From the IMG/VR virus record IMGVR_UViG_3300036817_000261, positions 10,106-74,105 of that record: a DNA stretch of 64,000 bases; one strand, written 5' to 3'. Positions 1 through 64,000 of this stretch are shown here, piece by piece. The notes under the pieces were generated by a model. It did not search any database. It saw only the letters and a program-made list of their open reading frames with translations, and had not been told where the DNA came from. Numbering within the stretch: the first letter of the stretch is position 1; each line of letters opens with the position of its first letter. The translations under genes were made by a program, and so were the position numbers. This DNA is from a virus.

Positions 1-2
1 TC

Positions 3-299
3 GAGAAGCACACGGTTTCGACGGTCTTCATCGGCATCAATATGAATTATGCGCCGGGCGCTGGAGCTATCTGGTTTGAGACCATGGTGTTTGCTCCCCG
101 GCACATGACAATGATTTTTGGCCGCGAACGAATGGCCTGGGGCCCAGAGCTGTGGAGCAACAGGGCCAGGACCAAGGAAGAGGCGGAAGCCGCTCACCGG
201 CAGGGCCTACGCTTTTTAGAAGACCATCTAGCTAACTGTGGTTGTGGTTCGGAAGCTGGATCTCCTCCGGCGGATCCACCACCATCGAGACTGCCTTAG
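3..299 (+). CDS. 5'-truncated hypothetical phage protein
   Basis: Frame is open from the window start through ORF 42..299; contains VSTVFIG...WFETMVF, a pattern seen in small phage proteins. Confidence 0.55.
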   Translation, partial: EKHTVSTVFIGINMNYAPGAGAIWFETMVFAPRHMTMIFGRERMAWGPELWSNRARTKEEAEAAHRQGLRFLEDHLANCGCGSEAGSPPADPPPSRLP

Positions 300-510
300 C
301 TTCTGCGAGGAGCTCCGCGTCATCGCTCCCGCGCTTATCGACCTCATGCAAGAGCCGGGTGATTAGCATCGCCCGCTTGTCCAGGCAGGCTACAAGGTCC
401 GCAATGCTCTTGCGCAGATCTTTTTCCCGGCCCAGGGAGCGTGATAGCAGCCAGACCATGGTGGCAAAGCAGACGCAGTTTAAAAGCAGTAACGCATCGA
501 TGGCGATCAT
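232..510 (-). CDS. small protein with N-terminal TM helix
   Basis: Hydrophobic N-terminus; ATGA overlap with 507..986. Confidence 0.5.
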   Translation of the reverse strand: MIAIDALLLLNCVCFATMVWLLSRSLGREKDLRKSIADLVACLDKRAMLITRLLHEVDKRGSDDAELLAEAKAVSMVVDPPEEIQLPNHNHS

Positions 511-986
511 AGGAGGTTATAGAGATCGTTTTCACGGGCGGCTTGTTGGACTAAAAGGATCGCTTCTCCCGCTGAATATACTATGTGCCATTCGATCCTT
601 TGAGCTTCGCAGCAGATTCGGAATTCTTCCTGATCCGGTGAGAGCTCGCAACTGTAATCCCTTTTAAATTCGATCCACATGGAGTGCCCGTTGATACCGA
701 CAAAGAAGTCCGGCGTGCCCGGTGTAGCCTTACTAGCCGTGTGGGTGGCATGCCAGCAAATGGGAATCTTCCAGCCTTCACTTTTTTTAAGCAGGAGCCA
801 GTTGGCGAATTGGGCCTGCTCTTTGCGCTCAGCGGTTGAACGCTTAGCCGATGGATGGACCTCGAGCTTGGGGTCCGGTGCGGTGGAAAAGCGCTCCCGG
901 TCTTTTGGATCATTCATCAAGGCGACGATGTGTGAAGGAACTATCCGGTCCCAGCCCATCCGAGAGTTTGCGCTTACCCAGGTCAA
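507..986 (-). CDS. VRR-NUC family nuclease (Holliday-junction-resolvase-like)
   Basis: PGTPDFFV...WIEFK...LSPDQEEF PD-(D/E)XK motif; start uncertain. Confidence 0.75.
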   Translation of the reverse strand: MTWVSANSRMGWDRIVPSHIVALMNDPKDRERFSTAPDPKLEVHPSAKRSTAERKEQAQFANWLLLKKSEGWKIPICWHATHTASKATPGTPDFFVGINGHSMWIEFKRDYSCELSPDQEEFRICCEAQRIEWHIVYSAGEAILLVQQAARENDLYNLL

Positions 987-1308
987 TCTTCAAGATCTGC
1001 GCGGCGGCTAGGCAAAGGTGGCGGAAGGTCTCGTCCAGCTCTTCCTGGGTGGGGTTCTCTTCGGGCCTGGGTAAGGGAAAGGCATCGGCCTCGGGCCGAT
1101 AGATCCGGGGGACACTGGAGAACATGACGCCTCCGCCCATCATGGGCTGGATCTCTTCCAGGGGCCCCGGCCACATCTTAATGTGCCAGTGAGGAGAGGG
1201 AAAGAACTCGACGTTAAGCGGAGCGCCTAGGAACTTAACGCAGTAGTGATGCAGACTACCTGTCCAGGCCGAATACGTGTCGTAGAGGCGCTGTTCAGCA
1301 TCGGTCAT
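910..1308 (-). CDS. hypothetical protein
   Basis: ATGA-coupled to 1305..1715. Confidence 0.5.
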   Translation of the reverse strand: MTDAEQRLYDTYSAWTGSLHHYCVKFLGAPLNVEFFPSPHWHIKMWPGPLEEIQPMMGGGVMFSSVPRIYRPEADAFPLPRPEENPTQEELDETFRHLCLAAAQILKIDLGKRKLSDGLGPDSSFTHRRLDE

Positions 1309-1715
1309 GGATCAACCCAGCCGTAGGGCCCGGCATAGAACCACATCATGCCTTTGCCGTCGACCCTAGTCTTAATCGTTTGGCCGAGGCTCCAGGGCTG
1401 CGGCGGAAGAAGTTCCTTAGGCGGCTCTGGATAGGAGACCTTCATGTAGATCAAGGTCAGGTTCGCGGCAAGGAACCAGACGGCAAAACTAAAGAGCACA
1501 AAGAGGTGCGCTTGGTTTATTTTCCTGGGGACAAAAGCATGCTTTTTTTGCCGGTCGGCAGTGGCAGCTTGCCTTTGCCTCTCCCAGCTACCGACCGGGC
1601 TACTAACTTCCCCCGCTACCGGGAAACGAACTTCTTCGCCCGTTTTCCGGCGCGGGACTAAATAACCGGGACTGACGCTTACTGCAAGCGTCTGTCGTTC
1701 TTGCGTATTTTCCAT
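1305..1715 (-). CDS. hypothetical protein with one TM helix
   Basis: Hydrophobic LFVLFSFAVWFLAANLTLIY; in operon. Confidence 0.5.
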   Translation of the reverse strand: MENTQERQTLAVSVSPGYLVPRRKTGEEVRFPVAGEVSSPVGSWERQRQAATADRQKKHAFVPRKINQAHLFVLFSFAVWFLAANLTLIYMKVSYPEPPKELLPPQPWSLGQTIKTRVDGKGMMWFYAGPYGWVDP

Positions 1716-3262
1716 ATGTCTGGGTTTACACCTTCACTTTCGGCAACAGGAGCCAAGTCGCGAATTTCAGCCCGGCCTTGATACCGGCGGCGACCAATGC
1801 AGAGTTTGATTTCTTCCGCGAGGCCCGCACTCGTAACGTTTTGCGTATCGATGCCCATTCGGCGGAGGACTTGGAGCGTGAAATTGGAGGGAGGACGGCA
1901 CTCGCCTTTGAAGACCGGTTCGTAAGTGAGGAGGCGGTGTTCGCCGGTTTGCGCTGCGAGATATTGATAATCCAGTCTGCCTTCGCGAAACCGGGCGGCG
2001 TTTGCAAGACGCCGCGCGATGGCCTCCTCTCTTTCCCGCTGGATAGCGGCTTTGATGGCGGCCAGAGAGTAGTCCTTGTTCTTCTTAGCCCGGCGCTCGA
2101 TCTCTTCAGCTTCTTCTTGGTTCTCAGCGATTAAAAATGAAGGGGTGACTAAGTCGTGGTCATTGGAAAGCCACAGAGGATCGATTATGAGAGCGTCGGG
2201 TTTAGCACTGGCACGGATAGCTTCCAGACGGCCTGCGGTGCTTTCCTGGGCGTCTACAAGGCCCGGCAACGGCCTCGTAGACCTGCCCACGACTTGCTGA
2301 TACAGGACTTTGGAGCGGGTCGGACGCAGACACAAAGTCGCGTCGCAGACTGGAAAATCGATGCCGGTGTGCAACAAATTCGAATTACTTAAGAGCGCAA
2401 TCCGACCATCCTTAAAAGCCTGCAACTTCTGGGCTCGGTTAGGATCCTCGCCATCAACGTGGACGGCATTGATTCCGGCCTCAACGCAGGCCGCGACAAA
2501 CTTCTGCGAGCTGGCCACAAGCGGCAGGAAGGCCAGGATGTGACGCCGGGAATGTTCGCGGGCCAGCTCCTCCGCGATTTCTTTGAAATAAGGCAGGATC
2601 GCGTCCGCTGCGTCTTGGAGGTCGTAGTCTTTGCCTTCGACGCTCTGTTTGATGCGGACCTGGGCCAAACTGATCGCCGACTGCAGCTTAAAGACGTGAT
2701 CCGGGTTCACCAGCCAGCCTTCGTCCACCAGTTCGAACAAATTCTTTCTATAGGCTTCGGCCTCGAACACGTCGCGCAGGACCTTGGCATCGCTTCGGAA
2801 CGGAGTGGCCGTGATGCCGCAAATAGAGGCGCTCTCAAAATAATTAAAGATGCGCTGCCAGCTATCCGCCATGGCCATGTGGGCCTCATCGGCGAAGATG
2901 TAGCTGAAGTGGTCGCGCGGGAAAGCTTCCAGCCGCTTGGTGCGGGACAGGGTCTGGACAGAGCCGATCACAACCGGCGCTTGGAGGGAGGCGTGAGATT
3001 CGGCTTTCTCGAGCTCTGGAACGAAACCCAACTGCTCAGTGAACGCATCAAAGGGCTGCGTGCATAGCTCGTTACGGTTGGCCAAAAATAAGACCCGGTT
3101 ACGGTCCTTGCGCTCAAGAAGCGCCTTAGTGGTTCCGGCGGCGACTAAGGTTTTCCCGGCCCCGGTTGGCATGACAGCCAGACAAGTCCGGCTCTTTTGC
3201 CACTGGGCGAGGATCGCCTTAATCGCCTCGGTTTGATAAGGGCGAAAGGTCTTGGCTTGCAT
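1679..3262 (-). CDS. SF2 DEAD/DEAH-box helicase
   Basis: Q motif RPYQ, Walker A PTGAGKT, DEAH, TAT, TGIDFP, QVVGRSTR. Confidence 0.92.
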   Translation of the reverse strand: MQAKTFRPYQTEAIKAILAQWQKSRTCLAVMPTGAGKTLVAAGTTKALLERKDRNRVLFLANRNELCTQPFDAFTEQLGFVPELEKAESHASLQAPVVIGSVQTLSRTKRLEAFPRDHFSYIFADEAHMAMADSWQRIFNYFESASICGITATPFRSDAKVLRDVFEAEAYRKNLFELVDEGWLVNPDHVFKLQSAISLAQVRIKQSVEGKDYDLQDAADAILPYFKEIAEELAREHSRRHILAFLPLVASSQKFVAACVEAGINAVHVDGEDPNRAQKLQAFKDGRIALLSNSNLLHTGIDFPVCDATLCLRPTRSKVLYQQVVGRSTRPLPGLVDAQESTAGRLEAIRASAKPDALIIDPLWLSNDHDLVTPSFLIAENQEEAEEIERRAKKNKDYSLAAIKAAIQREREEAIARRLANAARFREGRLDYQYLAAQTGEHRLLTYEPVFKGECRPPSNFTLQVLRRMGIDTQNVTSAGLAEEIKLCIGRRRYQGRAEIRDLAPVAESEGVNPDIWKIRKNDRRLQ

Positions 3263-3270
3263 CGAAAGAA

Positions 3271-3299
3271 AGCCTAAGGCTGTTCCGTTGATTTGTCAA
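3271..3299 (-). promoter_or_regulatory. sigma70-like promoter of the helicase gene (near-leaderless)
   Basis: TTGACA-N17-TAGGCT, 8 nt before ATG 3262; spacer resembles the other promoter copies. Confidence 0.6.
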
Positions 3300-3462
3300 G
3301 TGTATTACCATCCTTCTTCTTCCCCCATCTGACATTAGCCGCCTTACTTCCAGAGGTGGAGCGGCGCTTGGTGACTCCTCCCTTTTTGCCCATCAGCCGC
3401 GCCCCTATCTGGCGCAGCCACTGGTCATTTAAGATCTTTCCGCAATGATAACATCTAGCCAC
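3274..3462 (-). CDS. small basic protein with CxxC
   Basis: GTG start overlapping the upstream stop; MARCYHCGK...MGKKGG...AANVRWGKKK. Confidence 0.5.
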   Translation of the reverse strand: MARCYHCGKILNDQWLRQIGARLMGKKGGVTKRRSTSGSKAANVRWGKKKDGNTLDKSTEQP

Positions 3463-3763
3463 TCGAGTCGCCTCCCAGCTCGACCTCGATTCCTTGAGGA
3501 GGAGGGGTTGCCTTGGTGGATTCGGCCAGCTCGGATAGGTCGATGCGCCAGCCTCGGCGCTCGTGATCAGGGTTGCCAACTTCCAACCCGTTCTTTTTCC
3601 AGAACCGCAAAACGCCGTAACCGATAACTCGCACAAGCACCTGGGACTGCCGCCAGCCGATGATCTCGCCCTGCTCGGTCCTGAGGCTCGGCGGCTCGGG
3701 CACCTTGTCATACCAATAGGTGTCGATTATCAGGGCATGCCCGATCTCAAGTTTCTGCTTCAT
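3455..3763 (-). CDS. hypothetical protein
   Basis: ORF in operon context. Confidence 0.55.
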   Translation of the reverse strand: MKQKLEIGHALIIDTYWYDKVPEPPSLRTEQGEIIGWRQSQVLVRVIGYGVLRFWKKNGLEVGNPDHERRGWRIDLSELAESTKATPPPQGIEVELGGDSSG

Positions 3764-3805
3764 TCGTTAAGAATTCGGAAGCTGTTTCGGTTGTTTTTGA
3801 ACCAC

Positions 3806-4681
3806 TTATGCAGCAATTTCGACCGTAATTCGGAGGTTCTCGATCTCCGCATAGGCTTTGCCACCCCGGCTCCGGGCGACATCTCCCAGCTCTCCCACCG
3901 TGGTTGAGAGATCAAATGCGGTTTCCTCGTACTGGACGGCTTTCTTGAGGGTCCAGCGTTTGATCACAATCCAGTAGGCGAGGTTTTTGACCATCTCGGT
4001 CTCGTTCTGGCTCCAGGCGATCAGATCCCGCTCACTCACCTTTGGGTTCTCGGCCCTAACGGCATCGGCGTACTCGTCGCCGCAAAGCCGCCGGATCCGG
4101 TTCAAGGCTTTCTCCCCTTCCTCGCTCAAGACTGCCCCTCGGACCACGGCTCCGTTAGGCAACGTCGCATCCAGATCAATCTCAATCCCTTTAGGCAGAG
4201 GCTTAGGTTTGACGGCTCTGGTTTGATAGTCGCCGGTTTTAGTCCGGTGTTGTTCGACGGCGTCCCTGACCATGTCGTAACTGGCTACGGCCTGCTGTTT
4301 ATCGCAAAAGTCTAGGATCTGCTGCCAGAGCCCAAGCATGCTCTCCGGCTTTTTGATTTTGATCAGCTCTACGACCTGACTCTGGGTGTAGGGCAACTGG
4401 AGTTTTTGCTCTTTAATCAGCTCCAACGCGGGACTGGCGCGCATACAAAAGCGCGCCAGCCTATAGTCATATTTCAGACAGTGTTCGACGTATTCCTGAA
4501 AGTCATTTTTGCCCATCACCTCGAAGAGTTCGCCCTCTTCGATTTTGATCAGTTCCCTGCCAATGATTCGGATCGATTCGACCGTGTCCTTACTAGCTTT
4601 CGCTATCTTGAGTTCGCATTCGGCTAGCGCATCATGCCGTGTTTTAGTGGCATCTTTCTCTGCAAGAATAGTGTTACTCAT
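3806..4681 (-). CDS. hypothetical phage protein, possibly DNA-binding
   Basis: 291 aa ORF; helical N-terminal IGRELIKI...DFQEYV pattern common in phage replication regions. Confidence 0.6.
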   Translation of the reverse strand: MSNTILAEKDATKTRHDALAECELKIAKASKDTVESIRIIGRELIKIEEGELFEVMGKNDFQEYVEHCLKYDYRLARFCMRASPALELIKEQKLQLPYTQSQVVELIKIKKPESMLGLWQQILDFCDKQQAVASYDMVRDAVEQHRTKTGDYQTRAVKPKPLPKGIEIDLDATLPNGAVVRGAVLSEEGEKALNRIRRLCGDEYADAVRAENPKVSERDLIAWSQNETEMVKNLAYWIVIKRWTLKKAVQYEETAFDLSTTVGELGDVARSRGGKAYAEIENLRITVEIAA

Positions 4682-4696
4682 CCTGAAAGGATGAGT

Positions 4697-5830
4697 TTAC
4701 ACAGTCACCCAAGGTTTTGCAGTTTTATCGTAAGCGATTCTTTCTTCGATCGCTTTCAGGTCATCAAGCTGCTCTTTGGTAGCCTTGGCGATTTGTGCGT
4801 GTGCTGCCGGGACCCATTTGGACTCAACGAGTTGCATCTCAGCGGCGGTCAAGCTGCCGACCGTGCGACCTGCAAAGCTCTTGATGCCCTTGATCCCGTG
4901 GTCGACCCACCAGGGCTTCTCGGTTTCCTGCGGCGCTTGTTGCTGATCGGTTGGCGGGCTCATGTCAATGATGTCCTCCGGCAGGCCGGAGGGTGAAGCC
5001 GATGCAGCGCCCGTCGACTGAGAGGAACCCTCTTGGATAAAAGGGGTGACTTTTGGGTCCTGTCTCTGGGCCTCCTGATTACGCATCTGCGTCTCTTGGG
5101 GGAATTCTCTCTTGAGCTGGGATTCGAGCGGGGTCTGGGCCGCGCCTTGAGCTTGTGCGGCCTGCGAGTTGTTCCGGGCGGCGGCTTGGGCTTCTTCGCG
5201 GCTCTGCGCTTCCGCGTCAGCATCCACGAACTTGAGTGGCGGCAGTTGCTGCTCGATCGGGGCGTGCTGGGACGCGGCCAAATCTTCCAGTTCCTCAGTC
5301 GTGTAGAGACCCTTAAGGATGTCGGAGAATTCATCCCGCAGGCCGAAGCCCAGAGCCCGGTAATAGGTCATGCGTTTGGAGTACTGGGGCCAGACCGGGT
5401 TACGGCTCCAGATCCCGGCCTGCTTCGCCTCTCTTACGCTGAAGGTGTAGTCATGCGGCTCGCCGCCCTGGCGCTGTAAGGTGACGGTACAGGTCAGGTC
5501 ATCACCCTGGCCTTCCCAGACTTTCTTGTAGTCGGCGAGCTCCCCTTTCTGCCGGACCATCGCCAGGGCCAGATCGCCCATAATGCCGATCCGGTTATTA
5601 ATGACCGTTAAACCGTCAATCGCCTGAAGCGGGCGCAGGCCCAGCTCAGCGCCTCTCGCCCAACAGATAATAAGTTGCTGGGGGGTCGTAAAGGCTTTGG
5701 GGGCAAAGCCCGATTGTAGATAGCACTGGGCGGCGCGGAACATGCCGTCAAGGTCCTCGAATTCAAAACCGCTACTCGGGTTGAATTTAACCGTTGCTCT
5801 GGATTCTTGTTCTTCGGTTTGGCTGCTCAT
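4697..5830 (-). CDS. RecT/Bet-like single-strand annealing recombinase
   Basis: GAELGLRPLQAI...VINNRIGIMGD and EAKQAGIW...WPQYSKRMTYYRALGFGLRDEFSDILKGLYTTEEL; low-complexity linker and C-terminal domain. Confidence 0.8.
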   Translation of the reverse strand: MSSQTEEQESRATVKFNPSSGFEFEDLDGMFRAAQCYLQSGFAPKAFTTPQQLIICWARGAELGLRPLQAIDGLTVINNRIGIMGDLALAMVRQKGELADYKKVWEGQGDDLTCTVTLQRQGGEPHDYTFSVREAKQAGIWSRNPVWPQYSKRMTYYRALGFGLRDEFSDILKGLYTTEELEDLAASQHAPIEQQLPPLKFVDADAEAQSREEAQAAARNNSQAAQAQGAAQTPLESQLKREFPQETQMRNQEAQRQDPKVTPFIQEGSSQSTGAASASPSGLPEDIIDMSPPTDQQQAPQETEKPWWVDHGIKGIKSFAGRTVGSLTAAEMQLVESKWVPAAHAQIAKATKEQLDDLKAIEERIAYDKTAKPWVTV

Positions 5831-6582
5831 GAGATTCTGGACGCTGCTTTGATTGTTACACTTATGTCTTGTGTTACTTCAATGCCGGGAAGGGCCGGAG
5901 CATGGTCCGGCGCGATCTCCAGCTGGGCTCTAACAGCGTCCTGGCAAGCGAGAATGTCTACTTCAATTTTTAGCAAGCGTATGCACCCGGCTTTTACCGT
6001 GGCCTCGGCGTTGATCAGCTTGAACTTAAAGGGGTGAGTCACGCGGCCCCCAGGCACCAATCCTTTCTCGGGCTCGATATTCATGGCGGCGACTTCCAGC
6101 TCAAGTCCGCGCTCTAACTCCGCCAGCTGCGCTGCTTGCGTCTGGCCGTCAGCCTGGAGCCGGTTCACTCTTTCCTCGTGCGCCTTTTCCTCGAGAGCTT
6201 TCTTGGCCCGGTCCAGCCGTTGTTCGTCTCGCTTTTTTGCCTCGAGCTGTTTCACGTAGCCTTTGAGAAGCTGGGCCAGCCGGTTCTCTTCAGCTTCCAC
6301 TTTGCCGATCAGCTCTTTAGCGAGATCCTCAATTGAGGTCAGGACCGCTTCGAAGGGCCTTTTCGCGCCACGCTTCGCGTCATAGATCTCGCCATGGGCG
6401 GCTTTGAGTTCTCCGGCAGCGCGCCGGGCGGCGGTGAAAGAGTCATCGTCTTTGACCTCGGTGATCTCTTTATTGATTCGCTCGGTCAGATCCAGAACAC
6501 GTTTCCGGTCACTGGAGCGGATTTTGACAGAGACATCGCTGACGGTGAGAGGGTTCTCTCCGTAGTAGGGCGCTAGTTCCAT
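5827..6582 (-). CDS. coiled-coil recombination-associated protein
   Basis: Long charged helix and PGIEV C-terminus; ATGA-coupled to the annealase. Confidence 0.6.
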   Translation of the reverse strand: MELAPYYGENPLTVSDVSVKIRSSDRKRVLDLTERINKEITEVKDDDSFTAARRAAGELKAAHGEIYDAKRGAKRPFEAVLTSIEDLAKELIGKVEAEENRLAQLLKGYVKQLEAKKRDEQRLDRAKKALEEKAHEERVNRLQADGQTQAAQLAELERGLELEVAAMNIEPEKGLVPGGRVTHPFKFKLINAEATVKAGCIRLLKIEVDILACQDAVRAQLEIAPDHAPALPGIEVTQDISVTIKAASRIS

Positions 6583-6936
6583 TTAGTGAGTGGGAGTGGT
6601 TTGGGTCGCCTCGCTAGCAAACTGGGTCCAATAGGCGGTGACGGCATCCTCGAGGTTCTGAGCCTCTTGTAGGCGGATTGCCCTCATCATCGGAAAGTAG
6701 TCGGCGAGATTGGCTTTGGCGTGTTTCACGGCCCGGATCAGCATGAAGCGCATGCTTATCACGTCCCGGCGGCGGAAGTACTGGCCGTTTAAGATCCGTC
6801 TCATGTTTCCGCGCTCGTTGCCACTTGAGACGGCGACAATGTTATCGTGCAGGGGAACGATGGCCTTAGCCAGCTCCTCTACCTCGGTCGAATTGTGACG
6901 GTAATGGACATGGGCATCCACTGTGCTCGTGATCAT
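6583..6936 (-). CDS. hypothetical protein
   Basis: Stop abuts the next start. Confidence 0.55.
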   Translation of the reverse strand: MITSTVDAHVHYRHNSTEVEELAKAIVPLHDNIVAVSSGNERGNMRRILNGQYFRRRDVISMRFMLIRAVKHAKANLADYFPMMRAIRLQEAQNLEDAVTAYWTQFASEATQTTPTH

Positions 6937-7067
6937 AACGTGCTTTCGTTCTGGCGACTAGAGGGAAGTCGCCTTGGGCTTATGCACAGGTTATAACCTG
7001 CATCGCGCAATGCGCAACGCTTAAAAAGCAATGCTTTTATCGCTAAATTATAGTGGAAGCATGCTTT

Positions 7068-7367
7068 TTACTGGAGATAGCCCTGGCCCCTAGCCCACCT
7101 GGGATCCGCGTGAATCTTGCGGTGGCACCAGAAACAGACCGCGAGGCAATGCTCAAAGTCTAGGAGCCGTTTGCCGATCCGGCCCCGGACGTGGTGCGCC
7201 TCGGTCGAGACCGCGCTTTTACAGATCTGACAGGACAGGTGCGCCCTCAGGAAGTTCAGCCGCTCTTCAGAGTACTTGCGCAGCTGGGTCCGGCGCAGCT
7301 TAGAAGCCCGGCGAAGGCCCCTGGAAGCCCGCAGGGGCGTCTTTCGCCGCAGGGGCGAGCGCTTCAT
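7068..7367 (-). CDS. HNH-like Zn-binding nuclease
   Basis: MKRSPLRRKTPL leader; CQIC...HHVRGR...CFWCHRKIH. Confidence 0.7.
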   Translation of the reverse strand: MKRSPLRRKTPLRASRGLRRASKLRRTQLRKYSEERLNFLRAHLSCQICKSAVSTEAHHVRGRIGKRLLDFEHCLAVCFWCHRKIHADPRWARGQGYLQ

Positions 7368-7726
7368 ACCATGTAGACATACGGCACCGGCAGGGGCTCA
7401 TTAAGAGGCCTCCAGAGATGGAGCGTGAAGGGATGGTCGTTGACGTAATCGGCCTTGGCCGGATGGAACTGGACAACCCAATCCTCATCGGCAAAAAAGG
7501 CTTCTTTCACCCGGCACATCACGTTCCAGCTGGGCATAATCTTTCTCTGGGCATTAGAGATTGAGAGGTGCTGCCAGCCCATGCCGTCGCCCAGCATTAT
7601 ATGCCACATCTCCCCTTCCAGGGGTACGAGAAAAGCTCCGTTCCAACCGGCGGTTTCGTCAGAGCCGTACTGGCCCGTGCGAATGCGCCACCGGTTGGCC
7701 TTCAGCAGTTTCTCTAAACCCGTCAT
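7364..7726 (-). CDS. conserved phage protein
   Basis: GMGWQHLSIS...PSWNVMCRVKEAFF...VVQFHP...YVNDHPFTLHLW, a recurrent phage family pattern. Confidence 0.7.
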   Translation of the reverse strand: MTGLEKLLKANRWRIRTGQYGSDETAGWNGAFLVPLEGEMWHIMLGDGMGWQHLSISNAQRKIMPSWNVMCRVKEAFFADEDWVVQFHPAKADYVNDHPFTLHLWRPLNEPLPVPYVYMV

Positions 7727-8112
7727 GCTAGCCCCAATGACTCGAGCAGTTTCTGGGTGTTCTCGCTAGGGGTGCGCTGCGCTTTCGGAACTCGCGGACG
7801 GCGCGCCTGTCTCAAATTCCCGCCAAAGATGACCGGCGTTTTCTTTCGCTTAGGCCCTAACACTCTTTCAAAGGGTGTCCCATCCCGCATAGCCAGATAT
7901 TCTTCATGGGTCGGAATAGGAAAACGGTCCAGATGGAACTGGAGAAAGTGCCCAAAGAATTTCTGCTTTCCACCGGCCCCAGCTCGTAATTTTTCCACGG
8001 TGTCTTTGCGCAGTACGCAGGTCACTTGGACGTAGTTGTCCGGGTTCAACTTTTTTGGGCGGCCGCTGTTCGTGCGTTTGCCGCCATGCCTTGGTTTACC
8101 ATTCGTTGACAT
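7723..8112 (-). CDS. putative DNA-binding protein
   Basis: HGGKRTNSGRPKK AT-hook-like start followed by an RHH-like segment. Confidence 0.55.
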   Translation of the reverse strand: MSTNGKPRHGGKRTNSGRPKKLNPDNYVQVTCVLRKDTVEKLRAGAGGKQKFFGHFLQFHLDRFPIPTHEEYLAMRDGTPFERVLGPKRKKTPVIFGGNLRQARRPRVPKAQRTPSENTQKLLESLGLA

Positions 8113-8294
8113 ATTCGTGAGTAAAAAACCCTTAAAACCCTCGGGTCAGTAATATTGCCTGATTTGCCCTTGCGCAGCAAATAACTAATACCGGAGATGC
8201 GCGGAGGGCCGCCGGTCCAGTGTGGAGTTCCACGGTTTTGACGATTTAGCATTGCTAGTTTATTTTGTGGTGTTTCTGGGTCAGTACAAAGCAT

Positions 8295-8327
8295 AAGCGC
8301 CCCTGCCGTAAAAAAGTAGGGGCGCTT
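8295..8327. terminator. hairpin, probable intrinsic terminator
   Basis: AAGCGCCCCT...AGGGGCGCTT inverted repeat in an intergenic gap. Confidence 0.5.
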
Positions 8328-8409
8328 GATTTTGGGCTCATCTGGCGCTAAGCCTGTCGGCGTTTACCGATGTGCATGGCGGGCCTCGGGTGAGGCCCGC
8401 CTCTCGGGC

Positions 8410-8622
8410 CTAGTCCAGGGCCGGGATATCCGCCCCGTGGTGAGTGTAGCCGCAATGCGGACAGGGCCAGTAGTAAATCGGCACGTTGTTCCGGTAGATC
8501 AGCTCCCGAATAACTACCTCGGCACAGTTGGGGCAGTTGCCGGTTTCTTCAGCGCGGGGGAAGGGAATCTCTCGGTCTTCCGGGTTGTCAAGGAAGGCGT
8601 TTAGGTCGTCTTGGAGGCTCAT
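8410..8622 (-). CDS. small Zn-finger protein
   Basis: CPNC...CPHC; AAGGA RBS. Confidence 0.6.
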   Translation of the reverse strand: MSLQDDLNAFLDNPEDREIPFPRAEETGNCPNCAEVVIRELIYRNNVPIYYWPCPHCGYTHHGADIPALD

Positions 8623-8734
8623 TTTTTCCTTTTTGGTTGATGCTGCGGGCCCCGCTTTGGTTTCACCGGCTTCTCGAAACGCTCACGCGTTTGAGTATGC
8701 CAAGTCTTTTTGGAGCCAAAGTTGCGCAGCTTCA

Positions 8735-8995
8735 TTAGTCAGCGATCCAGTTGAAGTAGAACCGGGGCATATGCACAAATTCGAGCGAGCCCTTTTGGCC
8801 GTCCGATTTGCGCTTGACGACAATGAAGGGAGCCCCAAAGCCGATGACCTCGAATTCCTCCGCCATCTCCTTTGTGGTCCATACTTTGCCGTACTGGGCC
8901 TCGAGTTCCGCGCGGCGCGCGTCTGCTTCTGGGTCCAGGCCTTGGTTTAGCTCGACGATGCGAGCCCGTCTGATGTTTTCTGTAGGATCTTCCAT
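8735..8995 (-). CDS. conserved hypothetical protein
   Basis: MEDPTENIRR...FEVIGFGAPFIVVKRKSDGQKGSLEF; start revised to ATG 8995 just after the upstream stop. Confidence 0.65.
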   Translation of the reverse strand: MEDPTENIRRARIVELNQGLDPEADARRAELEAQYGKVWTTKEMAEEFEVIGFGAPFIVVKRKSDGQKGSLEFVHMPRFYFNWIAD

Positions 8996-8999
8996 AAAG

Positions 9000-9161
9000 T
9001 TAACGTTTATTGAGCTGACGTTCATTGAGCTGTTCCATCTCGTTGTCGATTTCGTCGAATGCATCGCCCAGCACTTTCCAGAGGCCAGGATATTCAGTTG
9101 GATCTATTTTCTCTTGAGCTGCGCCAACTAGTTGCAGGGCTTGATTTAAGTCGGTGTTCAT
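9000..9161 (-). CDS. 53-aa hypothetical protein (below the ORF-track cutoff)
   Basis: MNTDLNQALQLVGAAQEKIDPTEYPGLWKVLGDAFDEIDNEMEQLNERQLNKR fills the gap. Confidence 0.5.
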   Translation of the reverse strand: MNTDLNQALQLVGAAQEKIDPTEYPGLWKVLGDAFDEIDNEMEQLNERQLNKR

Positions 9162-9201
9162 CTTGGTAGGTGGGGCGGCTCCTAGCGCCGCCCCTGGTTA
9201 G

Positions 9202-9954
9202 TTACGCTGCCATGCTGTCAGTATCCCAGTACTCACTGGCCAAGCCGCCGGAGGCGCGGTCTGCTGCCTCGCGCTGGGCTTCCAAGGCCTTGGCCTTGGC
9301 GATGATATCGTCTAGCCGGTTGGCCGTCGCGACCACTTGCGCGGCCGCCTGGGCCACCCGGTTAGCCCTCCTTTCCTCGCCTGCCATATCCTCGCGAGCC
9401 ACCTCGGCCAGCTTGGCCGATACGAAGGTGGGCACGTTGGTGCAGGCGATGTCAGCCGGTCGCGTGACCAAGGCCGGTGCCGCTGGGGCAACCGGCGCTT
9501 CGATCACGTTCGCCTTGGAGGGGCGCGAGAAGAACCCGAAAGCCGCCTCCTTGGGCTCGACCGTCGCCGTGAAGCTCACGCGCAGGCCTTTGCAGTTGTA
9601 GCCCAGGCTCGAGGGAATCGTGCCCCAGACCTTCCAGCCTGCGTCCGACTGGACCAGCATCTTGTGGCAGCCGCCGAAGTTGCTCTCTTGGTACTTGGTG
9701 GAAAGGACCGTGCCAGTGACTTCGACCCGGCCTTGCGGCATCGGGCTGGTGACGACCACTGCGGCGCGCTCGGCTTGGCGCTCGGCATACTGAGTCAGGG
9801 AGCGGCGGAGTGCTGCCTCCTGGCGCTCGGTCAGCGAGCCGTAGCGCTCGAAGCTCGCCGCTAAGGACGAGTAGAAATTGTCGGTGCGACCGCGCGCGGC
9901 CAGTTCAGCGATGACGCGAGTCAGTTCCTCTCTCAGGGCTTGTTGTGCTTGCAT
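9202..9954 (-). CDS. hypothetical early protein with OB-fold-like centre
   Basis: GRVEVTGTVLSTK...KMLVQ...KVWGTIPS...FGFFSRP. Confidence 0.65.
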   Translation of the reverse strand: MQAQQALREELTRVIAELAARGRTDNFYSSLAASFERYGSLTERQEAALRRSLTQYAERQAERAAVVVTSPMPQGRVEVTGTVLSTKYQESNFGGCHKMLVQSDAGWKVWGTIPSSLGYNCKGLRVSFTATVEPKEAAFGFFSRPSKANVIEAPVAPAAPALVTRPADIACTNVPTFVSAKLAEVAREDMAGEERRANRVAQAAAQVVATANRLDDIIAKAKALEAQREAADRASGGLASEYWDTDSMAA

Positions 9955-9960
9955 GTAGAG

Positions 9961-10002
9961 ATCCTCCGCTATTCCACTTGATAAATCAAGCGAATAATCA
10001 AG
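9961..10002 (-). promoter_or_regulatory. repeated early promoter (leaderless)
   Basis: CTTGA-N8-TTGATT-N17-GAGGAT, 6 nt before ATG 9954. Confidence 0.5.
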
Positions 10003-10213
10003 CTAAGGCAAAGAAAAGGTGCTGGCCCGCCACGGGTCTAGAAGTCCCGCCCAGTCTTCAGGCGACGGACCAGCATTTTTGTGCGGAGCGCCCAGAGGAT
10101 AAAGGAACTCTGTCGCCCCGCTGCGTGGGTTGTCCCTCTCGTTAGCCCCGTTTTGGCAGCTGCCAGCTAGGGGAGGGTCTGCGTCAGCACTCCACGCTGA
10201 TCTAGACGCAAAG

Positions 10214-10576
10214 TTATTTGCCGGGCAATTTAACCAGCCCGGCGCGGGGCGCATAGTCCGAATAGACTTGGACGTCGCCGGGAGGCGCGACAAAGGGTTG
10301 CTGACGGTTGGCGCTCCAGAAGACCCAGCCGATGCCGACAAGGATCGCTACAACGACCCAGCCGCGAACGCTGGCCGGGAGGCAGGCGAGCAGGCCAACG
10401 AAGAGGCCGATGACGAGCCCGGCAATCAGGACAGGATGGCTGTGGTGGTTAGGCGCTGGCAGGCGCACCGGATTAGCTTGAGGCACGGCGCGCTGCAAAT
10501 CGGAATCTTGGATCTGGACGTATTCGTACCGACCTTTGCCGGTGGCGATGTCGCGGATGTAAGCGGTGGTATTCAT
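10214..10576 (-). CDS. two-TM membrane protein
   Basis: Two hydrophobic helices; ATG after an A-rich leader. Confidence 0.55.
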   Translation of the reverse strand: MNTTAYIRDIATGKGRYEYVQIQDSDLQRAVPQANPVRLPAPNHHSHPVLIAGLVIGLFVGLLACLPASVRGWVVVAILVGIGWVFWSANRQQPFVAPPGDVQVYSDYAPRAGLVKLPGK

Positions 10577-10655
10577 TTTTCTTTTTGAAATGCATTTACC
10601 GGGCACCCCCCCCGCTCGGAGGAGATGCCCGGCTCGCTGATGCAAGCAGCAAGTG

Positions 10656-11759
10656 TTAAGCGGCCAGGGCTAGGAGGCGTTGCCATTCGGGCTGCGCCAG
10701 CTCCACAACAGCCGCTCCGGCGCGTTCCAGCTCGGTAGCCCGGTCATAAGACTCGACCTTCTGCGAGAAGGCTGTAACGGCATTGTAGAGGCCGAAGCGG
10801 GTCAAATCGCCGCCTTCAATCAAGGCGCTCAAGACTCCCTTATTTTCGCCTTCGGTCAGGCCGATTTGTTTGCCGGTGAGGTTCACCAGTTTCACCACGT
10901 CGACGTCGCTAATTTTTTCCTTGGCCGTGCCCTCGACTGTGTCAACCAGCTCGTTGAACCGGGCCGGATCGAATGCGTTAGTGACCACATCGCGGACTTG
11001 GCTCATCAGGGCCGCGTTGGTCAGATTCTGGGTCTGAGCGGACAAGAGCGCCACCACATCCTCGCCCAGCAGATCATGCCGTGCGCCAACGTGATACTTC
11101 TTCATGGAGCGGGCCGCGAAGGTCGCCAGATTCGAGCAGAAGCTGTCATAGATCCCGGCTTGAATCGAGAGGGCACCGTGACCGACTTCGCTATTCGAGA
11201 TCGTGATCGCGGGAGCCGCGATTCGCACAATCTTGTGCTGGCCATCGCCCATGAAGTTGCCGGTCTCAGCCAGCTTGCGGGAGACTGAGCGGTCCACCAC
11301 CTTGATGTACAGCTTTCGCTCGGTGACTTCACAGGACATGATGTCGAACCGACCGCCATCCAGAAGCAATGGCAACACGGTCTCGGCCAAATCCTCGTTC
11401 TCGATGGGGCGGAATTTGTCGGAGAGGAACGCGCGGGCTTTGCCGTCCAGGGTGCGCACCATGCGCTTCTGGCCGCTCGCTTTGCCCAGCCACGTATTGA
11501 CGTTAGTCGCCAAGAGTTCCGGGTTTTCGTAGCGCATCCGGTCGTAGTAAGCCGCCGGGATTTGCACGTACTGACCGATCTGGTCGTGGGTGATTTCGTT
11601 GATACCGAATTCCTCGTCACCGACTCGCAGGGTCGCGGTCTTGGTTTCGTTGAGGGCGAGCATGGTGAGCGCTTCGGCGCGGGCCACGTAATCGTGCTTG
11701 GCACCGGCTCTGCGTTGAATCTCTTCTGCTAACTGGACTAGGGTTCTACCTGATTTCAT
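10656..11759 (-). CDS. DUF932/DUF945-like phage protein
   Basis: RMVRTLDGKARAFLSDKFRPIEN and ISNSEVGHGALSIQ...FCSN motifs. Confidence 0.75.
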   Translation of the reverse strand: MKSGRTLVQLAEEIQRRAGAKHDYVARAEALTMLALNETKTATLRVGDEEFGINEITHDQIGQYVQIPAAYYDRMRYENPELLATNVNTWLGKASGQKRMVRTLDGKARAFLSDKFRPIENEDLAETVLPLLLDGGRFDIMSCEVTERKLYIKVVDRSVSRKLAETGNFMGDGQHKIVRIAAPAITISNSEVGHGALSIQAGIYDSFCSNLATFAARSMKKYHVGARHDLLGEDVVALLSAQTQNLTNAALMSQVRDVVTNAFDPARFNELVDTVEGTAKEKISDVDVVKLVNLTGKQIGLTEGENKGVLSALIEGGDLTRFGLYNAVTAFSQKVESYDRATELERAGAAVVELAQPEWQRLLALAA

Positions 11760-11809
11760 TTGCTTGCTTGCTTTTCTTTTTTGGTTTCGCGGGGTTCTCC
11801 CGCTTGGCC

Positions 11810-11854
11810 GAGAGTCTCGGCTATTTATTTTGATATGTCAAATGCTTTTTCAAG
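11810..11854 (-). promoter_or_regulatory. repeated early promoter
   Basis: CTTGAAAAAGCATTTGACA-N17-GAGACTCTC; near-identical copy at 14293-14337. Confidence 0.7.
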
Positions 11855-12123
11855 AGGCGTGCTAAGTACCACTTGGATGGCTCCCATTCATTGACCATGA
11901 CGTAGCCATGCTGCATCATGGGATAATCCCTCGAGAATGTTGGCTGCTCTGATTTGCGGCGAGAGAGCACGTCAGTTTTGCCATAGATCACATTGAGCGT
12001 GTCGCTGACTTTGCGCGGCTTTAGATCGAGGCGCTCGGCGATTTCTTTGACACTGAGCCCTTTCTCAGTGTCAAGATAGCGCTCTACCACTAGGTCGATG
12101 ATCTGCTGGGCCAGTGGCGTCAT
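11821..12123 (-). CDS. winged-HTH protein
   Basis: GLSVKEIAERLDLKPRKVSDTL HTH. Confidence 0.6.
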   Translation of the reverse strand: MTPLAQQIIDLVVERYLDTEKGLSVKEIAERLDLKPRKVSDTLNVIYGKTDVLSRRKSEQPTFSRDYPMMQHGYVMVNEWEPSKWYLARLLKKHLTYQNK

Positions 12124-12521
12124 AATCCTAAGCTGGCAAAGCGGGCGTTGATGGCGGCAGAGAGTTTGGTTTCGCGCCAGCCGCAACCCTCACAAACGTA
12201 GGTTCTATTAAAGCCCAGGCCGCGAATGTGGACTTGGTCGCCGACCGACATGGAGCGCAGCCGGAGGGCCCGGTACTCGGGCTGGCTGATTAGCTCAGTG
12301 CCGTCGACGTGATTGCACTGGCGGAATACGACCTCTAAGGCCTCTTCGATGGTTTGGACCCGCTCCGGGCCGAAGCCATAGATGCGGTTAGGCACGCTAA
12401 ATTCGGAGTCACAATCAAAGGCCCGGTAATAGACGTGGGTGATTACCAGGGCTGGAAACGGAGTTGCTTGCATGGCTGGAAACCTCGGGCCTATTACTTG
12501 AAAAGTCAAATGATATTTCAA
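12120..12521 (-). CDS. YodL-like hypothetical protein
   Basis: LEVVFRQCNH...RSMSVGDQV...YVCEGCGW; alternative start 12473. Confidence 0.55.
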   Translation of the reverse strand: MKYHLTFQVIGPRFPAMQATPFPALVITHVYYRAFDCDSEFSVPNRIYGFGPERVQTIEEALEVVFRQCNHVDGTELISQPEYRALRLRSMSVGDQVHIRGLGFNRTYVCEGCGWRETKLSAAINARFASLGL

Positions 12522-12740
12522 GGCCGCATTAGGGAGGGAGGACCAAGCTGCTTATCTCGGATGATCACAGCTTTCACTCTGCCATTCTCATCGAATTGGA
12601 ATTCCACCTCATAGCCCCGCAAGGTGAACTCATTATAGATGCGTTCTGCGTCTGCCCGGTTCATATATAAAGGACAAGTCCCAGGCACATCAGGAAAAGG
12701 AGAATCGCGAACGCGAGACCTAGAAAAAGCAGGCTTTCTT

Positions 12741-12792
12741 TCATGTCATCAGGTGTCATAACGTCATGTCATCATTTGTAATCATGTCATCA
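12741..12792. repeat. three direct repeats TCATGTCATCA (iteron-like)
   Basis: Copies at 12741, 12764 and 12782, plus partial TGTCATA at 12754, in a non-coding gap. Confidence 0.7.
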
Positions 12793-12924
12793 AAAAGATG
12801 CCCTTTAAACGCACGAGGTTGGCGTCTGCCGCGCCGGACATGGGCTCCGCTATGTTGATATTCAACTTGCATAAAACGCCGCAAATCGCCAAATCGAGGG
12901 GTTCTCACGTTCTTTCGAAGTTAA

Positions 12925-13470
12925 TTACTTGTCAGCTGGTTTCTGATTAGCTGTCAGCTGTTGGAGTGCGGCCAGGAGCGGAATGACGCCTTTTACGTCG
13001 ATAGAGACGTCGCCACTATAATCAGTAAACTTGAACAGATTGTCATCATGCCACTTTCCTTTTGGCCCCGGCTTGATTCCCGTGATCTGAAAAAACAGCT
13101 TGACCAAGTCGCCGCTGGCTTTGTTGCGTGCGTCTATTTTCTCTTTCTCTGCTTTCTTCTCAGCCTCTGCGCGTTCCTTTAGCGTCTGGATCTCGGCGTA
13201 TGTGCCTTGGATATTGGTTGGGTCCAGGGTTCGCTCGAGATACCTCGCGCGCTCAGCTGGGTCGGCTGGAAGCAGCTCGGCTGGCACGTCTCGCTCATCG
13301 ATGGCGCCGTGAACCTTATGGAGATAATCAGCAGCGGTCGCTTTGAGCTTCCGGCGCTTTAGATGGCTTTCTACGTACTCGACCTTGAAGCGAGCCAAGT
13401 ACGTCTCTTTACTGTCTGTGTAAATGGTGACGGCGTAGACGGTGCCTGGATCTATCTGGGATGCTTGCAT
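12925..13470 (-). CDS. hypothetical protein
   Basis: 181 aa ORF in operon. Confidence 0.6.
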   Translation of the reverse strand: MQASQIDPGTVYAVTIYTDSKETYLARFKVEYVESHLKRRKLKATAADYLHKVHGAIDERDVPAELLPADPAERARYLERTLDPTNIQGTYAEIQTLKERAEAEKKAEKEKIDARNKASGDLVKLFFQITGIKPGPKGKWHDDNLFKFTDYSGDVSIDVKGVIPLLAALQQLTANQKPADK

Positions 13471-13472
13471 AT

Positions 13473-13637
13473 TTAATGTTGAAGCAAGAAGGTTTCGACC
13501 CGCTTTAGGTCATCTTTGATGTCATCAACGTGCTGATCGCAAAGACCGAAACGCTTGTTTTCGAAATCGTCTTTCAATTCCGAAGCTGTCGCGATTATTG
13601 AGTCGATGTATTTGATGTAGTCTAAGTGTGCGCTCAT
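13473..13637 (-). CDS. small acidic hypothetical protein
   Basis: MSAHLDYIK..., tight packing. Confidence 0.5.
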   Translation of the reverse strand: MSAHLDYIKYIDSIIATASELKDDFENKRFGLCDQHVDDIKDDLKRVETFLLQH

Positions 13638-13641
13638 ATTC

Positions 13642-13851
13642 TTATTTGAAGTAGGAAGCTGTAGCGTCTTGGACCCAGGACAGGGTGTCGGCTGGGCCAC
13701 TGGTCTCCACCTTATTAGAGAGGTTCCCGATTACGCGATAAATCCACTTGTGCGGGAAACCAGCGACCGGTTGCCAGTTGCGTTCGATTGTTAGGGTGAA
13801 TCGCTCACCTTGCTTTAGGTAGGTCCCGTTAGGTTGTCTTTTGAGTTTCAT
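13642..13851 (-). CDS. hypothetical protein
   Basis: ATGA coupling. Confidence 0.5.
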   Translation of the reverse strand: MKLKRQPNGTYLKQGERFTLTIERNWQPVAGFPHKWIYRVIGNLSNKVETSGPADTLSWVQDATASYFK

Positions 13852-14069
13852 AAAGGGATGTAGGAATCGCCGACTTTGCGGGCGGCGGAGAGGATATCAT
13901 CAAAGCCTTCTCTGGATGAGAAATAGCCATCGGCGAACTTCACGCAGAGGCCGTCATATCTAAAGCAGCGCACCACCTTAGCCGGGACCGGCTTTTTGAA
14001 AGGAGGATCGTTGACCAGAACGAAGTCACCGGGCCGCAAGGCCCGGTGCAATTGGTCGAGCATTTTCAT
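13848..14069 (-). CDS. hypothetical protein (SH3/KOW-like)
   Basis: LRPGDFVLV...AKVV; adjacent to the upstream stop. Confidence 0.5.
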   Translation of the reverse strand: MKMLDQLHRALRPGDFVLVNDPPFKKPVPAKVVRCFRYDGLCVKFADGYFSSREGFDDILSAARKVGDSYIPL

Positions 14070-14288
14070 TTAGTCTTGAGTGCGGCAAGTGGAGTGTGTT
14101 GCGCCTGAAGGCAACACGTAGCGGATTCTGTTAGGCTCACCGGCATCGCTCCAGGTGCAGAGCATCGGAGAGATGATTCTGGAGGTGGCGCGCAGGCTGG
14201 GATGGCGGCTGCGGCAATAGATTTGCCAGTCGCGGATAGCGACTTGGCGAGCTTCGTGCTCTGGTTTGTAGATGTTATCTGCTTGCAT
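14070..14288 (-). CDS. hypothetical protein (leaderless)
   Basis: ATG 7 nt after the -10 of the repeated promoter. Confidence 0.5.
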   Translation of the reverse strand: MQADNIYKPEHEARQVAIRDWQIYCRSRHPSLRATSRIISPMLCTWSDAGEPNRIRYVLPSGATHSTCRTQD

Positions 14289-14292
14289 GACT

Positions 14293-14337
14293 GAGAGTCT
14301 CGGTCATGCGTTTTGAATTGTCAAATGCTATTTCAAG
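14293..14337 (-). promoter_or_regulatory. repeated early promoter
   Basis: CTTGAAATAGCATTTGACA-N17-GAGACTCTC. Confidence 0.7.
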
Positions 14338-14542
14338 GATTGAGCAGAATGGCGAACATGGCCACTTCGTTGACTTTGCCGAAGCGGTTAGCGTTGCCTA
14401 CGATCTTCATCGCATCGGGGAAGGAATAGCGCCCGGCCTCGAGCACAGAACGGGTGTAGCCATTGGCATGCGACTTCCACCAAGCGCCGTGCTCCTCCGA
14501 CCAAACTAGGAAAAGCGGGTCATCATTGGTGTTGCTCATCAA
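14333..14542 (-). CDS. conserved small phage protein
   Basis: VWSEEHGAWW...GYT...AGRYS...A.KI pattern. Confidence 0.6.
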   Translation of the reverse strand: MMSNTNDDPLFLVWSEEHGAWWKSHANGYTRSVLEAGRYSFPDAMKIVGNANRFGKVNEVAMFAILLNP

Positions 14543-14819
14543 TCACCGCTTTCGCCTTGGCTACCGCATCTTCCAGTACCTTGGCTTTTTCTAGCACAAA
14601 GAATTCGTACATCCGGTGCTGGAAGAACTCATTGTAGTCGCCCAGGTGGGCTGGAGGTCCCGAGTGCATGAAGTTCACCGTGGTGGCAGCCAGGGCCTGG
14701 AGCACATCAAAGATCTGGGCACCCACGATCGGGGCCGAATAACAGCGCCGGATGGTTTTGGTAAGCTCGAGGGCCAGCTCAGCGATCTTTTCCTCGTGTT
14801 GAGTAGTGATTCCGCTCAT
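14523..14819 (-). CDS. hypothetical protein
   Basis: ORF in operon. Confidence 0.5.
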   Translation of the reverse strand: MSGITTQHEEKIAELALELTKTIRRCYSAPIVGAQIFDVLQALAATTVNFMHSGPPAHLGDYNEFFQHRMYEFFVLEKAKVLEDAVAKAKAVIDEQHQ

Positions 14820-14876
14820 TTTTGCGTCATAAGTGGTTGAAAAACAGGCAAAACTCCTTCCGAATTCTTAAGGAAT

Positions 14877-15335
14877 TCACCATTTCTGTCCGAAATAGAC
14901 GCGCAAAACTTGGTCGATACAGAGATCTGGATTGATCCGGCGCTGCCAGTGATGTTCCCAGGTGATAGTGCCAGCGATGGCTGCAACACTGGTAGGGCAA
15001 TCAACGACGCCTTCGAACCAGCCGACTACGAGGCCATAGCCGGTGATAGGATGCTCGCCATTGACGCTAGCGACCTTGAATTGTGGATAGACGAACGGCT
15101 CCCTGATGAGCGCGCACTCGTCCACATAGATAGCAACGCGGACGCCGCGCAGTGCGCCGCCAAACATGAGCTGCTGGACAAGGTCACAATCTAGAAGGTT
15201 GTGAATGTAGCGCTGGTCGGCCCAGTTCACGATCAGTGGCACAAGCTCGCATTTAAAGGGATCGATCACGATGGCCCTCACCAACTTGACATCCGGCGGC
15301 GGAGCTGGTTCTCTTTTGTGGGTACAGGAAAGCAT
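14877..15335 (-). CDS. DUF3846-like hypothetical protein
   Basis: RAIVIDPF...IYVDE...ITGYGLVVG; true start may be GTG 15281. Confidence 0.55.
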   Translation of the reverse strand: MLSCTHKREPAPPPDVKLVRAIVIDPFKCELVPLIVNWADQRYIHNLLDCDLVQQLMFGGALRGVRVAIYVDECALIREPFVYPQFKVASVNGEHPITGYGLVVGWFEGVVDCPTSVAAIAGTITWEHHWQRRINPDLCIDQVLRVYFGQKW

Positions 15336-15918
15336 GCCCGAACCTACTGACAACGACCCAGTTTTGCACGCACTAAATGCGGCCAAGGAGCGGCAGCGTG
15401 GAGTCATTGTTCCTATGCGCCTGCCTCCAGCCTCCACGTTGGCCCCAGATGCGCCAGCGCCTCACTTAGGTGATCTTATAGCGGAGATGGGCCCGCAACG
15501 CGTCCTAGACGCTCTCAAGGCCTGGGATATGCGCCTTGGCGGCAGGCCGATCAATGAGGTTGCGCACGAGTTCAATCTTTCGATTGAGGGAGCAAAGATC
15601 TTAATCAAGGAGGCGCATGAAGCAATCAAGGAAGACCTTAAAGAGTCGATTGAGCAAAACAGGAGCTTGGATCTGGCACGAATTGATGGGCTTTTACAGA
15701 CATGGTATCCCGCAGCCAAAGCGGGCGACGACAAAGCGGCGACGATTACCTTAAAATGTATTGAGCGCCGGGCCAAGCTCACCGGCACAGAGCCAGATGA
15801 GAGAGTGGACCGCACCCAGCCACGCAACGTGCTCGTATGGGTCCAGCAGCAGCTGCCCAGCATCAATAAGATTGTCGACAGCCTGCCGGTTGAATTAGCG
15901 CCAGGAGCACCGTCATGA
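15334..15918 (+). CDS. HTH protein, putative terminase small subunit
   Basis: AWDMRLGGRPINEVAHEFNLS HTH, then LDLARIDGL...WYPAAKAGDDKAA...IERRAKLTG. Confidence 0.6.
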   Translation: MPEPTDNDPVLHALNAAKERQRGVIVPMRLPPASTLAPDAPAPHLGDLIAEMGPQRVLDALKAWDMRLGGRPINEVAHEFNLSIEGAKILIKEAHEAIKEDLKESIEQNRSLDLARIDGLLQTWYPAAKAGDDKAATITLKCIERRAKLTGTEPDERVDRTQPRNVLVWVQQQLPSINKIVDSLPVELAPGAPS

Positions 15919-16175
15919 TCACAACGGACACGAGCAAGCGCAGCAGCAACATCAAGCAAGTGAGTTATGATGCTGCTAATCAGGCTTTAGAGATCACCTT
16001 CAAATCTGGTGGCCGATACCGGTTTCACAATGTGAGCCCGCTGGATCACCAGAAGTTTTTAGACAGCAAGAGTTTGGGCAAGCATTTTAACCAGGAGTAC
16101 TGGGGCAATAAACGGCACCCATCCCAAAAGCTCGAGGCCACTGACAACGAGAAGAGCGGGCCGCCGCCTAAATGA
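15915..16175 (+). CDS. KTSC domain protein
   Basis: SSNIKQVSYD...LEITFKSGGRYRFHNV...SKSLGKHFN. Confidence 0.85.
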   Translation: MITTDTSKRSSNIKQVSYDAANQALEITFKSGGRYRFHNVSPLDHQKFLDSKSLGKHFNQEYWGNKRHPSQKLEATDNEKSGPPPK

Positions 16176-16366
16176 GCCTGGGCGACATGAGATGCGACCG
16201 GTGCGGCGAGCTGGAAGGCGCGCTATTCCGAGTCAATCAAGAAACCCCGCTGGACCAGGGCGGCTGGTGGTGCGAGGCCTGTCTGCACGAGGCCGGGCAG
16301 GATCTGGACGAGGAGACTTTGCGGTTAGTCAATATTTTAAGACGAGGCAACCGGCGCGATGACTGA
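16172..16366 (+). CDS. small Zn-finger protein
   Basis: CDRC...CEAC; ATGA coupling. Confidence 0.55.
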   Translation: MSLGDMRCDRCGELEGALFRVNQETPLDQGGWWCEACLHEAGQDLDEETLRLVNILRRGNRRDD

Positions 16367-16586
16367 GCCAGAATATCGAAAAGCACTCGATGCGTGTATA
16401 GAAGACGCGCGGGGCTCTAATGAGCAATGGAACAGGCGTTTTGTGGATGCTTTAGCAGCCCACAAATTGAAGCTGGTGCCGATTATCGATAATGGGCCGC
16501 CGAGCAAGGAGTACTATCGACAAGCGCCGCGACCCTATTCAATCGGTCAACCGTTTTGGCCTCCCAGCTACATTGAGGAGCTATGA
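16359..16586 (+). CDS. hypothetical protein
   Basis: Coupled small ORF. Confidence 0.5.
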   Translation: MTEPEYRKALDACIEDARGSNEQWNRRFVDALAAHKLKLVPIIDNGPPSKEYYRQAPRPYSIGQPFWPPSYIEEL

Positions 16587-16810
16587 GTGAATTCGGCGAA
16601 CACCTCGTAGATCATATCCAGGGCTTGGTTGACAGCCTCAATGATCTCAAAGCTGAGTGCCCGGACAAATACTTTCACACTCCGTACGAAACCCTGCACC
16701 TCCGGCTAGGAATGGCCTTAGAAAGCTACAAAAATGCCAGTAGAAGTCGACTTCCCCACCCGCTGCAAAAACCTCCGCAAACTGGTCAAGACGATCGCAG
16801 CGGAGGTTAA
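16583..16810 (+). CDS. hypothetical protein
   Basis: ATGA coupling, GAGGAG RBS. Confidence 0.5.
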   Translation: MSEFGEHLVDHIQGLVDSLNDLKAECPDKYFHTPYETLHLRLGMALESYKNASRSRLPHPLQKPPQTGQDDRSGG

Positions 16811-16985
16811 TGACACTCATGGTCACTCGGTCTTTGGTGAGGATGACGAAGGCAAGCCCGAGAGCAACTACGATGAGATGGCGGCTAATCTGACGATTTG
16901 CTACCGGCACTTAGAAGACGCGGCGATGCGGTTAGGCAAAGCCATCCAGGCCTATGATGGGGGCAAGAGCGTCTATGACAGCTGA
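16734..16985 (+). CDS. conserved small phage protein
   Basis: EMAANLTICYRHLEDAAMRLGKAIQAYDGGKSVYD. Confidence 0.6.
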   Translation: MPVEVDFPTRCKNLRKLVKTIAAEVNDTHGHSVFGEDDEGKPESNYDEMAANLTICYRHLEDAAMRLGKAIQAYDGGKSVYDS

Positions 16986-17262
16986 AGAGTTCAGCCTGAC
17001 ACCAAGCCAGCGCGAGGATTTAACCCAGGTGATCATCCGGGTGATTCCGCCCGAGCTGCAAGATGACTGGAGCAAGCTTGGCGACTTTGAGCTTTTAATG
17101 ACGGGGCTGATGGCCGCGTACGAAGATGGGCTGTCGCCGGAGCAGACGATGGAATGGCTCAGAGATCAACTAGGCATCAGCAGAGAAGCAGCGATGTGCG
17201 CATTAGGCACATTGGCGGTGAACGCGATAGAGGTGCAGCAGAAGATGATTCAGCGAAATTAG
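16975..17262 (+). CDS. hypothetical protein
   Basis: Coupled ORF. Confidence 0.5.
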   Translation: MTAEEFSLTPSQREDLTQVIIRVIPPELQDDWSKLGDFELLMTGLMAAYEDGLSPEQTMEWLRDQLGISREAAMCALGTLAVNAIEVQQKMIQRN

Positions 17263-17430
17263 AGGCGAGCCAGGGAGGATTCGAACCGCCATCTTAGGGC
17301 TTCCGCCCAACCATTTTAACCAGGGTTGCCGGTCGGAGGATTCGAGGCGTTTCATGATGTGATCAGCACCACTTGCCGCTCCGAGCTGCGCAGTCTCCCC
17401 CGTCTTGGCCACCACTTAAACTACTGGCTC
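17263..17430 (-). ncRNA. tRNA-like RNA with a 92-nt D-loop insertion and non-canonical anticodon arm
   Basis: GAGCCAG/CTGGCTC acceptor stem, TA-GTTT-AAGTGGT D arm, GGTTCGAATCC T arm, own upstream promoter. Confidence 0.65.
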
Positions 17431-17437
17431 GAGGAAG

Positions 17438-17465
17438 ATTCTCGCAGATCCAAATCATTTGTCAA
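17438..17465 (-). promoter_or_regulatory. promoter of the tRNA-like RNA
   Basis: TTGACA-N16-GAGAAT with extended TG, 7 nt before the acceptor stem. Confidence 0.55.
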
Positions 17466-17478
17466 TTAGATAATCAAA

Positions 17479-17721
17479 ATGACGCTGATTAACGTTTACT
17501 GGACGCCTCGGATCAACATGCTAGTTGTGCTCTGCGACTGCGGGGAGATCCTGCACCGGCCTAGCAACTATTCGATGGTGCAATGCCCAGTGTGCCGGAG
17601 GGCGCAGTTATGGCATGACGGAGACCCCAAGCCAAAGAAAGGCCGTTGGAGTCAGCCGGTAATGACCAACATGGTATTGACTCGAGACTTCGATCCGGTT
17701 AAAGCCGAGGCAGCGAAATGA
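17479..17721 (+). CDS. small Zn-ribbon protein
   Basis: CDCG...CPVC. Confidence 0.5.
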   Translation: MTLINVYWTPRINMLVVLCDCGEILHRPSNYSMVQCPVCRRAQLWHDGDPKPKKGRWSQPVMTNMVLTRDFDPVKAEAAK

Positions 17722-17728
17722 AGGTGGC

Positions 17729-17917
17729 GTGAGTTACAAAGACATTAAAAGCTTCGAGGCTGAGAACAAGGAGTTGAAGGAAATTCTTCAGCGAGTTGTT
17801 CACTACATTGAATACTTCAAAGTCCTTGAAGCTGGACCGATTTCTTGGGGCAGTGACGATTCCACGATGGGCCACGCCAGAGAGTGGATAAAGAAGGCAA
17901 AAGAGGCTTGCAAATGA
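17729..17917 (+). CDS. hypothetical protein
   Basis: GTG start with RBS. Confidence 0.45.
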   Translation: MSYKDIKSFEAENKELKEILQRVVHYIEYFKVLEAGPISWGSDDSTMGHAREWIKKAKEACK

Positions 17918-18129
17918 TTCAGGAATTCGAGACTTGGAGCTGTCACATCTGCGGCCAGGAGCGCCCGGATGAATTGATAGGCGTCCTCAGTACCGATGTG
18001 AGTGCTGAGCACAATCTAGCGGCTGGCACAATGACTCAAAACGTGCGTTACTGCACCGACAACCCAACCTGCCGCGAGGCGGCGACCACATACCGGTTCT
18101 TGCAGCGCAGGCATGAACGAAAGCTATGA
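17914..18129 (+). CDS. small Cys-rich protein
   Basis: WSCHICGQERPD...NVRYCTDNPTC; ATGA coupling. Confidence 0.55.
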   Translation: MIQEFETWSCHICGQERPDELIGVLSTDVSAEHNLAAGTMTQNVRYCTDNPTCREAATTYRFLQRRHERKL

Positions 18130-18416
18130 GCGATCAATTCGACACTAGCAAGTACGGCCAAATCCAGAAGCAGCAAGGAGCAGCGGAACAAATCGCAGCA
18201 CGCGACACGCGCGAGCTGTTAGCGGATATGGCAAGCGAGCTAAAATTCAGTTATGCGATTCTGTGTAATGTACAAGCGCAGTTAGACAGAATCGAGAGAG
18301 TGGTCACCGGCAATCCGAGCCTGATGCAAGGCGAAGCTCACATTGGCTTGCAGCAAGAGCAGACTCCGCTAGGGCAGCAAACAGGCACTTTTGTTAGAGC
18401 CGATCAGAACTCGTGA
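18126..18416 (+). CDS. hypothetical protein
   Basis: ATGA coupling. Confidence 0.5.
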   Translation: MSDQFDTSKYGQIQKQQGAAEQIAARDTRELLADMASELKFSYAILCNVQAQLDRIERVVTGNPSLMQGEAHIGLQQEQTPLGQQTGTFVRADQNS

Positions 18417-18784
18417 CAACGAATCTGTATTTCCAAGCTTTGCAAGCTGAGACCAAGGAACAAGCCTTGGCTTTCATACTGGCCCTAGTGAGCGAGGCCC
18501 AGAAAGCGGATCCCAAGCTGCCGTACGAGGAGGCGCTAATTCTGGTCAACGTGAACCTGGGCTACGACATCGGGTACTTGGGTGACGAAGCCAGAGCGCG
18601 CGCGCTTGAGCTGTACCCAGACGCCCAGCATCCGATCCTGGGCCGGGTCTTTGGTGATTTAGACGCAGACACGCTAATCGCCGCCGGGATGGCATTTGCG
18701 AAGGGCGGGATAGACGCGGCTAGGCAGATAGTCAAAGACGCACGCGAACGTGGCCGAGGTCAGCCAGACGCACCATGCTCTTAG
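18413..18784 (+). CDS. hypothetical protein
   Basis: GTGA coupling; NLGYDIGY...HPILG. Confidence 0.55.
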   Translation: MTTNLYFQALQAETKEQALAFILALVSEAQKADPKLPYEEALILVNVNLGYDIGYLGDEARARALELYPDAQHPILGRVFGDLDADTLIAAGMAFAKGGIDAARQIVKDARERGRGQPDAPCS

Positions 18785-18957
18785 TTGCGATGAATGACTT
18801 ACGCGCAGCGCTGATTGAATGCCTCCATACTTACGGAGCCGAATGCGACTGGGTCGTAGATGAGAGCGAGCACGGCCTGAGTGTGAGTGTCCTGTACCTC
18901 CAACCCCAGCCCGGACCACGAGAGCCGATCAGCAGGCACGCCGCCGAGTCAACATGA
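18775..18957 (+). CDS. hypothetical protein
   Basis: Coupled small ORF. Confidence 0.4.
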   Translation: MLLVAMNDLRAALIECLHTYGAECDWVVDESEHGLSVSVLYLQPQPGPREPISRHAAEST

Positions 18958-19235
18958 AAATAAGTCCAGAACAGTTGGGCAAGCTCAGCTACAAATGGGA
19001 AGCTTTCATGGAGCTGGAACTGGGGATGCGCCTGCCTTACATCTCCTTGATCTATGCGCCTGAAGGCGGCTTAGGCTTCTTCACCAACCGCACCTCGAAT
19101 AAAGAGATCGAACAGATCCTGCAAGCCGCCCTAGAGGCGATCCGAACCGAGAGACGCTGGATCAGCCTGGAGGGCGAAGTCGTCGGCGAGTTGCCTATCC
19201 CCGAGCAGCCGAAGCAGCCGCACGCCGCCGAGTAA
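18954..19235 (+). CDS. hypothetical protein
   Basis: ATGA coupling. Confidence 0.5.
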   Translation: MKISPEQLGKLSYKWEAFMELELGMRLPYISLIYAPEGGLGFFTNRTSNKEIEQILQAALEAIRTERRWISLEGEVVGELPIPEQPKQPHAAE

Positions 19236-19257
19236 ACCCGAAACCCTTATCATTCTC

Positions 19258-19467
19258 ATGCGAAGCCACGGCCTGCCTTCCAAGCTCGTGCCGTGCCTTG
19301 TGTGCCGCAAGCCTTACCGGCGCTCACCGGGTCGCGGCAACCGTCACTACTGCAGCCGCCGCTGCTACAAGATCTTTTGCCGCTTCTGCGCCGTCGCCCT
19401 CCGCGACGAAGTCCTTAGGAGCCAAATCCTCGGGCACGATTCTTCAGCCCTCGACCTCGCCGCCTGA
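19258..19467 (+). CDS. small Zn-finger protein
   Basis: CLVC...YCSRRC. Confidence 0.5.
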   Translation: MRSHGLPSKLVPCLVCRKPYRRSPGRGNRHYCSRRCYKIFCRFCAVALRDEVLRSQILGHDSSALDLAA

Positions 19468-19935
19468 TTGAGCGGCCCGCAATCGTGCTCTGGCCTCGTC
19501 TATGCGCCTCTGGGCGAGTCGTATGTCCTGCATCCAGTAGGGCTCTGCGCCCGCCTCGAGTTTGGGATCTGGTGTAAGTGGCTCTTGTTCAGGTAGTTCT
19601 GTCATAAGATCATACAATAGAGATCATGTAAAATAGGATGAGCCAGCCTGACGCGCGCCTGGAGCGGGGGCAGGTTCCCCACGTAGGGAGGCGACCCTCC
19701 GCGCCTAGGGAGGGTCACCCTCCGAGCGTTACGCGGCGAAACACGAAGGGGGGCATTGCCCGCTGCAAGGGTGGTCAGACCGAGCGCGCCACCCACGCTC
19801 GTGCTCATTTGCATTTTCTTGAAAAGACCCCCACCCGGCTCTTGGGAAAAGGGGACCCTATTTGGGAGGTGGTAGTACTGGCAATTTGTGGGCACGGGAT
19901 TCTAAGGTTGCTATGCGGAAGGATCCTAGTAAGTA

Positions 19936-20349
19936 ATGAAAGTGTCAACAATAAGTAATCCCGAGGAAAAGAGGGCGCGTAACCGGGAAGCGGTGCGTCG
20001 GTATCGTGCCAATCCGAAGACGGCGTACAGTGCGGCGAGGCAGACGCGGGAGGCGCAGGCGAGGTGGCGTGAGCGGCAGAAAAAGAAAGGTAAGGCGAAT
20101 GACAAGAGAGCATCTATTCAAAAGGGTCGAGGCAATGAGTGCGGTATTGCGAGAGCTACAGAAGGAACTGACAGGCCGGGAGTGGACGCATGTGCGGCAC
20201 CTGCTCTCGATCTCGAGCATGACCCTGGAGGTACTTTTGTGCTACCTGAACAAGGAGCTGCAGAAGGAGCGGATGGGCTCGATGCCCAGGCAAGGACAAG
20301 AGGCACAACCCTAAGACAGAAAGAAGGAATAGAGGTGGAAGGCTTTTAG
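19936..20349 (+). CDS. Arg-rich hypothetical protein
   Basis: Basic helical N-terminus; 3' part overlaps 20099..20314. Confidence 0.35.
   Translation: MKVSTISNPEEKRARNREAVRRYRANPKTAYSAARQTREAQARWRERQKKKGKANDKRASIQKGRGNECGIARATEGTDRPGVDACAAPALDLEHDPGGTFVLPEQGAAEGADGLDAQARTRGTTLRQKEGIEVEGF
20099..20314 (+). CDS. hypothetical helical protein
   Basis: MTREHLFKRV... with AAGG RBS. Confidence 0.45.
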   Translation: MTREHLFKRVEAMSAVLRELQKELTGREWTHVRHLLSISSMTLEVLLCYLNKELQKERMGSMPRQGQEAQP

Positions 20350-20493
20350 GCACCCTTCGTTAATGCTTTTGGAGTTGCGGGGGTCTTCTTTTTCATAGGT
20401 CGCACTGGATGCCTGGGGGCTCAAGGAGGGCCTCCAACTGGGTTTCAAGCTCTTTGAGGTCCGAGCTGGAGAGAACCGCTTTTTCCCAACGGA

Positions 20494-20694
20494 TCATAAA
20501 CGCGAGCGGCGCAGATGCTCCATCACTTCATCGTTCCAAGCCTTTTGGGCATCGGCTAAATCACTCCTGATTGGTCCCTGGTAAGCGCAATCCTTGCACT
20601 CAAGCCGCCACTCCAAGGAAGGCTTTTCGCCTCGATAAGCGGTAGTTAAATTATCCGAGCCGCATCTCAAACACGGCAGAGGCTCCTCGTTCAT
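20494..20694 (-). CDS. Lar-like restriction alleviation family protein
   Basis: PLPCLRCGS...LECKDC..QGP...AQKAWN. Confidence 0.6.
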   Translation of the reverse strand: MNEEPLPCLRCGSDNLTTAYRGEKPSLEWRLECKDCAYQGPIRSDLADAQKAWNDEVMEHLRRSRL

Positions 20695-20701
20695 TTGACT
20701 T

Positions 20702-21013
20702 TCATTGCTGGCCCGGTACTCGGGTCGCCTGCTCCGCGCTCCCTGGCACGTTCATGTCGAACTCCATCTGCTTAGCAGTAAACCACACCGTCAGACGGCT
20801 CCTGGCCTGTACCATTGCCCCTAGGGCAGCGGAGAGCTCGTCGCGTAAGCGCTCCTCGTTCCAGTTCCACATGGCTTCCGCCGCCAGCACCAAGCCCACC
20901 CAGAGACACTCGCGTTCCCTCCCTGGCTGGGTCATGTCGATTAAAATTAACATCGCTAGAACGATGTGCTGCTGCGTCGGTTCTCCGATGTCAACTCCGG
21001 GGCGCTCGCTCAT
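20702..21013 (-). CDS. hypothetical protein
   Basis: ORF in minus-strand cluster. Confidence 0.5.
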   Translation of the reverse strand: MSERPGVDIGEPTQQHIVLAMLILIDMTQPGRERECLWVGLVLAAEAMWNWNEERLRDELSAALGAMVQARSRLTVWFTAKQMEFDMNVPGSAEQATRVPGQQ

Positions 21014-21048
21014 TTAGGGTTGAGTACTGCCGTAAGTGTTGCCGGGAT

Positions 21049-21261
21049 TTATCGGGCGCTGGATGAGGGGGCGCTTCCTGTCACTGTCTCGGCTGATTTA
21101 ACTTCCACTCTAGCTAACTTCCACTCTAGCTGCGCCAGCCGTTCTTCCAAGTTCTCCAGCTGGGCCGTATGATTCTTCAAGAGGAGCCGTACCGTGTCGA
21201 TGGCACCAAAGGTCTGCTCCCTCAAAATTCGTACTTCGCGAATGAGCGAGTCAGTGCTCAT
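21049..21261 (-). CDS. coiled-coil hypothetical protein
   Basis: ATGA coupling. Confidence 0.5.
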   Translation of the reverse strand: MSTDSLIREVRILREQTFGAIDTVRLLLKNHTAQLENLEERLAQLEWKLARVEVKSAETVTGSAPSSSAR

Positions 21262-21776
21262 TGCAGGAGGGCTTTCATGTCTTCAGGACCCAGCTTACTG
21301 AAATCAATGGCCGCGTTTAAGAGCGCCCCGATCCAGCTCTCCATCCTCTTGGGATTATTCGCGCCAGCCCCCAGCTTCTCGCACTTGCCGCTTTCTCCCC
21401 GAATGATGTCCCAGCTCCAGAAATGCACCTCTTTTCCCCCGGTGCCGACTAAACAAAAAACGACCTCCTTGCGGTCAGGCCGGTCACGAGACCGCACGAA
21501 AGGCGGCTGCTGCTGCACCGAAGTCCAGGCCTCACTGACAAAGCTCCAGGCCCGTGCGCCACCGCTAGCGATCTGTTTGCCTGCCTTCATCACCATCGCT
21601 TTTTTCTCGGCGTCATCGCGCCACGGGCATCCGATGATCTCCACATTGCCATCCTCTTTCGCGACCACGATGGTCGGCATTACCGGTTCCCCCAGGCCGA
21701 TCAGGACCTGGGCAACAAAATCGTGTGCCGTCTTGACCAGATTATCCACTACTTCAGCTTCTGTTTGCGTGCTCAT
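21258..21776 (-). CDS. conserved hypothetical protein
   Basis: FVSEAW...PDRKEVV pattern. Confidence 0.6.
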   Translation of the reverse strand: MSTQTEAEVVDNLVKTAHDFVAQVLIGLGEPVMPTIVVAKEDGNVEIIGCPWRDDAEKKAMVMKAGKQIASGGARAWSFVSEAWTSVQQQPPFVRSRDRPDRKEVVFCLVGTGGKEVHFWSWDIIRGESGKCEKLGAGANNPKRMESWIGALLNAAIDFSKLGPEDMKALLQ

Positions 21777-21803
21777 TCAACCCTTGGTATATCATACCCA
21801 CCC

Positions 21804-22310
21804 ATGGGTCGTCCACCGGTCAGTGCCAAAGCCAAAGAGATAAACCGCAATAATGTCCGGCGCTGGAAAGAAAAGAACCCGGATCGGGTAAAAGCCCAGC
21901 GTGCCAGGGCACGGGCTCGGACACGAGTGGAGCGGGCTATCGAAATGCGCCGCACCGATCCAACCGGCGAGCTTGCCTACGGGCCAATCGATGGTGTAGA
22001 CCGGGCTCCGGATGCAAAAGAACCCGATCTCCCTCTCGCTTGCTCTGACCCAGATTCTGGAGTTAGAGAAGGACTTGCAACTGATCAAGCCCCTAGGCCC
22101 GCTCTCGAGCCACCTCCTATGGACGACCCAACGCTATCTGCGAATTCTCGCTCTGCTTTACAAGGACGCACTGGTATCATCGAACCACCTGAACTGGCCG
22201 AAGGACTGGCCGAAGAACGTGAGCGGCTCAAAAACTTCCGGCTCCTCCAAGGCCTCCACGATATCCGCGCGAAAATCGCCAGAGAAAACGGGATAGAAAT
22301 CGACCTGTGA
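21804..22310 (+). CDS. hypothetical protein with basic N-terminus
   Basis: MGRPPVSAKAKEINRNNVRRWKEKNPDRV. Confidence 0.5.
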   Translation: MGRPPVSAKAKEINRNNVRRWKEKNPDRVKAQRARARARTRVERAIEMRRTDPTGELAYGPIDGVDRAPDAKEPDLPLACSDPDSGVREGLATDQAPRPALEPPPMDDPTLSANSRSALQGRTGIIEPPELAEGLAEERERLKNFRLLQGLHDIRAKIARENGIEIDL

Positions 22311-22507
22311 AAGTCAAGCAGCAGGCCAAAATGATGGAGGCGCTTCCAGGTTGCCGCTGGGGAAAACCCGAGTCGAAAGATTCGACGGACGATAGCCGAG
22401 GTCGCGAATTGACGCCGGAGGTTGCGCTTAAGAACGGGGCGTCGGCACACGCCCACTCCATCACCTTACTGCCGGAATGGAAGCCGAAGTATGAACGAGC
22501 TCATTGA
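22307..22507 (+). CDS. hypothetical protein
   Basis: GTGA coupling. Confidence 0.35.
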   Translation: MKVKQQAKMMEALPGCRWGKPESKDSTDDSRGRELTPEVALKNGASAHAHSITLLPEWKPKYERAH

Positions 22508-22721
22508 ATTTTTCTGTCCTGCCTGCGACCACCGGATCGTCATAGAACCAAACCCCTGGGAACTTTTCGAACCGGCCCAGTTGAACATGCTGATCTGGGA
22601 CATGGAACAAGGCGGCCACGGGGAACACCCCATGTGCGAGGATGCCAGGGAGGCCTTAGTCGAAATGGAGGCTAGGAAAGACCGAGGTTGTGCAGGCTCC
22701 CCTGGCCCATCGAGCCGGTGA
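22491..22721 (+). CDS. small Cys/His protein
   Basis: CPAC...HGEHPMC. Confidence 0.5.
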   Translation: MNELIEFFCPACDHRIVIEPNPWELFEPAQLNMLIWDMEQGGHGEHPMCEDAREALVEMEARKDRGCAGSPGPSSR

Positions 22722-22934
22722 CTGTGTCGGGCGAGGCGGCATCGCAAACTCCGCTGGTGATCGTGTAGCCGTAGGGCCCGCTGGTTGAGGGGAAGCTCAT
22801 AGCCCGCAGGTTGTACGGTGGCACTCCCACCTTCTGGGTCCAGGCCGATGGCATCGGCTTAACCGGCTCGCCGCCGGGGCCCCGCACGTAGCGGGGATAG
22901 GGACTGGAAGGCCGGAAATGGACTAGCTGCACAT

Positions 22935-23429
22935 TTGTATTCGGAGCTGGACGAAACGAGCCGAATACCGGTATTATGTTCGTTTGTGGCATATCAGAGA
23001 AAGATCTACGAGCCGAAATTGTGCTTAGGCTGCGGCAAGGAGTTTCAGCCGCGTAAAAACTACCACATTTATTGTTCACAGAAATGCGCGGAGCCAACTT
23101 ACCGGCCAGACCGTTATCATTTTGAGAAATCCATCCCCAGCGGGACGGTGGGTGCCATTGGTGAGCTTTACGTGAGTCTCTGGCTCATGCGTAATGGCTG
23201 GGACGTCTATCGAGCACTGAGTCCAGCTGCCAGCTGTGACATTGCGGCGATCAAAGAAAATCGCTTATATCGATTCGAGGTCCGCACAGGCTACCGCAAT
23301 CGTGCCGGACAGGTGTGCTATCCCAAAAAATCTATACGAGCCGAAAACGTTGCGGTCGTCATCTACCCAGAACCAGAGCTTGTTTTCCTGCCGGAAACAC
23401 CTCTGCCAGCAAAGATGCTTGAGAATTAA
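22935..23429 (+). CDS. PD-(D/E)XK endonuclease (homing-endonuclease-like) with N-terminal Zn finger
   Basis: CLGC...YCSQKC, then GAIGELYV...GWDVY...CDIAA...RFEVRT; probable start GTG 22986. Confidence 0.7.
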   Translation: MYSELDETSRIPVLCSFVAYQRKIYEPKLCLGCGKEFQPRKNYHIYCSQKCAEPTYRPDRYHFEKSIPSGTVGAIGELYVSLWLMRNGWDVYRALSPAASCDIAAIKENRLYRFEVRTGYRNRAGQVCYPKKSIRAENVAVVIYPEPELVFLPETPLPAKMLEN

Positions 23430-23597
23430 TGAATCTTCGATTCTGGTCGACGCACATGAGGGCTCCTGGGGCATTGTAGGGGCTTGGCCAAGTCGTCTGA
23501 AAGGGAGCCGGTTTGCACGGCACAGGTTTCCAGCCACTGAACTTCGAGCACCCCGAATAGGGAGATTGGAAGAGGACCGACTGGACAAAGGGCCTGT

Positions 23598-24020
23598 TCA
23601 TAGCGTGAACCCGGCGATGGATGCTGCGCCACTGGCAGCAGCGGCGATCCCGCCCCAACCGGTCGCTTTAAACTTGGTCCGGTGCGGCAGGAACTTGATC
23701 AGGCGCTTCTGGACGGCGTGCTGGTTGCAGATCTCGATGGCATCGTGACGCTTCTTCTCTCCCGGCCAGCGGTTAATCTGCAGCCAGCCATCATGCCAGT
23801 CATAGAAAAAGCAGCGCCAATAGCGAAAGGTCGAGCCGATTGCCGCTCGTTCAATCCGATAGGACTCCCCGCATTCGTCGCCCTGGAAATCCAGCTCGAT
23901 GCCGTCAGCCTGCGCGGCGGCATTGGCTAGCAGATTGCTGTAGTTGGCCTGCGCCTGCATGAGGGCATTGGCGTCGACCGGCGCTTGCGCCTGGGCATTG
24001 GCAAAGTTGTACTCATTCAT
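23598..24020 (-). CDS. hypothetical protein
   Basis: MNEYNFANAQ... coupled to the upstream ORF. Confidence 0.5.
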   Translation of the reverse strand: MNEYNFANAQAQAPVDANALMQAQANYSNLLANAAAQADGIELDFQGDECGESYRIERAAIGSTFRYWRCFFYDWHDGWLQINRWPGEKKRHDAIEICNQHAVQKRLIKFLPHRTKFKATGWGGIAAAASGAASIAGFTL

Positions 24021-24231
24021 AGCCCACGATCTCCTTGCACTTCCAGCAGATGACGGCGCAGTAGGGCTGCTCATAGAACTCGATCCAGGGAAAGGTTTTC
24101 TTTAATCGCATCCCGCACGCGCCTCGCTGCACTTGGCCGCGCAGAAACGGATCGAAAGGTTCAGCGCCGCACTTGGGGCAGCGCCGGAAAGGAGGAAGAG
24201 TCCCCTCAAGGAGCTTGGATTCGATGGGCAT
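24013..24231 (-). CDS. small Zn-binding protein
   Basis: CPKC...CAVICWKC. Confidence 0.55.
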   Translation of the reverse strand: MPIESKLLEGTLPPFRRCPKCGAEPFDPFLRGQVQRGACGMRLKKTFPWIEFYEQPYCAVICWKCKEIVGYE

Positions 24232-24319
24232 CTTTCTCTTGGCTTACGCCAAAGCCCTGTGCTATTCAAGAGCTGAAAGAGCGAGGTCCTTAAAACGAAC
24301 TCGTGAAAACCGATCAGAC

Positions 24320-24360
24320 AGAGGCTCGGAGCTGAGTGGCTTCGAGCCTCTTGTTTTATT
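24320..24360 (+). terminator. intrinsic terminator-like hairpin
   Basis: AGAGGCTCGGAGC-N6-GCTTCGAGCCTCT followed by TGTTTTATT. Confidence 0.55.
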
Positions 24361-24448
24361 GTCAAGTAGTTATTTCTTCCGAGGGAGACAGTGCTGTTCT
24401 CCCAGGGCAACTTGGAAAACTAACATTTCCATTATGGTAAATTACCAT

Positions 24449-24676
24449 ATGACAACGTTAGAAAAACCTATCACTCGCAAGACCCGGCGTAACTTCATGC
24501 ACTACCGGCGTCCGCTCATCGTGACGTTAACTCCGGGTGATTTGTTAACTATCCGAGAACATCGCTGCAAACGGTTAGTTTACATTGACCTGCACGCTCT
24601 CTATGTCGAGGCCCTGCGCAGAACTATCGCCGCCGAGAAACGTGATAAGAAAAAGCAGAGGAGACGAAAAAGTTAG
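24449..24676 (+). CDS. small basic protein (leaderless)
   Basis: MTTLEKPITRKT...; palindrome TATGGTAAATTACCATA overlaps the -10 and the start. Confidence 0.55.
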   Translation: MTTLEKPITRKTRRNFMHYRRPLIVTLTPGDLLTIREHRCKRLVYIDLHALYVEALRRTIAAEKRDKKKQRRRKS

Positions 24677-24701
24677 GGCCCCGTTTCAGCGGAGCCCTAA
24701 C
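24672..24701. terminator. hairpin between convergent genes
   Basis: GTTAGGGCCCCG-N6-CGGAGCCCTAAC. Confidence 0.55.
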
Positions 24702-24767
24702 CATGTGCTCAAATGCTATGCCAGACAAAGAAGCTAACTCGACCTCTAAGCCTCGGGCATCCAACTG

Positions 24768-25133
24768 TCAAGAGGTTGCTGGTGCAGTTGAGGGCGGAGC
24801 CGACGCTGGCGGGGTCGTGGCCGGAGGCGGATTAGCCGCCAGCGCATTTGTGATGGCTTGCTGGGCGCTTGCCAAGAGTGTCGGGTTGGGGGCGAGCTGG
24901 CTTTGGAGTTGGGCAATCGTCGCGTTGGCGGCGGTCACAGCGGCTTGATCAGTGGTCTCTGCCTTGAGGGCAGCGTTGATAGCATCGATTAAGGCTTGGA
25001 CAACAGAATCATCAATAGTCATTTGGTCTAGTTTCCGGTTGATGGCTTTTAGCTCGTTGTGGATGGACTGCAATTGCTCAAACACAGCATCCACTCTGTG
25101 ATTGAGGGCATTTAAAGTGAACTGTTCGCTCAC
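24768..25133 (-). CDS. coiled-coil protein of the lysis region
   Basis: Ala/Gln-rich helices, Pro-rich tail. Confidence 0.6.
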   Translation of the reverse strand: MSEQFTLNALNHRVDAVFEQLQSIHNELKAINRKLDQMTIDDSVVQALIDAINAALKAETTDQAAVTAANATIAQLQSQLAPNPTLLASAQQAITNALAANPPPATTPPASAPPSTAPATS

Positions 25134-25360
25134 GATTTTGGCGGTTTGGAAGGGGCGGCCGTGCCCTGCGGCGGCACAAAGGTCAGGCCTTTAATGATGC
25201 CGTCCAGTATGGTCTTAGCGCCGGTCGTCGCGTCCGTCGCGATAGTAACAGCGGGACCAATAGTTGGGATCAGGCCGGTGACCGCGCCTGCGGTTTGTTC
25301 AAACTTTTGAATAGAGGCCAGCACGTTATCTGCGTCTTGGAGTAATTGGGCGAATGTCAT
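25130..25360 (-). CDS. small hypothetical protein
   Basis: ATGA coupling. Confidence 0.55.
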   Translation of the reverse strand: MTFAQLLQDADNVLASIQKFEQTAGAVTGLIPTIGPAVTIATDATTGAKTILDGIIKGLTFVPPQGTAAPSKPPKS

Positions 25361-25872
25361 TTTATCTTCTTCTTGTGTCTGTTTGGGGTTGGAGTCGGAG
25401 CGGCTCCGAAAATGGAAGTAGTGATCCGCTCCAGTAACGGTTTAGGTTTTAGCACCGGAATAGCGGCTTTGACAGTCTGACGTGTGTGAAGCGCACTCTG
25501 CTCGGCATTCTGCGCCGCAGCGTGCGCACTGACTGCGCTGGCTTGGGTCGAGCGTACAGCATCAAGGATCTGCACGGTTTGATTGCCGACTTCGGTCTTA
25601 ACGTCATTCATGGTCGCCAGGGCCTTGTCTTGAAACTCGCGATTAGACTGGCGGGCTTGATGCGCTGCAAAGAACTCCAGTTCGCGGGCTAACCTTTCTT
25701 CGCCGAGGGCTCCTTCCAAATATTGGATCTCGGTCGCCTGCTGTTTAAGCAAATGCTCCATCCCGCTTCTAGTGGACTCCAGCTTTTCGCTAGTGAAGTA
25801 ATATCCAAGCCAGACTGCTGCCACCACCACCACCAGAAACACAGTCGATAGTGCACGGCCACTGAGCCGCAT
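25357..25872 (-). CDS. membrane-anchored coiled-coil protein (i-spanin-like)
   Basis: N-terminal TM followed by a long helical region. Confidence 0.5.
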   Translation of the reverse strand: MRLSGRALSTVFLVVVVAAVWLGYYFTSEKLESTRSGMEHLLKQQATEIQYLEGALGEERLARELEFFAAHQARQSNREFQDKALATMNDVKTEVGNQTVQILDAVRSTQASAVSAHAAAQNAEQSALHTRQTVKAAIPVLKPKPLLERITTSIFGAAPTPTPNRHKKKIK

Positions 25873-25903
25873 TCTCGGTTTACCTTCTCTGCCCAATTTT
25901 TCG

Positions 25904-26068
25904 CTAGTGGTAACCCCGTGCGAAAAGAGCCATGACGATAACGAATGCAACAACGAAGAGGACCATACCGAAGGTGTTGTCGTCATGGGCGTAAGCTCGC
26001 TCGATTTCACTAAAGGTATCGGTTAGTTGTGTCTCGTTTACCCCTACCCAGTGATTTACAGGAGTCAC
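25904..26068 (-). CDS. 54-aa single-TM protein (holin/antiholin candidate; not in the ORF track)
   Basis: GTGA coupling; MTPVNHWVGV...FGMVLFVVAFVIVMALFARGYH. Confidence 0.45.
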   Translation of the reverse strand: MTPVNHWVGVNETQLTDTFSEIERAYAHDDNTFGMVLFVVAFVIVMALFARGYH

Positions 26069-26910
26069 TTATGATCATCGCCACTCGGGTGCTGACTAAC
26101 ATTAGGTTGAAAAAATGGAGCACCGGGAAATTCCGGCATGTGTGCTCCCAGGTCATGCAAGGAATTCCACATCATACCGTTAGTTCGCTGCTGGTCGCTA
26201 AACTGGACATTGCGTACCTGTCCGTCCGCGTTGAATTGGGTTTCGACTTCGGTAAATTTTTGGTCAGTCCATGAGCTGATGCCGCGCACCTCTTTTGCTA
26301 GATCCGATACGGCTGCCTCCAGATGGGCCAGCTGAATCTTTTGATCGGCCCGGTCCTGAATCGAAGTCGAGTTCTGCTGGGTCACTTGCGCCTTGAACTC
26401 TGGGTAACCAGTAATCGCAGTGGCGATTGTCGAAATCGCATTCGAGTTCTGATTAACTTCGCTTTGTAGTTTGGAGCTGACCTCGTTGATCCTGTTCTGC
26501 GTCTCACTGCGCTGAGCTGTGTTCTCAGAGGTGATTAATTGCCGGGTGGCTTCTGCGGCCTGATTATTAAACCACGTAAAAACGACGAACAATGTGCCGC
26601 ATACTGCCGATACGCTAACGATGTTGTATTTGCGGTTCCCCTCAAGACTTTCAATTTTTGTCTTGGCTTCGCGTTGCTGGTCCTTGATGCCCTCGAGCTT
26701 GTCGCGTTGCTGATCCTTGATGCCCTCGAGTCTATCGGCAATGAGTTTTTCAGTCCGGTCATCGCGGCCCTGGCTTGCTGTGCCTTGGTTGCGCACCAGC
26801 TCGTTGAGCATGGACTCAATCCGGTCACTCTTATCCTCGCTGGATTTAAGCCGCGCCTCGATCCCGGCCATCCGGTTAACCAGCTCTATAACGGTAGACT
26901 CTTCTGGCAT
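26065..26910 (-). CDS. coiled-coil membrane protein
   Basis: Central TM; internal tandem LEGIKDQQR repeat. Confidence 0.65.
   Translation of the reverse strand: MPEESTVIELVNRMAGIEARLKSSEDKSDRIESMLNELVRNQGTASQGRDDRTEKLIADRLEGIKDQQRDKLEGIKDQQREAKTKIESLEGNRKYNIVSVSAVCGTLFVVFTWFNNQAAEATRQLITSENTAQRSETQNRINEVSSKLQSEVNQNSNAISTIATAITGYPEFKAQVTQQNSTSIQDRADQKIQLAHLEAAVSDLAKEVRGISSWTDQKFTEVETQFNADGQVRNVQFSDQQRTNGMMWNSLHDLGAHMPEFPGAPFFQPNVSQHPSGDDHK
26669..26730. repeat. 33-bp in-frame tandem duplication
   Basis: TCGCGTTGCTG(G/A)TCCTTGATGCCCTCGAG twice at 33-bp period. Confidence 0.8.
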
Positions 26911-26923
26911 CCGTGCCTTAGGT

Positions 26924-27160
26924 TTATCCAGACTGAGGCAAAGGCCAAGTTTGCTGCGCGCTAAAGATGTCGGTCAGATAAACCGGCGGCGGCAGGAAAG
27001 CCTCAGTCTGCGACCCCGGCGGATAGATCGATGCGTAAGGCGGCATCACGAAGGGACCTTCCTCCGGGTTGATGATGGCCCCCTTAATCGCCTGAACTTG
27101 GTTCTGGCCGCAGTAAGGCTTTACTGGGTTCCGGCCAGTGTAAGGATCTGGGGGGTTCAG
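26924..27160 (-). CDS. hidden Pro-rich ORF (CTG start or -1 frameshift extension)
   Basis: 78 codons, NPPDPYTGRNPVKPYCGQNQ...PEEGP..., sharing motifs with neighbouring Pro-rich proteins; CTGA overlaps the upstream stop. Confidence 0.5.
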   Translation of the reverse strand: MNPPDPYTGRNPVKPYCGQNQVQAIKGAIINPEEGPFVMPPYASIYPPGSQTEAFLPPPVYLTDIFSAQQTWPLPQSG

Positions 27161-27327
27161 AACTTTTTCAAGGTCTTGGCGAGTCGCGCCCGCTCCCCGA
27201 CCTTGCCTCCCTTCGCGGCAGCTTTATCTAATTTCTTAGCTGGTATCTTCTGTCCTTTTGGAACTCCCAGATCCTTGTGTAAGGCCCCAGGCTTCTTGAT
27301 TGCACCTTTGATCCAATTCTTTGCCAT
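27157..27327 (-). CDS. 56-aa Lys-rich phage protein (not in the ORF track)
   Basis: MAKNWIKGAIKKPGALHKDLGVPKGQKIPAKKLDKAAAKGGKVGERARLAKTLKKF; GGAG RBS. Confidence 0.75.
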   Translation of the reverse strand: MAKNWIKGAIKKPGALHKDLGVPKGQKIPAKKLDKAAAKGGKVGERARLAKTLKKF

Positions 27328-27337
27328 AACAATGCTC

Positions 27338-28786
27338 CTATTTCGTTGGTGAATAAATCGAGGGTTGTGCGTCCAGAGCCACGGCTAGAGGCACCGCATA
27401 GACGTTGCCGGTGTCGTTGTCCAGAATGATCAGGTTGTTGCCCTGGATGTATATCCTGACCTGGGCCGGTGGCGGCCCTGGCGTGACCACTATGGGGTTC
27501 CCGACACCGATTGTGCCTTGGCCTACTGGCCCATAGCCAGGACCGCTGTAGCGGTCGCCTACGGTGTTCAGAGCCGGATCCGAAGGACGGGGCCCCAGCT
27601 CCATTGGAGGCGCTGGGCCTACTGCGGTGATGAGGCCGGTCTGGTTCTGGCCGTTGTAAGGCGGGAAAGGCACATTCCCAGGGCCGAATTCCCGAACCGG
27701 CACTGTGGGTGGTCCCGCTGGAAAGCTGATCGGTAAAAAGGGAGGGTTCCCGCCAACTGGGCCGGGCGGCGGCGGCGTAGGCGATTGGATGGTTACATTG
27801 GCGACTCCAGCGAAGGACATGTTCCCGCTGAGTGATAGGTTGATTGGGTTACCTATCTGGGCGACACCGCTCATCCCCATCGACCCTTGGAGGGTTAAGG
27901 GCATGCCAACTTGTGGCGAGGCCAGCCCGGTCATGGCCATGGCACCCGTTAACTGAACTCCTGTTTGCCAAACAGCCTGTCCGGCGAGACCCATCGAGCC
28001 GGTCAAGACGGGACCCAGCAAGAAGCTCAGCGCGGCCACCCCCGTAAGCAGCGAAGCACCCGTCAGGTCGGTTTCAACACTCAGGGTCAAGGACAAGGCC
28101 CCTGTCATCCCCATGGAGCCAGAGACCGTGGGAGTTATGCTGCCGCCTCCTGAAGATCCCTGTAATCCGACAATCGCAGAACCGAAAACCCCGCTAGTTG
28201 AGGTGAAAACGCAAGCCACGCCACTTTGCGGAGATGCGACAATCTCGTAGGAGAATCCGCTATGGTTTGTCGGTGTGAATAAAAAATTAGCGTTAAAGGG
28301 AGCCGCTGCGGCAGTGCAGGAGCCTGCGGGACTGCAACCAACGATGATAATATCGTTAGATCCTGCGGTCGTAATGCTGGGCGTTGTCGGGTTGGTTGTA
28401 GCGCTGCCACTGTTGCCAGCAGGCGTTCCGTCAAGAGTGACGCTTACCGGCATACCAGAGAGTTCCATCACGACGACGTCTTGCCCTCCAGTCGGCGTAC
28501 CGCTAAGGCTCACCGTAACGGTAGGCGTTGTGCCACCTAGAATATTAGGAGCAGCCCAAATTTCGACGTGCCCATAGCTAGCAGTCCCAGGCTGAGCGAT
28601 AATTTTCGAAAAAGTGCCTGCGCCAGTCGAAAGCGTGATTCCAGTAACCGTGAGAGGCGAAGCGCCAAAGCAGAAAGATATAACTACGAGAGTGTTCCCG
28701 TTGGTGGTCGTTCCAATCGCGCCGGTTACAGTATTGCCTGCAATCGTGTGGATATCTGCAACTGCCTGAGCTAGAGCAATAGCCAT
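27338..28786 (-). CDS. virion-associated/minor tail protein
   Basis: Gly/Thr/Ser-rich beta domain, LxGSMxxxG repeats, Pro-rich C-terminus. Confidence 0.7.
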   Translation of the reverse strand: MAIALAQAVADIHTIAGNTVTGAIGTTTNGNTLVVISFCFGASPLTVTGITLSTGAGTFSKIIAQPGTASYGHVEIWAAPNILGGTTPTVTVSLSGTPTGGQDVVVMELSGMPVSVTLDGTPAGNSGSATTNPTTPSITTAGSNDIIIVGCSPAGSCTAAAAPFNANFLFTPTNHSGFSYEIVASPQSGVACVFTSTSGVFGSAIVGLQGSSGGGSITPTVSGSMGMTGALSLTLSVETDLTGASLLTGVAALSFLLGPVLTGSMGLAGQAVWQTGVQLTGAMAMTGLASPQVGMPLTLQGSMGMSGVAQIGNPINLSLSGNMSFAGVANVTIQSPTPPPPGPVGGNPPFLPISFPAGPPTVPVREFGPGNVPFPPYNGQNQTGLITAVGPAPPMELGPRPSDPALNTVGDRYSGPGYGPVGQGTIGVGNPIVVTPGPPPAQVRIYIQGNNLIILDNDTGNVYAVPLAVALDAQPSIYSPTK

Positions 28787-28793
28787 AATATTC

Positions 28794-30137
28794 CTAGTGC
28801 GAAATCCGAGCCACGATCAGTTTACTAGGGCCGCCCATTCCTCCTGAGCTCGGATTTACAATGCCGGGACTTGCTAGCCCACTAAAAGCCATGCTTCCGA
28901 CAACCACGATAGGCAACGTGCCACCACCACCCTGCGTACGATTGATCAACGGGTGCGGATAGGTGTAGGGAACATAAGCAAAGTTGTTCTGTGCCCCTGC
29001 GGCTTTCTGATAAATGTTTAGATTTGTCGGAATTGAACCCTGTGCGCCTAAATCAATGAAGTTGGTCCCGGCTACAACATTGCTGGAGCCCGACCCAGAA
29101 GGCATCGCGATGGTGCTAGCACCCACACCATTGTTCCACAAATAATAGGGCGAATTGGTATTCGATGCCGTAATCGATCCAACGACAATGCCAGCTCCTG
29201 GCCCATAACTAGGTGGCGTGTTGGTGTAATCAGAATAGAAATTTATTGTGCCTGCACCGAGGTTGGGACCACCCGCAGTTACATTGTTGTAAATGAAGCC
29301 GGATCCCCCTCGCAGAATCATGAAGTTGGCTTGGTTCTGACTAGGCGGCACGTAGAAGGTATTGCTATAGATCTCAATCCACCGGGCACTGACGTTGACG
29401 TTGCCGTGCTGATCGATGGAACTAAAATTCAAATAGTTATACCGGAAGACTGATCTGCATCCATAGTAACCTTCGGTGATCTTGTTAAATGGCGAGGTTT
29501 GCGAGCAGACGCATCTGCAATTCTCGACATAGAGCATCTGGTTGGTGCCCGGAATAATATCATCTACCCAGCCAGCAGTAGACTGATAACCAGTCCCTTG
29601 GTTATGGATGGTTTCAGATGCTCCGCCATTAGTGAAGGTGCAATGATCCACTAACCCATAACCGTTGCCGTCAAACTCCATGAAGACAACGTCCTGGGTG
29701 CCAGCGCTGAAAGAACAATTATCGATCCTGAAAAGATCGTTAGCTGAACTCCCTGTCATTTTTATCGAGCAGGGATTGAATGTCGTGCCGTAAGTGACCG
29801 AAAGACCGAAGGCTATCCCAGAAATCCTAAGATAGTTTCCGCTTGAGCCTGGATTAACCAGAAACGGAACCCCGCTGGTCGAGTTCCAGTTAATGATGGT
29901 AGGAAGCGACCCGACATTCCCTTGATCGCCGATGCCACCGAGACTATAACTCGACCCAATGATCGAGATGCTTTTTGTGAACGAGACTCCGGTCGACCAG
30001 CTAAAGGTGCCGGTCGGAAGCGTTATAACATCGCCATCAGAGGCGAAAGTATTGACTATGTACTGGACACCCTGTGTTCCAGAAACATAGCCGCCGCTTC
30101 CTCCGGTGTCCGCTCCGTTGCTATTCCAAGTAGCCAC
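28794..30137 (-). CDS. beta-helix (pectin-lyase-like) tailspike/depolymerase candidate
   Basis: GDVITLPTGTFSW...RISGI...RIDNCSF...GLVDHCTF...YVENC...VFRYN...EIYSNTF...RGGSGFIYNN. Confidence 0.65.
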   Translation of the reverse strand: MATWNSNGADTGGSGGYVSGTQGVQYIVNTFASDGDVITLPTGTFSWSTGVSFTKSISIIGSSYSLGGIGDQGNVGSLPTIINWNSTSGVPFLVNPGSSGNYLRISGIAFGLSVTYGTTFNPCSIKMTGSSANDLFRIDNCSFSAGTQDVVFMEFDGNGYGLVDHCTFTNGGASETIHNQGTGYQSTAGWVDDIIPGTNQMLYVENCRCVCSQTSPFNKITEGYYGCRSVFRYNYLNFSSIDQHGNVNVSARWIEIYSNTFYVPPSQNQANFMILRGGSGFIYNNVTAGGPNLGAGTINFYSDYTNTPPSYGPGAGIVVGSITASNTNSPYYLWNNGVGASTIAMPSGSGSSNVVAGTNFIDLGAQGSIPTNLNIYQKAAGAQNNFAYVPYTYPHPLINRTQGGGGTLPIVVVGSMAFSGLASPGIVNPSSGGMGGPSKLIVARISH

Positions 30138-30142
30138 ATTCT

Positions 30143-30619
30143 TTAATAGAGGGTGAAAGTAACTCCCGCCGGGCCTGGGGACGCTGCTGCTAGGATAACC
30201 TGAACGGTAAGCCCGACAGGTTGAGCCGTCGCCAGATCAATAAAGAAGTCCACGTTGCCACCAGTCGGTCCGACCGTGTCGCAGAATCCGAGCGCCCCGA
30301 GGGTCTGAGCGGTCCCGGCGACTCCGGGCTGAGTAATAGTGTTGGTGTTCTTGAAGACTACGCCTGTGCTGCTGGCATAGGCGGTGATTGTCCACGACGC
30401 CGTGGGACTGGCCCCCATTGACTGCCGGGCATAAGCCGTATCGCTAGAGGTGAGCCATTCAACGCCGGTTGTGGGGGATTTAGCGGCTGCCGTGAAGTTG
30501 TTAGTATAAAGCGCACACCAAAGACCTGAGGGAATCGGGTACGCTCCAGTCGTGATACCGGTAATCGTGTTTACTAGGCTAGCGTCTGCCGCAGCCGTAA
30601 AGCCTGAACCTGCTGCCAT
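30143..30619 (-). CDS. minor tail/fibre-associated protein
   Basis: ALYT...GVEW...YARQ...KNTNTITQP pattern of phage minor tail proteins. Confidence 0.6.
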   Translation of the reverse strand: MAAGSGFTAAADASLVNTITGITTGAYPIPSGLWCALYTNNFTAAAKSPTTGVEWLTSSDTAYARQSMGASPTASWTITAYASSTGVVFKNTNTITQPGVAGTAQTLGALGFCDTVGPTGGNVDFFIDLATAQPVGLTVQVILAAASPGPAGVTFTLY

Positions 30620-30622
30620 AAT

Positions 30623-30802
30623 TTAGTACTTTCGTTCTTCTCTTGTCCGGCGTTCGTTTTCGTAGATGTACTCAGGAGTAATTACCTCACCTACCTGTTT
30701 GCCTGTCTTTTCCTCGACAAAGAGGATGTGACAACCACCCTTCATCCGGCTGCCGGACGGACGCGGAGGAGGAGTTGGTTCGTTAACAATTTCTGTACTC
30801 AT
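30623..30802 (-). CDS. 59-aa hypothetical protein (not in the ORF track)
   Basis: ATGA coupling; MSTEIVNEPTPPPRPSG... Confidence 0.5.
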   Translation of the reverse strand: MSTEIVNEPTPPPRPSGSRMKGGCHILFVEEKTGKQVGEVITPEYIYENERRTREERKY

Positions 30803-30990
30803 AAAAGATCGCTCTTTTCGCTGACTGAATGCCGTCCGATCTGGGCGAGCATATTCTTGGCTAGTTCCTTACGCATGTAGCGTGTCGGCACGCCTTGGGC
30901 CTCAATTCGAAGCCAGTCGCCCTCCTCATAAAATTTGAGGACGGGCTCTTCGAGCCTGACTTTTGGTTGTCTCGGTATGACTAAATCCAT
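30799..30990 (-). CDS. hypothetical protein
   Basis: TAATG coupling; MDLVIPRQPKV... Confidence 0.55.
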   Translation of the reverse strand: MDLVIPRQPKVRLEEPVLKFYEEGDWLRIEAQGVPTRYMRKELAKNMLAQIGRHSVSEKSDLL

Positions 30991-31199
30991 TACGGTCCTC
31001 CTCCGATGGTTTGCACGACAGTTGGCGTGATCACTTGGCCGTAACCGTCGATGTAACTTCCAGCCGGGAAAGTTCCTATTGGCGCGGGCGTCCCAGCAAC
31101 CGGGCCGCTCTCCCATCTGGTGACCGGATATCCGCCCGAAGGCGGAGGCCATGTGGGGAAAGGCGGCAGGCCGGGCTGGCCCATATTGTTAGTAGCCAT
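30990..31199 (-). CDS. Pro-rich mini-protein
   Basis: FPTWPPPSGG...ESGPVA shared with 31204..31512. Confidence 0.6.
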   Translation of the reverse strand: MATNNMGQPGLPPFPTWPPPSGGYPVTRWESGPVAGTPAPIGTFPAGSYIDGYGQVITPTVVQTIGGGP

Positions 31200-31203
31200 A
31201 AAT

Positions 31204-31512
31204 TTACATTCCTGTTGATCCCGGCCCCATGATCGGCGGCGGGCTGATCATCGAGATCTTGGGATCGGCTTTCAGGGGCCCAACCTCCATGGGCCGGTTC
31301 AGTGGCGGAAGCTGCTGGGGCTGGTTTTGGCCGTTACTGCCTAGGGCATAAAGCTGCGGATACTTGATCCCGTTAAAAGGCGGGAAGGGCTTTACCGTCG
31401 GGATGGTCGTCGGTTGCGGTAAGCCGCTGTGAGGTGCCGCGACTGGCCCCGTTTCCGGGGTCGGGAACGGCGCGCCTCCTGATGGTGGTGGCCATGTTGG
31501 GAATGTACTCAT
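31204..31512 (-). CDS. Pro-rich mini-protein
   Basis: FPTWPPPSGG...ETGPVA, PFPPFNG, NGQNQ, PMEVGP. Confidence 0.65.
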   Translation of the reverse strand: MSTFPTWPPPSGGAPFPTPETGPVAAPHSGLPQPTTIPTVKPFPPFNGIKYPQLYALGSNGQNQPQQLPPLNRPMEVGPLKADPKISMISPPPIMGPGSTGM

Positions 31513-31516
31513 AGTT

Positions 31517-32185
31517 TTATTTCGCTAGCGGGGTTGGGTCAGGCGCGAGGCCACTGGCCCATTCGGCTTTTAGCCGGGTTTCATCGAAATCGTAAACATT
31601 AACGTCGCAGGTGCCTTTTACTCCGGCCACGGTGTGAGGAATGGGCCCGCTCGAGCCGTCAGTAAACTGCCAGAGCCAGTAAGTTTTCCAGGCTTTGGGC
31701 AAGACGGCCCTAGTCGAATACTGAGCTAGCCACAGCCGGTGAGCACTCCAGAAAGTGTCGATGTTAGCTGCCAATGTTTCTTTGATCAGGTTTCCCGAAT
31801 AAAGAACCCCATGGTTAGGCCGCTTCAGCGTGGCTTCGACTCCGGTAAGCCATTGCTCAGCCTGGACTACTGACATGGTTTTATTGGCGTTGTTCTCAAA
31901 GTCTAAACAGAAGAGATCTTGAGCCCCAGGCTTAGCGAATAAAAGGAAGTTATCGATCTGGCTCTGGACCGGGCTCGAGTCCCCGAAATGATAGGCTCCC
32001 CATAAAAGCCCAGCTTCGGTGGCCGCTTCGCGCGCCTCATCGTAACTGACATCATGATAGCTTTCGCCTTCAGTGGCTTTCCAGATAACCCCGACGCATC
32101 CGGCCTGGGCTAAGGCTTTCAGGTTACAAGGCCATTCGTAGTGGCTTAGGTCCGGCAGAAAAACTTGGTTCTTTTTCCAGGTCAT
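31517..32185 (-). CDS. GH25 muramidase (endolysin)
   Basis: DLSHYE...KATEG...GAYHF...LDFE...LWLAQY...LWQFT...CDVN. Confidence 0.9.
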   Translation of the reverse strand: MTWKKNQVFLPDLSHYEWPCNLKALAQAGCVGVIWKATEGESYHDVSYDEAREAATEAGLLWGAYHFGDSSPVQSQIDNFLLFAKPGAQDLFCLDFENNANKTMSVVQAEQWLTGVEATLKRPNHGVLYSGNLIKETLAANIDTFWSAHRLWLAQYSTRAVLPKAWKTYWLWQFTDGSSGPIPHTVAGVKGTCDVNVYDFDETRLKAEWASGLAPDPTPLAK

Positions 32186-32187
32186 GT

Positions 32188-33807
32188 TTACGTTTTAATG
32201 ATGTAATTGATGGCCAAGTAAGGCGGGATGTTGTTATGCGCTGTGCCGCTGCCAGTATTGGCAAGAGCGGCGAAACCGGGATTACTATTAAAGGCGAGCG
32301 ACCGGTCGGAACCGGCAGTAGTACCTGCGCTAGGCCCACCGGTATTAGCAAAAGCGGCATTAGTCTGGCTAGCGTAATAAGTATTTCCAGCTGGTATATT
32401 GTCAGAACTTGTTTCTGTAGTTTGTGCGCCTTGCGCCAGCGCAACTCCTCCGCCCGGAGTTCCATAACCGCTAGCAAAATGCGCAGTAATCCTATGAGAG
32501 TGAGCAGCTTGTGGAGGCCAAGCATGGTAGTGGTCCATCCCGTGCGTATGGCCTTGCATACTGTGCAGGTGGTCCACTCCAGAGCAGAAATGGGCGTGCC
32601 CCAAATCCGTGTGACTATGCGCCGCCAATTCCGCAATAGTGAGCACGTGAGTCGCTTCGCCGCCTTTGCTAGCTAAAGGATAACTAGCGCCAGCGCCTAT
32701 GGGGAAATTGCCATTACTAAAGTCAGGCAGAGCAAAGGTCGAGCTGCCATCGCCCGCCCCGAAAGTGGTGGAAATGATCGAGAAAAGAGCGGCAAAAGTC
32801 GTGCGGGAAACGAGAGCTCCATTGCACAAAAGATAACCACCCGGCGCAGTGGGAGTAGGCCACATAAACATGGCCCCGGTCGGTGCCACCCCCACGAGTC
32901 CTTGCGGACCTTGCGGCCCGGCTGGCCCAACAATTCCCATTGGGCCTTGCGGGCCGGTCGCAGAGACATTGTTACCGATCGGCAGGACGGTGCCTTGGGG
33001 CGCGCCGCCGGGATAGCCCTGATTAACCAGAGCCATCGAGTTGTTAGTATTGTTAACACTCTGGACCGAGAAATAATCGCCTGCTTGGATAAAGACGATC
33101 TGGCCTGCTGCAAAAGGAGTCGAGTTTTGGACAAAGGCCGTCGCGGCATTTCCTACTGCCGGAACCGTGAAAGCCTGGGTCAGAGTCGAGAAGACACTCG
33201 CTCCGGCCACCCCTTGGGGGCCCGGAGGACCGCTTGGGCCAGCAATTCCTTGCGCTCCGCTTGGGCCTCGTAAGTTAGCTGCGCTAACGCTCACGCCAGC
33301 GCCGATCATGATGCCGCAGGGCGTGTTAGTAGGATCTCCGCTGTTAGTGATCTGGACCGTGTTCGGACCCAGGGGCGAACCCGTTACAGTGAAAGTTCCA
33401 GCGCCGGGGATAAAGATCAGGGCCCCGGCTATCATCCAAGAAGTGTCAGTGACAATGATCGTGTAGGGCACGTCCCCGACACAGGGGATCGTCATTGTCT
33501 GCTGCAGAATACTGATCGCGTTCTTGCCCGCCGGGCCCTGCGGGCCCCTGCCGCCTGCTAACCCCGGAGGCCCGATCTGACCTTGAGGCCCCGGCAACCC
33601 GAATCCTGCCTCGCCCTGTGGGCCAGGAGGCCCGCGCAAGACATCTACAAAACTCCAGACAGGAGGCGTACCGGGAGGGGACGAGGGTTGTGCTGCATCC
33701 CAAAAGCCTCCGTTATCGAGCGTATAACCCAGGTCGCCGACCTTGACGGTGACACCATCGATAGGAGGCAGCTGCGCCTGCGAAGCGACCTTAAAAAAGT
33801 TGGACAC
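32188..33807 (-). CDS. tail fibre with collagen-like repeats and tail-collar domain
   Basis: Three Gly-X-Y tracts, duplicated beta module, collar motif PTGAMFMW...YLLCNG...STFALPD, HSH repeats, HNNIPPYLAINYIIKT end. Confidence 0.85.
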   Translation of the reverse strand: MSNFFKVASQAQLPPIDGVTVKVGDLGYTLDNGGFWDAAQPSSPPGTPPVWSFVDVLRGPPGPQGEAGFGLPGPQGQIGPPGLAGGRGPQGPAGKNAISILQQTMTIPCVGDVPYTIIVTDTSWMIAGALIFIPGAGTFTVTGSPLGPNTVQITNSGDPTNTPCGIMIGAGVSVSAANLRGPSGAQGIAGPSGPPGPQGVAGASVFSTLTQAFTVPAVGNAATAFVQNSTPFAAGQIVFIQAGDYFSVQSVNNTNNSMALVNQGYPGGAPQGTVLPIGNNVSATGPQGPMGIVGPAGPQGPQGLVGVAPTGAMFMWPTPTAPGGYLLCNGALVSRTTFAALFSIISTTFGAGDGSSTFALPDFSNGNFPIGAGASYPLASKGGEATHVLTIAELAAHSHTDLGHAHFCSGVDHLHSMQGHTHGMDHYHAWPPQAAHSHRITAHFASGYGTPGGGVALAQGAQTTETSSDNIPAGNTYYASQTNAAFANTGGPSAGTTAGSDRSLAFNSNPGFAALANTGSGTAHNNIPPYLAINYIIKT

Positions 33808-33899
33808 TCTCTTTTGGAGCGGGAGGAGAGAGGAAAGCCAGCTTAGTCGTTCTTCAAGAGCTTCACTTTAGGCTGCGGGAGGAGTAAAAGTCCAGTGCT

Positions 33900-34196
33900 A
33901 TGAATACACTTAATGAGTTGCTTACCGTATTAGGTGATACCCAAAAGCTGAGCGCCGGGTATCTCACCCCAGTCGGTTCACCTAATCCTACTGCGCTCCA
34001 AACCCTGATCGCACTGCGCAAGCAATTCGATCCTTGGGTCCTCCTTCAGAACCCGCTCGCCAAACCGGTGAGCCTCTTGACACCCGCTTGGGTAGGCAGT
34101 TTAGGGGCAGGCCAGGACGCAATCTTTTTAGAAGATGTGCAAGGCCGGATTGATACCAGTCACACGCCAAAACCGGCTTACATCTTTGTTTCGTGA
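33900..34196 (+). CDS. hypothetical protein
   Basis: First ORF of the plus-strand arm. Confidence 0.5.
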   Translation: MNTLNELLTVLGDTQKLSAGYLTPVGSPNPTALQTLIALRKQFDPWVLLQNPLAKPVSLLTPAWVGSLGAGQDAIFLEDVQGRIDTSHTPKPAYIFVS

Positions 34197-34232
34197 TTGC
34201 ATTTTTAAAACAGAGGAGCACTCTGCAATCAA

Positions 34233-34433
34233 ATGCCCAATAAGCCTAAAGGGACGATTAAGGGCCACCCCATCACCAAAGCCCAACAGCGCCTATTCGG
34301 GACTGCTCGCGGGATGCAAGAAAGTGGCCGCTCGTCCAAATCGGCAGCTGGCAAGATCGCCAAAGACATTGCGCCCAGCGATCTTCACAAAATCGCGCAA
34401 AAACCCAAAAGCGGATACAGAAAGAAGAAGTAA
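34233..34433 (+). CDS. small Lys-rich protein (DUF3008-like)
   Basis: TKAQQRLFGTARG...DLHKIA; GAGGAG upstream. Confidence 0.6.
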   Translation: MPNKPKGTIKGHPITKAQQRLFGTARGMQESGRSSKSAAGKIAKDIAPSDLHKIAQKPKSGYRKKK

Positions 34434-34435
34434 GC

Positions 34436-34618
34436 ATGGCCAAGAAAGCACCTCCAAAACGCAAGAGCAGCTCTAAATCTAAAGCTCCACCCCCAGCTCC
34501 ATTCCCAATGGCTCGTGGAGGCGGCAAGAAACCCAAGGGCAAAGCACCTAAGATGCCGACCCTTGGCGGAAACTTGACCGGTCTGGGCGGGACCGGCGCA
34601 AGCGGCATGATTCCTTAG
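34436..34618 (+). CDS. small Lys/Pro/Gly-rich protein
   Basis: Starts 2 nt after the previous stop. Confidence 0.55.
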   Translation: MAKKAPPKRKSSSKSKAPPPAPFPMARGGGKKPKGKAPKMPTLGGNLTGLGGTGASGMIP

Positions 34619-34753
34619 ATTTTATTAAGCCCCGGAAGTGGCTATAATAACTGAGCCGTTGTCCCGTGGCTCTTTAATCTAACGGGGCATTTTCGTGTCG
34701 TAAATAGCTGAAAATCAGGGAAAACAGCTTCCGAATTCTTAAGCTTTATCCAC

Positions 34754-34789
34754 TTGACGCCACCCGGCCCCACTTCTAGGGTGGCGTTC
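34754..34789 (+). promoter_or_regulatory. leaderless promoter with overlapping inverted repeat
   Basis: TTGACG-N17-TAGGGT-N7-ATG; ACGCCACCC/GGGTGGCGT palindrome. Confidence 0.5.
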
Positions 34790-35059
34790 ATGCGTTCTGA
34801 TTCTTTTACGAACGTCTCTTTTCCACACGAGAAAAGAGATCTTCTCCGAAGTGCCGTCGCGCACTACGAATTTGGCAATCCGACCAATTTCTTCCGAATC
34901 TGCGGGCTGCTTTTAATCGAAGCCTACGAACAGGAAGCCGCCCTGGACCGGCCCCTGGGATTCCGCAAGAACGGAGTGTCAATTGCTAAGCTTCAGCAGC
35001 TTTATGCTAAAGACAAAACCCAGAAAACAACCATCCATCCCAATGAAACGCAGGACTAG
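34790..35059 (+). CDS. small putative regulator
   Basis: Beta-strand plus two helices (RHH-like); leaderless start. Confidence 0.45.
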   Translation: MRSDSFTNVSFPHEKRDLLRSAVAHYEFGNPTNFFRICGLLLIEAYEQEAALDRPLGFRKNGVSIAKLQQLYAKDKTQKTTIHPNETQD

Positions 35060-35567
35060 GCCTTCGAGGACCCAGCACCGGATGTTTAAAGGCATCCCGG
35101 TCAGAGAAGCTCGCGCCTCAATCCACGTTCAACCCAACCAGAAAGACATTGACGGCGCAACCCAGGAGTCGCCGGTTAACTGCGCTTACGCCCGCTGTAT
35201 CAGGCGCGTCCTCGACGCACCCAGTGTCTTCGTCTTTAAGACGATAGCCTACATCCAGACACTGGACGAAGCAGGCCAGCCACTCATGGAGCGTTACACT
35301 GTCAAGAAGTACGCCCGCGAATACCTGATGCGGTTTGATCATGGAGAGAAAGTGCCGCCGGGCGGCTTTGTGTTTCACCGGCCTAACCGGTCGGTGACCT
35401 TGACCTATAAACAGAAACAAGGGGCAATCGCGCGCCAGGAAGGCAGATACTCGCCCAGGGTGAGCACAGGCCCCAAAGTCAAACAGCGACAATTCAGTAT
35501 GCGTAACGGCAAAGGCTGCGTGCACCTTTTCGGAACGGAGGATCAGATTAAAATCTGGGCGACATGA
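35043..35567 (+). CDS. hypothetical protein
   Basis: DIDGA...PVNCAYARCI pattern. Confidence 0.6.
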   Translation: MKRRTRPSRTQHRMFKGIPVREARASIHVQPNQKDIDGATQESPVNCAYARCIRRVLDAPSVFVFKTIAYIQTLDEAGQPLMERYTVKKYAREYLMRFDHGEKVPPGGFVFHRPNRSVTLTYKQKQGAIARQEGRYSPRVSTGPKVKQRQFSMRNGKGCVHLFGTEDQIKIWAT

Positions 35568-35875
35568 GCACTAAAAAGTCTCCTTTTGACGATCTGGATG
35601 AGGACATGAAAAAGATGACAATCGATGTCGCCGTGATGCTGACCGCACTGGCCCAACGATTGCCACCGGCCAGCGAAAAGCTTCACCAGTTAGTGAGTGA
35701 GCATTTCACTAGGACCTACAATCTGCCTAACAGCGCGAAGTATGCGTTGCGCCACGCACTGGATCAGCTATGGGGGTCTGACTGGGAAGCCACCGTCTCA
35801 AAACGCGGACTGCGGCTAATCACCAGATTCGAGCCCATGCAAGGTGGAAACGGAGAAGCCAAGATCATCAAATGA
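35564..35875 (+). CDS. hypothetical protein
   Basis: ATGA coupling. Confidence 0.55.
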   Translation: MSTKKSPFDDLDEDMKKMTIDVAVMLTALAQRLPPASEKLHQLVSEHFTRTYNLPNSAKYALRHALDQLWGSDWEATVSKRGLRLITRFEPMQGGNGEAKIIK

Positions 35876-36213
35876 GCAGGTTGGCCCAAGGGCTAAAACT
35901 CACTATCGATCTGGAATTCGGCTCAAATCGACAATGGCTGAGTCTCACGCTGGAGGACGAGATGAATCTGACACGAGCGCAGGTCAACTGCCCGGTTCTG
36001 TGCACGACGCTGGACCGAGCATATCATCTGCGGGAGGGCCTAGTGATCGGGATGCGCCGCCTGATGCAGGAAGCTTTCGATCAGGATTTGATCTCCGACT
36101 ACCCTGGCGAGTTGATGACAGTCTGGAAACAACCGCAAGAGCTTCAGGAGCCTACACTCAGCACTTTGTTGGACGAGTCTATCCCATCCTTGACCGATCT
36201 GGGATCGCTATAG
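35872..36213 (+). CDS. hypothetical protein
   Basis: ATGA coupling. Confidence 0.55.
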   Translation: MSRLAQGLKLTIDLEFGSNRQWLSLTLEDEMNLTRAQVNCPVLCTTLDRAYHLREGLVIGMRRLMQEAFDQDLISDYPGELMTVWKQPQELQEPTLSTLLDESIPSLTDLGSL

Positions 36214-36255
36214 CTCTTTTTTCTAATCTCAAGTTCGCCTATTTCGTGGTAGAGC

Positions 36256-38073
36256 TTGCCAATGGATTTGGTGCAGTTTCGTCGCGACTGCGGTGAAGGG
36301 ACCGATGAAGAGTTAGTTAAAGCAGTCTATCAGGTCGACGCCACTGTCCAGAGCCCGGACCAAGCCAAGAGCTGGATCTGGGCTCTGATTAAGCGGCTCC
36401 TAGAAACTGAGCGCTACGGTGCCGCCGGAATGATTCTTTGGGGTGGGGCCCTCTTTAATTACGGGCCTGGGGCCGTCAGACAGCTGATCCAAAAAGTTCG
36501 CACCACCCAGAATTTGATCGTTCTGGGTGGTGCTGCTTTAGGGAAAACCTACACGCTCATTTGCTACCTTTTACTGGACTGGATCCGTGACCCAGAATAC
36601 ACCGAAATCAAAATCATCTCGACGACCGGCGGGCATGCGAAGAGTCAGAGTTTCTCGACGCTGCAACGTCTTTACCAAAACGCGATCGTCCCACTTCCGG
36701 GGCTGGCCATGGATATGTTTGTCGGCCTTAACCCTAAGGACAGACACTCCGCGATCACCCTCGTGGCAATCCCACAGGGCGAAGATGGTAAAGGTGTTCT
36801 CCAAGGTTTTCACCCAGTCCCCAGAAGCCGCGTTCATCCGACCTTCGGAGCTATGTCGCGCATCCGGGCGCTTCTGGACGAGGCGGAGGAAATTCCTTCA
36901 GGCGTATGGGAAGGCGTGGCAAATCTTCTCGCGAGTGCCTGGGGCGCTGAAGCAGTCAAGGTCTGCTGTGCTACCAACCCGCGAGACGTCACGAGCAAGC
37001 TCGCGCAACTGGCGGAGCCACCACAGGGCTGGACGCAGGTCGACCTCGACAAGGATAAGGAATGGTACTCGAGCGAAAGGTGGAACGTACTACGACTCGA
37101 TGGGGCTGATTGCGAAAACGTCCAAGAACGGCAGTTAGTTTTCCCCGGCTTCCTCACCTGGGACGGTTATCAGACCTATGCTCTGGAGCTAGGCGGCCAG
37201 TCGCCCCGCTACCTGACTTTCGGGCGCGGCATGTATCCGCTCTCGGCCTTCCAGAACACGCTGATTCCCTACTCGCTCTTAGAGCCGGTTATCGGCCAAT
37301 TCCTTTTCGATGGGCGCACGGTGGGAGCCGCCGGGATCGATCTGGCGAGCGAAGGTGGGGACCGGATTATTCTGGTAGTCGGCAAATACGGGCGAGCGGT
37401 CGGGTTCACTCCTTTGCGCGGCGTTCCCATCATGTTTAAGAAGCCGCGTTACGTGGTCCAGATCGATCAGTACTATGAAATGCCAAAGGAGAAAACGATA
37501 GCACTTGCTACCAGCCTGGAAGTTAGGTGCAAAGGTCTCAATATCCATCCTGACTGGATCACGGTCGACCGCACCGGAGTCGGGACCGGTGTTCACGATG
37601 CCATGTGCGAACAGTGGAGCGGCACTATCCGGGGAATTATGTGGGGTGCTGAATCGGGCGCGCGCAAGCTCCTGGCTGATGACCACGATTTCTCGGTTGA
37701 GATCTATGACGGGATCACGACCGAGATGCATATGCGGGTGCGCAAGTATCTCGAGTTTGGCCTCATGTGTATCCATCCCCAGGTGCAGACCACCCAGCTA
37801 TTCAAGGAACTCTCCAGCCGCCGCTTCCAGCCTTCCGGCAAAGGCCCATCGGGCAAACCGCGCATTCGTCTTGAGCCCAAGAAAGAGTTTAAAAAGCGGC
37901 TGGGCTGGTCGCCGGACATCGGCGACGGGTTAGTGCAGTTAGTTCATGGCTGCGCGTTAAACGGCCCGGAGAAGGCCTCTATGATTGGAAACAAACGCCC
38001 GGCGCTTTTGCCGGATTCCAACATCGGCCCGCGCGAACGCACGGCTTACATCGACTTCAGTCAGGATCTCTAG
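36256..38073 (+). CDS. terL: terminase large subunit
   Basis: Walker A GGAALGKT, Walker B LLDEAEE, ATNP coupling motif, RNase H-like GIDLA / DRTGVG / SPDIGD. Confidence 0.88.
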   Translation: MPMDLVQFRRDCGEGTDEELVKAVYQVDATVQSPDQAKSWIWALIKRLLETERYGAAGMILWGGALFNYGPGAVRQLIQKVRTTQNLIVLGGAALGKTYTLICYLLLDWIRDPEYTEIKIISTTGGHAKSQSFSTLQRLYQNAIVPLPGLAMDMFVGLNPKDRHSAITLVAIPQGEDGKGVLQGFHPVPRSRVHPTFGAMSRIRALLDEAEEIPSGVWEGVANLLASAWGAEAVKVCCATNPRDVTSKLAQLAEPPQGWTQVDLDKDKEWYSSERWNVLRLDGADCENVQERQLVFPGFLTWDGYQTYALELGGQSPRYLTFGRGMYPLSAFQNTLIPYSLLEPVIGQFLFDGRTVGAAGIDLASEGGDRIILVVGKYGRAVGFTPLRGVPIMFKKPRYVVQIDQYYEMPKEKTIALATSLEVRCKGLNIHPDWITVDRTGVGTGVHDAMCEQWSGTIRGIMWGAESGARKLLADDHDFSVEIYDGITTEMHMRVRKYLEFGLMCIHPQVQTTQLFKELSSRRFQPSGKGPSGKPRIRLEPKKEFKKRLGWSPDIGDGLVQLVHGCALNGPEKASMIGNKRPALLPDSNIGPRERTAYIDFSQDL

Positions 38074-38138
38074 TCTAGACTTGACCTGCCCTTTGGGCGT
38101 ATAGATCTCGCTATTGGCGTTTCTTGCACACCCATAGA

Positions 38139-38429
38139 ATGAGATCCATCCCAGCTTTCAGTAAAAAATCTTCACCGGGCCCCACAGTTGGCGGCAACGG
38201 TCAGCGCAGTGGTTTCACTGAGCACGTAAAATCAACTAACGCGGGCAAAAAGAAGGCAGTCCCGCACATGGCGGCGACCTATCCAACCGCCTCGACCTTG
38301 AACCGCACGACCGGTCGATCGAAAGCCCCTGCCTTTAACAACGAGCATTCCGGCAAAGCGGCTAAGAGTGTTGCGGCCTTTTCTCACAAATCAGTCAAGG
38401 GAACTCCCAAAAGAACTCCTGGCCATTAA
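38139..38429 (+). CDS. small basic low-complexity protein
   Basis: Lys/Ser/His-rich; TAATG coupling to the next gene. Confidence 0.55.
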   Translation: MRSIPAFSKKSSPGPTVGGNGQRSGFTEHVKSTNAGKKKAVPHMAATYPTASTLNRTTGRSKAPAFNNEHSGKAAKSVAAFSHKSVKGTPKRTPGH

Positions 38430-39064
38430 TGGCAGTTGAATATGGTATTGTTACCAGCGTGGTCCCGCCCGGTGGCTGGCACTACGTGCAGCGGTTAGCA
38501 AGCGGTCAGGATCATAAGATCATTGGATTTAGCTTTGAACAGTTAATCGAAAACATTCTCGATTTCCGCAGACGGCACCTCGAATGGTGCGGAGCGGAAA
38601 ATGCTAACGTCGAAGCCGTCCGAGCTGACTTAAAGGCTTACTACTGCGCGAACTTCCGGCAAAATTGCGCAGACTCCCACCCGGCACCGCAAAAGGCGCT
38701 GGGGATCGCTATTAACCGGCGCGACCAACCTCGCCCCATTGACCGGGCTGGTAACTGGTTAGCCGAAGTGGCTGGCTCCAAGCACGAGTTTCTCGACTCA
38801 GGGCTGGCCGGTCATCGTGCGCAGATCTGCGCCCAGTGCACCTTCAATATCCGCTGGGAAACACCGTGTGCCCCTTGCAACGAAACCATTCAGGTCCGGT
38901 TGCAGAACTTCCTTGGTAACCTGCGAACGCCTCTGGATCGCCAGCTGCACATGTGCCGCGTCTATGGCCATGTGAACAGCGCGGCAGTCTGGATGCAGAA
39001 CACTCAATCTCACGCTTCTTATCCCCCTCCAGCGCATTGCTGGAAGCAACAAAATGGCCAGTGA
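38429..39064 (+). CDS. Cys-rich putative Zn-binding protein
   Basis: PPGGWHY; CAQC, CAPC, CRVYGH, HCW. Confidence 0.7.
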   Translation: MAVEYGIVTSVVPPGGWHYVQRLASGQDHKIIGFSFEQLIENILDFRRRHLEWCGAENANVEAVRADLKAYYCANFRQNCADSHPAPQKALGIAINRRDQPRPIDRAGNWLAEVAGSKHEFLDSGLAGHRAQICAQCTFNIRWETPCAPCNETIQVRLQNFLGNLRTPLDRQLHMCRVYGHVNSAAVWMQNTQSHASYPPPAHCWKQQNGQ

Positions 39065-41534
39065 TAACGTTACCGAATCTTTTGGAGGGGAGCAGTTAGG
39101 CCGCTTTAACACCCCCCGTTTTGGAGAGAACTCCACAGAGGTCGTAAATAAGCCGATCGCGACCGCTCAGCAGGCTTTCGAGGTCTTCCAGCGGCTCCAG
39201 CGCGACAATCAGGCAAGGGCCAACCGCAACAAGTTGATCAGCGACCAGTACAACGGAGCGACTCCCTTTGATCAGAAAAAGCTGGATGCCAACGCACAGG
39301 GCTGGCGTGCGAATTTCTCCACTCTGGTACTGTCGACATTTGTTGACCGTGTCACACCACGGCTGACCGATGCCGTGCACGGTATGAAATACCTGACGGC
39401 GAGCCAGCTGCCCGACTCTTTCATCAACGCGACCAATAAAACAGAAAAATTCCGAGAGCGGACGACTGAGCAGCTTAGAAGCTGGAACGGCTGGGTCGAC
39501 TATGTCGAGCAGGTAGCGACCGAGAACGTGCTTTACGGTTACACCGCAGGAGTCCAGATGGACGAATTCGAGTGGAGGCCGCAGACCTTCCGCCAGGAGG
39601 ACACGCTTTTCGATGAACAAGCTCCGCAGTTGGCGGAGAAGCTGCCGGTCTTTGTGGTCAAAGCTAATTATTACATCCACGAAGCGTGCGCGATAATTGA
39701 AGACGCCGACTCGGCAGAGAAAGCCGGTTACAACGTCAGTAATATTAAGGCCGCTATCGAAAAAGCTGCGCCACCTTACGATTCGTTTGTCTATAACCCC
39801 CGGCAGCTCAGTGACATGGTCCGCGAAGGGAATTTGTACTATTCCTTCCATCGTTCGAGCAAGATGATTGAGACAGCTCACGTCTTTGTCAAGTGCTATG
39901 ACAACACAGTTGACCATTTTTGGGTGAACCGGAACGGCAGCAAGCGCTCTAATTCTAACCGCTCCAAGCCCATGGAGAAGAGCCCCTCCCAGACTGAGAC
40001 CGTACCGGGCGAGCCCCGGCCCATGGAGCAGGATCCTTACGAGCTGGGCTACTTCGAAGCCGTGGCTGAAGCGATGGATGATGTGATCACCCTTTTCAGT
40101 TTCCAGGCGGGCAATAACAGACTTTTTGGTAGTAAGGGAATCGGGCGGTTGCTCTACAACATCAGCTTGGCGCTAGAGAAAGCGCGCATGAGTTTTATCG
40201 ATGCGATGTACATCTCAGGGCTCTTGGTCGGCCAAGCCGAGGAGTCAATTATCGGGCGGCTCCAGCCCCATGTGCGCTCGCCTTTCTTGATTATCCCAGA
40301 AGGCTTTTCGCTGCTGATGCAGCAGTTCCGGGTCGACATCAATAACTGGCTGGGCCTGGATCAGAAGCTCTCCAACACGGCAGAAATTATTGCCGGAGCC
40401 TTCCTGCCTCAACAACAGCAGATCTCTAACAATGGTCAGCAGGTGCAAACTGCTACCCAGAGTTCGATTGACGTAGTCAAAGAGGAAGAAGTTAAAGACG
40501 GGATGATGAACCGGTGGTGGGTCCAGTTCACGCGCGGGGTCAGCTCCATGCAGCGCCGGATCTATTCCAAGACCAATTTGCGCGCCGCCATGAAACAGCG
40601 CAAAGCGCGCCTGAAGTCCACCGATACCGGTAAGACCATCATTTTCAGTGACCTCTACGACATGATGATGTCGGTTGACGATGACACTAAAAAACAATTT
40701 GATAGGGCCCCGGATTTAGGGGACGCCGATCAGGCAAGCGTCGAGACCATCATACAGCTTATGGACGATGGGCTTTCGATCCAAGAGATTATCATCCTGG
40801 CGCACGAACCGGCCACCCAGTTTACGCAGCACGCTGGAAGAGACGACGACATGATGTTCATGCAGTTCTATCAGTTGGCCAAAGGCAATCCCAACTTCGA
40901 TCAGTCGAAGTTAGACGAGCAGGCCGCAAACCGGATGATCGGCTTCCAGAACGCGAAAGAACTCTATGTGCCCCAGCCGGGGCAGACCACTGACATCGAA
41001 GCTCAGCGTAACCAGCAGATGGAATGGGCAACCATGTTAGGATCCGGTATCGGAGTCCAAGTAAGCCAGCGCGACCCGCATATGCAGCATTTCCAGACCA
41101 TTGTTCCGGCAGTCGCTGACCATCTCAAGATCGCAAGCCAGATGCCGCCGGTTCAGGTGCCTAAGGACCTCCTCAACGCCTGCAAATTGGGCGCGACGCA
41201 CGCCGAGGCCCACCTCCAGGCGATGATGCAATCGGGGGCGAATGAGCGCCAGCTTAAACCTCAGATCCTGCAAATGAAGGATCTGGAGAAAATGTACAAT
41301 GAGTTAAACCAAAAGATTATGCAGGCCGAGCAGATGGCCGCACAGATGCAGGCAATGGCGCAGCAAAACGCCGGAGTGGCCGGAATGGGAGCACCCCCAC
41401 AACAGCCGCCAATGGGCCCCAGCGGGCCGATGGGGATCCCCCTGGGTGGAAATGCTGCCGGGATGGGATTAGGAGCTGGAGGAGGCGCTAATGGCGCTAG
41501 CGGCATGCCTATGGCGGCGGGAGGAGGACAATGA
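39054..41534 (+). CDS. portal protein
   Basis: 826 aa after the terminase; helical, with Gln/Pro/Gly-rich C-terminus typical of podovirus-like portals. Confidence 0.75.
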   Translation: MASDNVTESFGGEQLGRFNTPRFGENSTEVVNKPIATAQQAFEVFQRLQRDNQARANRNKLISDQYNGATPFDQKKLDANAQGWRANFSTLVLSTFVDRVTPRLTDAVHGMKYLTASQLPDSFINATNKTEKFRERTTEQLRSWNGWVDYVEQVATENVLYGYTAGVQMDEFEWRPQTFRQEDTLFDEQAPQLAEKLPVFVVKANYYIHEACAIIEDADSAEKAGYNVSNIKAAIEKAAPPYDSFVYNPRQLSDMVREGNLYYSFHRSSKMIETAHVFVKCYDNTVDHFWVNRNGSKRSNSNRSKPMEKSPSQTETVPGEPRPMEQDPYELGYFEAVAEAMDDVITLFSFQAGNNRLFGSKGIGRLLYNISLALEKARMSFIDAMYISGLLVGQAEESIIGRLQPHVRSPFLIIPEGFSLLMQQFRVDINNWLGLDQKLSNTAEIIAGAFLPQQQQISNNGQQVQTATQSSIDVVKEEEVKDGMMNRWWVQFTRGVSSMQRRIYSKTNLRAAMKQRKARLKSTDTGKTIIFSDLYDMMMSVDDDTKKQFDRAPDLGDADQASVETIIQLMDDGLSIQEIIILAHEPATQFTQHAGRDDDMMFMQFYQLAKGNPNFDQSKLDEQAANRMIGFQNAKELYVPQPGQTTDIEAQRNQQMEWATMLGSGIGVQVSQRDPHMQHFQTIVPAVADHLKIASQMPPVQVPKDLLNACKLGATHAEAHLQAMMQSGANERQLKPQILQMKDLEKMYNELNQKIMQAEQMAAQMQAMAQQNAGVAGMGAPPQQPPMGPSGPMGIPLGGNAAGMGLGAGGGANGASGMPMAAGGGQ

Positions 41535-41791
41535 TCCCTCCGATGTGGACGGCCAGCGATGCCGCCGCTATCAACGATTTCCTGAATTCCAGACAAGGAA
41601 TCCGGTGGTTAGCCGCCTTGATGACGATGAAACCCAAAGTCGACATCACCAAAGGCACCGAGATCGGAGCGATGAGCGGGGCTTACGTCGCCGGATATGA
41701 GCACCTCCTTAATGAGGTCATCCCTAGCACTCGTGCGGTCAGAACCGAAGAGACCACGAGTTTGAAACCGATAGACATGACGAGAGATTAG
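41531..41791 (+). CDS. small head-assembly-region protein
   Basis: FLNSRQG...; ATGA-coupled to the portal. Confidence 0.6.
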   Translation: MIPPMWTASDAAAINDFLNSRQGIRWLAALMTMKPKVDITKGTEIGAMSGAYVAGYEHLLNEVIPSTRAVRTEETTSLKPIDMTRD

Positions 41792-41793
41792 CT

Positions 41794-43104
41794 ATGGCTG
41801 ATGACGCACCAATTTCCACCACGGTCCCTGAGACAGTAACGGTCGATCTCGGGGTTGATAAAGGCCAGTTGGGGGACCTCAATAAATCCTTTTCAGACTT
41901 CTGGGGTGAACAAGACACGGGCGAAGCCGCGCCTCCGGTTAAAGAAGCAGCTCCGGCGGCTCCGGCAGCGCCAGAAACGCCAACTAAAGAGGTCACACCG
42001 CAAGAGGAAGTTTCGCCAAAGGAGACCGTACCGGCCACAGGAACAGCCCCAGAACCGGTGGACATCGATAAGCTCGAGTTGACCGGCACTTACACGCCCA
42101 GGCCCGAGCACGCTGAGCAGTTTAAAAAGATCAAGGAACTGTGGAAGACTGACCAGCGCAGGGCTAATGAGGCCTTGCAGAAGGCCCAGGCGATGGAGCA
42201 GGAGTTGGCCCAGGCGCGCCAGAACAGCTGGACGCCGGAGACTCGAGCAGATTATGAGAATGCGGTCCAGATCCGCCGCCGGTTCGACTTCATGTCGGAC
42301 CCGGAATTCCTGAAGCAATTCCACACGCCGGTTCGGAGTCAGTTTGAACGGATCTTAGATGATGCGGTCAATGTCTTGCCCGACAGAGCCGCCGCTCAAC
42401 AGTGGGCTCAGCACATCAAAGCCAACTTCGGGCCGGACGCAGTCAACCGGGACTGGTGGCTTAACAGTGTAGTGGCCAAGGTGCCCAATGAGCTAGACAG
42501 GACTACTCTTCTTAATTCGGTTAGTAAACTCTTAGACCTGCAGAAGGACCGGGATAGCGAGATCACCCGGCGCACCAACGACAAAGCCAGCTTCGACAAC
42601 TGGATTAACGAGAAGTCCCAACGAACGGCCCAGCAGGTCGAATCTGAGATCATGGCTGAGATCGGCGAACAGGAAAAACGGATCTCCCAAGTGATGCCGG
42701 TCGATGTTAGTCAAGCCAAGACCAGCGAAGAGCGCGCCGCCATGGAGGCGCATAACGCCCGATTTCAGAAGCTCAACGATTTCTTTGTTTCTCAGGTTAA
42801 AGATATTTCCCAGCACGGCCCGCGCGCCTGGGTGCGGGTGGCAGTCGAGGCGACCCGGAGCCAGATCATGAATGAGCAGATAATCAACTTAGAGAAAGAA
42901 AACAAGGAACTCAAAGCCGAGCGCGATCAGTACAAAACTGACTTAGAGAAAATCACCGGGGCCCGGCGCAAGCTCGCGCAGACCACCCACACCCAAGCTT
43001 CCGGGGAGCCCAAGAAAAATGGGCAAGGGCTCAGTATCAAAGATCTCGGAGACCCCCGTAAATCCATGCAGAATTTCTGGGACGAGGTCGATAAGAACAC
43101 ATGA
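41794..43104 (+). CDS. capsid scaffolding protein
   Basis: Acidic Pro-rich N-terminus, coiled coils, position after the portal. Confidence 0.65.
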   Translation: MADDAPISTTVPETVTVDLGVDKGQLGDLNKSFSDFWGEQDTGEAAPPVKEAAPAAPAAPETPTKEVTPQEEVSPKETVPATGTAPEPVDIDKLELTGTYTPRPEHAEQFKKIKELWKTDQRRANEALQKAQAMEQELAQARQNSWTPETRADYENAVQIRRRFDFMSDPEFLKQFHTPVRSQFERILDDAVNVLPDRAAAQQWAQHIKANFGPDAVNRDWWLNSVVAKVPNELDRTTLLNSVSKLLDLQKDRDSEITRRTNDKASFDNWINEKSQRTAQQVESEIMAEIGEQEKRISQVMPVDVSQAKTSEERAAMEAHNARFQKLNDFFVSQVKDISQHGPRAWVRVAVEATRSQIMNEQIINLEKENKELKAERDQYKTDLEKITGARRKLAQTTHTQASGEPKKNGQGLSIKDLGDPRKSMQNFWDEVDKNT

Positions 43105-43539
43105 ATATCGCTGATCTTCCCCCACAGATCCGGTCCAAGATCCTAGTTGACGATTGTTGGATCTGGAACGGCGGAGTCACCCCCAAACGGTTACGGAAAG
43201 ATTAAATGGAAACGTCGATCACTTGGTCTCCATCGAGTGGTCTATGAACTGTTGGTAAGTCCAATACCACAAGGAAAATTATTGCATCACAAATGTCGGA
43301 ATCGACGTTGCTGTAATCCCGAACACTTAGAGGTCCTGACCCCGCTTGAGCATCAGCATCTTGAGGGATCACGCAGGAATATCGAAAAAAGCAGTTGCCT
43401 TCTAGGTCATCCTTTCGATCAGGAAAACACTTACTTTTACCGTGGCAAAAGAGAGTGTCGCAGTTGCCGCAGACAAGCAAACCGACGCTACGGAGAGAGG
43501 AAGAAACAATGCCAATTAATACGGATGCCGCAGCTATAG
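43101..43539 (+). pseudogene. HNH homing endonuclease split by a +1 frameshift
   Basis: MNIADL...DCWIWNG in one frame and NGYG...HRVVYE...HHKCRNRRCCNPEHL...CRSC in the +1 frame; junction CCCCCAAA at 43180-43187. Confidence 0.7.
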
Positions 43540-44891
43540 AAGCCAAATATGGTGGCAAGACCGGCCCAGTCCAGTCGCCTCCGACCGCAGAATTTTATTA
43601 TCCCGGTAGTGGAGAACCACCGCCAAAGGGGGCGGGTACGCACCAGATCCCGCAGGGAACGCCAGTTCCTGAAGGCAAATACGTCAGCCAAGTGGTCGGT
43701 CGCGGCATGCAAGTCATGCCTCCGCAGCAATACCAGCCTAACCAGCCCCAGATCGCCATAGTGCCGCCCCAGCCAACTAACCGGACTTCCCTTGGCACCA
43801 TCGTTGAACCCCTTCCCCAGATGGTGATTCCGACTAACACCAATCCCATGGTTGCGGCAGAACCGGAGCCGCCAAAAGAGCAAGTAAAGCAGCCTGCGCC
43901 AAAGCCAGAGCGTAAGCTCGATCTGGCCAAGGAGATCTGTGACCACATCTGGGAAATGGGCGGGGAGAAAAGCGACGAAGCCCAAAAGTTCTACGAGCGT
44001 TCGAGTACGACCTTAAAGAATTGGATGGCCAATCCAGCCACGATCCCATTGGGTGCCGTCCTCAAATTCATGCACCGCACGCCGGGCATTAAGGAGGCGA
44101 TCCTTGAAGAGCTCGAGCCCCACTTTGAGGCCAATGGCCAGGACAATTGGGTGACGAGCGCCCCTAACCGGACCAAGACCAATGTGATGATTTGCTCTGC
44201 CGTGCTCGACCGGCCAACGCTGCCCTTCACGACGGTCCTGGGCTATCTCACTAAGAAGTACGAACTGGGGTTCACCTTCCAGGCCGACACGATGATTCAC
44301 CGGTCGCGGAACATGCTAGCAAAACGTTTTTTAGATTCGGGCTGCTTATGGAGTCTGTGGATCGATGCCGACATTGCTCCCCCAATTGCTAACCCAGACT
44401 GGTATCGCTGGATAACCAACTGCACTACTGTGCCGCAGGAGTACTGTGGTTATGATGTGCTGGCACGTATGCTTGGGCAGTCCAAGGCCGTTCTGGGCGG
44501 CGTCTATGCCAGCCGCCGCTGGCATGGTGCGCTCGTGGTACAGCCTGAAATCAATCCGCGCACACACGAAGATAAACTGTTGTGTAACGAGATCCGGCGC
44601 GGCACAGCACGCGGCTTGGCTGAGGTTGATTGGATAGGATTTGGTTGTGCTCTGGTCCATCGGGAAGTCTTCTTGGAAGTGCAGCGTAACTTTCCGCAGC
44701 TGGCTCCGCAAACTGAACAGGCTCCCTGGCGCTATTTCCAGCCCGAAGGCGACGAAGGCGAAGATGAGGCTTTCTGCCGCCGGGTGCGGGCATGCGGGAT
44801 CCCGATCTGGTTAGATACGCAGCTCATTTGTGGCCACATCGGTTCAATGGCTTTCTTGCCGGAACACACCAACCCAGTCCTTGCCTTATGA
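43509..44891 (+). CDS. GT-A fold glycosyltransferase-like protein with Pro-rich and HTH-like N-terminus
   Basis: IHRSRNMLA...LWIDADI...IGFGCALVHREVF...GEDEAFCRR...IWLDT...GHIG. Confidence 0.75.
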   Translation: MPINTDAAAIEAKYGGKTGPVQSPPTAEFYYPGSGEPPPKGAGTHQIPQGTPVPEGKYVSQVVGRGMQVMPPQQYQPNQPQIAIVPPQPTNRTSLGTIVEPLPQMVIPTNTNPMVAAEPEPPKEQVKQPAPKPERKLDLAKEICDHIWEMGGEKSDEAQKFYERSSTTLKNWMANPATIPLGAVLKFMHRTPGIKEAILEELEPHFEANGQDNWVTSAPNRTKTNVMICSAVLDRPTLPFTTVLGYLTKKYELGFTFQADTMIHRSRNMLAKRFLDSGCLWSLWIDADIAPPIANPDWYRWITNCTTVPQEYCGYDVLARMLGQSKAVLGGVYASRRWHGALVVQPEINPRTHEDKLLCNEIRRGTARGLAEVDWIGFGCALVHREVFLEVQRNFPQLAPQTEQAPWRYFQPEGDEGEDEAFCRRVRACGIPIWLDTQLICGHIGSMAFLPEHTNPVLAL

Positions 44892-45283
44892 AACGTCGCT
44901 CGTTTTTGCAGATGCTTGCCGCTTTAGCGGGAATCCCGTTCCTGCCTAGAACAGCGGCTAAGCCGGTCGGCCAGAATTCACTTGCTGGCCCGTTTTGTCC
45001 CCCAGGCTTCCAGGGTCCGATTGGTCCCGCAAGTTTAGGAGTTCCGGTCGGCACCATCCAGCCTTACATGGGCAAGCATGCGCCTCTTGGCTGGTTGCAA
45101 TGTGATGGCAGAGTGATATCAGCTCACGAGTTCCCGGCATTGCACGCAGTGATCGGCAAACCCGGCAAAATCCCTTTCGCGTTGCCTGAGATGCGTCCCA
45201 ACCTCGGCCTCGGCGTTAGCCACCAGCAAGGCTTCCAGCCCTATAGCGATTTCACTACTCTCCAGTACATAATTAAGACATGA
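44888..45283 (+). CDS. Tat-signal plus tail-collar domain protein
   Basis: MKRRSFLQMLAALAG; PVGTI...GWLQCDG...FPALHAVIG; YIIKT end. Confidence 0.7.
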   Translation: MKRRSFLQMLAALAGIPFLPRTAAKPVGQNSLAGPFCPPGFQGPIGPASLGVPVGTIQPYMGKHAPLGWLQCDGRVISAHEFPALHAVIGKPGKIPFALPEMRPNLGLGVSHQQGFQPYSDFTTLQYIIKT

Positions 45284-46572
45284 AGCTCGACGTTTTCTAC
45301 GTCACCTACCGGAACGACCTGTGCTGGGTCGTCTATTCAGCACAGCTTTTATTTAAGTACCTGAAAGCTGATTTCAGGGTCCACATTGTAGCGGAGCCCG
45401 ACTGCGAAGAGATCTGTTCAACTTGGGGCCTGCCGTCAACCACCTTTCATTACGTTGCGCCCTGGCCGGACGGTTACGCCTTTGCGATGTATCAGAAGTC
45501 GATAGCAGATACTTACTCTGATGCTGACTACATCATGATTCTGGACTCAGATCACATGCTGATGCGCCCGGCCCAGCTCGAAAGCTTCATGGACGGCACC
45601 AAGCCGATCATCCGCTACAAAGAGTGGAACGATGATCCTAACGATGGATCCTTAATCGAGGGCAAGAAGCAGTGGGGGCCTCCAACCGAGCGCACGCTGG
45701 GAATACCGCTGGATCGGGATTATATGCGCGGGCCTCCCTTTATCTTCGCTCGTAAGACTTTTGCTCGCGTGCGGGAGCGGGTTGAAGAGGTGACCGGGTT
45801 GCCATTCCATGATGCCGTCTACTCGAATAAACCCTACGACTATCGGACATTCCTCACCCATCCCAAAGTCTACTGCGATTATGAGGCCCTGGGGCTCTAT
45901 GCGGCCAAGTTCGAACCTCATGATTACACCTTAGTGCACCAGCCGCCCAATGACGACTGGCCTTTCCGGGTTTTCTGGAGTTACGGCGATTGGACGCAAG
46001 AGACGCGGGATCTGCTAGACAGTTTACTATATCGGCCAGAGCCATTCGATGGCGATATCTATGTCCAGACTCGAGTCGCCAGCCTTGTTAGTAAACACGC
46101 CGTCGCTACCATCGTAGAGACCGGCACCTGCCGGGGCGATTCGACTAGGATCATGTCCCAGATGGCTCCTGTGGTCACGATGGAGCTTAACCCGGAGTTC
46201 TATCGCGCCACTAAGGACATGCCCAATGTGACCCGGCTCCAGGGCGATTCGGCTCAGCTTCTACCGAAGCTCCTGCCGGGAATCGCCGAGCCGATTCTAT
46301 TCTATCTGGACGCCCACTGGGGCGCTCACAGCCCACTCTTAGAAGAGCTGCAGGCTATCCGGCAGTGCCAGAAGCCTCCGGTTATCATCATTCACGATTT
46401 CCAGAACCCTTACCGGGACGACCTGGGATACGACACCTGGGACATTGGCCCCTACACCATGGAGCTGATTGAACCCATACTGGAGCAGATCTACCCCAAT
46501 GGCTATCTGCACCATCACAACATCGAAGCCTGCGGCCTACGGCGGGGGGTCGTCTACATCGAACCAGCATGA
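45280..46572 (+). CDS. glycosyltransferase-like plus SAM methyltransferase fusion
   Basis: N-terminal QKSIAD...ILDSD; C-terminal IVETGTCRGDS...MELN...GDS...FYLDAHW...IIHD. Confidence 0.72.
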   Translation: MKLDVFYVTYRNDLCWVVYSAQLLFKYLKADFRVHIVAEPDCEEICSTWGLPSTTFHYVAPWPDGYAFAMYQKSIADTYSDADYIMILDSDHMLMRPAQLESFMDGTKPIIRYKEWNDDPNDGSLIEGKKQWGPPTERTLGIPLDRDYMRGPPFIFARKTFARVRERVEEVTGLPFHDAVYSNKPYDYRTFLTHPKVYCDYEALGLYAAKFEPHDYTLVHQPPNDDWPFRVFWSYGDWTQETRDLLDSLLYRPEPFDGDIYVQTRVASLVSKHAVATIVETGTCRGDSTRIMSQMAPVVTMELNPEFYRATKDMPNVTRLQGDSAQLLPKLLPGIAEPILFYLDAHWGAHSPLLEELQAIRQCQKPPVIIIHDFQNPYRDDLGYDTWDIGPYTMELIEPILEQIYPNGYLHHHNIEACGLRRGVVYIEPA

Positions 46573-46766
46573 TCACTAGTCTTCTCTACCTTGTTATCGC
46601 AGCCATTGTTCTAGGGCTAATCTGGTGGGTCTGCACCCAGCTACCGTTTATGGCCCCTTTCGCACACATCATTCAGGTGCTGTGTGTCGTAGTCTTTGTC
46701 ATCTACGTCATTTACATTCTAATCGGCTTTATCGGAGCGGGAGGTCACGCCGCAGTGCCGCGATGA
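46569..46766 (+). CDS. small two-TM membrane protein
   Basis: Two hydrophobic helices with a QLP turn. Confidence 0.7.
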   Translation: MITSLLYLVIAAIVLGLIWWVCTQLPFMAPFAHIIQVLCVVVFVIYVIYILIGFIGAGGHAAVPR

Positions 46767-47578
46767 TCTCGCTGACGTTGCAGTGCTGCCCCTACGACGT
46801 GGAAGCAGCCATCGAGCTGACCCGCTTAATTGTTAAGACTCAAAAGGAACGCAAGGCCGGAGCAGAGTTTTTCTTAATCTACCGCAAGGATTGTCCGACC
46901 GGCATCATTAAAGAGTTCCAAGCAATCGCAGGCCAGAAGTTTAAAGCCCTGGCCTGTGTCGCCCGCAACCACGACACCGGCTGGCCGGGCGGCTCCAACA
47001 TGCTCGCGGCCAGCGCCTTTATCGAGATGGAGATCCTGCGCCGGAACGACACCGCCAGGAACGAAGCCTTTCTGCTTTTTGAGCCGGACTGTATCCCGAT
47101 GGCCGAGGACTGGATAGAACAGCTCTCGAGCGAATGGGACCGGGCTAAAGCCCTAGGCAAAGAGGCGACTGGTCACTGGCACCAACAGGGCGATGGCAGC
47201 ACCCTCCACATGAACGGCAACGCGATTTTCCGGTTCGACTACTTTGAGCGCCACCCGACCACAATAGTCGGCTGCGGCACCCAAGGGTGGGATTACTGGT
47301 TCAGAGACCGGATCATCCCGATTAGCTGTGACACCTATGCGATCTACCAGCTTTACCAGCGCCAATCGATCACGATAGAGGAATTGGCCACGGTTACGAA
47401 GCACGGTCGCCGACCGGCGCTGCTTCACGGGATCAAGGATTCGAGTGGCCGCAAAGCTGCCGAGGAGCTGATTTTTCCGTCACAAGTGCCTGAAAAACAG
47501 CAAAATTCTTTACTTATTCTTAAGGAAGAGGTGCCAGACGCACAAAATGTGCTTGCACCGATGCCTGTTGAGGAGTAA
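46763..47578 (+). CDS. glycosyltransferase-like protein
   Basis: GWPGGSN...LFEPDCIPM..DW...HMNGNAIF...GWD...LLHGIKD; ATGA start. Confidence 0.6.
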   Translation: MISLTLQCCPYDVEAAIELTRLIVKTQKERKAGAEFFLIYRKDCPTGIIKEFQAIAGQKFKALACVARNHDTGWPGGSNMLAASAFIEMEILRRNDTARNEAFLLFEPDCIPMAEDWIEQLSSEWDRAKALGKEATGHWHQQGDGSTLHMNGNAIFRFDYFERHPTTIVGCGTQGWDYWFRDRIIPISCDTYAIYQLYQRQSITIEELATVTKHGRRPALLHGIKDSSGRKAAEELIFPSQVPEKQQNSLLILKEEVPDAQNVLAPMPVEE

Positions 47579-47595
47579 GCCAAAAACTGCAGTTC

Positions 47596-47736
47596 GGCAG
47601 AATCTGCTCTCTTTTTCTGCCAAGGCCTGTCACCGGGGCCTCTAGAGTTGTTCGGGGTGCGTTAAGGGAATCAAGCTGGCGGGCGAGCCAGGAAACCGCA
47701 CCCCAATTCTGCCTTTTTACAGGCAACATCTCTAGA
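47596..47736 (+). promoter_or_regulatory. structured 5' leader of the major capsid gene
   Basis: Several stems, with mutually exclusive pairings of GGCAGAAT. Confidence 0.5.
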
Positions 47737-47746
47737 TCATAACGTT

Positions 47747-48988
47747 ATGGGCGACTGTATTGTAACCCCGGTCCAGGCCGTTGACTTTGCTAACAGAGAC
47801 AACAACAGGCTGGTCGGGCAGATCACAACTCTCATTATGCGGCGCGCGCCGTACAATGACACTCTCGATGGCGGCGTTTTCGAGAACGCTATTTCCGATC
47901 AGCAACGCAACGTAGTCGTTGAACGACCGATTCTGGGCCAGTCACTGGTTCTACCAGAATACATCAACGACACCGATTCCTGCGGCACCTTTGGACAGAT
48001 CGCGCAAGTCGGCACGACCGAATATGTAACTCGGTTAGGTACGCTTAGAGGTCGCGGCCCGAAGGTTTGCGTAAAGCAAATGCGCAGTGCGTTCCAGAAC
48101 TCATATGTCGCAGTTCAAGACTCACTCCAAAAGCAGTTACTCTATCTGGCTAACTGCGACGTGCGTTCTCAGCTGTTTTTACATAGCGGCGTTAAGGTTA
48201 AGATTAACCAGGGCCGCACGTTTGAGCAGATGGTCAACGGCGATGTGCAGATGATTGACGTTCCCGTCAATGACTCGACGCCGCCGGATGCAAACCTGAC
48301 CTTCTCGTTCCTGCAGTACTTGTTAGTTTTCGCACATGAAACTTTACTGTGCGAGAGCTTCGAATCCGAGAAGGGAACGGTAGCTAAATTCATCGGCGCA
48401 CAGACGCAATTGAACGTCTTCCGCGATGAACTCAATGTTCACCAAGACTTGCAGTACCTAACTACTGGCCGCTACGAGCTTGGTAATGAGTCCATAACCG
48501 GGTACTCCTGGGAAGGACCCTATAGAGGCATTGCATTTGGCATTGATCAGCAGCCTCTCAGGTTCAACCAGTTCACCGTCTTAAACGGCCAGCTGATTCC
48601 ACAGTTCATCGAGCCCGAGATTGCGGTGCCGGTGACCACGGGCTTCGGCGCGCGGACTAACCCAGCGTGGCTCTACGCTCAGTACGAGGTTGGTTTCCTC
48701 ATGTTCGCCAACTCGTTCCGCCGGTTAGTTCCCGAGCAATACTTAGGAGTTGGTGATTGGAAATTTCCGGCTCAATTCGCACAAGGCGAATTGGAGTTCA
48801 CGGTCATCCGCGACAACGACTGCAACACCTACGGCGATTACGGCTACCACATCTATCAGATGATCCGAGCCTATCGCCCGGAGCGCCCTCATGCCGTGAT
48901 TCCCATCATGTACAAGAGGTGCAACCCGACCTTCAACTTCCTAACCTGCCCGAGCTATCCTGGCTCTGCTAGCGGTTACGCGATGTAA
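47747..48988 (+). CDS. major capsid protein
   Basis: 413 aa in the head module, followed by a terminator; RPERPHAVIPIMYKRC C-terminus. Confidence 0.75.
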   Translation: MGDCIVTPVQAVDFANRDNNRLVGQITTLIMRRAPYNDTLDGGVFENAISDQQRNVVVERPILGQSLVLPEYINDTDSCGTFGQIAQVGTTEYVTRLGTLRGRGPKVCVKQMRSAFQNSYVAVQDSLQKQLLYLANCDVRSQLFLHSGVKVKINQGRTFEQMVNGDVQMIDVPVNDSTPPDANLTFSFLQYLLVFAHETLLCESFESEKGTVAKFIGAQTQLNVFRDELNVHQDLQYLTTGRYELGNESITGYSWEGPYRGIAFGIDQQPLRFNQFTVLNGQLIPQFIEPEIAVPVTTGFGARTNPAWLYAQYEVGFLMFANSFRRLVPEQYLGVGDWKFPAQFAQGELEFTVIRDNDCNTYGDYGYHIYQMIRAYRPERPHAVIPIMYKRCNPTFNFLTCPSYPGSASGYAM

Positions 48989-48994
48989 TCAAAT

Positions 48995-49026
48995 CAGGGC
49001 GGCGTCAAAGCCGCCCTGTTAGTTTT
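48995..49026 (+). terminator. intrinsic terminator after the major capsid gene
   Basis: CAGGGCGGC-N6-GCCGCCCTG-TTAGTTTT. Confidence 0.75.
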
Positions 49027-49142
49027 CCACCGGGAGGGGTCGGGAGTGGCCTTTAAACCCAAAACAGAAAGGAAACGCCAATTAGTTTTTCTTCAAGAAA
49101 CTAAAAAGAAAGTTCACGGCAATTCCTGGCCCCTCATTTTTT

Positions 49143-49478
49143 ATGAGCAAAACAATCGATCTCGGTAAAAGGCCTTCTGAGCTGGAGGACTCTATCATGC
49201 CCAGCAACAAAAAGGATGAGCCTTACTATCCTGACCTCTACATCGATAGCGATGATCCGAAGTTAGCTGACATCCCCGACAAAGGGGAGTGCATGATCAA
49301 GTATCGAGTGTGCAGCCGGACGCACCGGGAGGAAGGAAAGGATAAGGACAAGAAGCACTCCTGCTCAGTCCGCTTAGAGATCATGTCGATCACCCCTCCT
49401 GAAAAGGAGAAGAAGAAAAACGGCAGCTACGGCGAGGACGCCCGCAAAAGCTTTGGTGACTATTTCAAAGGCAAATGA
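49143..49478 (+). CDS. small charged head-associated protein
   Basis: IDLG...YYPDLYI...LEIMSI. Confidence 0.6.
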   Translation: MSKTIDLGKRPSELEDSIMPSNKKDEPYYPDLYIDSDDPKLADIPDKGECMIKYRVCSRTHREEGKDKDKKHSCSVRLEIMSITPPEKEKKKNGSYGEDARKSFGDYFKGK

Positions 49479-51349
49479 TTATCGCAAGTGAAGTCTTTAA
49501 TCAGGTTGGCCGGGTGCTAGGCACCTGCGACGACGGCTACGTCTATGACGTCTTAACTCGAGCGGTCGAGTTGCTCGCCAACAAGCCCACTAAAACTAAC
49601 ATCCTGTGGGATCCGATGCTGATCTATGTCGATATCCCCATTGTCCAGAATTACTACGTCTGTCTTCCGCCCCACGTCGAAAAGCCGGTTAAAGTTAACA
49701 TCAATAAGCAGCCAAGCTTCACCCGGAACCAGTTCTTTGAGTTCAGTATCAACGGGCCCGGCAGCCAGGACCCGGAATCAGGCTTTAGCTGGCAAGATCG
49801 AGGCTGGAACTGTTTGCAGAAGCCCTGGCCCGCCAGTGGCGACTACCTTTTTATTGGTTCGACTAACGCAAACGACAACAACACCCAGGTCCTAGTCAAC
49901 ATCATCAACCAAGATCATTCGACTACGTGGTTGACCGTCTTTATCGGCCAAGCCACGACAGTTAAAGCCTACGGGATTCAGGAAGTTTCTAAGCCGGTCA
50001 CTCAAGGCACCCTGCAGCTCTATTCGGGGCCTTTCATCATCCAGTCAAAGCTTGTGGCTAACTGGGGACCCACGGTGCTCTATCCCCAGTTTGAATGGAT
50101 CAAACTCTCGCAGGCCGGAGTCAGTGCGAAGATCTTAGCTCGCCGCCGGACCTATAAAATCACTTCTTCAACCGATGTCATCCCCCTCTCCAACCGCCAA
50201 GCCATCATAACCTCCTGCATCGCCATCAAAGCCTACGACACCCTCAACTGGGACGACGCAGCAACCGCAGAGCAGAATGCTTTTCGATTTCTGGACGAGG
50301 ATCAAGCAGCCCGGAACCTCTTCCAGAGAGTTTCCAACATGGCCGAAACCACTCCGACGCTTAATCTCCAGATCAACACCCGAGACGCGATCATCGTTGC
50401 CGACATCTACGACTTCGCCTGCGACGTCTTCGGCCCCATAGGCCAGCAGAAGATTTTCGACCGGATGACCGAGGCAATCGAGTTGCTGGCTAACCTCGGG
50501 CCTAACTGGGACCCCTTGATTGGTTACGTGGATATCCAGACCTGGGATTCCTTCTATGTGACGCTCCCCTACTACGTGGATCAGGTTTTGGCCATCAATG
50601 TGAATAAGTCGGTCGGCACCTTTCGTAATGAGTGGTTCGAATTCCACATGAACGGGTTGGGCCAAGACAACGATAATGCCGATGCGGTGGGCTCAAACCG
50701 CCCCTGCGGCGGCTGGGAAGAGGTGGGAGAGTTCCCATGCGCCTTTCCTTTATTCAGCCCGGCTTACTTGGTAGCGCAGCCGGTGAGCGCGGGCGACAAC
50801 GGGATCCTTATCCGAGCCTGGGGGATCGATCAGAATGATCTTCCGATCATGTCGGTCTCGGACGGTCGCCCAGGGGCCAGGATAAGTTGTGAGCAAACCG
50901 GCTACGACCTCTCGGATCAATCGGTCCCCTACAAGCGGGTTGACCGGATAGTGATCGAGGGAGCCAACCAGGGTTTCATCACCCTTTACGCAACCGATGG
51001 GACCCAACTATTGCAGAATTTAGGAACGTTCTGGCCGGGCGTCCCAGAGCCTCGGTTCCGGGTGATCAGGATCGGGCAAAAAGCGGTCACGATCCGCATG
51101 CGCTACAAGAAGCGGTGGCTCAAAATCTCAAGCCTTACTGACCCCATTCACATGCGCAGCCGTTCTGCCATGTTTAATGCGCTGCGCTCGATCCAGACGT
51201 CCACCACTGACCCTAATAGCGCCCAGGCCCTCCTTATGGCCGCAAAGACGCAGCTCAACCAAGAATGGCGCGCCACTCACCCGCAGGACGACTTAAGCCT
51301 GCAATTTGATCCATCGATCTGGGGAGGTTCGATGATCACGATGCCATGA
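49475..51349 (+). CDS. head-tail adaptor-like protein, internally duplicated
   Basis: Two ~300-aa homologous halves; position between capsid and nozzle genes. Confidence 0.65.
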   Translation: MIIASEVFNQVGRVLGTCDDGYVYDVLTRAVELLANKPTKTNILWDPMLIYVDIPIVQNYYVCLPPHVEKPVKVNINKQPSFTRNQFFEFSINGPGSQDPESGFSWQDRGWNCLQKPWPASGDYLFIGSTNANDNNTQVLVNIINQDHSTTWLTVFIGQATTVKAYGIQEVSKPVTQGTLQLYSGPFIIQSKLVANWGPTVLYPQFEWIKLSQAGVSAKILARRRTYKITSSTDVIPLSNRQAIITSCIAIKAYDTLNWDDAATAEQNAFRFLDEDQAARNLFQRVSNMAETTPTLNLQINTRDAIIVADIYDFACDVFGPIGQQKIFDRMTEAIELLANLGPNWDPLIGYVDIQTWDSFYVTLPYYVDQVLAINVNKSVGTFRNEWFEFHMNGLGQDNDNADAVGSNRPCGGWEEVGEFPCAFPLFSPAYLVAQPVSAGDNGILIRAWGIDQNDLPIMSVSDGRPGARISCEQTGYDLSDQSVPYKRVDRIVIEGANQGFITLYATDGTQLLQNLGTFWPGVPEPRFRVIRIGQKAVTIRMRYKKRWLKISSLTDPIHMRSRSAMFNALRSIQTSTTDPNSAQALLMAAKTQLNQEWRATHPQDDLSLQFDPSIWGGSMITMP

Positions 51350-51350
51350 T

Positions 51351-53198
51351 ATGGCTGCGCAGAACTACCAGATTATCTTGGACGGCCAGTATGTGGGCGG
51401 AGTTGATTCGCTGCTCTATCCGACTGACTTAGCTCAAGGCACCTACGCCTGGACAGTCAACACGGTTAACCGGGGTGGCATCGTGCAAACCCGGCCCGGT
51501 AAACGGCGCATCGTGTCTTTCTGTGGCAGGCGCGGCCAAGGCCATTACTGGGTCCGCACAATTGATGACCTCAACTACGAAATGGTGGCCATTGACGGCA
51601 AGGTTTACTGGGCAATAGCACCACTGGCTCAAGGCGGCAGCGCCTGGACCCAGCTAGCCGGAGTTAGTTTTAATCCTGATGCCCAATGGATCTACTTCTC
51701 GAATTCGGTCCAGGCCCTCAAATACGATGACGCTAACAACATCGTTGTTTTACCCAATCCAAAGAATGTCGTCTTCATGCAGGACGGCACCAGCCAGCCC
51801 TGCTACTGGGATTTGAGCGACTTTTCTAGCGGGATTGTCAACGAGAGCTATGTGACGGGCAACCCGCGCAAGCCCATGCCGATCGGCACGGCTATGCTTT
51901 GGCAGGATAACCGGCTCTGGTTAGCTCAAAATGAGTTAGTTTTTGCGAGCGATCTGCTTTACGGCGCTAGTTTCACCGAAGAAGGATATCTGGCCAGCCA
52001 GACGGGCTTCCGTTTCCCGCGCAAGGTCGTAAACCTCTACCCAGCGCCGGTCCAGGGAGTCAATGTCTACACCGATAGCTCTTTCCATGCGCTCCAGAGC
52101 TTTATTCAGGACCGGACCACTTGGTCAACCACTCCTAATTTCCAGAGCGATATTAACTTGGAAATCGGCCTCGTGGGGCCCTTCGCTTATGGGCTCTTGC
52201 ACGGCATGCCCTGGTTAATGACCCACCGGGGGATCATCAGCTATGACCGGGCACTCACCACTAACCTCTCCACGGTGATTCTGACGGCGGATGGTGAAAT
52301 GCAGCGCTCTAAGGACTTACTCGCCCCGGATATCAGCGGGATCACGCTTGGAGTCTGGGAAAACATCCTGCTAGTCGCAGTTCCGGCCAGCGCCCTCCAG
52401 AACCGGCACACTTGGATCATGGACGCCGGGATTGCCGAGAAACTCAATAACACTCAAGGGGCCTGTTGGAGCGGCATCTGGGTGGGAACTTTTCCTATTC
52501 AGTTTACTAGCCCGATCGTGAATGGCACCCAGCATAACTACGAGCTGGCTTATTCTGGAGGTTTCCTTGCTCTCAACGCTGGGGACAGCCCCAGCCCGCA
52601 GCCGGAAGGTACTATGGCCCTCCAGGCTAATATCCATCTGTGGGAAAACTTCATTCCTAATCAGATCGATAATAACGAGACCGATGTTAGCTGCAGCTTT
52701 GAGACCAAGGCTTTCACGCTGACAACCGACGACTACTACCGGTTCGTTTTCGCCGAATTCATGATTATTAACTTAAAAGGAGTGGTCCCGGTGCAGGTTT
52801 ATGTGACGGGCCTTGCCGGGAACTATCAGCCGCTTTTTTCGACGAGCTTGCGGGCCGACGTGGGGCCCTGGGGCAACCCCAGTCTCGAGACAGTCCTTTA
52901 CTACGTCGCTGAGGGCCGCACGACCGAGTTTGAGAACTATCGCAAACAGGTCCGGCACATGCGGACTAAAGAGTTCGTGGTCAACGAAGAGAATAATACG
53001 AGCGACGGCGCGGCCTGTGTCGAGATTGGTCGCCCGGATGGGATCGATAAAGCTTTCCAGATAATGATCCAGTGGCAGGGCCGGATGGGCATCCGCATGA
53101 TCAAATTCTTTTACGACCGGCAGCTGCAATCGCCCCAGGGTGTTTGCCCGGTCGACGAGTCCACCACCCCGCACATTGTTTTGGAGGCAACCGCATGA
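51351..53198 (+). CDS. tail nozzle/DNA stabilisation protein (tail tubular B-like)
   Basis: NTVNRGGIVQTRPG start, beta-propeller-like, QDNRLWLA. Confidence 0.7.
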   Translation: MAAQNYQIILDGQYVGGVDSLLYPTDLAQGTYAWTVNTVNRGGIVQTRPGKRRIVSFCGRRGQGHYWVRTIDDLNYEMVAIDGKVYWAIAPLAQGGSAWTQLAGVSFNPDAQWIYFSNSVQALKYDDANNIVVLPNPKNVVFMQDGTSQPCYWDLSDFSSGIVNESYVTGNPRKPMPIGTAMLWQDNRLWLAQNELVFASDLLYGASFTEEGYLASQTGFRFPRKVVNLYPAPVQGVNVYTDSSFHALQSFIQDRTTWSTTPNFQSDINLEIGLVGPFAYGLLHGMPWLMTHRGIISYDRALTTNLSTVILTADGEMQRSKDLLAPDISGITLGVWENILLVAVPASALQNRHTWIMDAGIAEKLNNTQGACWSGIWVGTFPIQFTSPIVNGTQHNYELAYSGGFLALNAGDSPSPQPEGTMALQANIHLWENFIPNQIDNNETDVSCSFETKAFTLTTDDYYRFVFAEFMIINLKGVVPVQVYVTGLAGNYQPLFSTSLRADVGPWGNPSLETVLYYVAEGRTTEFENYRKQVRHMRTKEFVVNEENNTSDGAACVEIGRPDGIDKAFQIMIQWQGRMGIRMIKFFYDRQLQSPQGVCPVDESTTPHIVLEATA

Positions 53199-53383
53199 GC
53201 AGCCCGCCTACACCTCCCAGCCAGGGAGTAGTTCATCTGGTGCCGCAAACCGGCATGCCGCCGGTCTACCAGAAACGTTCCAGGGAACTCATCTATGACG
53301 CTCTGCAAATGGACGTGAGATTCATCAAGAATCCCTTCGGCCCGCAGCTCCTGATCTTGTCACGACCTAACCATCACTGGTAG
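53195..53383 (+). CDS. small hypothetical protein
   Basis: ATGA coupling. Confidence 0.5.
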   Translation: MSSPPTPPSQGVVHLVPQTGMPPVYQKRSRELIYDALQMDVRFIKNPFGPQLLILSRPNHHW

Positions 53384-53386
53384 CCC

Positions 53387-54679
53387 ATGCCTATTTTCTC
53401 AGGTTACATTTCTTATGCGCCGTTTCCCGAAGGGTTCCAGGGAGACATGGACGAGACTTTCCAGCAGAGCGGCCAGCTGGCGATTATCTTCATCAGCGGG
53501 AACTTCTTAACCGGCCTCTATTATCCGATTGGGACAACTCCTGCTCCGACTTTGCCTACTAACGATGTAGGCCCGATTGCATCGAACGGCCAATGGTACT
53601 TCTGGGACCCGGTGACCGGCCAGTATCTGCCGCAATCGACCAGTGTCAGGCCCGCGAAGAATTACGCGAAGAACGCGATCTATCAAATCCAGCAGCTGGG
53701 CAGCTCGATCAATCTTTCCTCTGCCGGAGTTAATAAAACCTACGACATGGTTTTAAGCCGGGTGACCCAGCCCAATGTTTTAGAGATCACTTTGGACACG
53801 GGCCCGGCAGCAAGCGCGGACACGGATTTTATTGGGAGCGCCATCAAATACACGGTCGCGCCTGCTAACATAACTCCGCTCGCGGCCACCGATATTTTCG
53901 TCCATGAGCACCTAATTGAGGGCAGCGACATTGCCGGAATCAAGGGCGAGATTTTAAGCCTCGCTTTCAGTGTCTGGGTTAACCAGCCGGGCAACTATTC
54001 GGCTTATATCACTTCCAGCGGTCGGGATGCGAGCTACGTCTTTCCCTTCACTATCACGACCCCCAACAGCTGGACCCGGATCAAGATTAATAATATCCCG
54101 GCCTTCCCGCTAACGGTTGGCACTTGGCAGTTCGGGGAAGCCCAGACTGGCGTTTATGTGGGAGTGGTGATGGCGGTCGGTGCGCAGTACCAGACCGGGA
54201 ATCCGAAGCAATGGGTGGCAGGCTTTTTTGCTGGCACGGCAGCTAACTCCAATATGGTGGGAGTGCTCAATAACCAGATAAAGGTTACGGCGATCAAGCT
54301 CGAGGCTAGTGTCGCTTGCAGCTATTTTACAGCCAATAGCTTCGAGCAGGATTATAACGACGCTATCCGCTATTATTTCACGACTTTCACTTATCAATCG
54401 GTCACGGCAGGTGTCCTTGTAGCGGCTACATCCCATGCGATCAACGCAGTTCAGTTTAATTTCCTATTCCCACGCCGGATGGCCACTGTGCCGACAGTAA
54501 TACCGTATGGCAACAGCAGTCATACGGCAGGAGTAGTAAGCAATGTTAGTAATGGCATTGATTACGCCGCTGCCAGCCTAGGGGCTACTGCTAAAGGGAT
54601 CGTGAGTCTCGTCAGCGCAACTGCGACCAAAGCTGACGTGTTTTTAGCCTTTATCACTGCCGATGCAAGACTCTCCTGA
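53387..54679 (+). CDS. tail fibre/spike-like protein with beta-sandwich domain
   Basis: IEGSDI...LSLAFSV...IKLEA...RYYF...ADARL pattern of phage carbohydrate-binding tail proteins. Confidence 0.65.
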   Translation: MPIFSGYISYAPFPEGFQGDMDETFQQSGQLAIIFISGNFLTGLYYPIGTTPAPTLPTNDVGPIASNGQWYFWDPVTGQYLPQSTSVRPAKNYAKNAIYQIQQLGSSINLSSAGVNKTYDMVLSRVTQPNVLEITLDTGPAASADTDFIGSAIKYTVAPANITPLAATDIFVHEHLIEGSDIAGIKGEILSLAFSVWVNQPGNYSAYITSSGRDASYVFPFTITTPNSWTRIKINNIPAFPLTVGTWQFGEAQTGVYVGVVMAVGAQYQTGNPKQWVAGFFAGTAANSNMVGVLNNQIKVTAIKLEASVACSYFTANSFEQDYNDAIRYYFTTFTYQSVTAGVLVAATSHAINAVQFNFLFPRRMATVPTVIPYGNSSHTAGVVSNVSNGIDYAAASLGATAKGIVSLVSATATKADVFLAFITADARLS

Positions 54680-55064
54680 TAAAACCGGGATCTCCTTAAT
54701 CCGCATCAACAATGAGAAAGAGATGCGAAAGTGGAGCGTCGATCTGCTTTCCCGAGATCTGTGGGGTGGTGAGTGCCCGCGCCAGTACCCGGTTTATGTA
54801 GTCTTTCATCATGGTGAACCGGTCGGTTATTTTCTAGCTATCCAGCAGACGGTCGTTTATCCGGCGCTGCATCCCGAGCGGATCAGCCCACGCGACTTCC
54901 TTAAAATTACTCGCAGTCTGGTCACCGAAGTTAAGCGCATGACCGGCAATCCCCTGATCATGCTCTGCAAAAAAGACGCCGAGTTCGGAGAAAAGAATAT
55001 GAGACGAGTGCGGCTCAAAAAGGCGGAAGAAAACGCCTATATATACGACGAGGAGGCTAGTTAA
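54663..55064 (+). CDS. small protein preceding the internal virion genes (GNAT-like candidate)
   Basis: Position analogous to podovirus acetyltransferase-like genes; VVFHHGEPVGYF. Confidence 0.45.
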   Translation: MQDSPDKTGISLIRINNEKEMRKWSVDLLSRDLWGGECPRQYPVYVVFHHGEPVGYFLAIQQTVVYPALHPERISPRDFLKITRSLVTEVKRMTGNPLIMLCKKDAEFGEKNMRRVRLKKAEENAYIYDEEAS

Positions 55065-55067
55065 CCT

Positions 55068-56696
55068 ATGGGCGGCGGCGGCGGCGGCGGCAATCAACAG
55101 TTTCAAGCTCAAGGGACTCCTCCTGGGTTTGATTATAATAGCGCCCAGGCCCTCAACCAGATGGCCATTGGGGGCGATATCTCGAGCTATGCGTTAAGTG
55201 ACGCGGATTTTGCTAACCGTTATCCGGCGCTCCAGAATGCTTACAACCAGTGGCAATCTAACCTGGGCCAGCAAGTCAACGCTGCCGGAGCTGCTACCGG
55301 TGGGCTCCAGAACGTCATGGGTGGGTTAGCTAACCAGATTGCAGGCCGCAACGCCGCTCCGACGACCAGCGACATCAATTCCATCCGTAACGCCGCTTCG
55401 ACCGTGGGTGGCGCAGTCCAGCCGATCATGGGCCTAGGAGCCCAGCAAGCCAGTCTAGCCCAGCCCATCATCAATTACGGTGCTCAGCAAGCGGGACTGG
55501 GTGCGCAACAAGCGGCGCAAGGTTACCAACAGATAGGGATGGGTGGCCAGATCGGTGCCATGGGGGGCCGGATGGCTGGGATGGGAGGCCAACTCTATGG
55601 CCAGGGCCAACAACTCTCCAGCATGGCGGCCACTCCTTACGCTTTAGGCCAGCAACTCTTGCAGGAGCCGATTGATCCTCAGACTCAGCAGCAGATGATG
55701 CGGGCTGGATTAGGAAGTACTCTGGGGGCTGGATTAGGCGCAGCCTCTTTAGGCCAAGGAATGGCCGGACAAGCCGCTGCTGCCCGCCAGCTGGGTTTAA
55801 ACACGCTGCAGTATGGCCAAGCCATGCGGGCCGAGGGCACGGGCGATATCTCCCAAGCCGCCTCTATTATGGGCCAAGGCGGCCAGCTCTCGGGACTTGG
55901 CGCGCAAACTTACGGTCAAGGCGCACAGACAGTTGGCCTTGGCGCGCAGACGATTGGGGCCGGAGCTGGGACGATCGGAGCTGGTGCTGGGACGATCGGC
56001 GCTGGTGGCCAGACCATGGGACTAGGAGCAAATGTCTTGGGTCAAGGGGCCCAGACCTACGGACTGGGAGCCAATGTCGCAAACCAAGCTGGCCAGCTTT
56101 CCAGTGCTGCCCAACAAGCCCAGGAACAGTACGGGATGGATACGTCCCAGATGGCCAACACCTATGGGACGCTCCAAAATCAGCAGGCCATGAATCTGAT
56201 GCTGAACATGCAGACCGCCGGGAACATGTTCCAAAAGAGGCCCTTCGGGCTAGGCGGCACCAACATGGCCCAGACCGAATTGGGGCAGGCCGGAGCCTAT
56301 AACAGTTTTCAGCAGGCAAATTATGCGACCATGAACGGGATCGCCTTTAATTCGGCTCAGCTCAATGCTCAGAATAATCAGGCCGCAGCCCAGCAGCAAT
56401 CGGCGACGACCGGCGCTCTGGTCTCAGCGGGTTCAACCGCAGCGGTAGTCGGAGCCACCGCTGCAGGCGCAGCTTGCTGGGTCGCGCGCGCCGCATTCGG
56501 AGAAGACTCGCCTAAGTGGCGCATCTTCCGGCACTGGCTCATGAACAAAGCCCCCAGGACGCTCCGCCGTCTCTATCTGGTCTATGGACCTAGCTTCGCC
56601 CCTAAAGTACGCGCAAACAGGCTGCTAGGGGGCTTGGCGAGGCGATTAATGGACCTTGCGATCAACCGGACCACCTACGTATGCCTACCCGCTTAG
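55068..56696 (+). CDS. Gly/Gln/Ala-rich ejection (pilot)-like protein with C-terminal CWVAR domain
   Basis: MGGGGGGG start, heptad glycine repeats, CWVARAAFG...FRHWL...LYLVYGP tail. Confidence 0.7.
   Translation: MGGGGGGGNQQFQAQGTPPGFDYNSAQALNQMAIGGDISSYALSDADFANRYPALQNAYNQWQSNLGQQVNAAGAATGGLQNVMGGLANQIAGRNAAPTTSDINSIRNAASTVGGAVQPIMGLGAQQASLAQPIINYGAQQAGLGAQQAAQGYQQIGMGGQIGAMGGRMAGMGGQLYGQGQQLSSMAATPYALGQQLLQEPIDPQTQQQMMRAGLGSTLGAGLGAASLGQGMAGQAAAARQLGLNTLQYGQAMRAEGTGDISQAASIMGQGGQLSGLGAQTYGQGAQTVGLGAQTIGAGAGTIGAGAGTIGAGGQTMGLGANVLGQGAQTYGLGANVANQAGQLSSAAQQAQEQYGMDTSQMANTYGTLQNQQAMNLMLNMQTAGNMFQKRPFGLGGTNMAQTELGQAGAYNSFQQANYATMNGIAFNSAQLNAQNNQAAAQQQSATTGALVSAGSTAAVVGATAAGAACWVARAAFGEDSPKWRIFRHWLMNKAPRTLRRLYLVYGPSFAPKVRANRLLGGLARRLMDLAINRTTYVCLPA
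55899..56087 (+). repeat. nine in-frame heptad repeats (GAQTxGx)
   Basis: GAQTYGQ GAQTVGL GAQTIGA GAGTIGA GAGTIGA GGQTMGL GANVLGQ GAQTYGL GANVANQ. Confidence 0.8.
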
Positions 56697-57901
56697 AGTT
56701 GCGTGAAGCTTGTGCTGAAGCCCTGAACCGGTTAACCCGCGAAGAGTTGCTCGAAAAGTTCGCGATCTCGCGAGTAGCCGATGTGACGGGACTGGATACT
56801 ATCGGGGTGCCGGTTTTCACTGCCACCCGGCCCCTTTCCCAGACCCTGTCTATCCATGCCGGGAAAGGCCTGGAAGCTAAATACTCGCGAGCTGGAGCCA
56901 TCGCTGAGGCGATTGAGTGTGAAGTGGCAGAACACCCTTTTGGTGAGTTCAAGGTGGCTGCGAGTCTGCAGCTGCCCGAAGAAGACCATCTAGCGATAGA
57001 AGATTGTTTTCCGATCCGGGCTTCGATTGTTAACGAGATGACGCCGATTGCCTGGGAGGAAGCGACCAACATCCAGAACGGGGCCGTTAAACTGGTCCCC
57101 AGCGACTTGATCTGGGTAGTAACCCGGCTGCCGGAGCAGTCGCTGATGCATTTCCAGATAGGCTCAAATGGCCTTGCGAGCGGGGCCAGCTTGGAAGACG
57201 CGATCCTCTCCGGCCTTTACGAGATCGTGGAGCGCGATGGCTGGACCTTGCACACCTACATGATGGACGTGTTAGGCATTTTAGCTAATCGGATGCCCCT
57301 AGTTAGTCTCTGCCCACAAATCGAAGAAATTGTCCGGCGTTTAGACGAACACGAGCTTAAGCTGCATCTCTTTGATTGCACCACCGATTATCAGGTGCCG
57401 GTCTTTACTGCAACCATCCTCGACCTATCCGGCAACTGTGCTGGGACCTTTGCTGGCTATGGGTGCCATCTGAATGCGGAAACGGCGGCGCTGCGGGCGG
57501 TCACCGAAGCGATCCAGGGCCGGGCCTGCTACATCTCCGGTGCACGCGATGATCTCTTGCGGCGTCAGTTCTTGCTTATGAAACATCTGGATCAAGCGCG
57601 CCTGGACCAAATGTTTAACGACCTAGAGCGAGGCAGTTCCATCAGCGAATATCGGAAAGTTGAGTTTCCTGACGTAAAGAGCGAATTGCGCTACCTCTTA
57701 AAGCTCCTAAGGAGCCGGGGCGTCAACGAAGTCTTTGTGAAAGATCTGGGCCTCCATGCTGATTGCCTGCATGTGGTGCGGGTCTTTAGCCCGCAGTGCG
57801 AGCCGCACCGGTTCGATTACTGGACCCCAGGCTTGCGCTGCCTTTCCTATGCCCAGCGCAAGCTGGAAGAACTTAAGGAGGATAAAGAATGTCCGACCTA
57901 A
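56681..57901 (+). CDS. ycaO: YcaO family protein (TfuA-associated, thioamide-forming type)
   Basis: ISRVADVTGLDTIGVPV, GKG...EAIE, SNGLASG...GLYEIVERD, RAVTEAIQGR...ISGARDDL, VVRV. Confidence 0.93.
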   Translation: MPTRLELREACAEALNRLTREELLEKFAISRVADVTGLDTIGVPVFTATRPLSQTLSIHAGKGLEAKYSRAGAIAEAIECEVAEHPFGEFKVAASLQLPEEDHLAIEDCFPIRASIVNEMTPIAWEEATNIQNGAVKLVPSDLIWVVTRLPEQSLMHFQIGSNGLASGASLEDAILSGLYEIVERDGWTLHTYMMDVLGILANRMPLVSLCPQIEEIVRRLDEHELKLHLFDCTTDYQVPVFTATILDLSGNCAGTFAGYGCHLNAETAALRAVTEAIQGRACYISGARDDLLRRQFLLMKHLDQARLDQMFNDLERGSSISEYRKVEFPDVKSELRYLLKLLRSRGVNEVFVKDLGLHADCLHVVRVFSPQCEPHRFDYWTPGLRCLSYAQRKLEELKEDKECPT

Positions 57902-59235
57902 TCCTCGTCTACCTGGGCCCCAGCCTGGAACTGGAAAAAGCCAAAAAGATTCTGCCTGATGCGCTCTACCGGCCACCAGCCCGCCAAGGTGACATCGTCA
58001 GCGATGTGATTAACTTGAATCCGTCAATCGTGATCCTGATTGATGGCGAATTCCGCCAGAACCTGAGCCCCTGGCACAAGGAGATCGTTTATGCGCTCCA
58101 ACACCCAGGCGTCAAAGCCATTTACGGAGCAGCTTCAATCGGAGCCTTGCGCGCGGTCGAGCTGGGCTTTTTAGGGATGATCGGGATCGGTCAGATCTAT
58201 GAATGGTATCGGGACGGGGTCACTGAAGATGACGCCGAAGTGGCGCTTAGCTACGGTAGGCGTGTGCGGCTTAAAGACGGCGATCCCGCCTATGCTACCC
58301 TCACAGTCCCGTTAGTTAATATTCGGGCTGGGGTTGAGCATTACCAGCGGGAGTTTGCGGATAATCCTCCCGCCATCGAGGCCGTTAACCAGTTTTTAAA
58401 GGTGATGCAGGCCACTCACTATAGCGCGCGGACCCAGGCGCTTTGCGAAGAGATCTGGGCCGGTGCATTAGGAATTAGTTTCCCTTGCATCCCGCAAAAA
58501 GAGTTAGATGCGATTGAAGCTCTTACTAACTTCTGGAGTTATTTGCCGGAGCTTAAAGTTAAGCCTACGCCGCAGCATCTATCACACGCTTTCCACGCTC
58601 TCTATGACCGGGACCGGCGCATTCCAATTGGAGGACAAGAGGTCCCTCAGCAGCATATCGATAGCTACGTGATTCTGCATAACCCGGAGTACGAGCGCAT
58701 TTGCTGGGATAGTGCGAATCAAGAACTGGCCCTGATGCTCTGCAACCTGCTTTATGTGACTGTCGACTTGAGCGAAGCCGAAATGGAGTCACACCGGTTC
58801 CAGCAACGCTGCGGGGTTAAGACCATAGAAGACTTTAAGCGGATGTTAGAAAGCAACGGTTGGACTAGGGGCGAATTCGATCGGTTAGTCATTCAGAATG
58901 CCCGGATCCGCAAGCTGCAGCACTCTTTAAGTTCTTCTAAGCATTCCCAGCGTAACACCTGTGCGATCCTCGACTATCTGCGCACGCATCAAGGCTTCGA
59001 TTACTGGGCGATTAAAGCGGCTCAGAAAGAGGCACAGATCGCGCGTCTGGGAATCGATGACTGGAATGTGGATTTAGAAACCTCGCCTTGGAAATTGTTA
59101 CATGATCAGTTTGAGGCTGAGGGGTTGGAGCTGAACTCTTCGGAGGAAGCGTATCTCTTAGAAACTGGTTTTAATAATAGACGGGAACTGGCGGTCGCAT
59201 TAGGTCGGCTGGCCGCAGCAGCGAAGGAGAATTAA
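57889..59235 (+). CDS. tfuA: TfuA-like protein with C-terminal extension
   Basis: YLGPSL, PPARQGD, IDGEF, WHKEI, GAASIGALRAVEL, GMIGIGQIY, DDAEVA, PLVNIR, QKELDA. Confidence 0.93.
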   Translation: MSDLILVYLGPSLELEKAKKILPDALYRPPARQGDIVSDVINLNPSIVILIDGEFRQNLSPWHKEIVYALQHPGVKAIYGAASIGALRAVELGFLGMIGIGQIYEWYRDGVTEDDAEVALSYGRRVRLKDGDPAYATLTVPLVNIRAGVEHYQREFADNPPAIEAVNQFLKVMQATHYSARTQALCEEIWAGALGISFPCIPQKELDAIEALTNFWSYLPELKVKPTPQHLSHAFHALYDRDRRIPIGGQEVPQQHIDSYVILHNPEYERICWDSANQELALMLCNLLYVTVDLSEAEMESHRFQQRCGVKTIEDFKRMLESNGWTRGEFDRLVIQNARIRKLQHSLSSSKHSQRNTCAILDYLRTHQGFDYWAIKAAQKEAQIARLGIDDWNVDLETSPWKLLHDQFEAEGLELNSSEEAYLLETGFNNRRELAVALGRLAAAAKEN

Positions 59236-59237
59236 CT

Positions 59238-60836
59238 ATGGCCGGTCCGCAACAATTTACCAGCTGGGATCAAGTTCAAAGCCAGTATGGCGCTGCCGTC
59301 AGCGATCAGCTGCAAGCCCTGAATGTTCCCTTAACCCAAGTAGGGAATCTGGCCCAGCAATATGGTTCGGCCTTTTCGCAGATTGGTAGCCAGACGCCCA
59401 GTGGCGGGATATACACTCCGCCTGGATTCGGAGCCTCGTTGGGCCAGGGTCAACAGCAACAGGGCCCTCCTCCAGGCACCATAAATCTAAGCGGAGCACA
59501 GGACCCGGCTTATGCATCTAACTTGTTAGGCGCACAAGCTTTGCAGGCCGTGGGGCTTAACCCCAGTAAGTCCATGACGGCTAACCAGCTCCCTGGTGCG
59601 GGAGGTGCTCCGGGTGGCAATAACTTTGCCCAAAGCGGGGTGACTCCAGTCAGCGGGCCCATGAACTACGACATCAGCGGCCAGCCGATGCCGAATGTTA
59701 ACCCGCAAATCGGCAGCGTTTTTAATGCGGTCCAACCTAATAAACCGACCGTTAGCGGCCCATTGCAACAAACCCCCGCGAACGCCAATCCTGATTGGGG
59801 GAACATGAATGCGGCGCAGCAAAAGGCCTACATGCAAGGGCAGGGCATGAAGCCAGCTGCAAGGCAGACCTATAGCGCAGAGCAGAATCAAATCCAGCAG
59901 AACCAACAAGCGGGTCTTTACATCAACCCAACCAAGCAGGCTACTGGTGCTCAAGCAGGCCAGTCCCAGCCTTTTGCGGCCCCGCCGAGCGTGCCGCCGA
60001 TCAGTGTTCCTCCCTCTACTAGTGTTCCTCCCTCCACCAGCGTTATGCCGCCAGCTGCTCCAAGTGGCACTCCCGGCGCTAACTATATGGGCGGGATAAA
60101 TAGCTTTCATCAGCTGCCTGCAGGCCATCAGCCCGCCAATATGTATGGGGAAATGGGAACGAGGGGAACGAGCGGCATCCCGGCAAGCGCGGCCATCCCT
60201 CATTTCCAAGATGGTGGCATCGTGACTGAGCCGACCCTGGCAATGGTAGGTGAGGCCGGTCCAGAAGCGATTGTGCCCCTCACTGATCCAAACTATCAGA
60301 TGCAGACTCCTCAGATCCAGGGTCAGATGCCGACCTCACAGAGTAACGCAGTCCAGCGCTTGCCTTTGACTCAGATGGGTCCGTCACCGCAGCAGCCCGC
60401 GCAGCAGCCCCCAGCGCAACAGCCCGCATTTGCCCCAAGGCCGCAGGCTCCGCCAGCTCCGGCGGGACCGACTGAAGCCCAGGCTTTGCAGGGCGGCACT
60501 CAAGTCGGACCTCCTAATCCGGCCCAACAGACTCAAGCCCAGGCGCTGCAGAGCGGAACTCAGGTCGGACCTCCTAACCCGGCTCAACAGAATAACCCGG
60601 TGTCAGCAACTGCCCAGGCAGCAGCCAATTCCGCGATTCATAACACGCTGAATAGAACAGGATTTTTGGATAAAATGCGCCCCTTGCTCGGCCAAGCTCA
60701 AAATGCCGGTGCTGCGCTTGAGCAACAGGGTCAAAGGCCCAGGGCGATGGTGCAGAATTCTATTCCCAGCCCTGATGATTTCAAAAACAAGAATAATCAG
60801 ATCTATCTAACCGGTGCCAACCAAGGGTTCGCTTAG
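59238..60836 (+). CDS. Pro/Gln-rich internal virion protein
   Basis: Low complexity; FQDGGIVTEPTLAMVGEAGPEAIVPL motif. Confidence 0.65.
   Translation: MAGPQQFTSWDQVQSQYGAAVSDQLQALNVPLTQVGNLAQQYGSAFSQIGSQTPSGGIYTPPGFGASLGQGQQQQGPPPGTINLSGAQDPAYASNLLGAQALQAVGLNPSKSMTANQLPGAGGAPGGNNFAQSGVTPVSGPMNYDISGQPMPNVNPQIGSVFNAVQPNKPTVSGPLQQTPANANPDWGNMNAAQQKAYMQGQGMKPAARQTYSAEQNQIQQNQQAGLYINPTKQATGAQAGQSQPFAAPPSVPPISVPPSTSVPPSTSVMPPAAPSGTPGANYMGGINSFHQLPAGHQPANMYGEMGTRGTSGIPASAAIPHFQDGGIVTEPTLAMVGEAGPEAIVPLTDPNYQMQTPQIQGQMPTSQSNAVQRLPLTQMGPSPQQPAQQPPAQQPAFAPRPQAPPAPAGPTEAQALQGGTQVGPPNPAQQTQAQALQSGTQVGPPNPAQQNNPVSATAQAAANSAIHNTLNRTGFLDKMRPLLGQAQNAGAALEQQGQRPRAMVQNSIPSPDDFKNKNNQIYLTGANQGFA
60471..60590 (+). 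repeat. 60-bp in-frame tandem duplication
   Basis: TEAQALQGGTQVGPPNPAQQ / TQAQALQSGTQVGPPNPAQQ. Confidence 0.85.
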
Positions 60837-60844
60837 AAAATAAT

Positions 60845-63319
60845 ATGGCAGATCCAGCCACTCAATTTCAACCGCCGGGGATGCAGGCCTCGGGGTACTC
60901 ACCTTCGGTCGTTCCCAGCGAGACTCGTGGCATCCAGCTGGCGAATTACGGGCCGATGATGCAGGCCATCGAGCAGGCCGGACAGACCATCCTTAACTCA
61001 CCACTTAACCCCGAGGTGCGTTCCCGCATGCAGCTTGCTGCCGCTGGAGCCCAGGTTGGCACCAAGGAACTCCAAGAATGGTCTAACGATCCTAATCAGC
61101 GCTGGAAGCTCGGGATGTTAGGCGGGATTAGTGGTGGCCAATTTAACTTGGCTCCGGGCTATGCCACGCCGATGGCTACTCGCGCTTTACTCTCTCCTCC
61201 TGGCGGCGGCGCAGGAAATCAGGTGGGTCCTCCTAATCCCAGTACAGTGCCGCCAGGGGATAATCCTCAGCAGCAGCAACCACAGCAACAGCCACCGGGT
61301 CAGCAACAGACTCCTCAACAGCAGCCGCAGGGCCAGAGTAATGGCTTCGGCTTTAAGACCAGTCAGGCCGACACCTCGAATCCTTTTGCTCCTCCTGGCC
61401 AGCAACCTCCAATGGCAGCGCCCGGTGGGCAGCAGGTGAATCCGAATCTCTCGGCCTCGACCGACAACGATTTTCTCTTGCGCCGCAATGCCCAACAGCA
61501 AGCTGGGCAGCAAATGGCGGATCAAGTTGGGCAGCAGGCCTTGGTTCAGTGGCAGAACAATAACCAGGGCGGCGTCATGAGTGCCGTCCAGGCTAAGGAA
61601 TGGGCGCAGCACAATCTGGATACCGACATCAATCGGGCGGTCTATTTGCCGCAGGGAGGCCCAACCGGACAGAACGGCCAAAAGGAACCGGCCTTCGCTT
61701 TTTTCGGGAAAAAAGGAGGGACAAATGTAGTCCCTATCTCCCAGATGGTTAAGGCTGGAGCCGGAGCCCTGGTTGCGGCCCAGAACTCGAGTCAGGTCTT
61801 AAATACTGCCGATCAGGCAAACAAAGCGGCCCAGCAGGTTAACCAGCAGCAACAAGGCGGCTCACCGACTCCGATGTCGGCTCAGATGGGTCAGCCGCAA
61901 GGACCTCCGGCTGCGCCCAGCGCAGTTCCGCAGACTCCAGGCGGCCAGACTGATTGGGGCGCGATGCCCGGCCAATTACCGCAGGATGAATTTAATCGCC
62001 GGGTAGCAGCGGCCACCAATGTCACTAATGCCGGGGGCCCTCCGACTACCAGCTTAACCGCGAGCGCGGCCAATGGCCCAAATGCGGCTACTTCTACGAC
62101 CGACGAGAATGGCACTCCGAAAGCCGGTCATAATGACGGCACGGTTAACTTGAGCGGCAACCCCAATTTTGTGGCTCAAACTACTGGGCTTAATAACGAC
62201 CAGTTGAATCAGATGCGGAATAGCTACCTTAAAAATGGTAGTTCAACTTTTAATCCCAATAGCTCGGATCAGTCCAATCCTGATCCGATGATTGGCAAGA
62301 CAGGTGATTTCAGCTGGTACATGTCCAATGGCGGCAAAGGACTGGCTTATGCGGTTAAACCAGGGCAAGTACCTTTTACCGAATCGCGGTTGTACGAAGG
62401 CAGCGATCACTGGGAGCAGTTCGATCCGCCCGAGCAAGCCTTGCAGCGCAACTTGATGCAATGGGATCCGAGCCTGTCGCCTGCCGAGATTCAGGGGATG
62501 AGTAAACAGCAAATGCAAGCTCGCCTGCAGGAGCAATACTACATTCAAAGAATCCTGCCTTCTCGAGGCGAAATGCAACCCGGCACTCAGGCTAATGTCG
62601 ATCATTTGCATGACGAGATTCTAGCGGCGACTCGAGTGGAGAACGCGATTAAAGGGATGAAACCCCAGCAGTACGGCCAGACCGCTCAGCAAGGCAATAC
62701 ACTGGCTCGGCAGGCCGAGACTCTACAATCTAGCGACCAACACGGGCCTTTGGGCTGGTGGAACAATGCTAGGGCCTGGGTCAATGGGTTAATCTCTGGT
62801 CAAGGTCAGGAGAATCCCAAGGTTAGTTTTATTCAGGACCAAATGAAAAACCTCGAAGGCCAAGTGGCCGGTCGAGCCGACGAGGAAGCGCCTCTTAAGC
62901 AATTAAGCGCGACGGCAGGTTCAACTACCTTCCCGACCGAGCTGCACAACTGGTTAAACCAGCGCAAACTGGATTACCAAAGATCGGTGACTGGGATCTT
63001 GGCTAATAACCAGCGGATTCCCGGCCAGTACGTGGATATGGCTAACGACATGAAGGTAGGAAAACCTTGGTGGGATCCAGCCGACACTTATGGACCCGGC
63101 TCGACCCTACAACCGGGCAATGCCGCTAAAGCCGAGCACGCCCAGTTAGCTAATCATGGAGCACCACCGGCAGCGCCCAGCCCGACTCCGAGCCCGACTC
63201 CGGCTATGGGCACCAGCCAAGCTAATCCGCTCAAGGTGAATTCGGCCCAGCAATATAACGCCGTTCCCAAAGGTACTTATTATCAAGATTCGACCGGTCG
63301 CACTTTCTTAAAGCAGTAA
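60845..63319 (+). CDS. Gln/Pro/Gly-rich internal virion (ejection) protein
   Basis: 824 aa; C-terminal QYNAVPKGTYYQDSTG motif typical of ejection proteins. Confidence 0.65.
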   Translation: MADPATQFQPPGMQASGYSPSVVPSETRGIQLANYGPMMQAIEQAGQTILNSPLNPEVRSRMQLAAAGAQVGTKELQEWSNDPNQRWKLGMLGGISGGQFNLAPGYATPMATRALLSPPGGGAGNQVGPPNPSTVPPGDNPQQQQPQQQPPGQQQTPQQQPQGQSNGFGFKTSQADTSNPFAPPGQQPPMAAPGGQQVNPNLSASTDNDFLLRRNAQQQAGQQMADQVGQQALVQWQNNNQGGVMSAVQAKEWAQHNLDTDINRAVYLPQGGPTGQNGQKEPAFAFFGKKGGTNVVPISQMVKAGAGALVAAQNSSQVLNTADQANKAAQQVNQQQQGGSPTPMSAQMGQPQGPPAAPSAVPQTPGGQTDWGAMPGQLPQDEFNRRVAAATNVTNAGGPPTTSLTASAANGPNAATSTTDENGTPKAGHNDGTVNLSGNPNFVAQTTGLNNDQLNQMRNSYLKNGSSTFNPNSSDQSNPDPMIGKTGDFSWYMSNGGKGLAYAVKPGQVPFTESRLYEGSDHWEQFDPPEQALQRNLMQWDPSLSPAEIQGMSKQQMQARLQEQYYIQRILPSRGEMQPGTQANVDHLHDEILAATRVENAIKGMKPQQYGQTAQQGNTLARQAETLQSSDQHGPLGWWNNARAWVNGLISGQGQENPKVSFIQDQMKNLEGQVAGRADEEAPLKQLSATAGSTTFPTELHNWLNQRKLDYQRSVTGILANNQRIPGQYVDMANDMKVGKPWWDPADTYGPGSTLQPGNAAKAEHAQLANHGAPPAAPSPTPSPTPAMGTSQANPLKVNSAQQYNAVPKGTYYQDSTGRTFLKQ

Positions 63320-63320
63320 G

Positions 63321-64000
63321 ATGGCCACACAAAACCAGAACGGCCAACAGCCTAACGGCCAGGACGGGCAGCTGCCTTCTGGAGGTGCCTATAGTCCACC
63401 GCCGGACTGGACGCCTGCTCAGCAACCACCTCAAGCTCCAGCGCCGCAACCGCCCGCTCAAGCCCCGCAGCCTGACCAGAGCGGTTCACCCACTCCGACA
63501 AGTGCTCAGCTTGGTGCTCCTCCGGCAGCGCCATCCCAAGGTTTTCAAGCTCCCGCCAAAGATAAACCGGTCAGTGGCGACGGCCAGACCGTCTCCGGCC
63601 AGATGTGGGGCAAGCCCAATCAGGAGTTCACTGCGCCGCAGAGTGATCAAGAAGTCACTGACTCGAGTGGCCCCTTCGTTTCGCCGGAAAAGCCATTGCC
63701 ACCCACCGATGACGAATTACAGAAGTTAGATACGCCGGGGCTGATTAACCGGCTGACCAATTATAGCGATGTCGATTCAGGACAAGCCGCGAGTGTCCTG
63801 CATGACCGGCTCCAGGCCGACGCAGCTAACTCGACCCCAGCCCAAGGGGCGCAGATGTTAGCCAATGACTTTACTAACACGCTTTCTAAAGTAAGCCTTA
63901 ACCCGGTTGATTGGGCTAAAGGACTCAACGATTTTAAGAATCAGTTAGGCGGCGGGGCCAACACGGTTTTACAGGCTCTAGGCGTACAGAACACGCTCAC
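63321..64000 (+). CDS. 3'-truncated large internal virion protein
   Basis: ATG follows the previous stop after 1 nt; MATQNQNGQQP... open to the window end. Confidence 0.65.
   Translation, partial: MATQNQNGQQPNGQDGQLPSGGAYSPPPDWTPAQQPPQAPAPQPPAQAPQPDQSGSPTPTSAQLGAPPAAPSQGFQAPAKDKPVSGDGQTVSGQMWGKPNQEFTAPQSDQEVTDSSGPFVSPEKPLPPTDDELQKLDTPGLINRLTNYSDVDSGQAASVLHDRLQADAANSTPAQGAQMLANDFTNTLSKVSLNPVDWAKGLNDFKNQLGGGANTVLQALGVQNTL

Follow-up and report, generated by a model that had tools for sequence, protein, structure and literature searches.

A putative non-decoding tRNA-like RNA gene with a replaceable central block in uncultured soil phages

What role does an RNA that resembles a tRNA, carries an additional folded block and has a promoter of its own play in a soil phage? 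The locus that raises this question lies on the minus strand of a 64,000-nt stretch of phage DNA (the window), which comprises bases 10106-74105 of a 74-kb IMG/VR record that originates from soil metagenomes and is rated complete; all eight sequencing runs listed for the record are of soil DNA. We regard the phage as very divergent because none of ten large plus-strand proteins matched Pfam (0/10) and a 605-aa protein (36256-38073) had no tblastn match among cultured-phage records. Its recognizable genes are those for a helicase, a RecT-like protein and a tail-collar fibre. The locus itself has no blastn similarity to cultured-phage records, and scans of metagenome collections with words from the RNA found no copies. 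Scans of IMG/VR recovered two sister contigs only, L002 and L003 (the latter being the same contig as L015), and a candidate further relative, L004, was rejected as a chance match within coding DNA. The RNA gene belongs to a small clade of uncultured soil phages, and its known occurrence is in a few of these only.

The gene spans about 165 nt (17266-17430, minus strand), from the first base of an acceptor stem, G1, to a discriminator G at 17266. The 5' acceptor strand GAGCCAG (17424-17430) forms seven Watson-Crick pairs with the 3' strand CTGGCTC (17267-17273), at a probability of ~1.0 in the thermodynamic ensemble; the 3' strand, read directly, matches that of tRNA-Lys genes, and the 5' strand is one base apart from their GGGCCAG. 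U8 and A9 follow, then the 5' strand of the D stem (GTTT, 17421-17418) and the 5' half of the D loop (AAGTGGT, 17417-17411), which holds the equivalents of G18 and G19. This whole segment (17411-17423) is assigned to the D arm by a tRNA-Lys covariance model and, once the central block is deleted, by ARAGORN, and it shows no listed differences in any variant seen. Further along lie a hairpin at the anticodon position (GGGC-GGAA-GCCC, 17297-17308) and a T arm (GGCGG-TTCGAAT-CCTCC, 17274-17290). The gene ends in G followed by a CCT trailer; CCA is not encoded, nor is it in the tRNA genes of many bacteria. The acceptor stem, D-loop word, T arm, hairpin and GCCT end had all been named in a preliminary description of the locus and can all be read in the minus strand, with one amendment: the T loop is canonical, but the T stem contains a C.U mismatch that the description did not mention. 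Under nearest-neighbour folding alone the T stem has a probability below 0.1, and the full-length fold is no more stable than that of shuffled sequence (z = 0.41).

A predicted promoter stands just ahead of the RNA (17438-17465, minus strand). It consists of a -35 element TTGACA at 17465-17460, a 16-nt spacer and a TG-extended -10 element GAGAAT at 17443-17438, matches the consensus at 10 of 12 positions plus the TG, and places the first base of the RNA 8 nt past the -10. The same two hexamers had been picked out beforehand. In both sister contigs the bases around them vary, whereas the -35 and the extended -10 are conserved. An identical layout, TTGACA/TTGATT-N17-xAGxxT, recurs at four other minus-strand sites in the phage (GAGxxT at three, TAGGCT at one), and three sites of this family stand 6-7 nt ahead of ATG starts. 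The predicted promoter is a member of the phage's own promoter family, the spacing of which predicts a transcription start at or next to G1. The sigma-70-type promoter, together with the bacterial-type T loop, argues for a bacterial host.

Detectors of tRNA and of known RNA families do not recognize the intact RNA. ARAGORN at default settings reports no genes in the intact window or in the whole genome, and no tmRNA either; Rfam gives no match at gathering thresholds, nor at E-values up to 10; and we found no published RNA family that fits it. Deletion of 17319-17410, predicted to leave a cloverleaf of about 73 nt, yields one of 75 nt that ARAGORN calls at default stringency as tRNA-Phe(GAA), with a 4-bp D stem (GTTT/AAAT) and a 9-nt D loop bearing A14, G18, G19 and A21. 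Across a scan of internal deletions, ARAGORN made a call in 139 of 6269, mostly where roughly RNA positions 14-22 to 105-116 had been removed; a second set of called deletions, extending to about 96-103, gave a class-II-like call. The 21-mer that runs from the T loop to the 3' end of the acceptor is letter-identical in tRNA-Lys(UUU/CUU) genes of seven bacterial genomes, the only ones with matches among about 185,000 species genomes, and each match is a genuine tRNA-Lys gene; the scan of this genome collection with the T-arm/acceptor word likewise found no prophage copies, only genuine tRNA-Lys genes. Scored with a covariance model of nine genuine tRNA-Lys genes, the L002 copy matches along the entire model (36.8 bits, E about 1e-8), whereas the hit reported in the window copy is a shorter reading (18 bits). 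Taken together, the deletion call, the 21-mer identity and the covariance model show that the likeness to tRNA is not due to chance. The frame derives from a bacterial lysine tRNA.

The restoration of a canonical-size cloverleaf, callable as tRNA-Phe(GAA), also suits an interrupted tRNA gene, in which the block of ~92 nt would be an intron of an undescribed kind and the 73-75-nt product might be charged, for example with the loop CGGAAGC and the anticodon GAA. Its ends are conserved and its interior variable, as in introns, and TGGT occurs at both junctions (17414-17411 and 17322-17319), a duplication at the edges of 17319-17410 that had been pointed out before and is present. We nevertheless consider an intron improbable. 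Bacterial tRNA group I introns are far longer than 92 nt. Set against such introns, the block is short (92 nt versus about 200 nt or more), matches neither Intron_gpI nor any other intron or ribozyme at E-values up to 10, and would not lie in the anticodon loop. The phage genome is also without RtcB or RNA ligase, and no archaeal bulge-helix-bulge motif was seen by eye at the TGGT junctions. A spliced product would keep a G33, where U33 is near-universal in tRNA anticodon loops, and would have a discriminator that varies and a loop that changes length in one relative.

How the locus varies among related phages separates a frame from a block. Contigs from four more soil runs were aligned to the locus. 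In two diverged contigs all listed differences fall within 17327-17403, and in two others 17330-17409 is swapped for 85 unalignable letters; 17311-17326 is almost without listed changes, as is the remainder of the frame. The constant frame comprises RNA positions 1-21 and about 105-165, and the variable part 17327-17409, which is the fast-evolving core of the central structured block (17319-17410). Judged from these contigs, the block behaves like a module of its own, one that evolves fast and can be replaced, in keeping with the earlier reading of it as an insert.

The RNA copies of the window, L002 and L003 differ at 2-4 positions in 164 nt and share 97.6-98.8% identity, whereas the adjacent protein gene is 82-91% identical overall and 70-79% identical at third codon positions; the 60 nt downstream of the RNA are about 48% identical. 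In these three contigs the conserved block runs from G1 to the acceptor 3' strand, and in independently assembled soil contigs with several different flanks the alignment is lost at 17261-17267 and 17430-17433. Because the RNA changes so much less than its neighbour, and because the edges of the block are the acceptor ends, we interpret the locus as a gene under strong purifying selection rather than a decayed tRNA or pseudogene. It is very improbable that the locus has no function as an RNA, being instead a tRNA-Lys gene in decay, the remnant of an attachment site or a cis-acting element of the plus-strand mRNA. The identity of its 3' part to tRNA-Lys genes is what tRNA-targeting attachment sites would show, and the T-stem mismatch and unremarkable fold z-score (0.41) are compatible with decay. 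Set against these are the 2-4 differences per 164 nt compared with 21-30% at the neighbour's third codon positions, and the canonical T-loop and D-loop words, which are correct on the minus strand only. The locus is also unlike a tRNA attachment site in that its conserved block spans the 5' acceptor strand and the promoter, and the complete 74-kb genome contains no integrase and no tyrosine or serine recombinase.

Where the block leaves the tRNA frame is partly resolved. In the arrangement to which we give somewhat better than even weight, it would branch from the D loop directly after U20, with GCCA/UGGU closing it, and the D stem would be GUUU/AAAU; the end of the D loop (TA) and the 3' strand of the D stem (AAAT) would then be supplied by 17313-17318. 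Genuine tRNA-Tyr genes on the jumbo-phage contigs L012 and L013 carry the joined D-arm word, AAGTGGTTAAAATGG, uninterrupted as their D arm, the partition into constant and variable parts seen in the soil contigs falls along the lines of this arrangement, and a fold constrained to the cloverleaf (-52.5, against a minimum of -56.4) costs only about 4 kcal/mol. Counting against it, the GUUU/AAAU pairing that spans the block has an ensemble probability of about 0 in the intact RNA; the low probability of the T stem and the unremarkable z-score weigh in the same direction. The chief competitor, a credible but clearly less probable arrangement, has a local D arm GUUU/AGAC with an 11-12-nt loop (AGAC at 17402-17405) and a short, anticodon-like GGGG/CCCU stem on which a domain of ~97 nt with several hairpins takes the place of the anticodon loop. 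This is how L002 is aligned by the tRNA-Lys covariance model, at 36.8 bits. The local D arm occurs in the minimum-free-energy fold of the window copy with a probability of 0.6 there, and both changes to AGAC in the diverged variants (to AGGT) stay pairable, through wobbles only. Yet two strands that it assigns to the frame, GGGG and the 3' strand of the local D stem, fall inside the fast-evolving, replaceable block, 17311-17326 is nearly free of listed change although only the D-loop insert needs it, G17399C disrupts the GGGG/CCCU stem and is not compensated, the local D arm has a probability of only about 0.05 in L002 and L003, and it is removal of the block that makes the default ARAGORN cloverleaf appear. 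The placement of the block in the D loop by the preliminary description is supported by the GTTT/AAAT cloverleaf that forms after deletion, and challenged by the tRNA-Lys model and the thermodynamic ensemble, both of which prefer replacement of the anticodon loop.

Other readings were tried and set aside. Relaxed ARAGORN reads the intact RNA as tRNA-Leu(taa) with an 85-nt intron, the GGCCA stem strand of which loses a G in both sister contigs. A cloverleaf of 70 nt drawn within the RNA (17334-17265), which the tRNA-Lys model scores at 18-21 bits, was rejected for its 5' acceptor strand, which is imperfect and altered in diverged variants. A pairing of UUAAAA with the anticodon loop of tRNA-Lys was dropped, these bases belonging to the D arm in the better-supported model.

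Within the block, the fold is only partly resolved. Its ends, GCCA (17409-17406) and TGGT (17322-17319), are able to pair and so to close it, and these closing pairs and several inner helices are still pairable in the reconstructed variants. The best-defined element is an apical hairpin (GTGGTG/CATCAT, 17354-17372; pair probability 0.6-0.99) with a 7-nt loop, CTGATCA, that contains the palindrome TGATCA; apart from its outermost pair, it has no listed change in any variant. In a flanking helix (17384-17377/17349-17342), C17346U in L003 turns an A.C mismatch into A-U, and in the rebuilt variants helices persist through two-sided changes such as G.U to C-G at 17399/17337. This last change also fits the UCGGAG/CUCCGA helix proposed earlier, so that the variants cannot separate the competing inner helices, and covariation is thin and provisional, as there are only three real sequences, all nearly identical, and the difference table behind the rebuilt variants leaves some changes out. 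As first described, the D-loop and T-loop words recur within the block, as AAGTGGT(G) at 17374-17367 and TCGAATCCTCC at 17345-17335; an 11-nt direct repeat arose by chance in 11 of 5000 shuffles (0.2%). Their presence is clear, but any importance attached to them would be conjectural, and the inner T-loop word is lost in diverged relatives.

A variable block on a constant frame, in an RNA that sits among early genes, could also be the working part of a tRNA-scaffolded small RNA, the frame serving processing and stability and the block pairing with a phage or host mRNA. We regard this as unlikely, if slightly less so than an intron. The RNA is complementary to the phage genome over 13 nt at most, a length expected by chance, and this site is missing from the fetched stretches of the sister contigs; no conserved antisense target was found in the phage genome. 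The part of the block that does not change is, moreover, a closed hairpin with a palindromic loop.

Under either placement of the block, the RNA is predicted to be unable to decode normally. The claim that it has no 7-nt anticodon loop and no U33 holds for U33, the base at this position being G33, but a 7-nt loop depends on the pairing register: the arm is either a GNRA-type capped hairpin or, in the alternative register that ARAGORN uses, a 5-bp stem TTGGG/CCTAA with the 7-nt loop CGGAAGC. On one soil contig, as reconstructed from the difference table, the same stem strands enclose a loop of 6 nt (CTACAA) at the anticodon position. Both sister contigs have A as the discriminator where the window has G, and such a difference among near-identical copies argues against a conserved aminoacylation identity. 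We consider the RNA non-decoding because neither ARAGORN at default settings nor Rfam matches it intact, because its only 7-nt loop has G33, and because loop length and discriminator vary. Frame, loop and conservation together support what the preliminary description had proposed, a free-standing, promoter-equipped gene for a non-decoding tRNA-like RNA.

Does the phage encode a partner for this RNA? The gene adjoining it, transcribed divergently (17479-17721, plus strand), encodes an 80-aa Cys4, zinc-ribbon-like protein that has homologues at 65-95% identity. Both sister contigs have the two genes side by side; in L003/L015 about 360 bp of additional DNA separate them. More distant homologues of the Cys4 gene sit on contigs of 10 kb and 4.4 kb. 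Pfam and a fold search gave no significant match for the protein (the AlphaFold model was poor, pLDDT 63), and an atlas search returned unnamed small zinc-binding clusters only. Among ~40 other phage proteins, PHROGs and Pfam identified no tRNA- or RNA-processing partner. The complete 74-kb genome contains no reverse transcriptase, no peptidyl-tRNA hydrolase, no match to Ro60/TROVE (PF05731) and, by ARAGORN, no ordinary tRNA genes; because these, recombinases, RtcB and RNA ligase are all lacking, we disfavour the rival roles that would call on them.

We give about an even chance to the interpretation that the locus is a functional gene for a ~165-nt non-decoding tRNA-like RNA that acts through its tRNA shape. 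Host RNA polymerase would transcribe it, probably early in infection, and host tRNA enzymes would trim the 3' trailer and may add CCA. The central block would be retained, most likely as an extra arm that projects from the D loop at the elbow and is closed by GCCA/UGGU. The half of the molecule made up of acceptor, T arm and elbow might then engage a host protein that recognizes tRNA, such as a processing, modification or defence factor; alternatively, the frame may stabilize the variable block and serve it as a docking platform, in which case the block would be the working part and the one caught up in an arms race. A more specific and more speculative version, to which we attach perhaps half that weight, is a natural 'tRNA scaffold', in which a fixed lysine-tRNA chassis shows a swappable module of ~85 nt from its elbow. 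The module would bind or block a host factor, for example a tRNA-directed defence protein, and diversify in an arms race, and the RNA would be one instance of a wider, so far undescribed phage class of anticodon-less tRNA mimics.

A tRNA frame held under very strong selection without decoding, joined to a fast-changing domain, points to another use of the tRNA shape: the RNA could be a decoy or an inhibitor, or could carry a functional RNA module. Compared with a canonical tRNA-Lys (RF00005), the RNA has the same 7-bp acceptor stem with free ends, U8, a D loop with A14, G18 and G19 and a T loop TTCGAAT, and its T arm and 3' acceptor strand are letter-identical from G52 onward. It differs in its length (165 nt against about 75), in its extra folded block of ~85 nt, in being matched only after the 92-nt deletion or with local-end alignment, in lacking a 7-nt anticodon loop with U33, and in its T-stem C.U mismatch and variable discriminator. 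Nor does it resemble tmRNA, as there is no ARAGORN or Rfam tmRNA match and pair 3-70 is G-C, not the alanine identity pair G3.U70.

By analogy, the RNA would work most like tRNA mimics of the YrlA type. YrlA (RF02553) is a non-decoding mimic of the D arm, T arm and acceptor stem of tRNA that also occurs in phages and is proposed to act by binding protein; in M. smegmatis it is cleaved by RNase P and receives CCA (PMC4201824). Its layout is permuted, with T arm, closed acceptor stem-loop and D arm in that order and a Ro60-binding stem at its ends (PMC4201824). The phage RNA differs from YrlA and Y RNAs in keeping the normal order of a tRNA (acceptor 5' strand, D, T, acceptor 3' strand) with free acceptor ends, in having no Rfam match and in coming from a genome without a Ro60/TROVE gene.

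Phage T4 also makes small RNAs with tRNA-like ends, RNAC and RNAD. These are stable RNAs from the tRNA region of that phage, with unknown roles (PMC3014915), whereas the present RNA stands alone, has its own promoter and belongs to a phage without tRNA genes. The present view of phage tRNA genes is in part that they counter bacterial defences which cleave or modify tRNAs. Phage tRNAs neutralize tRNA-targeting defences, tRNA-Lys of T5 countering PARIS/AriB, and tRNA-Lys is a recurrent target of defence nucleases, with AriB contacting the D loop and anticodon stem (PMC11464382, PMC12409363, PMC10264068). The present RNA is likewise a phage-borne, lysine-tRNA-derived molecule; unlike those tRNAs, which decode and replace the cleaved host tRNA, it could act only as a decoy or inhibitor, and we treat a tie to tRNA-Lys-targeting defence as only a lead.

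Another parallel to a constant frame that carries an exchangeable block is an engineered one. In the tRNA scaffold of Ponchon and Dardel, a constant frame that host processing enzymes recognize is said to stabilize a foreign structured RNA cargo placed in the anticodon arm. The RNA described here differs in being natural and in having its variable block probably in the D loop. Should it prove to be expressed and a partner be demonstrated, Y RNAs and tmRNA would be joined by a new kind of phage non-coding RNA, and tRNA-scaffold designs would have a natural precedent.

The gene for the tRNA-like RNA has, in every case, a divergent neighbour that encodes a zinc-ribbon-like protein carrying the pattern CDCG...CPxC, which is 80 aa long in the window (17479-17721, plus strand) and has homologues in two other contigs (L014:3001-3240 and L015:3001-3219). 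Neither a family search nor a fold search returned a match for the 80-aa protein. In L015, which is also one of the two sister contigs with the same RNA gene, about 360 bp of additional DNA (2660-3000) separates the two genes, and a comparable addition of 354 letters is seen in one soil contig. Thus, the gap between the RNA gene and its neighbour looks like a small indel hotspot.

The RNA gene's own promoter (17438-17465) is one of five alike on the minus strand of the window, the others lying at 3271-3299, 9961-9989, 11813-11841 and 14296-14324, that combine TTGACA/TTGATT, a spacer of about 17 nt and a -10 element GAGxxT or TAGGCT. At three of the five sites a ATGCAAGC start follows 6-7 nt downstream, which suggests that early mRNAs from these three promoters are leaderless.

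None of the ten large proteins (413-826 aa) of the presumed structural region (36256-63319, plus strand) matched Pfam, and tblastn of the 605-aa protein (36256-38073) against 50,697 cultured-phage records found no match. By these sequence comparisons, the phage lineage is very divergent.

For a 215-aa protein encoded 1.3 kb away from the RNA gene (15271-15918, plus strand), the search gave a hit to PHROG 645 (E 1e-15), a group that bears the label 'Rnase E'. A Pfam search assigned the protein no family, and it may or may not be an RNA-processing enzyme.

A perfect 13-nt complement to RNA positions 107-119 occurs at 16083-16095 (plus strand), a length no greater than chance would give, and is missing from those parts of the sister contigs that were retrieved.

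Genuine tRNA arrays occur in two jumbo-phage contigs, L012 (167 kb) and L013 (255 kb), with 13 and 23 tRNA genes, respectively, in the fetched stretches. Once the central block (17319-17410) is removed, the D arm of the RNA gene is identical to that of their tRNA-Tyr genes (AAGTGGTTAAAATGG; L012:2974-3057 and L013:1829-1912).

Follow-up and report, generated by a model that had tools for sequence, protein, structure and literature searches.

The genome of a soil phage (74,105 bp, complete, with a 177-bp terminal overlap), from which a window of 64,000 nucleotides was analysed, carries a ycaO and a tfuA gene, both intact and conserved, kept by selection and always found side by side. Which reaction they catalyse, on what substrate and with which source of sulfur, and whether the phage gains from it, we infer from these facts: that the phage encodes a working YcaO-TfuA pair thioamidating the Ala-rich segment of the protein encoded directly upstream, with host-derived sulfur or free sulfide, has, in our estimate, slightly less than an even chance of being correct. 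Features of the locus are collected in Table 1.

Table 1. Features of the ycaO-tfuA locus, in coordinates of the window
Feature	Coordinates	Strand	Remarks
133-aa conserved gene, function unassigned	54663..55064	+	always precedes the Gly/Ala/Gln-rich gene
542-aa Gly/Ala/Gln-rich virion-module protein, candidate substrate	55068..56696	+	directly upstream of ycaO
Ala/Ser/Thr/Gly/Val-rich stretch, ~aa 445-469, SATTGALVSAGSTAAVVGATAAGAA	56400..56474	+	directly before invariant Cys-Trp; proposed thioamidation site
C-terminal CW-x-AR domain	56475..56693	+	C-W-[VIM]-A-R-x2-[YFL]-G...W-x2-F-R-x-W...P...R-x2-Y...G...A
ycaO	56681..57901	+	406 aa; 16-nt overlap with the 55068-56696 gene; putative ATP-dependent backbone-amide-activating enzyme
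tfuA	57889..59235	+	448 aa; 13-nt overlap with ycaO
TfuA core, N-terminal, aa 1-220	57889..58548	+	Pfam TfuA; AF2 model pLDDT 93
TfuA C-terminal helical extension, aa 222-448	58552..59235	+	conserved in phage and bacterial long TfuAs
532-aa Gln/Pro/Gly/Ala-rich low-complexity protein	59238..60836	+	tape-measure-like motif, aa 285-359
824-aa Gln/Pro/Gly-rich low-complexity protein	60845..63319	+	no Pfam/PHROG family match
Start of giant ORF, ~2784 aa	63321..63998	+	continues across the 177-bp terminal overlap to genome positions 32-7852

The initial annotation had described both genes as intact and as lying inside the virion-protein operon, and both statements stand: the domain matches are full-length, the core motifs are kept, and the two gene overlaps, as well as the 2-nt gap between the tfuA stop and the gene at 59238, are exactly as it had claimed. 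Since contigs from an independent soil metagenome run (X2), identical over 56303-58709 and 58680-59898, bridge all three junctions, which are also seen in more than 40 further contigs, and since the same gene order recurs in 18 IMG/VR and 34 metagenome loci, chimeric assembly is excluded.

The pair is present, at a conserved position, in every sufficiently long relative that has the 413-aa capsid-like protein, including a 131-kb phage of identical gene order, and ycaO adjoins tfuA in all loci with enough flank, with a small inserted ORF between them in two. It is under strong purifying selection, dN/dS being 0.055-0.08 for ycaO and 0.08-0.11 for tfuA, values that do not exceed those of the structural neighbours apart from the capsid-like protein. 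Neither loss of linkage nor relaxed selection, which had been named beforehand as evidence against the proposal, was observed: the genes stay linked throughout a deep phage clade and remain constrained. In a tree with eight sampled cyanobacterial sequences, the phage YcaOs form one deep clade, monophyletic (100/100) and with long internal branches.

As had been suggested from motifs, YcaO matches the Pfam YcaO domain above the gathering score (PF02624, 1.9e-57, 195.5 bits against a cut-off of 25.7, profile positions 1-324 of 325). EAIE, SNGLASG, EIVERD and TEAIQ align with the equivalent motifs of thioamide-forming MJ1094 (PDB 6PE3), which YcaO matches at 4.6e-31, and the ATP/Mg-binding motifs (ExxE, S/T-N-G, ExxERD and RxxxE..Q) are invariant across 20 phage YcaO homologues.

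TfuA was likewise confirmed over the whole Pfam profile (PF07812, 5.7e-28, 97.5 bits against a cut-off of 30, positions 1-119 of 119). The motif GAASIGALRA and the remainder of the core align with the solved TfuA structure 6XP8, and the core model matches that structure with a VIA Z of 23.6 and an rmsd of 2.5 Å over 202 residues (Foldseek 2.7e-11). The phage TfuA, including its C-terminal extension (domain model pLDDT 85), aligns over its full length with TfuAs of ~450 aa, and is of this long bacterial RiPP-cluster type and not of the methanogen type. The top structural neighbours of the extension are SurA, trigger factor, PrsA, PEB4 and PpiD, with weak scores (VIA Z at most 7.0, Foldseek E 0.37 or worse) and no sequence signal; the SurA/trigger factor/PrsA class accounts for 11 of the 14 top VIA matches and for the top Foldseek matches. 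As modelled, the extension weakly resembles SurA/trigger-factor chaperone modules and may be a substrate-holding domain.

The substrate had been placed among phage internal or ejection proteins and host proteins; within this range, the evidence singles out the 542-aa protein upstream, with its Ala-rich tail as the candidate. This protein runs from an N-terminal poly-Gly tract through repeated GxGAQT units and the Ala-rich stretch to the CW-x-AR domain, and its gene has a dN/dS of 0.09-0.13. Wherever the flank is long enough (18 of 18 IMG/VR loci and about 24 from metagenomes), its homologue adjoins ycaO and usually overlaps it, the sole exception being an inserted ORF with an HNH-like motif (identified by eye) in L148/L150. 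The 133-aa gene in front of it has syntenic homologues in all related loci, down to 23-29% identity, and no Pfam or PHROG match. Within the 25 residues before the Cys-Trp, Ala makes up 38% in 15 YcaO-bearing variants versus 19% in the 63 that lack YcaO (p = 2e-8 in a Mann-Whitney test without correction for phylogeny, the YcaO-bearing side comprising 3-4 independent lineages); thus, the composition of this segment differs between phages with and without YcaO. The stretch is of low complexity and borderline hydrophobic (Kyte-Doolittle 19-residue maximum ~1.6), and could simply be a membrane segment.

The CW-x-AR domain that follows is carried by at least 564 IMG/VR stretches; carriers had YcaO at 77 of 80 loci and in 0 of 30 whole records. 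Since the domain is mostly found without YcaO, it is not the link to YcaO-TfuA, and the upstream protein family, being common in phages without YcaO, is therefore independent of thioamidation. The sole cultured example found, gp25 of Puniceispirillum phage HMO-2011, shares with this phage and the uncultured homologues the C-terminal module (CWVAREVYG-type) and a location between the tail genes and the final large genes of the virion module. Unlike the phage studied here, phages of the HMO-2011 gp25 type lack YcaO-TfuA, and their stretch before the Cys is richer in Gly and poorer in Ala.

These observations bear on whether YcaO performs some other chemistry, such as formation of an azoline at the invariant Cys or at Ser/Thr, or of an amidine, or whether the pair is a neutral passenger, which we consider extremely unlikely. 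YcaO enzymes are chemically versatile and the stretch is followed by an invariant Cys, but that Cys is just as invariant in phages without YcaO, and Pfam searches found no E1-like/Ocin-ThiF partner and no dehydrogenase. The TfuA partner, moreover, is always there and under selection, and TfuA has been tied to thioamidation in every characterised case (PMC5589413, PMC6511847, PMC13063428). A dN/dS below 0.11 together with universal retention rules out a neutral passenger.

In the mechanism that we propose, ycaO and tfuA would be expressed along with the late virion genes, YcaO would activate backbone amides using ATP, and TfuA would deliver sulfide from a host ThiS/MoaD-type thiocarboxylate or free sulfide. 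The product would be one or more thioamides in ~aa 445-469 of the directly upstream protein, a member of a widespread Gly/Ala/Gln-rich family apparently encoded where podovirus internal/ejection proteins lie, and the unfolded segment would probably be held by the C-terminal helical extension of the long TfuA. TfuA has been described as a hydrolase acting with thiocarboxylated ThiS homologues (PMC13063428). The absence of thiS and thiF, initially noted for the window, extends to the entire 74,105-bp genome, and a ThiS-type sulfur carrier would therefore have to be supplied by the host. The roles that the initial annotation suggested for the modification (protease resistance, escape from defence sensors, conformational control during DNA ejection) are speculative. 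The version in which a large soil phage clade thioamidates the Ala-rich tail of its own virion-module protein via host sulfur carriers, with the chaperone-like domain of TfuA presenting the segment, is offered tentatively, as an idea with appreciable odds against it.

In two lineages (L015 and L017), the upstream protein ends at its Ala-rich tail (...SAAGSAATAAAV and ...IIGGIAAAAVVALA, each followed by the stop codon) just before ycaO, and the complete 73.8-kb record lacks the CW domain that otherwise lies downstream. By analogy, this placement is like that of a RiPP core. One could thus imagine the upstream protein as a precursor whose modified C-terminal peptide is released to serve a function of its own (membrane-active, lytic or anti-competitor), in which case it would be a true phage RiPP. 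Among cellular architectures, a Nif11-leader RiPP cluster indeed comes closest, but the "leader" would comprise from more than 200 to 440 residues of a conserved structural-type protein, and most phages have the stretch in the interior of the protein, ahead of a conserved 70-aa domain. The initial annotation saw no RiPP precursor, transporter or protease adjacent to the pair, and Pfam and PHROG searches agree: neither the neighbours nor the 55 largest ORFs matched a leader peptidase or export transporter, no double-glycine site is seen in the upstream translation, and no ORF of the short leader-plus-core kind lies beside the enzymes, where the neighbour is the 542-aa protein. We therefore regard a released peptide as very unlikely.

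Our preferred reading, modification of the upstream protein itself, has also to be weighed against other phage targets. The label of internal/ejection proteins for the neighbours is putative, resting on where the genes lie, comparable to HMO-2011, on their low complexity and on a weak tape-measure motif, which in the 532-aa protein matches PHROG tape-measure families at 5e-7 to 5e-4. The pair may thioamidate one of the downstream Gln/Pro/Gly/Ala-rich proteins, the giant 2784-aa protein (with DUF7178 at its C-terminus) or the 413-aa capsid-like protein, perhaps via a folded surface. Tight spacing behind tfuA and the Ala/Gly-richness of the downstream proteins are in keeping with this, as is the recognition of full-protein tertiary structure, with no leader peptide, by E. 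coli YcaO acting on uL16 (PMC13063428). The downstream proteins, however, evolve very fast, often with no BLAST match between subclades; the 532-aa protein is fast-evolving, and the 824-aa protein shares 37-39% identity with its homologues in L001 and L003, the nearest relatives, where YcaO is ~90% identical. Because of this very fast evolution, the downstream proteins show no evident conserved site. The capsid-like protein is under unusual constraint (dN/dS 0.013-0.027; 93-99% identity where neighbours show 45-75%), but its gene lies 7.7 kb from the pair and, in one subclade (L016/L116), on the opposite strand, and nothing ties its conservation to YcaO. Another phage target is accordingly judged unlikely, though by no means negligible.

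A host target, with the enzymes acting in the infected cell or being packaged and injected together with the proteins of the neighbouring genes to rewire or protect a host machine, e.g., the ribosome, seems to us decidedly unlikely. Cellular YcaOs do modify the housekeeping proteins McrA and, in Pseudomonadota, uL16 (PMC5589413; PMC13063428), ycaO-tfuA lies among genes for putative ejected proteins, and host sulfur carriers would be borrowed in any case. Such a target leaves unexplained why the pair remains strictly adjacent, with translational coupling, to a single phage gene across very deeply diverged phages, as well as the retention of the Ala-rich tail as the C-terminus before ycaO after domain loss in L015 and L017; in addition, the long TfuA type occurs in RiPP-like clusters with an adjacent precursor.

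To our knowledge, backbone thioamides are among the rarest protein modifications, being confined to a single enzyme in archaea, a single ribosomal protein in bacteria and a handful of peptide natural products. An abundant clade of soil phages has retained the pair for very long within its virion operon, and our literature searches found no publication describing such a system, in line with what the initial annotation had supposed for phage morphogenesis modules. If our reading is true, backbone thioamidation would be seen for the first time in a virus, and for the first time on a structural or ejection protein; it would give a third kind of thioamidated protein target and add a new layer to virion chemistry in that clade. 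How these enzymes hold on to their substrates may also emerge from the long-TfuA extension, which bacterial RiPP clusters, themselves uncharacterised, have in common with the phage. Since the candidate substrate adjoins the enzyme genes, the question is directly testable with three cloned genes and a mass spectrometer.

Among known systems, bacterial YcaO plus long-TfuA/Nif11 clusters (predicted to make thioamidated RiPPs, uncharacterised; surveyed in PMC8120280) have a TfuA whose core and helical extension align fully with the phage protein, and precursor type is reportedly tracked by TfuA phylogeny (PMC6511847). As in the phage, YcaO is adjacent and a candidate substrate lies next door with an Ala/Gly-rich segment ending near a Cys. 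The phage, in contrast, lacks a short precursor, a Nif11 leader, a double-glycine site and a transporter, its candidate substrate being the tail of a 210-576-aa virion-module protein, and its TfuA is 23-33% identical to cyanobacterial TfuAs. In cyanobacterial locus L138, YcaO and a long TfuA stand beside a 99-aa Nif11-leader precursor (Pfam 6.3e-12) with the Ala/Gly-rich core SPAAKTGEAAGAIFGPAAASLGAACI, which the phage stretch resembles in composition.

Archaeal YcaO-TfuA forms thioglycine in methyl-coenzyme M reductase McrA (PMC5589413), and this system provides the best solved-structure matches for both phage proteins (MJ1094 6PE3, TfuA 6XP8). It shares with them the ATP/Mg and TfuA core motifs, and its substrate is a protein, with no secreted peptide. 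The phage proteins score far below the NCBIfam cut-offs of the McrA equivalogs (TIGR03266/NF033432: 178.3 vs 365 and 132.9 vs 235.2); by these scores, the pair is a relative and not a member of the McrA-glycine thioamidation equivalogs, and substrate specificity is therefore not transferable from the McrA system. Archaeal TfuA (~210 aa) lacks the C-terminal extension that the phage TfuA has, and no MCR families occur among the Pfam matches of the 55 largest phage ORFs.

Thioamitide cores are Ala-rich. In the thioamitide (thioviridamide-type) pathways of Actinobacteria, the target of YcaO-TfuA is a segment in which small residues abound and several thioamides can form (PMC6511847); these clusters contain a short precursor and many tailoring enzymes besides YcaO-TfuA, all of them missing from the phage. 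Finally, the E. coli YcaO that thioamidates ribosomal protein uL16 (PMC13063428) needs no TfuA and belongs to a different YcaO subfamily, whose model NF040716 gives only 39 bits for the phage YcaO, but, as proposed here for the phage, its target is an entire protein that belongs to a large macromolecular machine.

The source IMG/VR record (74,105 bp), of which the window covers bases 10106-74105, is complete by CheckV, and its ends share a 177-bp terminal overlap, which indicates that the genome was assembled as a circle. The source is a tailed phage, with genes for the large terminase, tail-collar and tail-fibre proteins, a GH25 endolysin, a helicase and RecT. Since neither its terminase nor its YcaO had a match in INPHARED, a collection of cultured phages, the phage is, by sequence comparison, very distant from them.

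The ORFs computed here matched exactly the positions and overlaps that the initial annotation had assigned to the ycaO-tfuA region, and its call of YcaO and TfuA was borne out by Pfam HMM searches. The YcaO covers the whole PF02624 profile (1.9e-57) and, among solved structures, is closest to the thioamide-forming MJ1094 (6PE3, 4.6e-31), with which the ExxE, S/T-NGLASG, ExxERD and RA-x-TE-x2-Q-x-RA motifs all align; these motifs are invariant across 20 phage homologues. The TfuA matches PF07812 (5.7e-28) and the solved TfuA 6XP8. Its AlphaFold2 model, built from 54 homologues, has a pLDDT of 93.3, and residues 1-220 superimpose on 6XP8 with a Z of 23.6 and an rmsd of 2.5 Å over 202 residues. 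Ser83 and Lys64, a putative catalytic pair, are at least 90% conserved in an alignment of 54 long TfuAs.

Coordinates of the phage features and of the insertions and variants seen in related loci (window positions unless a locus or the genome is named)
Feature	Location	Strand	Remarks
Capsid-like protein, 413 aa	47747-48988	+	
Gly/Ala/Gln-rich gene, 542 aa	55068-56696	+	
Part of the 542-aa gene with the stretches skipped in run X1 contigs	55087-56121		within the GxGAQT repeat region
Ala-rich stretch of the 542-aa gene	56400-56474		approximately aa 445-469
ycaO	56681-57901		16-nt overlap with the 542-aa gene
tfuA	57889-59235		13-nt overlap with ycaO
Gene after tfuA	59238-60836		motif at aa 285-359
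Giant ORF, ~2784 aa	63321-63998 and genome 32-7852 (L020)		frame continues through the 177-bp terminal overlap
Longer capsid-like match	L115:10001-11482; L120:10001-11477		~240 nt longer
Cys-rich ORF, 85-101 aa	L016:11232-11537; L017:11178-11435		between ycaO and tfuA
ORF with HNH-like motif	L148/L150:3469-4020		between upstream module gene and ycaO
Second YcaO, 762 aa	L137:5966-8254	-	cyanobacterial cluster

The initial annotation had named chimeric assembly, as well as relaxed selection combined with a lack of linkage in relatives, as circumstances that would undermine the pair. The former was excluded, since identical contigs in an independent soil metagenome run span all three junctions; neither of the latter was seen. 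Pairwise dN/dS was 0.055-0.08 for ycaO and 0.08-0.11 for tfuA, no higher than for the flanking structural genes, and the order of a 133-aa gene, a Gly/Ala/Gln-rich gene, ycaO, tfuA and then large low-complexity genes recurred in 18 IMG/VR loci, whose YcaO identities span 90% to 36%. A 131-kb phage shares this order, as do about 24 metagenome loci (those with enough flanking sequence), and YcaO was present on every sufficiently long contig with the 413-aa capsid-like protein. The pair is thus neither an assembly artefact nor a decaying passenger.

Searches yielded 359 metagenomic YcaO homologues, and a scan of genome contigs, which is pattern-based and gives no measure of absence, retrieved one cellular relative, on a 3.7-kb Prochlorococcus contig. 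In the YcaO tree, the phage sequences are monophyletic (100/100) with respect to the sampled cyanobacterial ones and their internal branches are long, which would fit a single old acquisition, within the tree's narrow cellular sampling. One subclade carries an insertion between ycaO and tfuA, a short Cys-rich ORF with a zinc-ribbon-like pattern (CPxCG...CGNC). The sole break seen in the adjacency of the upstream gene and ycaO is an inserted ORF in which an HNH-endonuclease-like motif was recognized by eye.

At the C-terminus of the upstream 542-aa protein lies a conserved domain, C-W-[VIM]-A-R-x2-[YFL]-G...W-x2-F-R-x-W, that is a common phage module found in at least 564 IMG/VR stretches. No ycaO or tfuA lay within 8 kb of 77 of the 80 best loci with this domain, and no YcaO was found in 30 whole records carrying it, 15 of them at least 90% complete. 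Thus, neither the protein family nor its CW domain depends on thioamidation, and we rejected the domain as a YcaO-linked feature; it has also been lost in two related phage loci, L015 and L017. Likewise rejected was the N-terminal poly-Gly run as a universal thioglycine site, which is kept in the close subclade only and absent from the distant one. The sole cultured carrier of the domain found was Puniceispirillum phage HMO-2011, where the gene for gp25 lies between the tail-fibre genes and the three large genes that close the structural module. The label "ejection protein" in the initial annotation agrees with this position in the gene order, the one line of evidence that speaks for it. In contigs of run X1, possibly the sample from which the window itself came, 360-600 nt are skipped in the GxGAQT repeats, suggesting either that repeat number varies in the population or that the assembly collapsed there.

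A segment that does appear to travel with ycaO is the Ala-rich stretch preceding the invariant Cys-Trp. Ala makes up 38% of the 25 residues before Cys-Trp in 15 YcaO-bearing variants versus 19% in 63 variants without YcaO (Mann-Whitney p = 2e-8, kinship among the sequences being ignored and independent lineages being few); for Gly, the values are 15% and 24%. In both L015, which is deep-branching, and L017, which nests among relatives retaining the CW domain, the upstream protein terminates precisely with the Ala-rich tail, ycaO beginning a few bases later, and no CW domain occurs anywhere in the complete 73.8-kb record holding L017. Thus, the tail stays with ycaO when the domain is lost, and in these phages it is C-terminal, as is a RiPP core. 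Finally, a cyanobacterial YcaO and long TfuA pair (locus L138) is preceded by a 99-aa peptide that combines a Nif11 leader (Pfam, 6.3e-12) with a double-glycine site and a core, SPAAKTGEAAGAIFGPAAASLGAACI, that resembles the phage Ala-rich segment SATTGALVSAGSTAAVVGATAAGAAC in composition only. TfuA clusters with Nif11-type precursors have been reported (PMC8120280), and TfuA phylogeny is reported to follow precursor type (PMC6511847). Taken together, the CW-domain survey, the Ala contrast, the L015 and L017 tails and the L138 precursor make the Ala-rich tail the best candidate substrate, in which the pair would replace backbone oxygen with sulfur. The stretch is borderline hydrophobic, and it may simply be a membrane segment. 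A predicted complex of YcaO, TfuA and the last 113 residues of the upstream protein scored 0.00, which, for a run without controls, speaks neither for nor against binding to the candidate tail.

The phage TfuA (448 aa) is about twice the archaeal length. Among 1.84 billion representative proteins, a search retrieved 4,289 TfuA matches, many of about 450 aa and aligning end to end at 30-40% identity, and a long TfuA adjoins a YcaO in 9 of 301 cyanobacterial genomes; judging from these alignments, the extension (aa 222-448) is not peculiar to phages. Folded alone, it gave a model with a pLDDT of 85, whose nearest folds are helical modules from the chaperones SurA, trigger factor, PrsA, PEB4 and PpiD; such modules account for 11 of the 14 top VIA matches (Z at most 7.0, with an rmsd of 2.5 Å over 88 residues) and also lead the Foldseek matches, but every one of these scores is under the caution mark set by the tool itself. 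Searching PDB sequences with a profile of the extension gave no match, and Pfam searches with the isolated extension and the C-terminal domain of the upstream protein returned nothing except a chance-level DUF6109 match. Because of these scores and the missing sequence signal, a substrate-holding role of the extension is a lead and not a result. One of the cyanobacterial pairs, at L137, is accompanied by a 1950-aa ORF and a second YcaO that weakly resembles ThiF (Pfam E 2.6e-5; 23.9 bits, where the cut-off is 28.1). The arrangement has the look of a hybrid azoline/thioamide cluster.

Other targets are conceivable. One is the set of fast-evolving Gln/Pro/Gly-rich proteins encoded downstream. 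The first of these is an otherwise disordered Gln/Pro-rich protein, in which one motif, GGIVTEPTLAMVGEAGPEAIVPL, matches a block conserved in phage tape-measure families (PHROG 1535, 10093 and 12798). Further along, directly after an 824-aa gene, lies the giant ORF with DUF7178 at its C-terminus, whose product might be an enzyme packaged in the virion or an ejection protein of giant size. Another possible target is the strikingly constrained capsid-like protein, which had no Pfam or PHROG match and whose Atlas features suggest capsid families. Among phages with 45-75% identity in their other virion proteins, this one is 93-99% identical, and its dN/dS of 0.013-0.027 is unusually low for a capsid gene. 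In two relatives, the match to this gene is longer than in all others, and the extra sequence in this very conserved gene may represent an insertion, an intein or an intron. A host protein might also be modified, by analogy with E. coli YcaO, which acts on uL16, a pairing to which a structure-prediction screen has been applied (PMC13063428). The phage genome lacks both ThiS and ThiF, as the initial annotation had stated for the window, so sulfur would have to come from host carriers or free sulfide.

Our full-text literature search, in line with the initial annotation, found no description of a YcaO/TfuA system in phages. The two families are already known, and it is their setting that is new. 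The McrA thioamidation system employs the same enzyme families, but both phage proteins score well under the NCBIfam equivalog cut-offs for it and are thus relatives of that system and not members. New features are a setting without leader, protease or transporter, a viral late operon as the site of the pair, and the tail of a large virion-module protein as candidate substrate.
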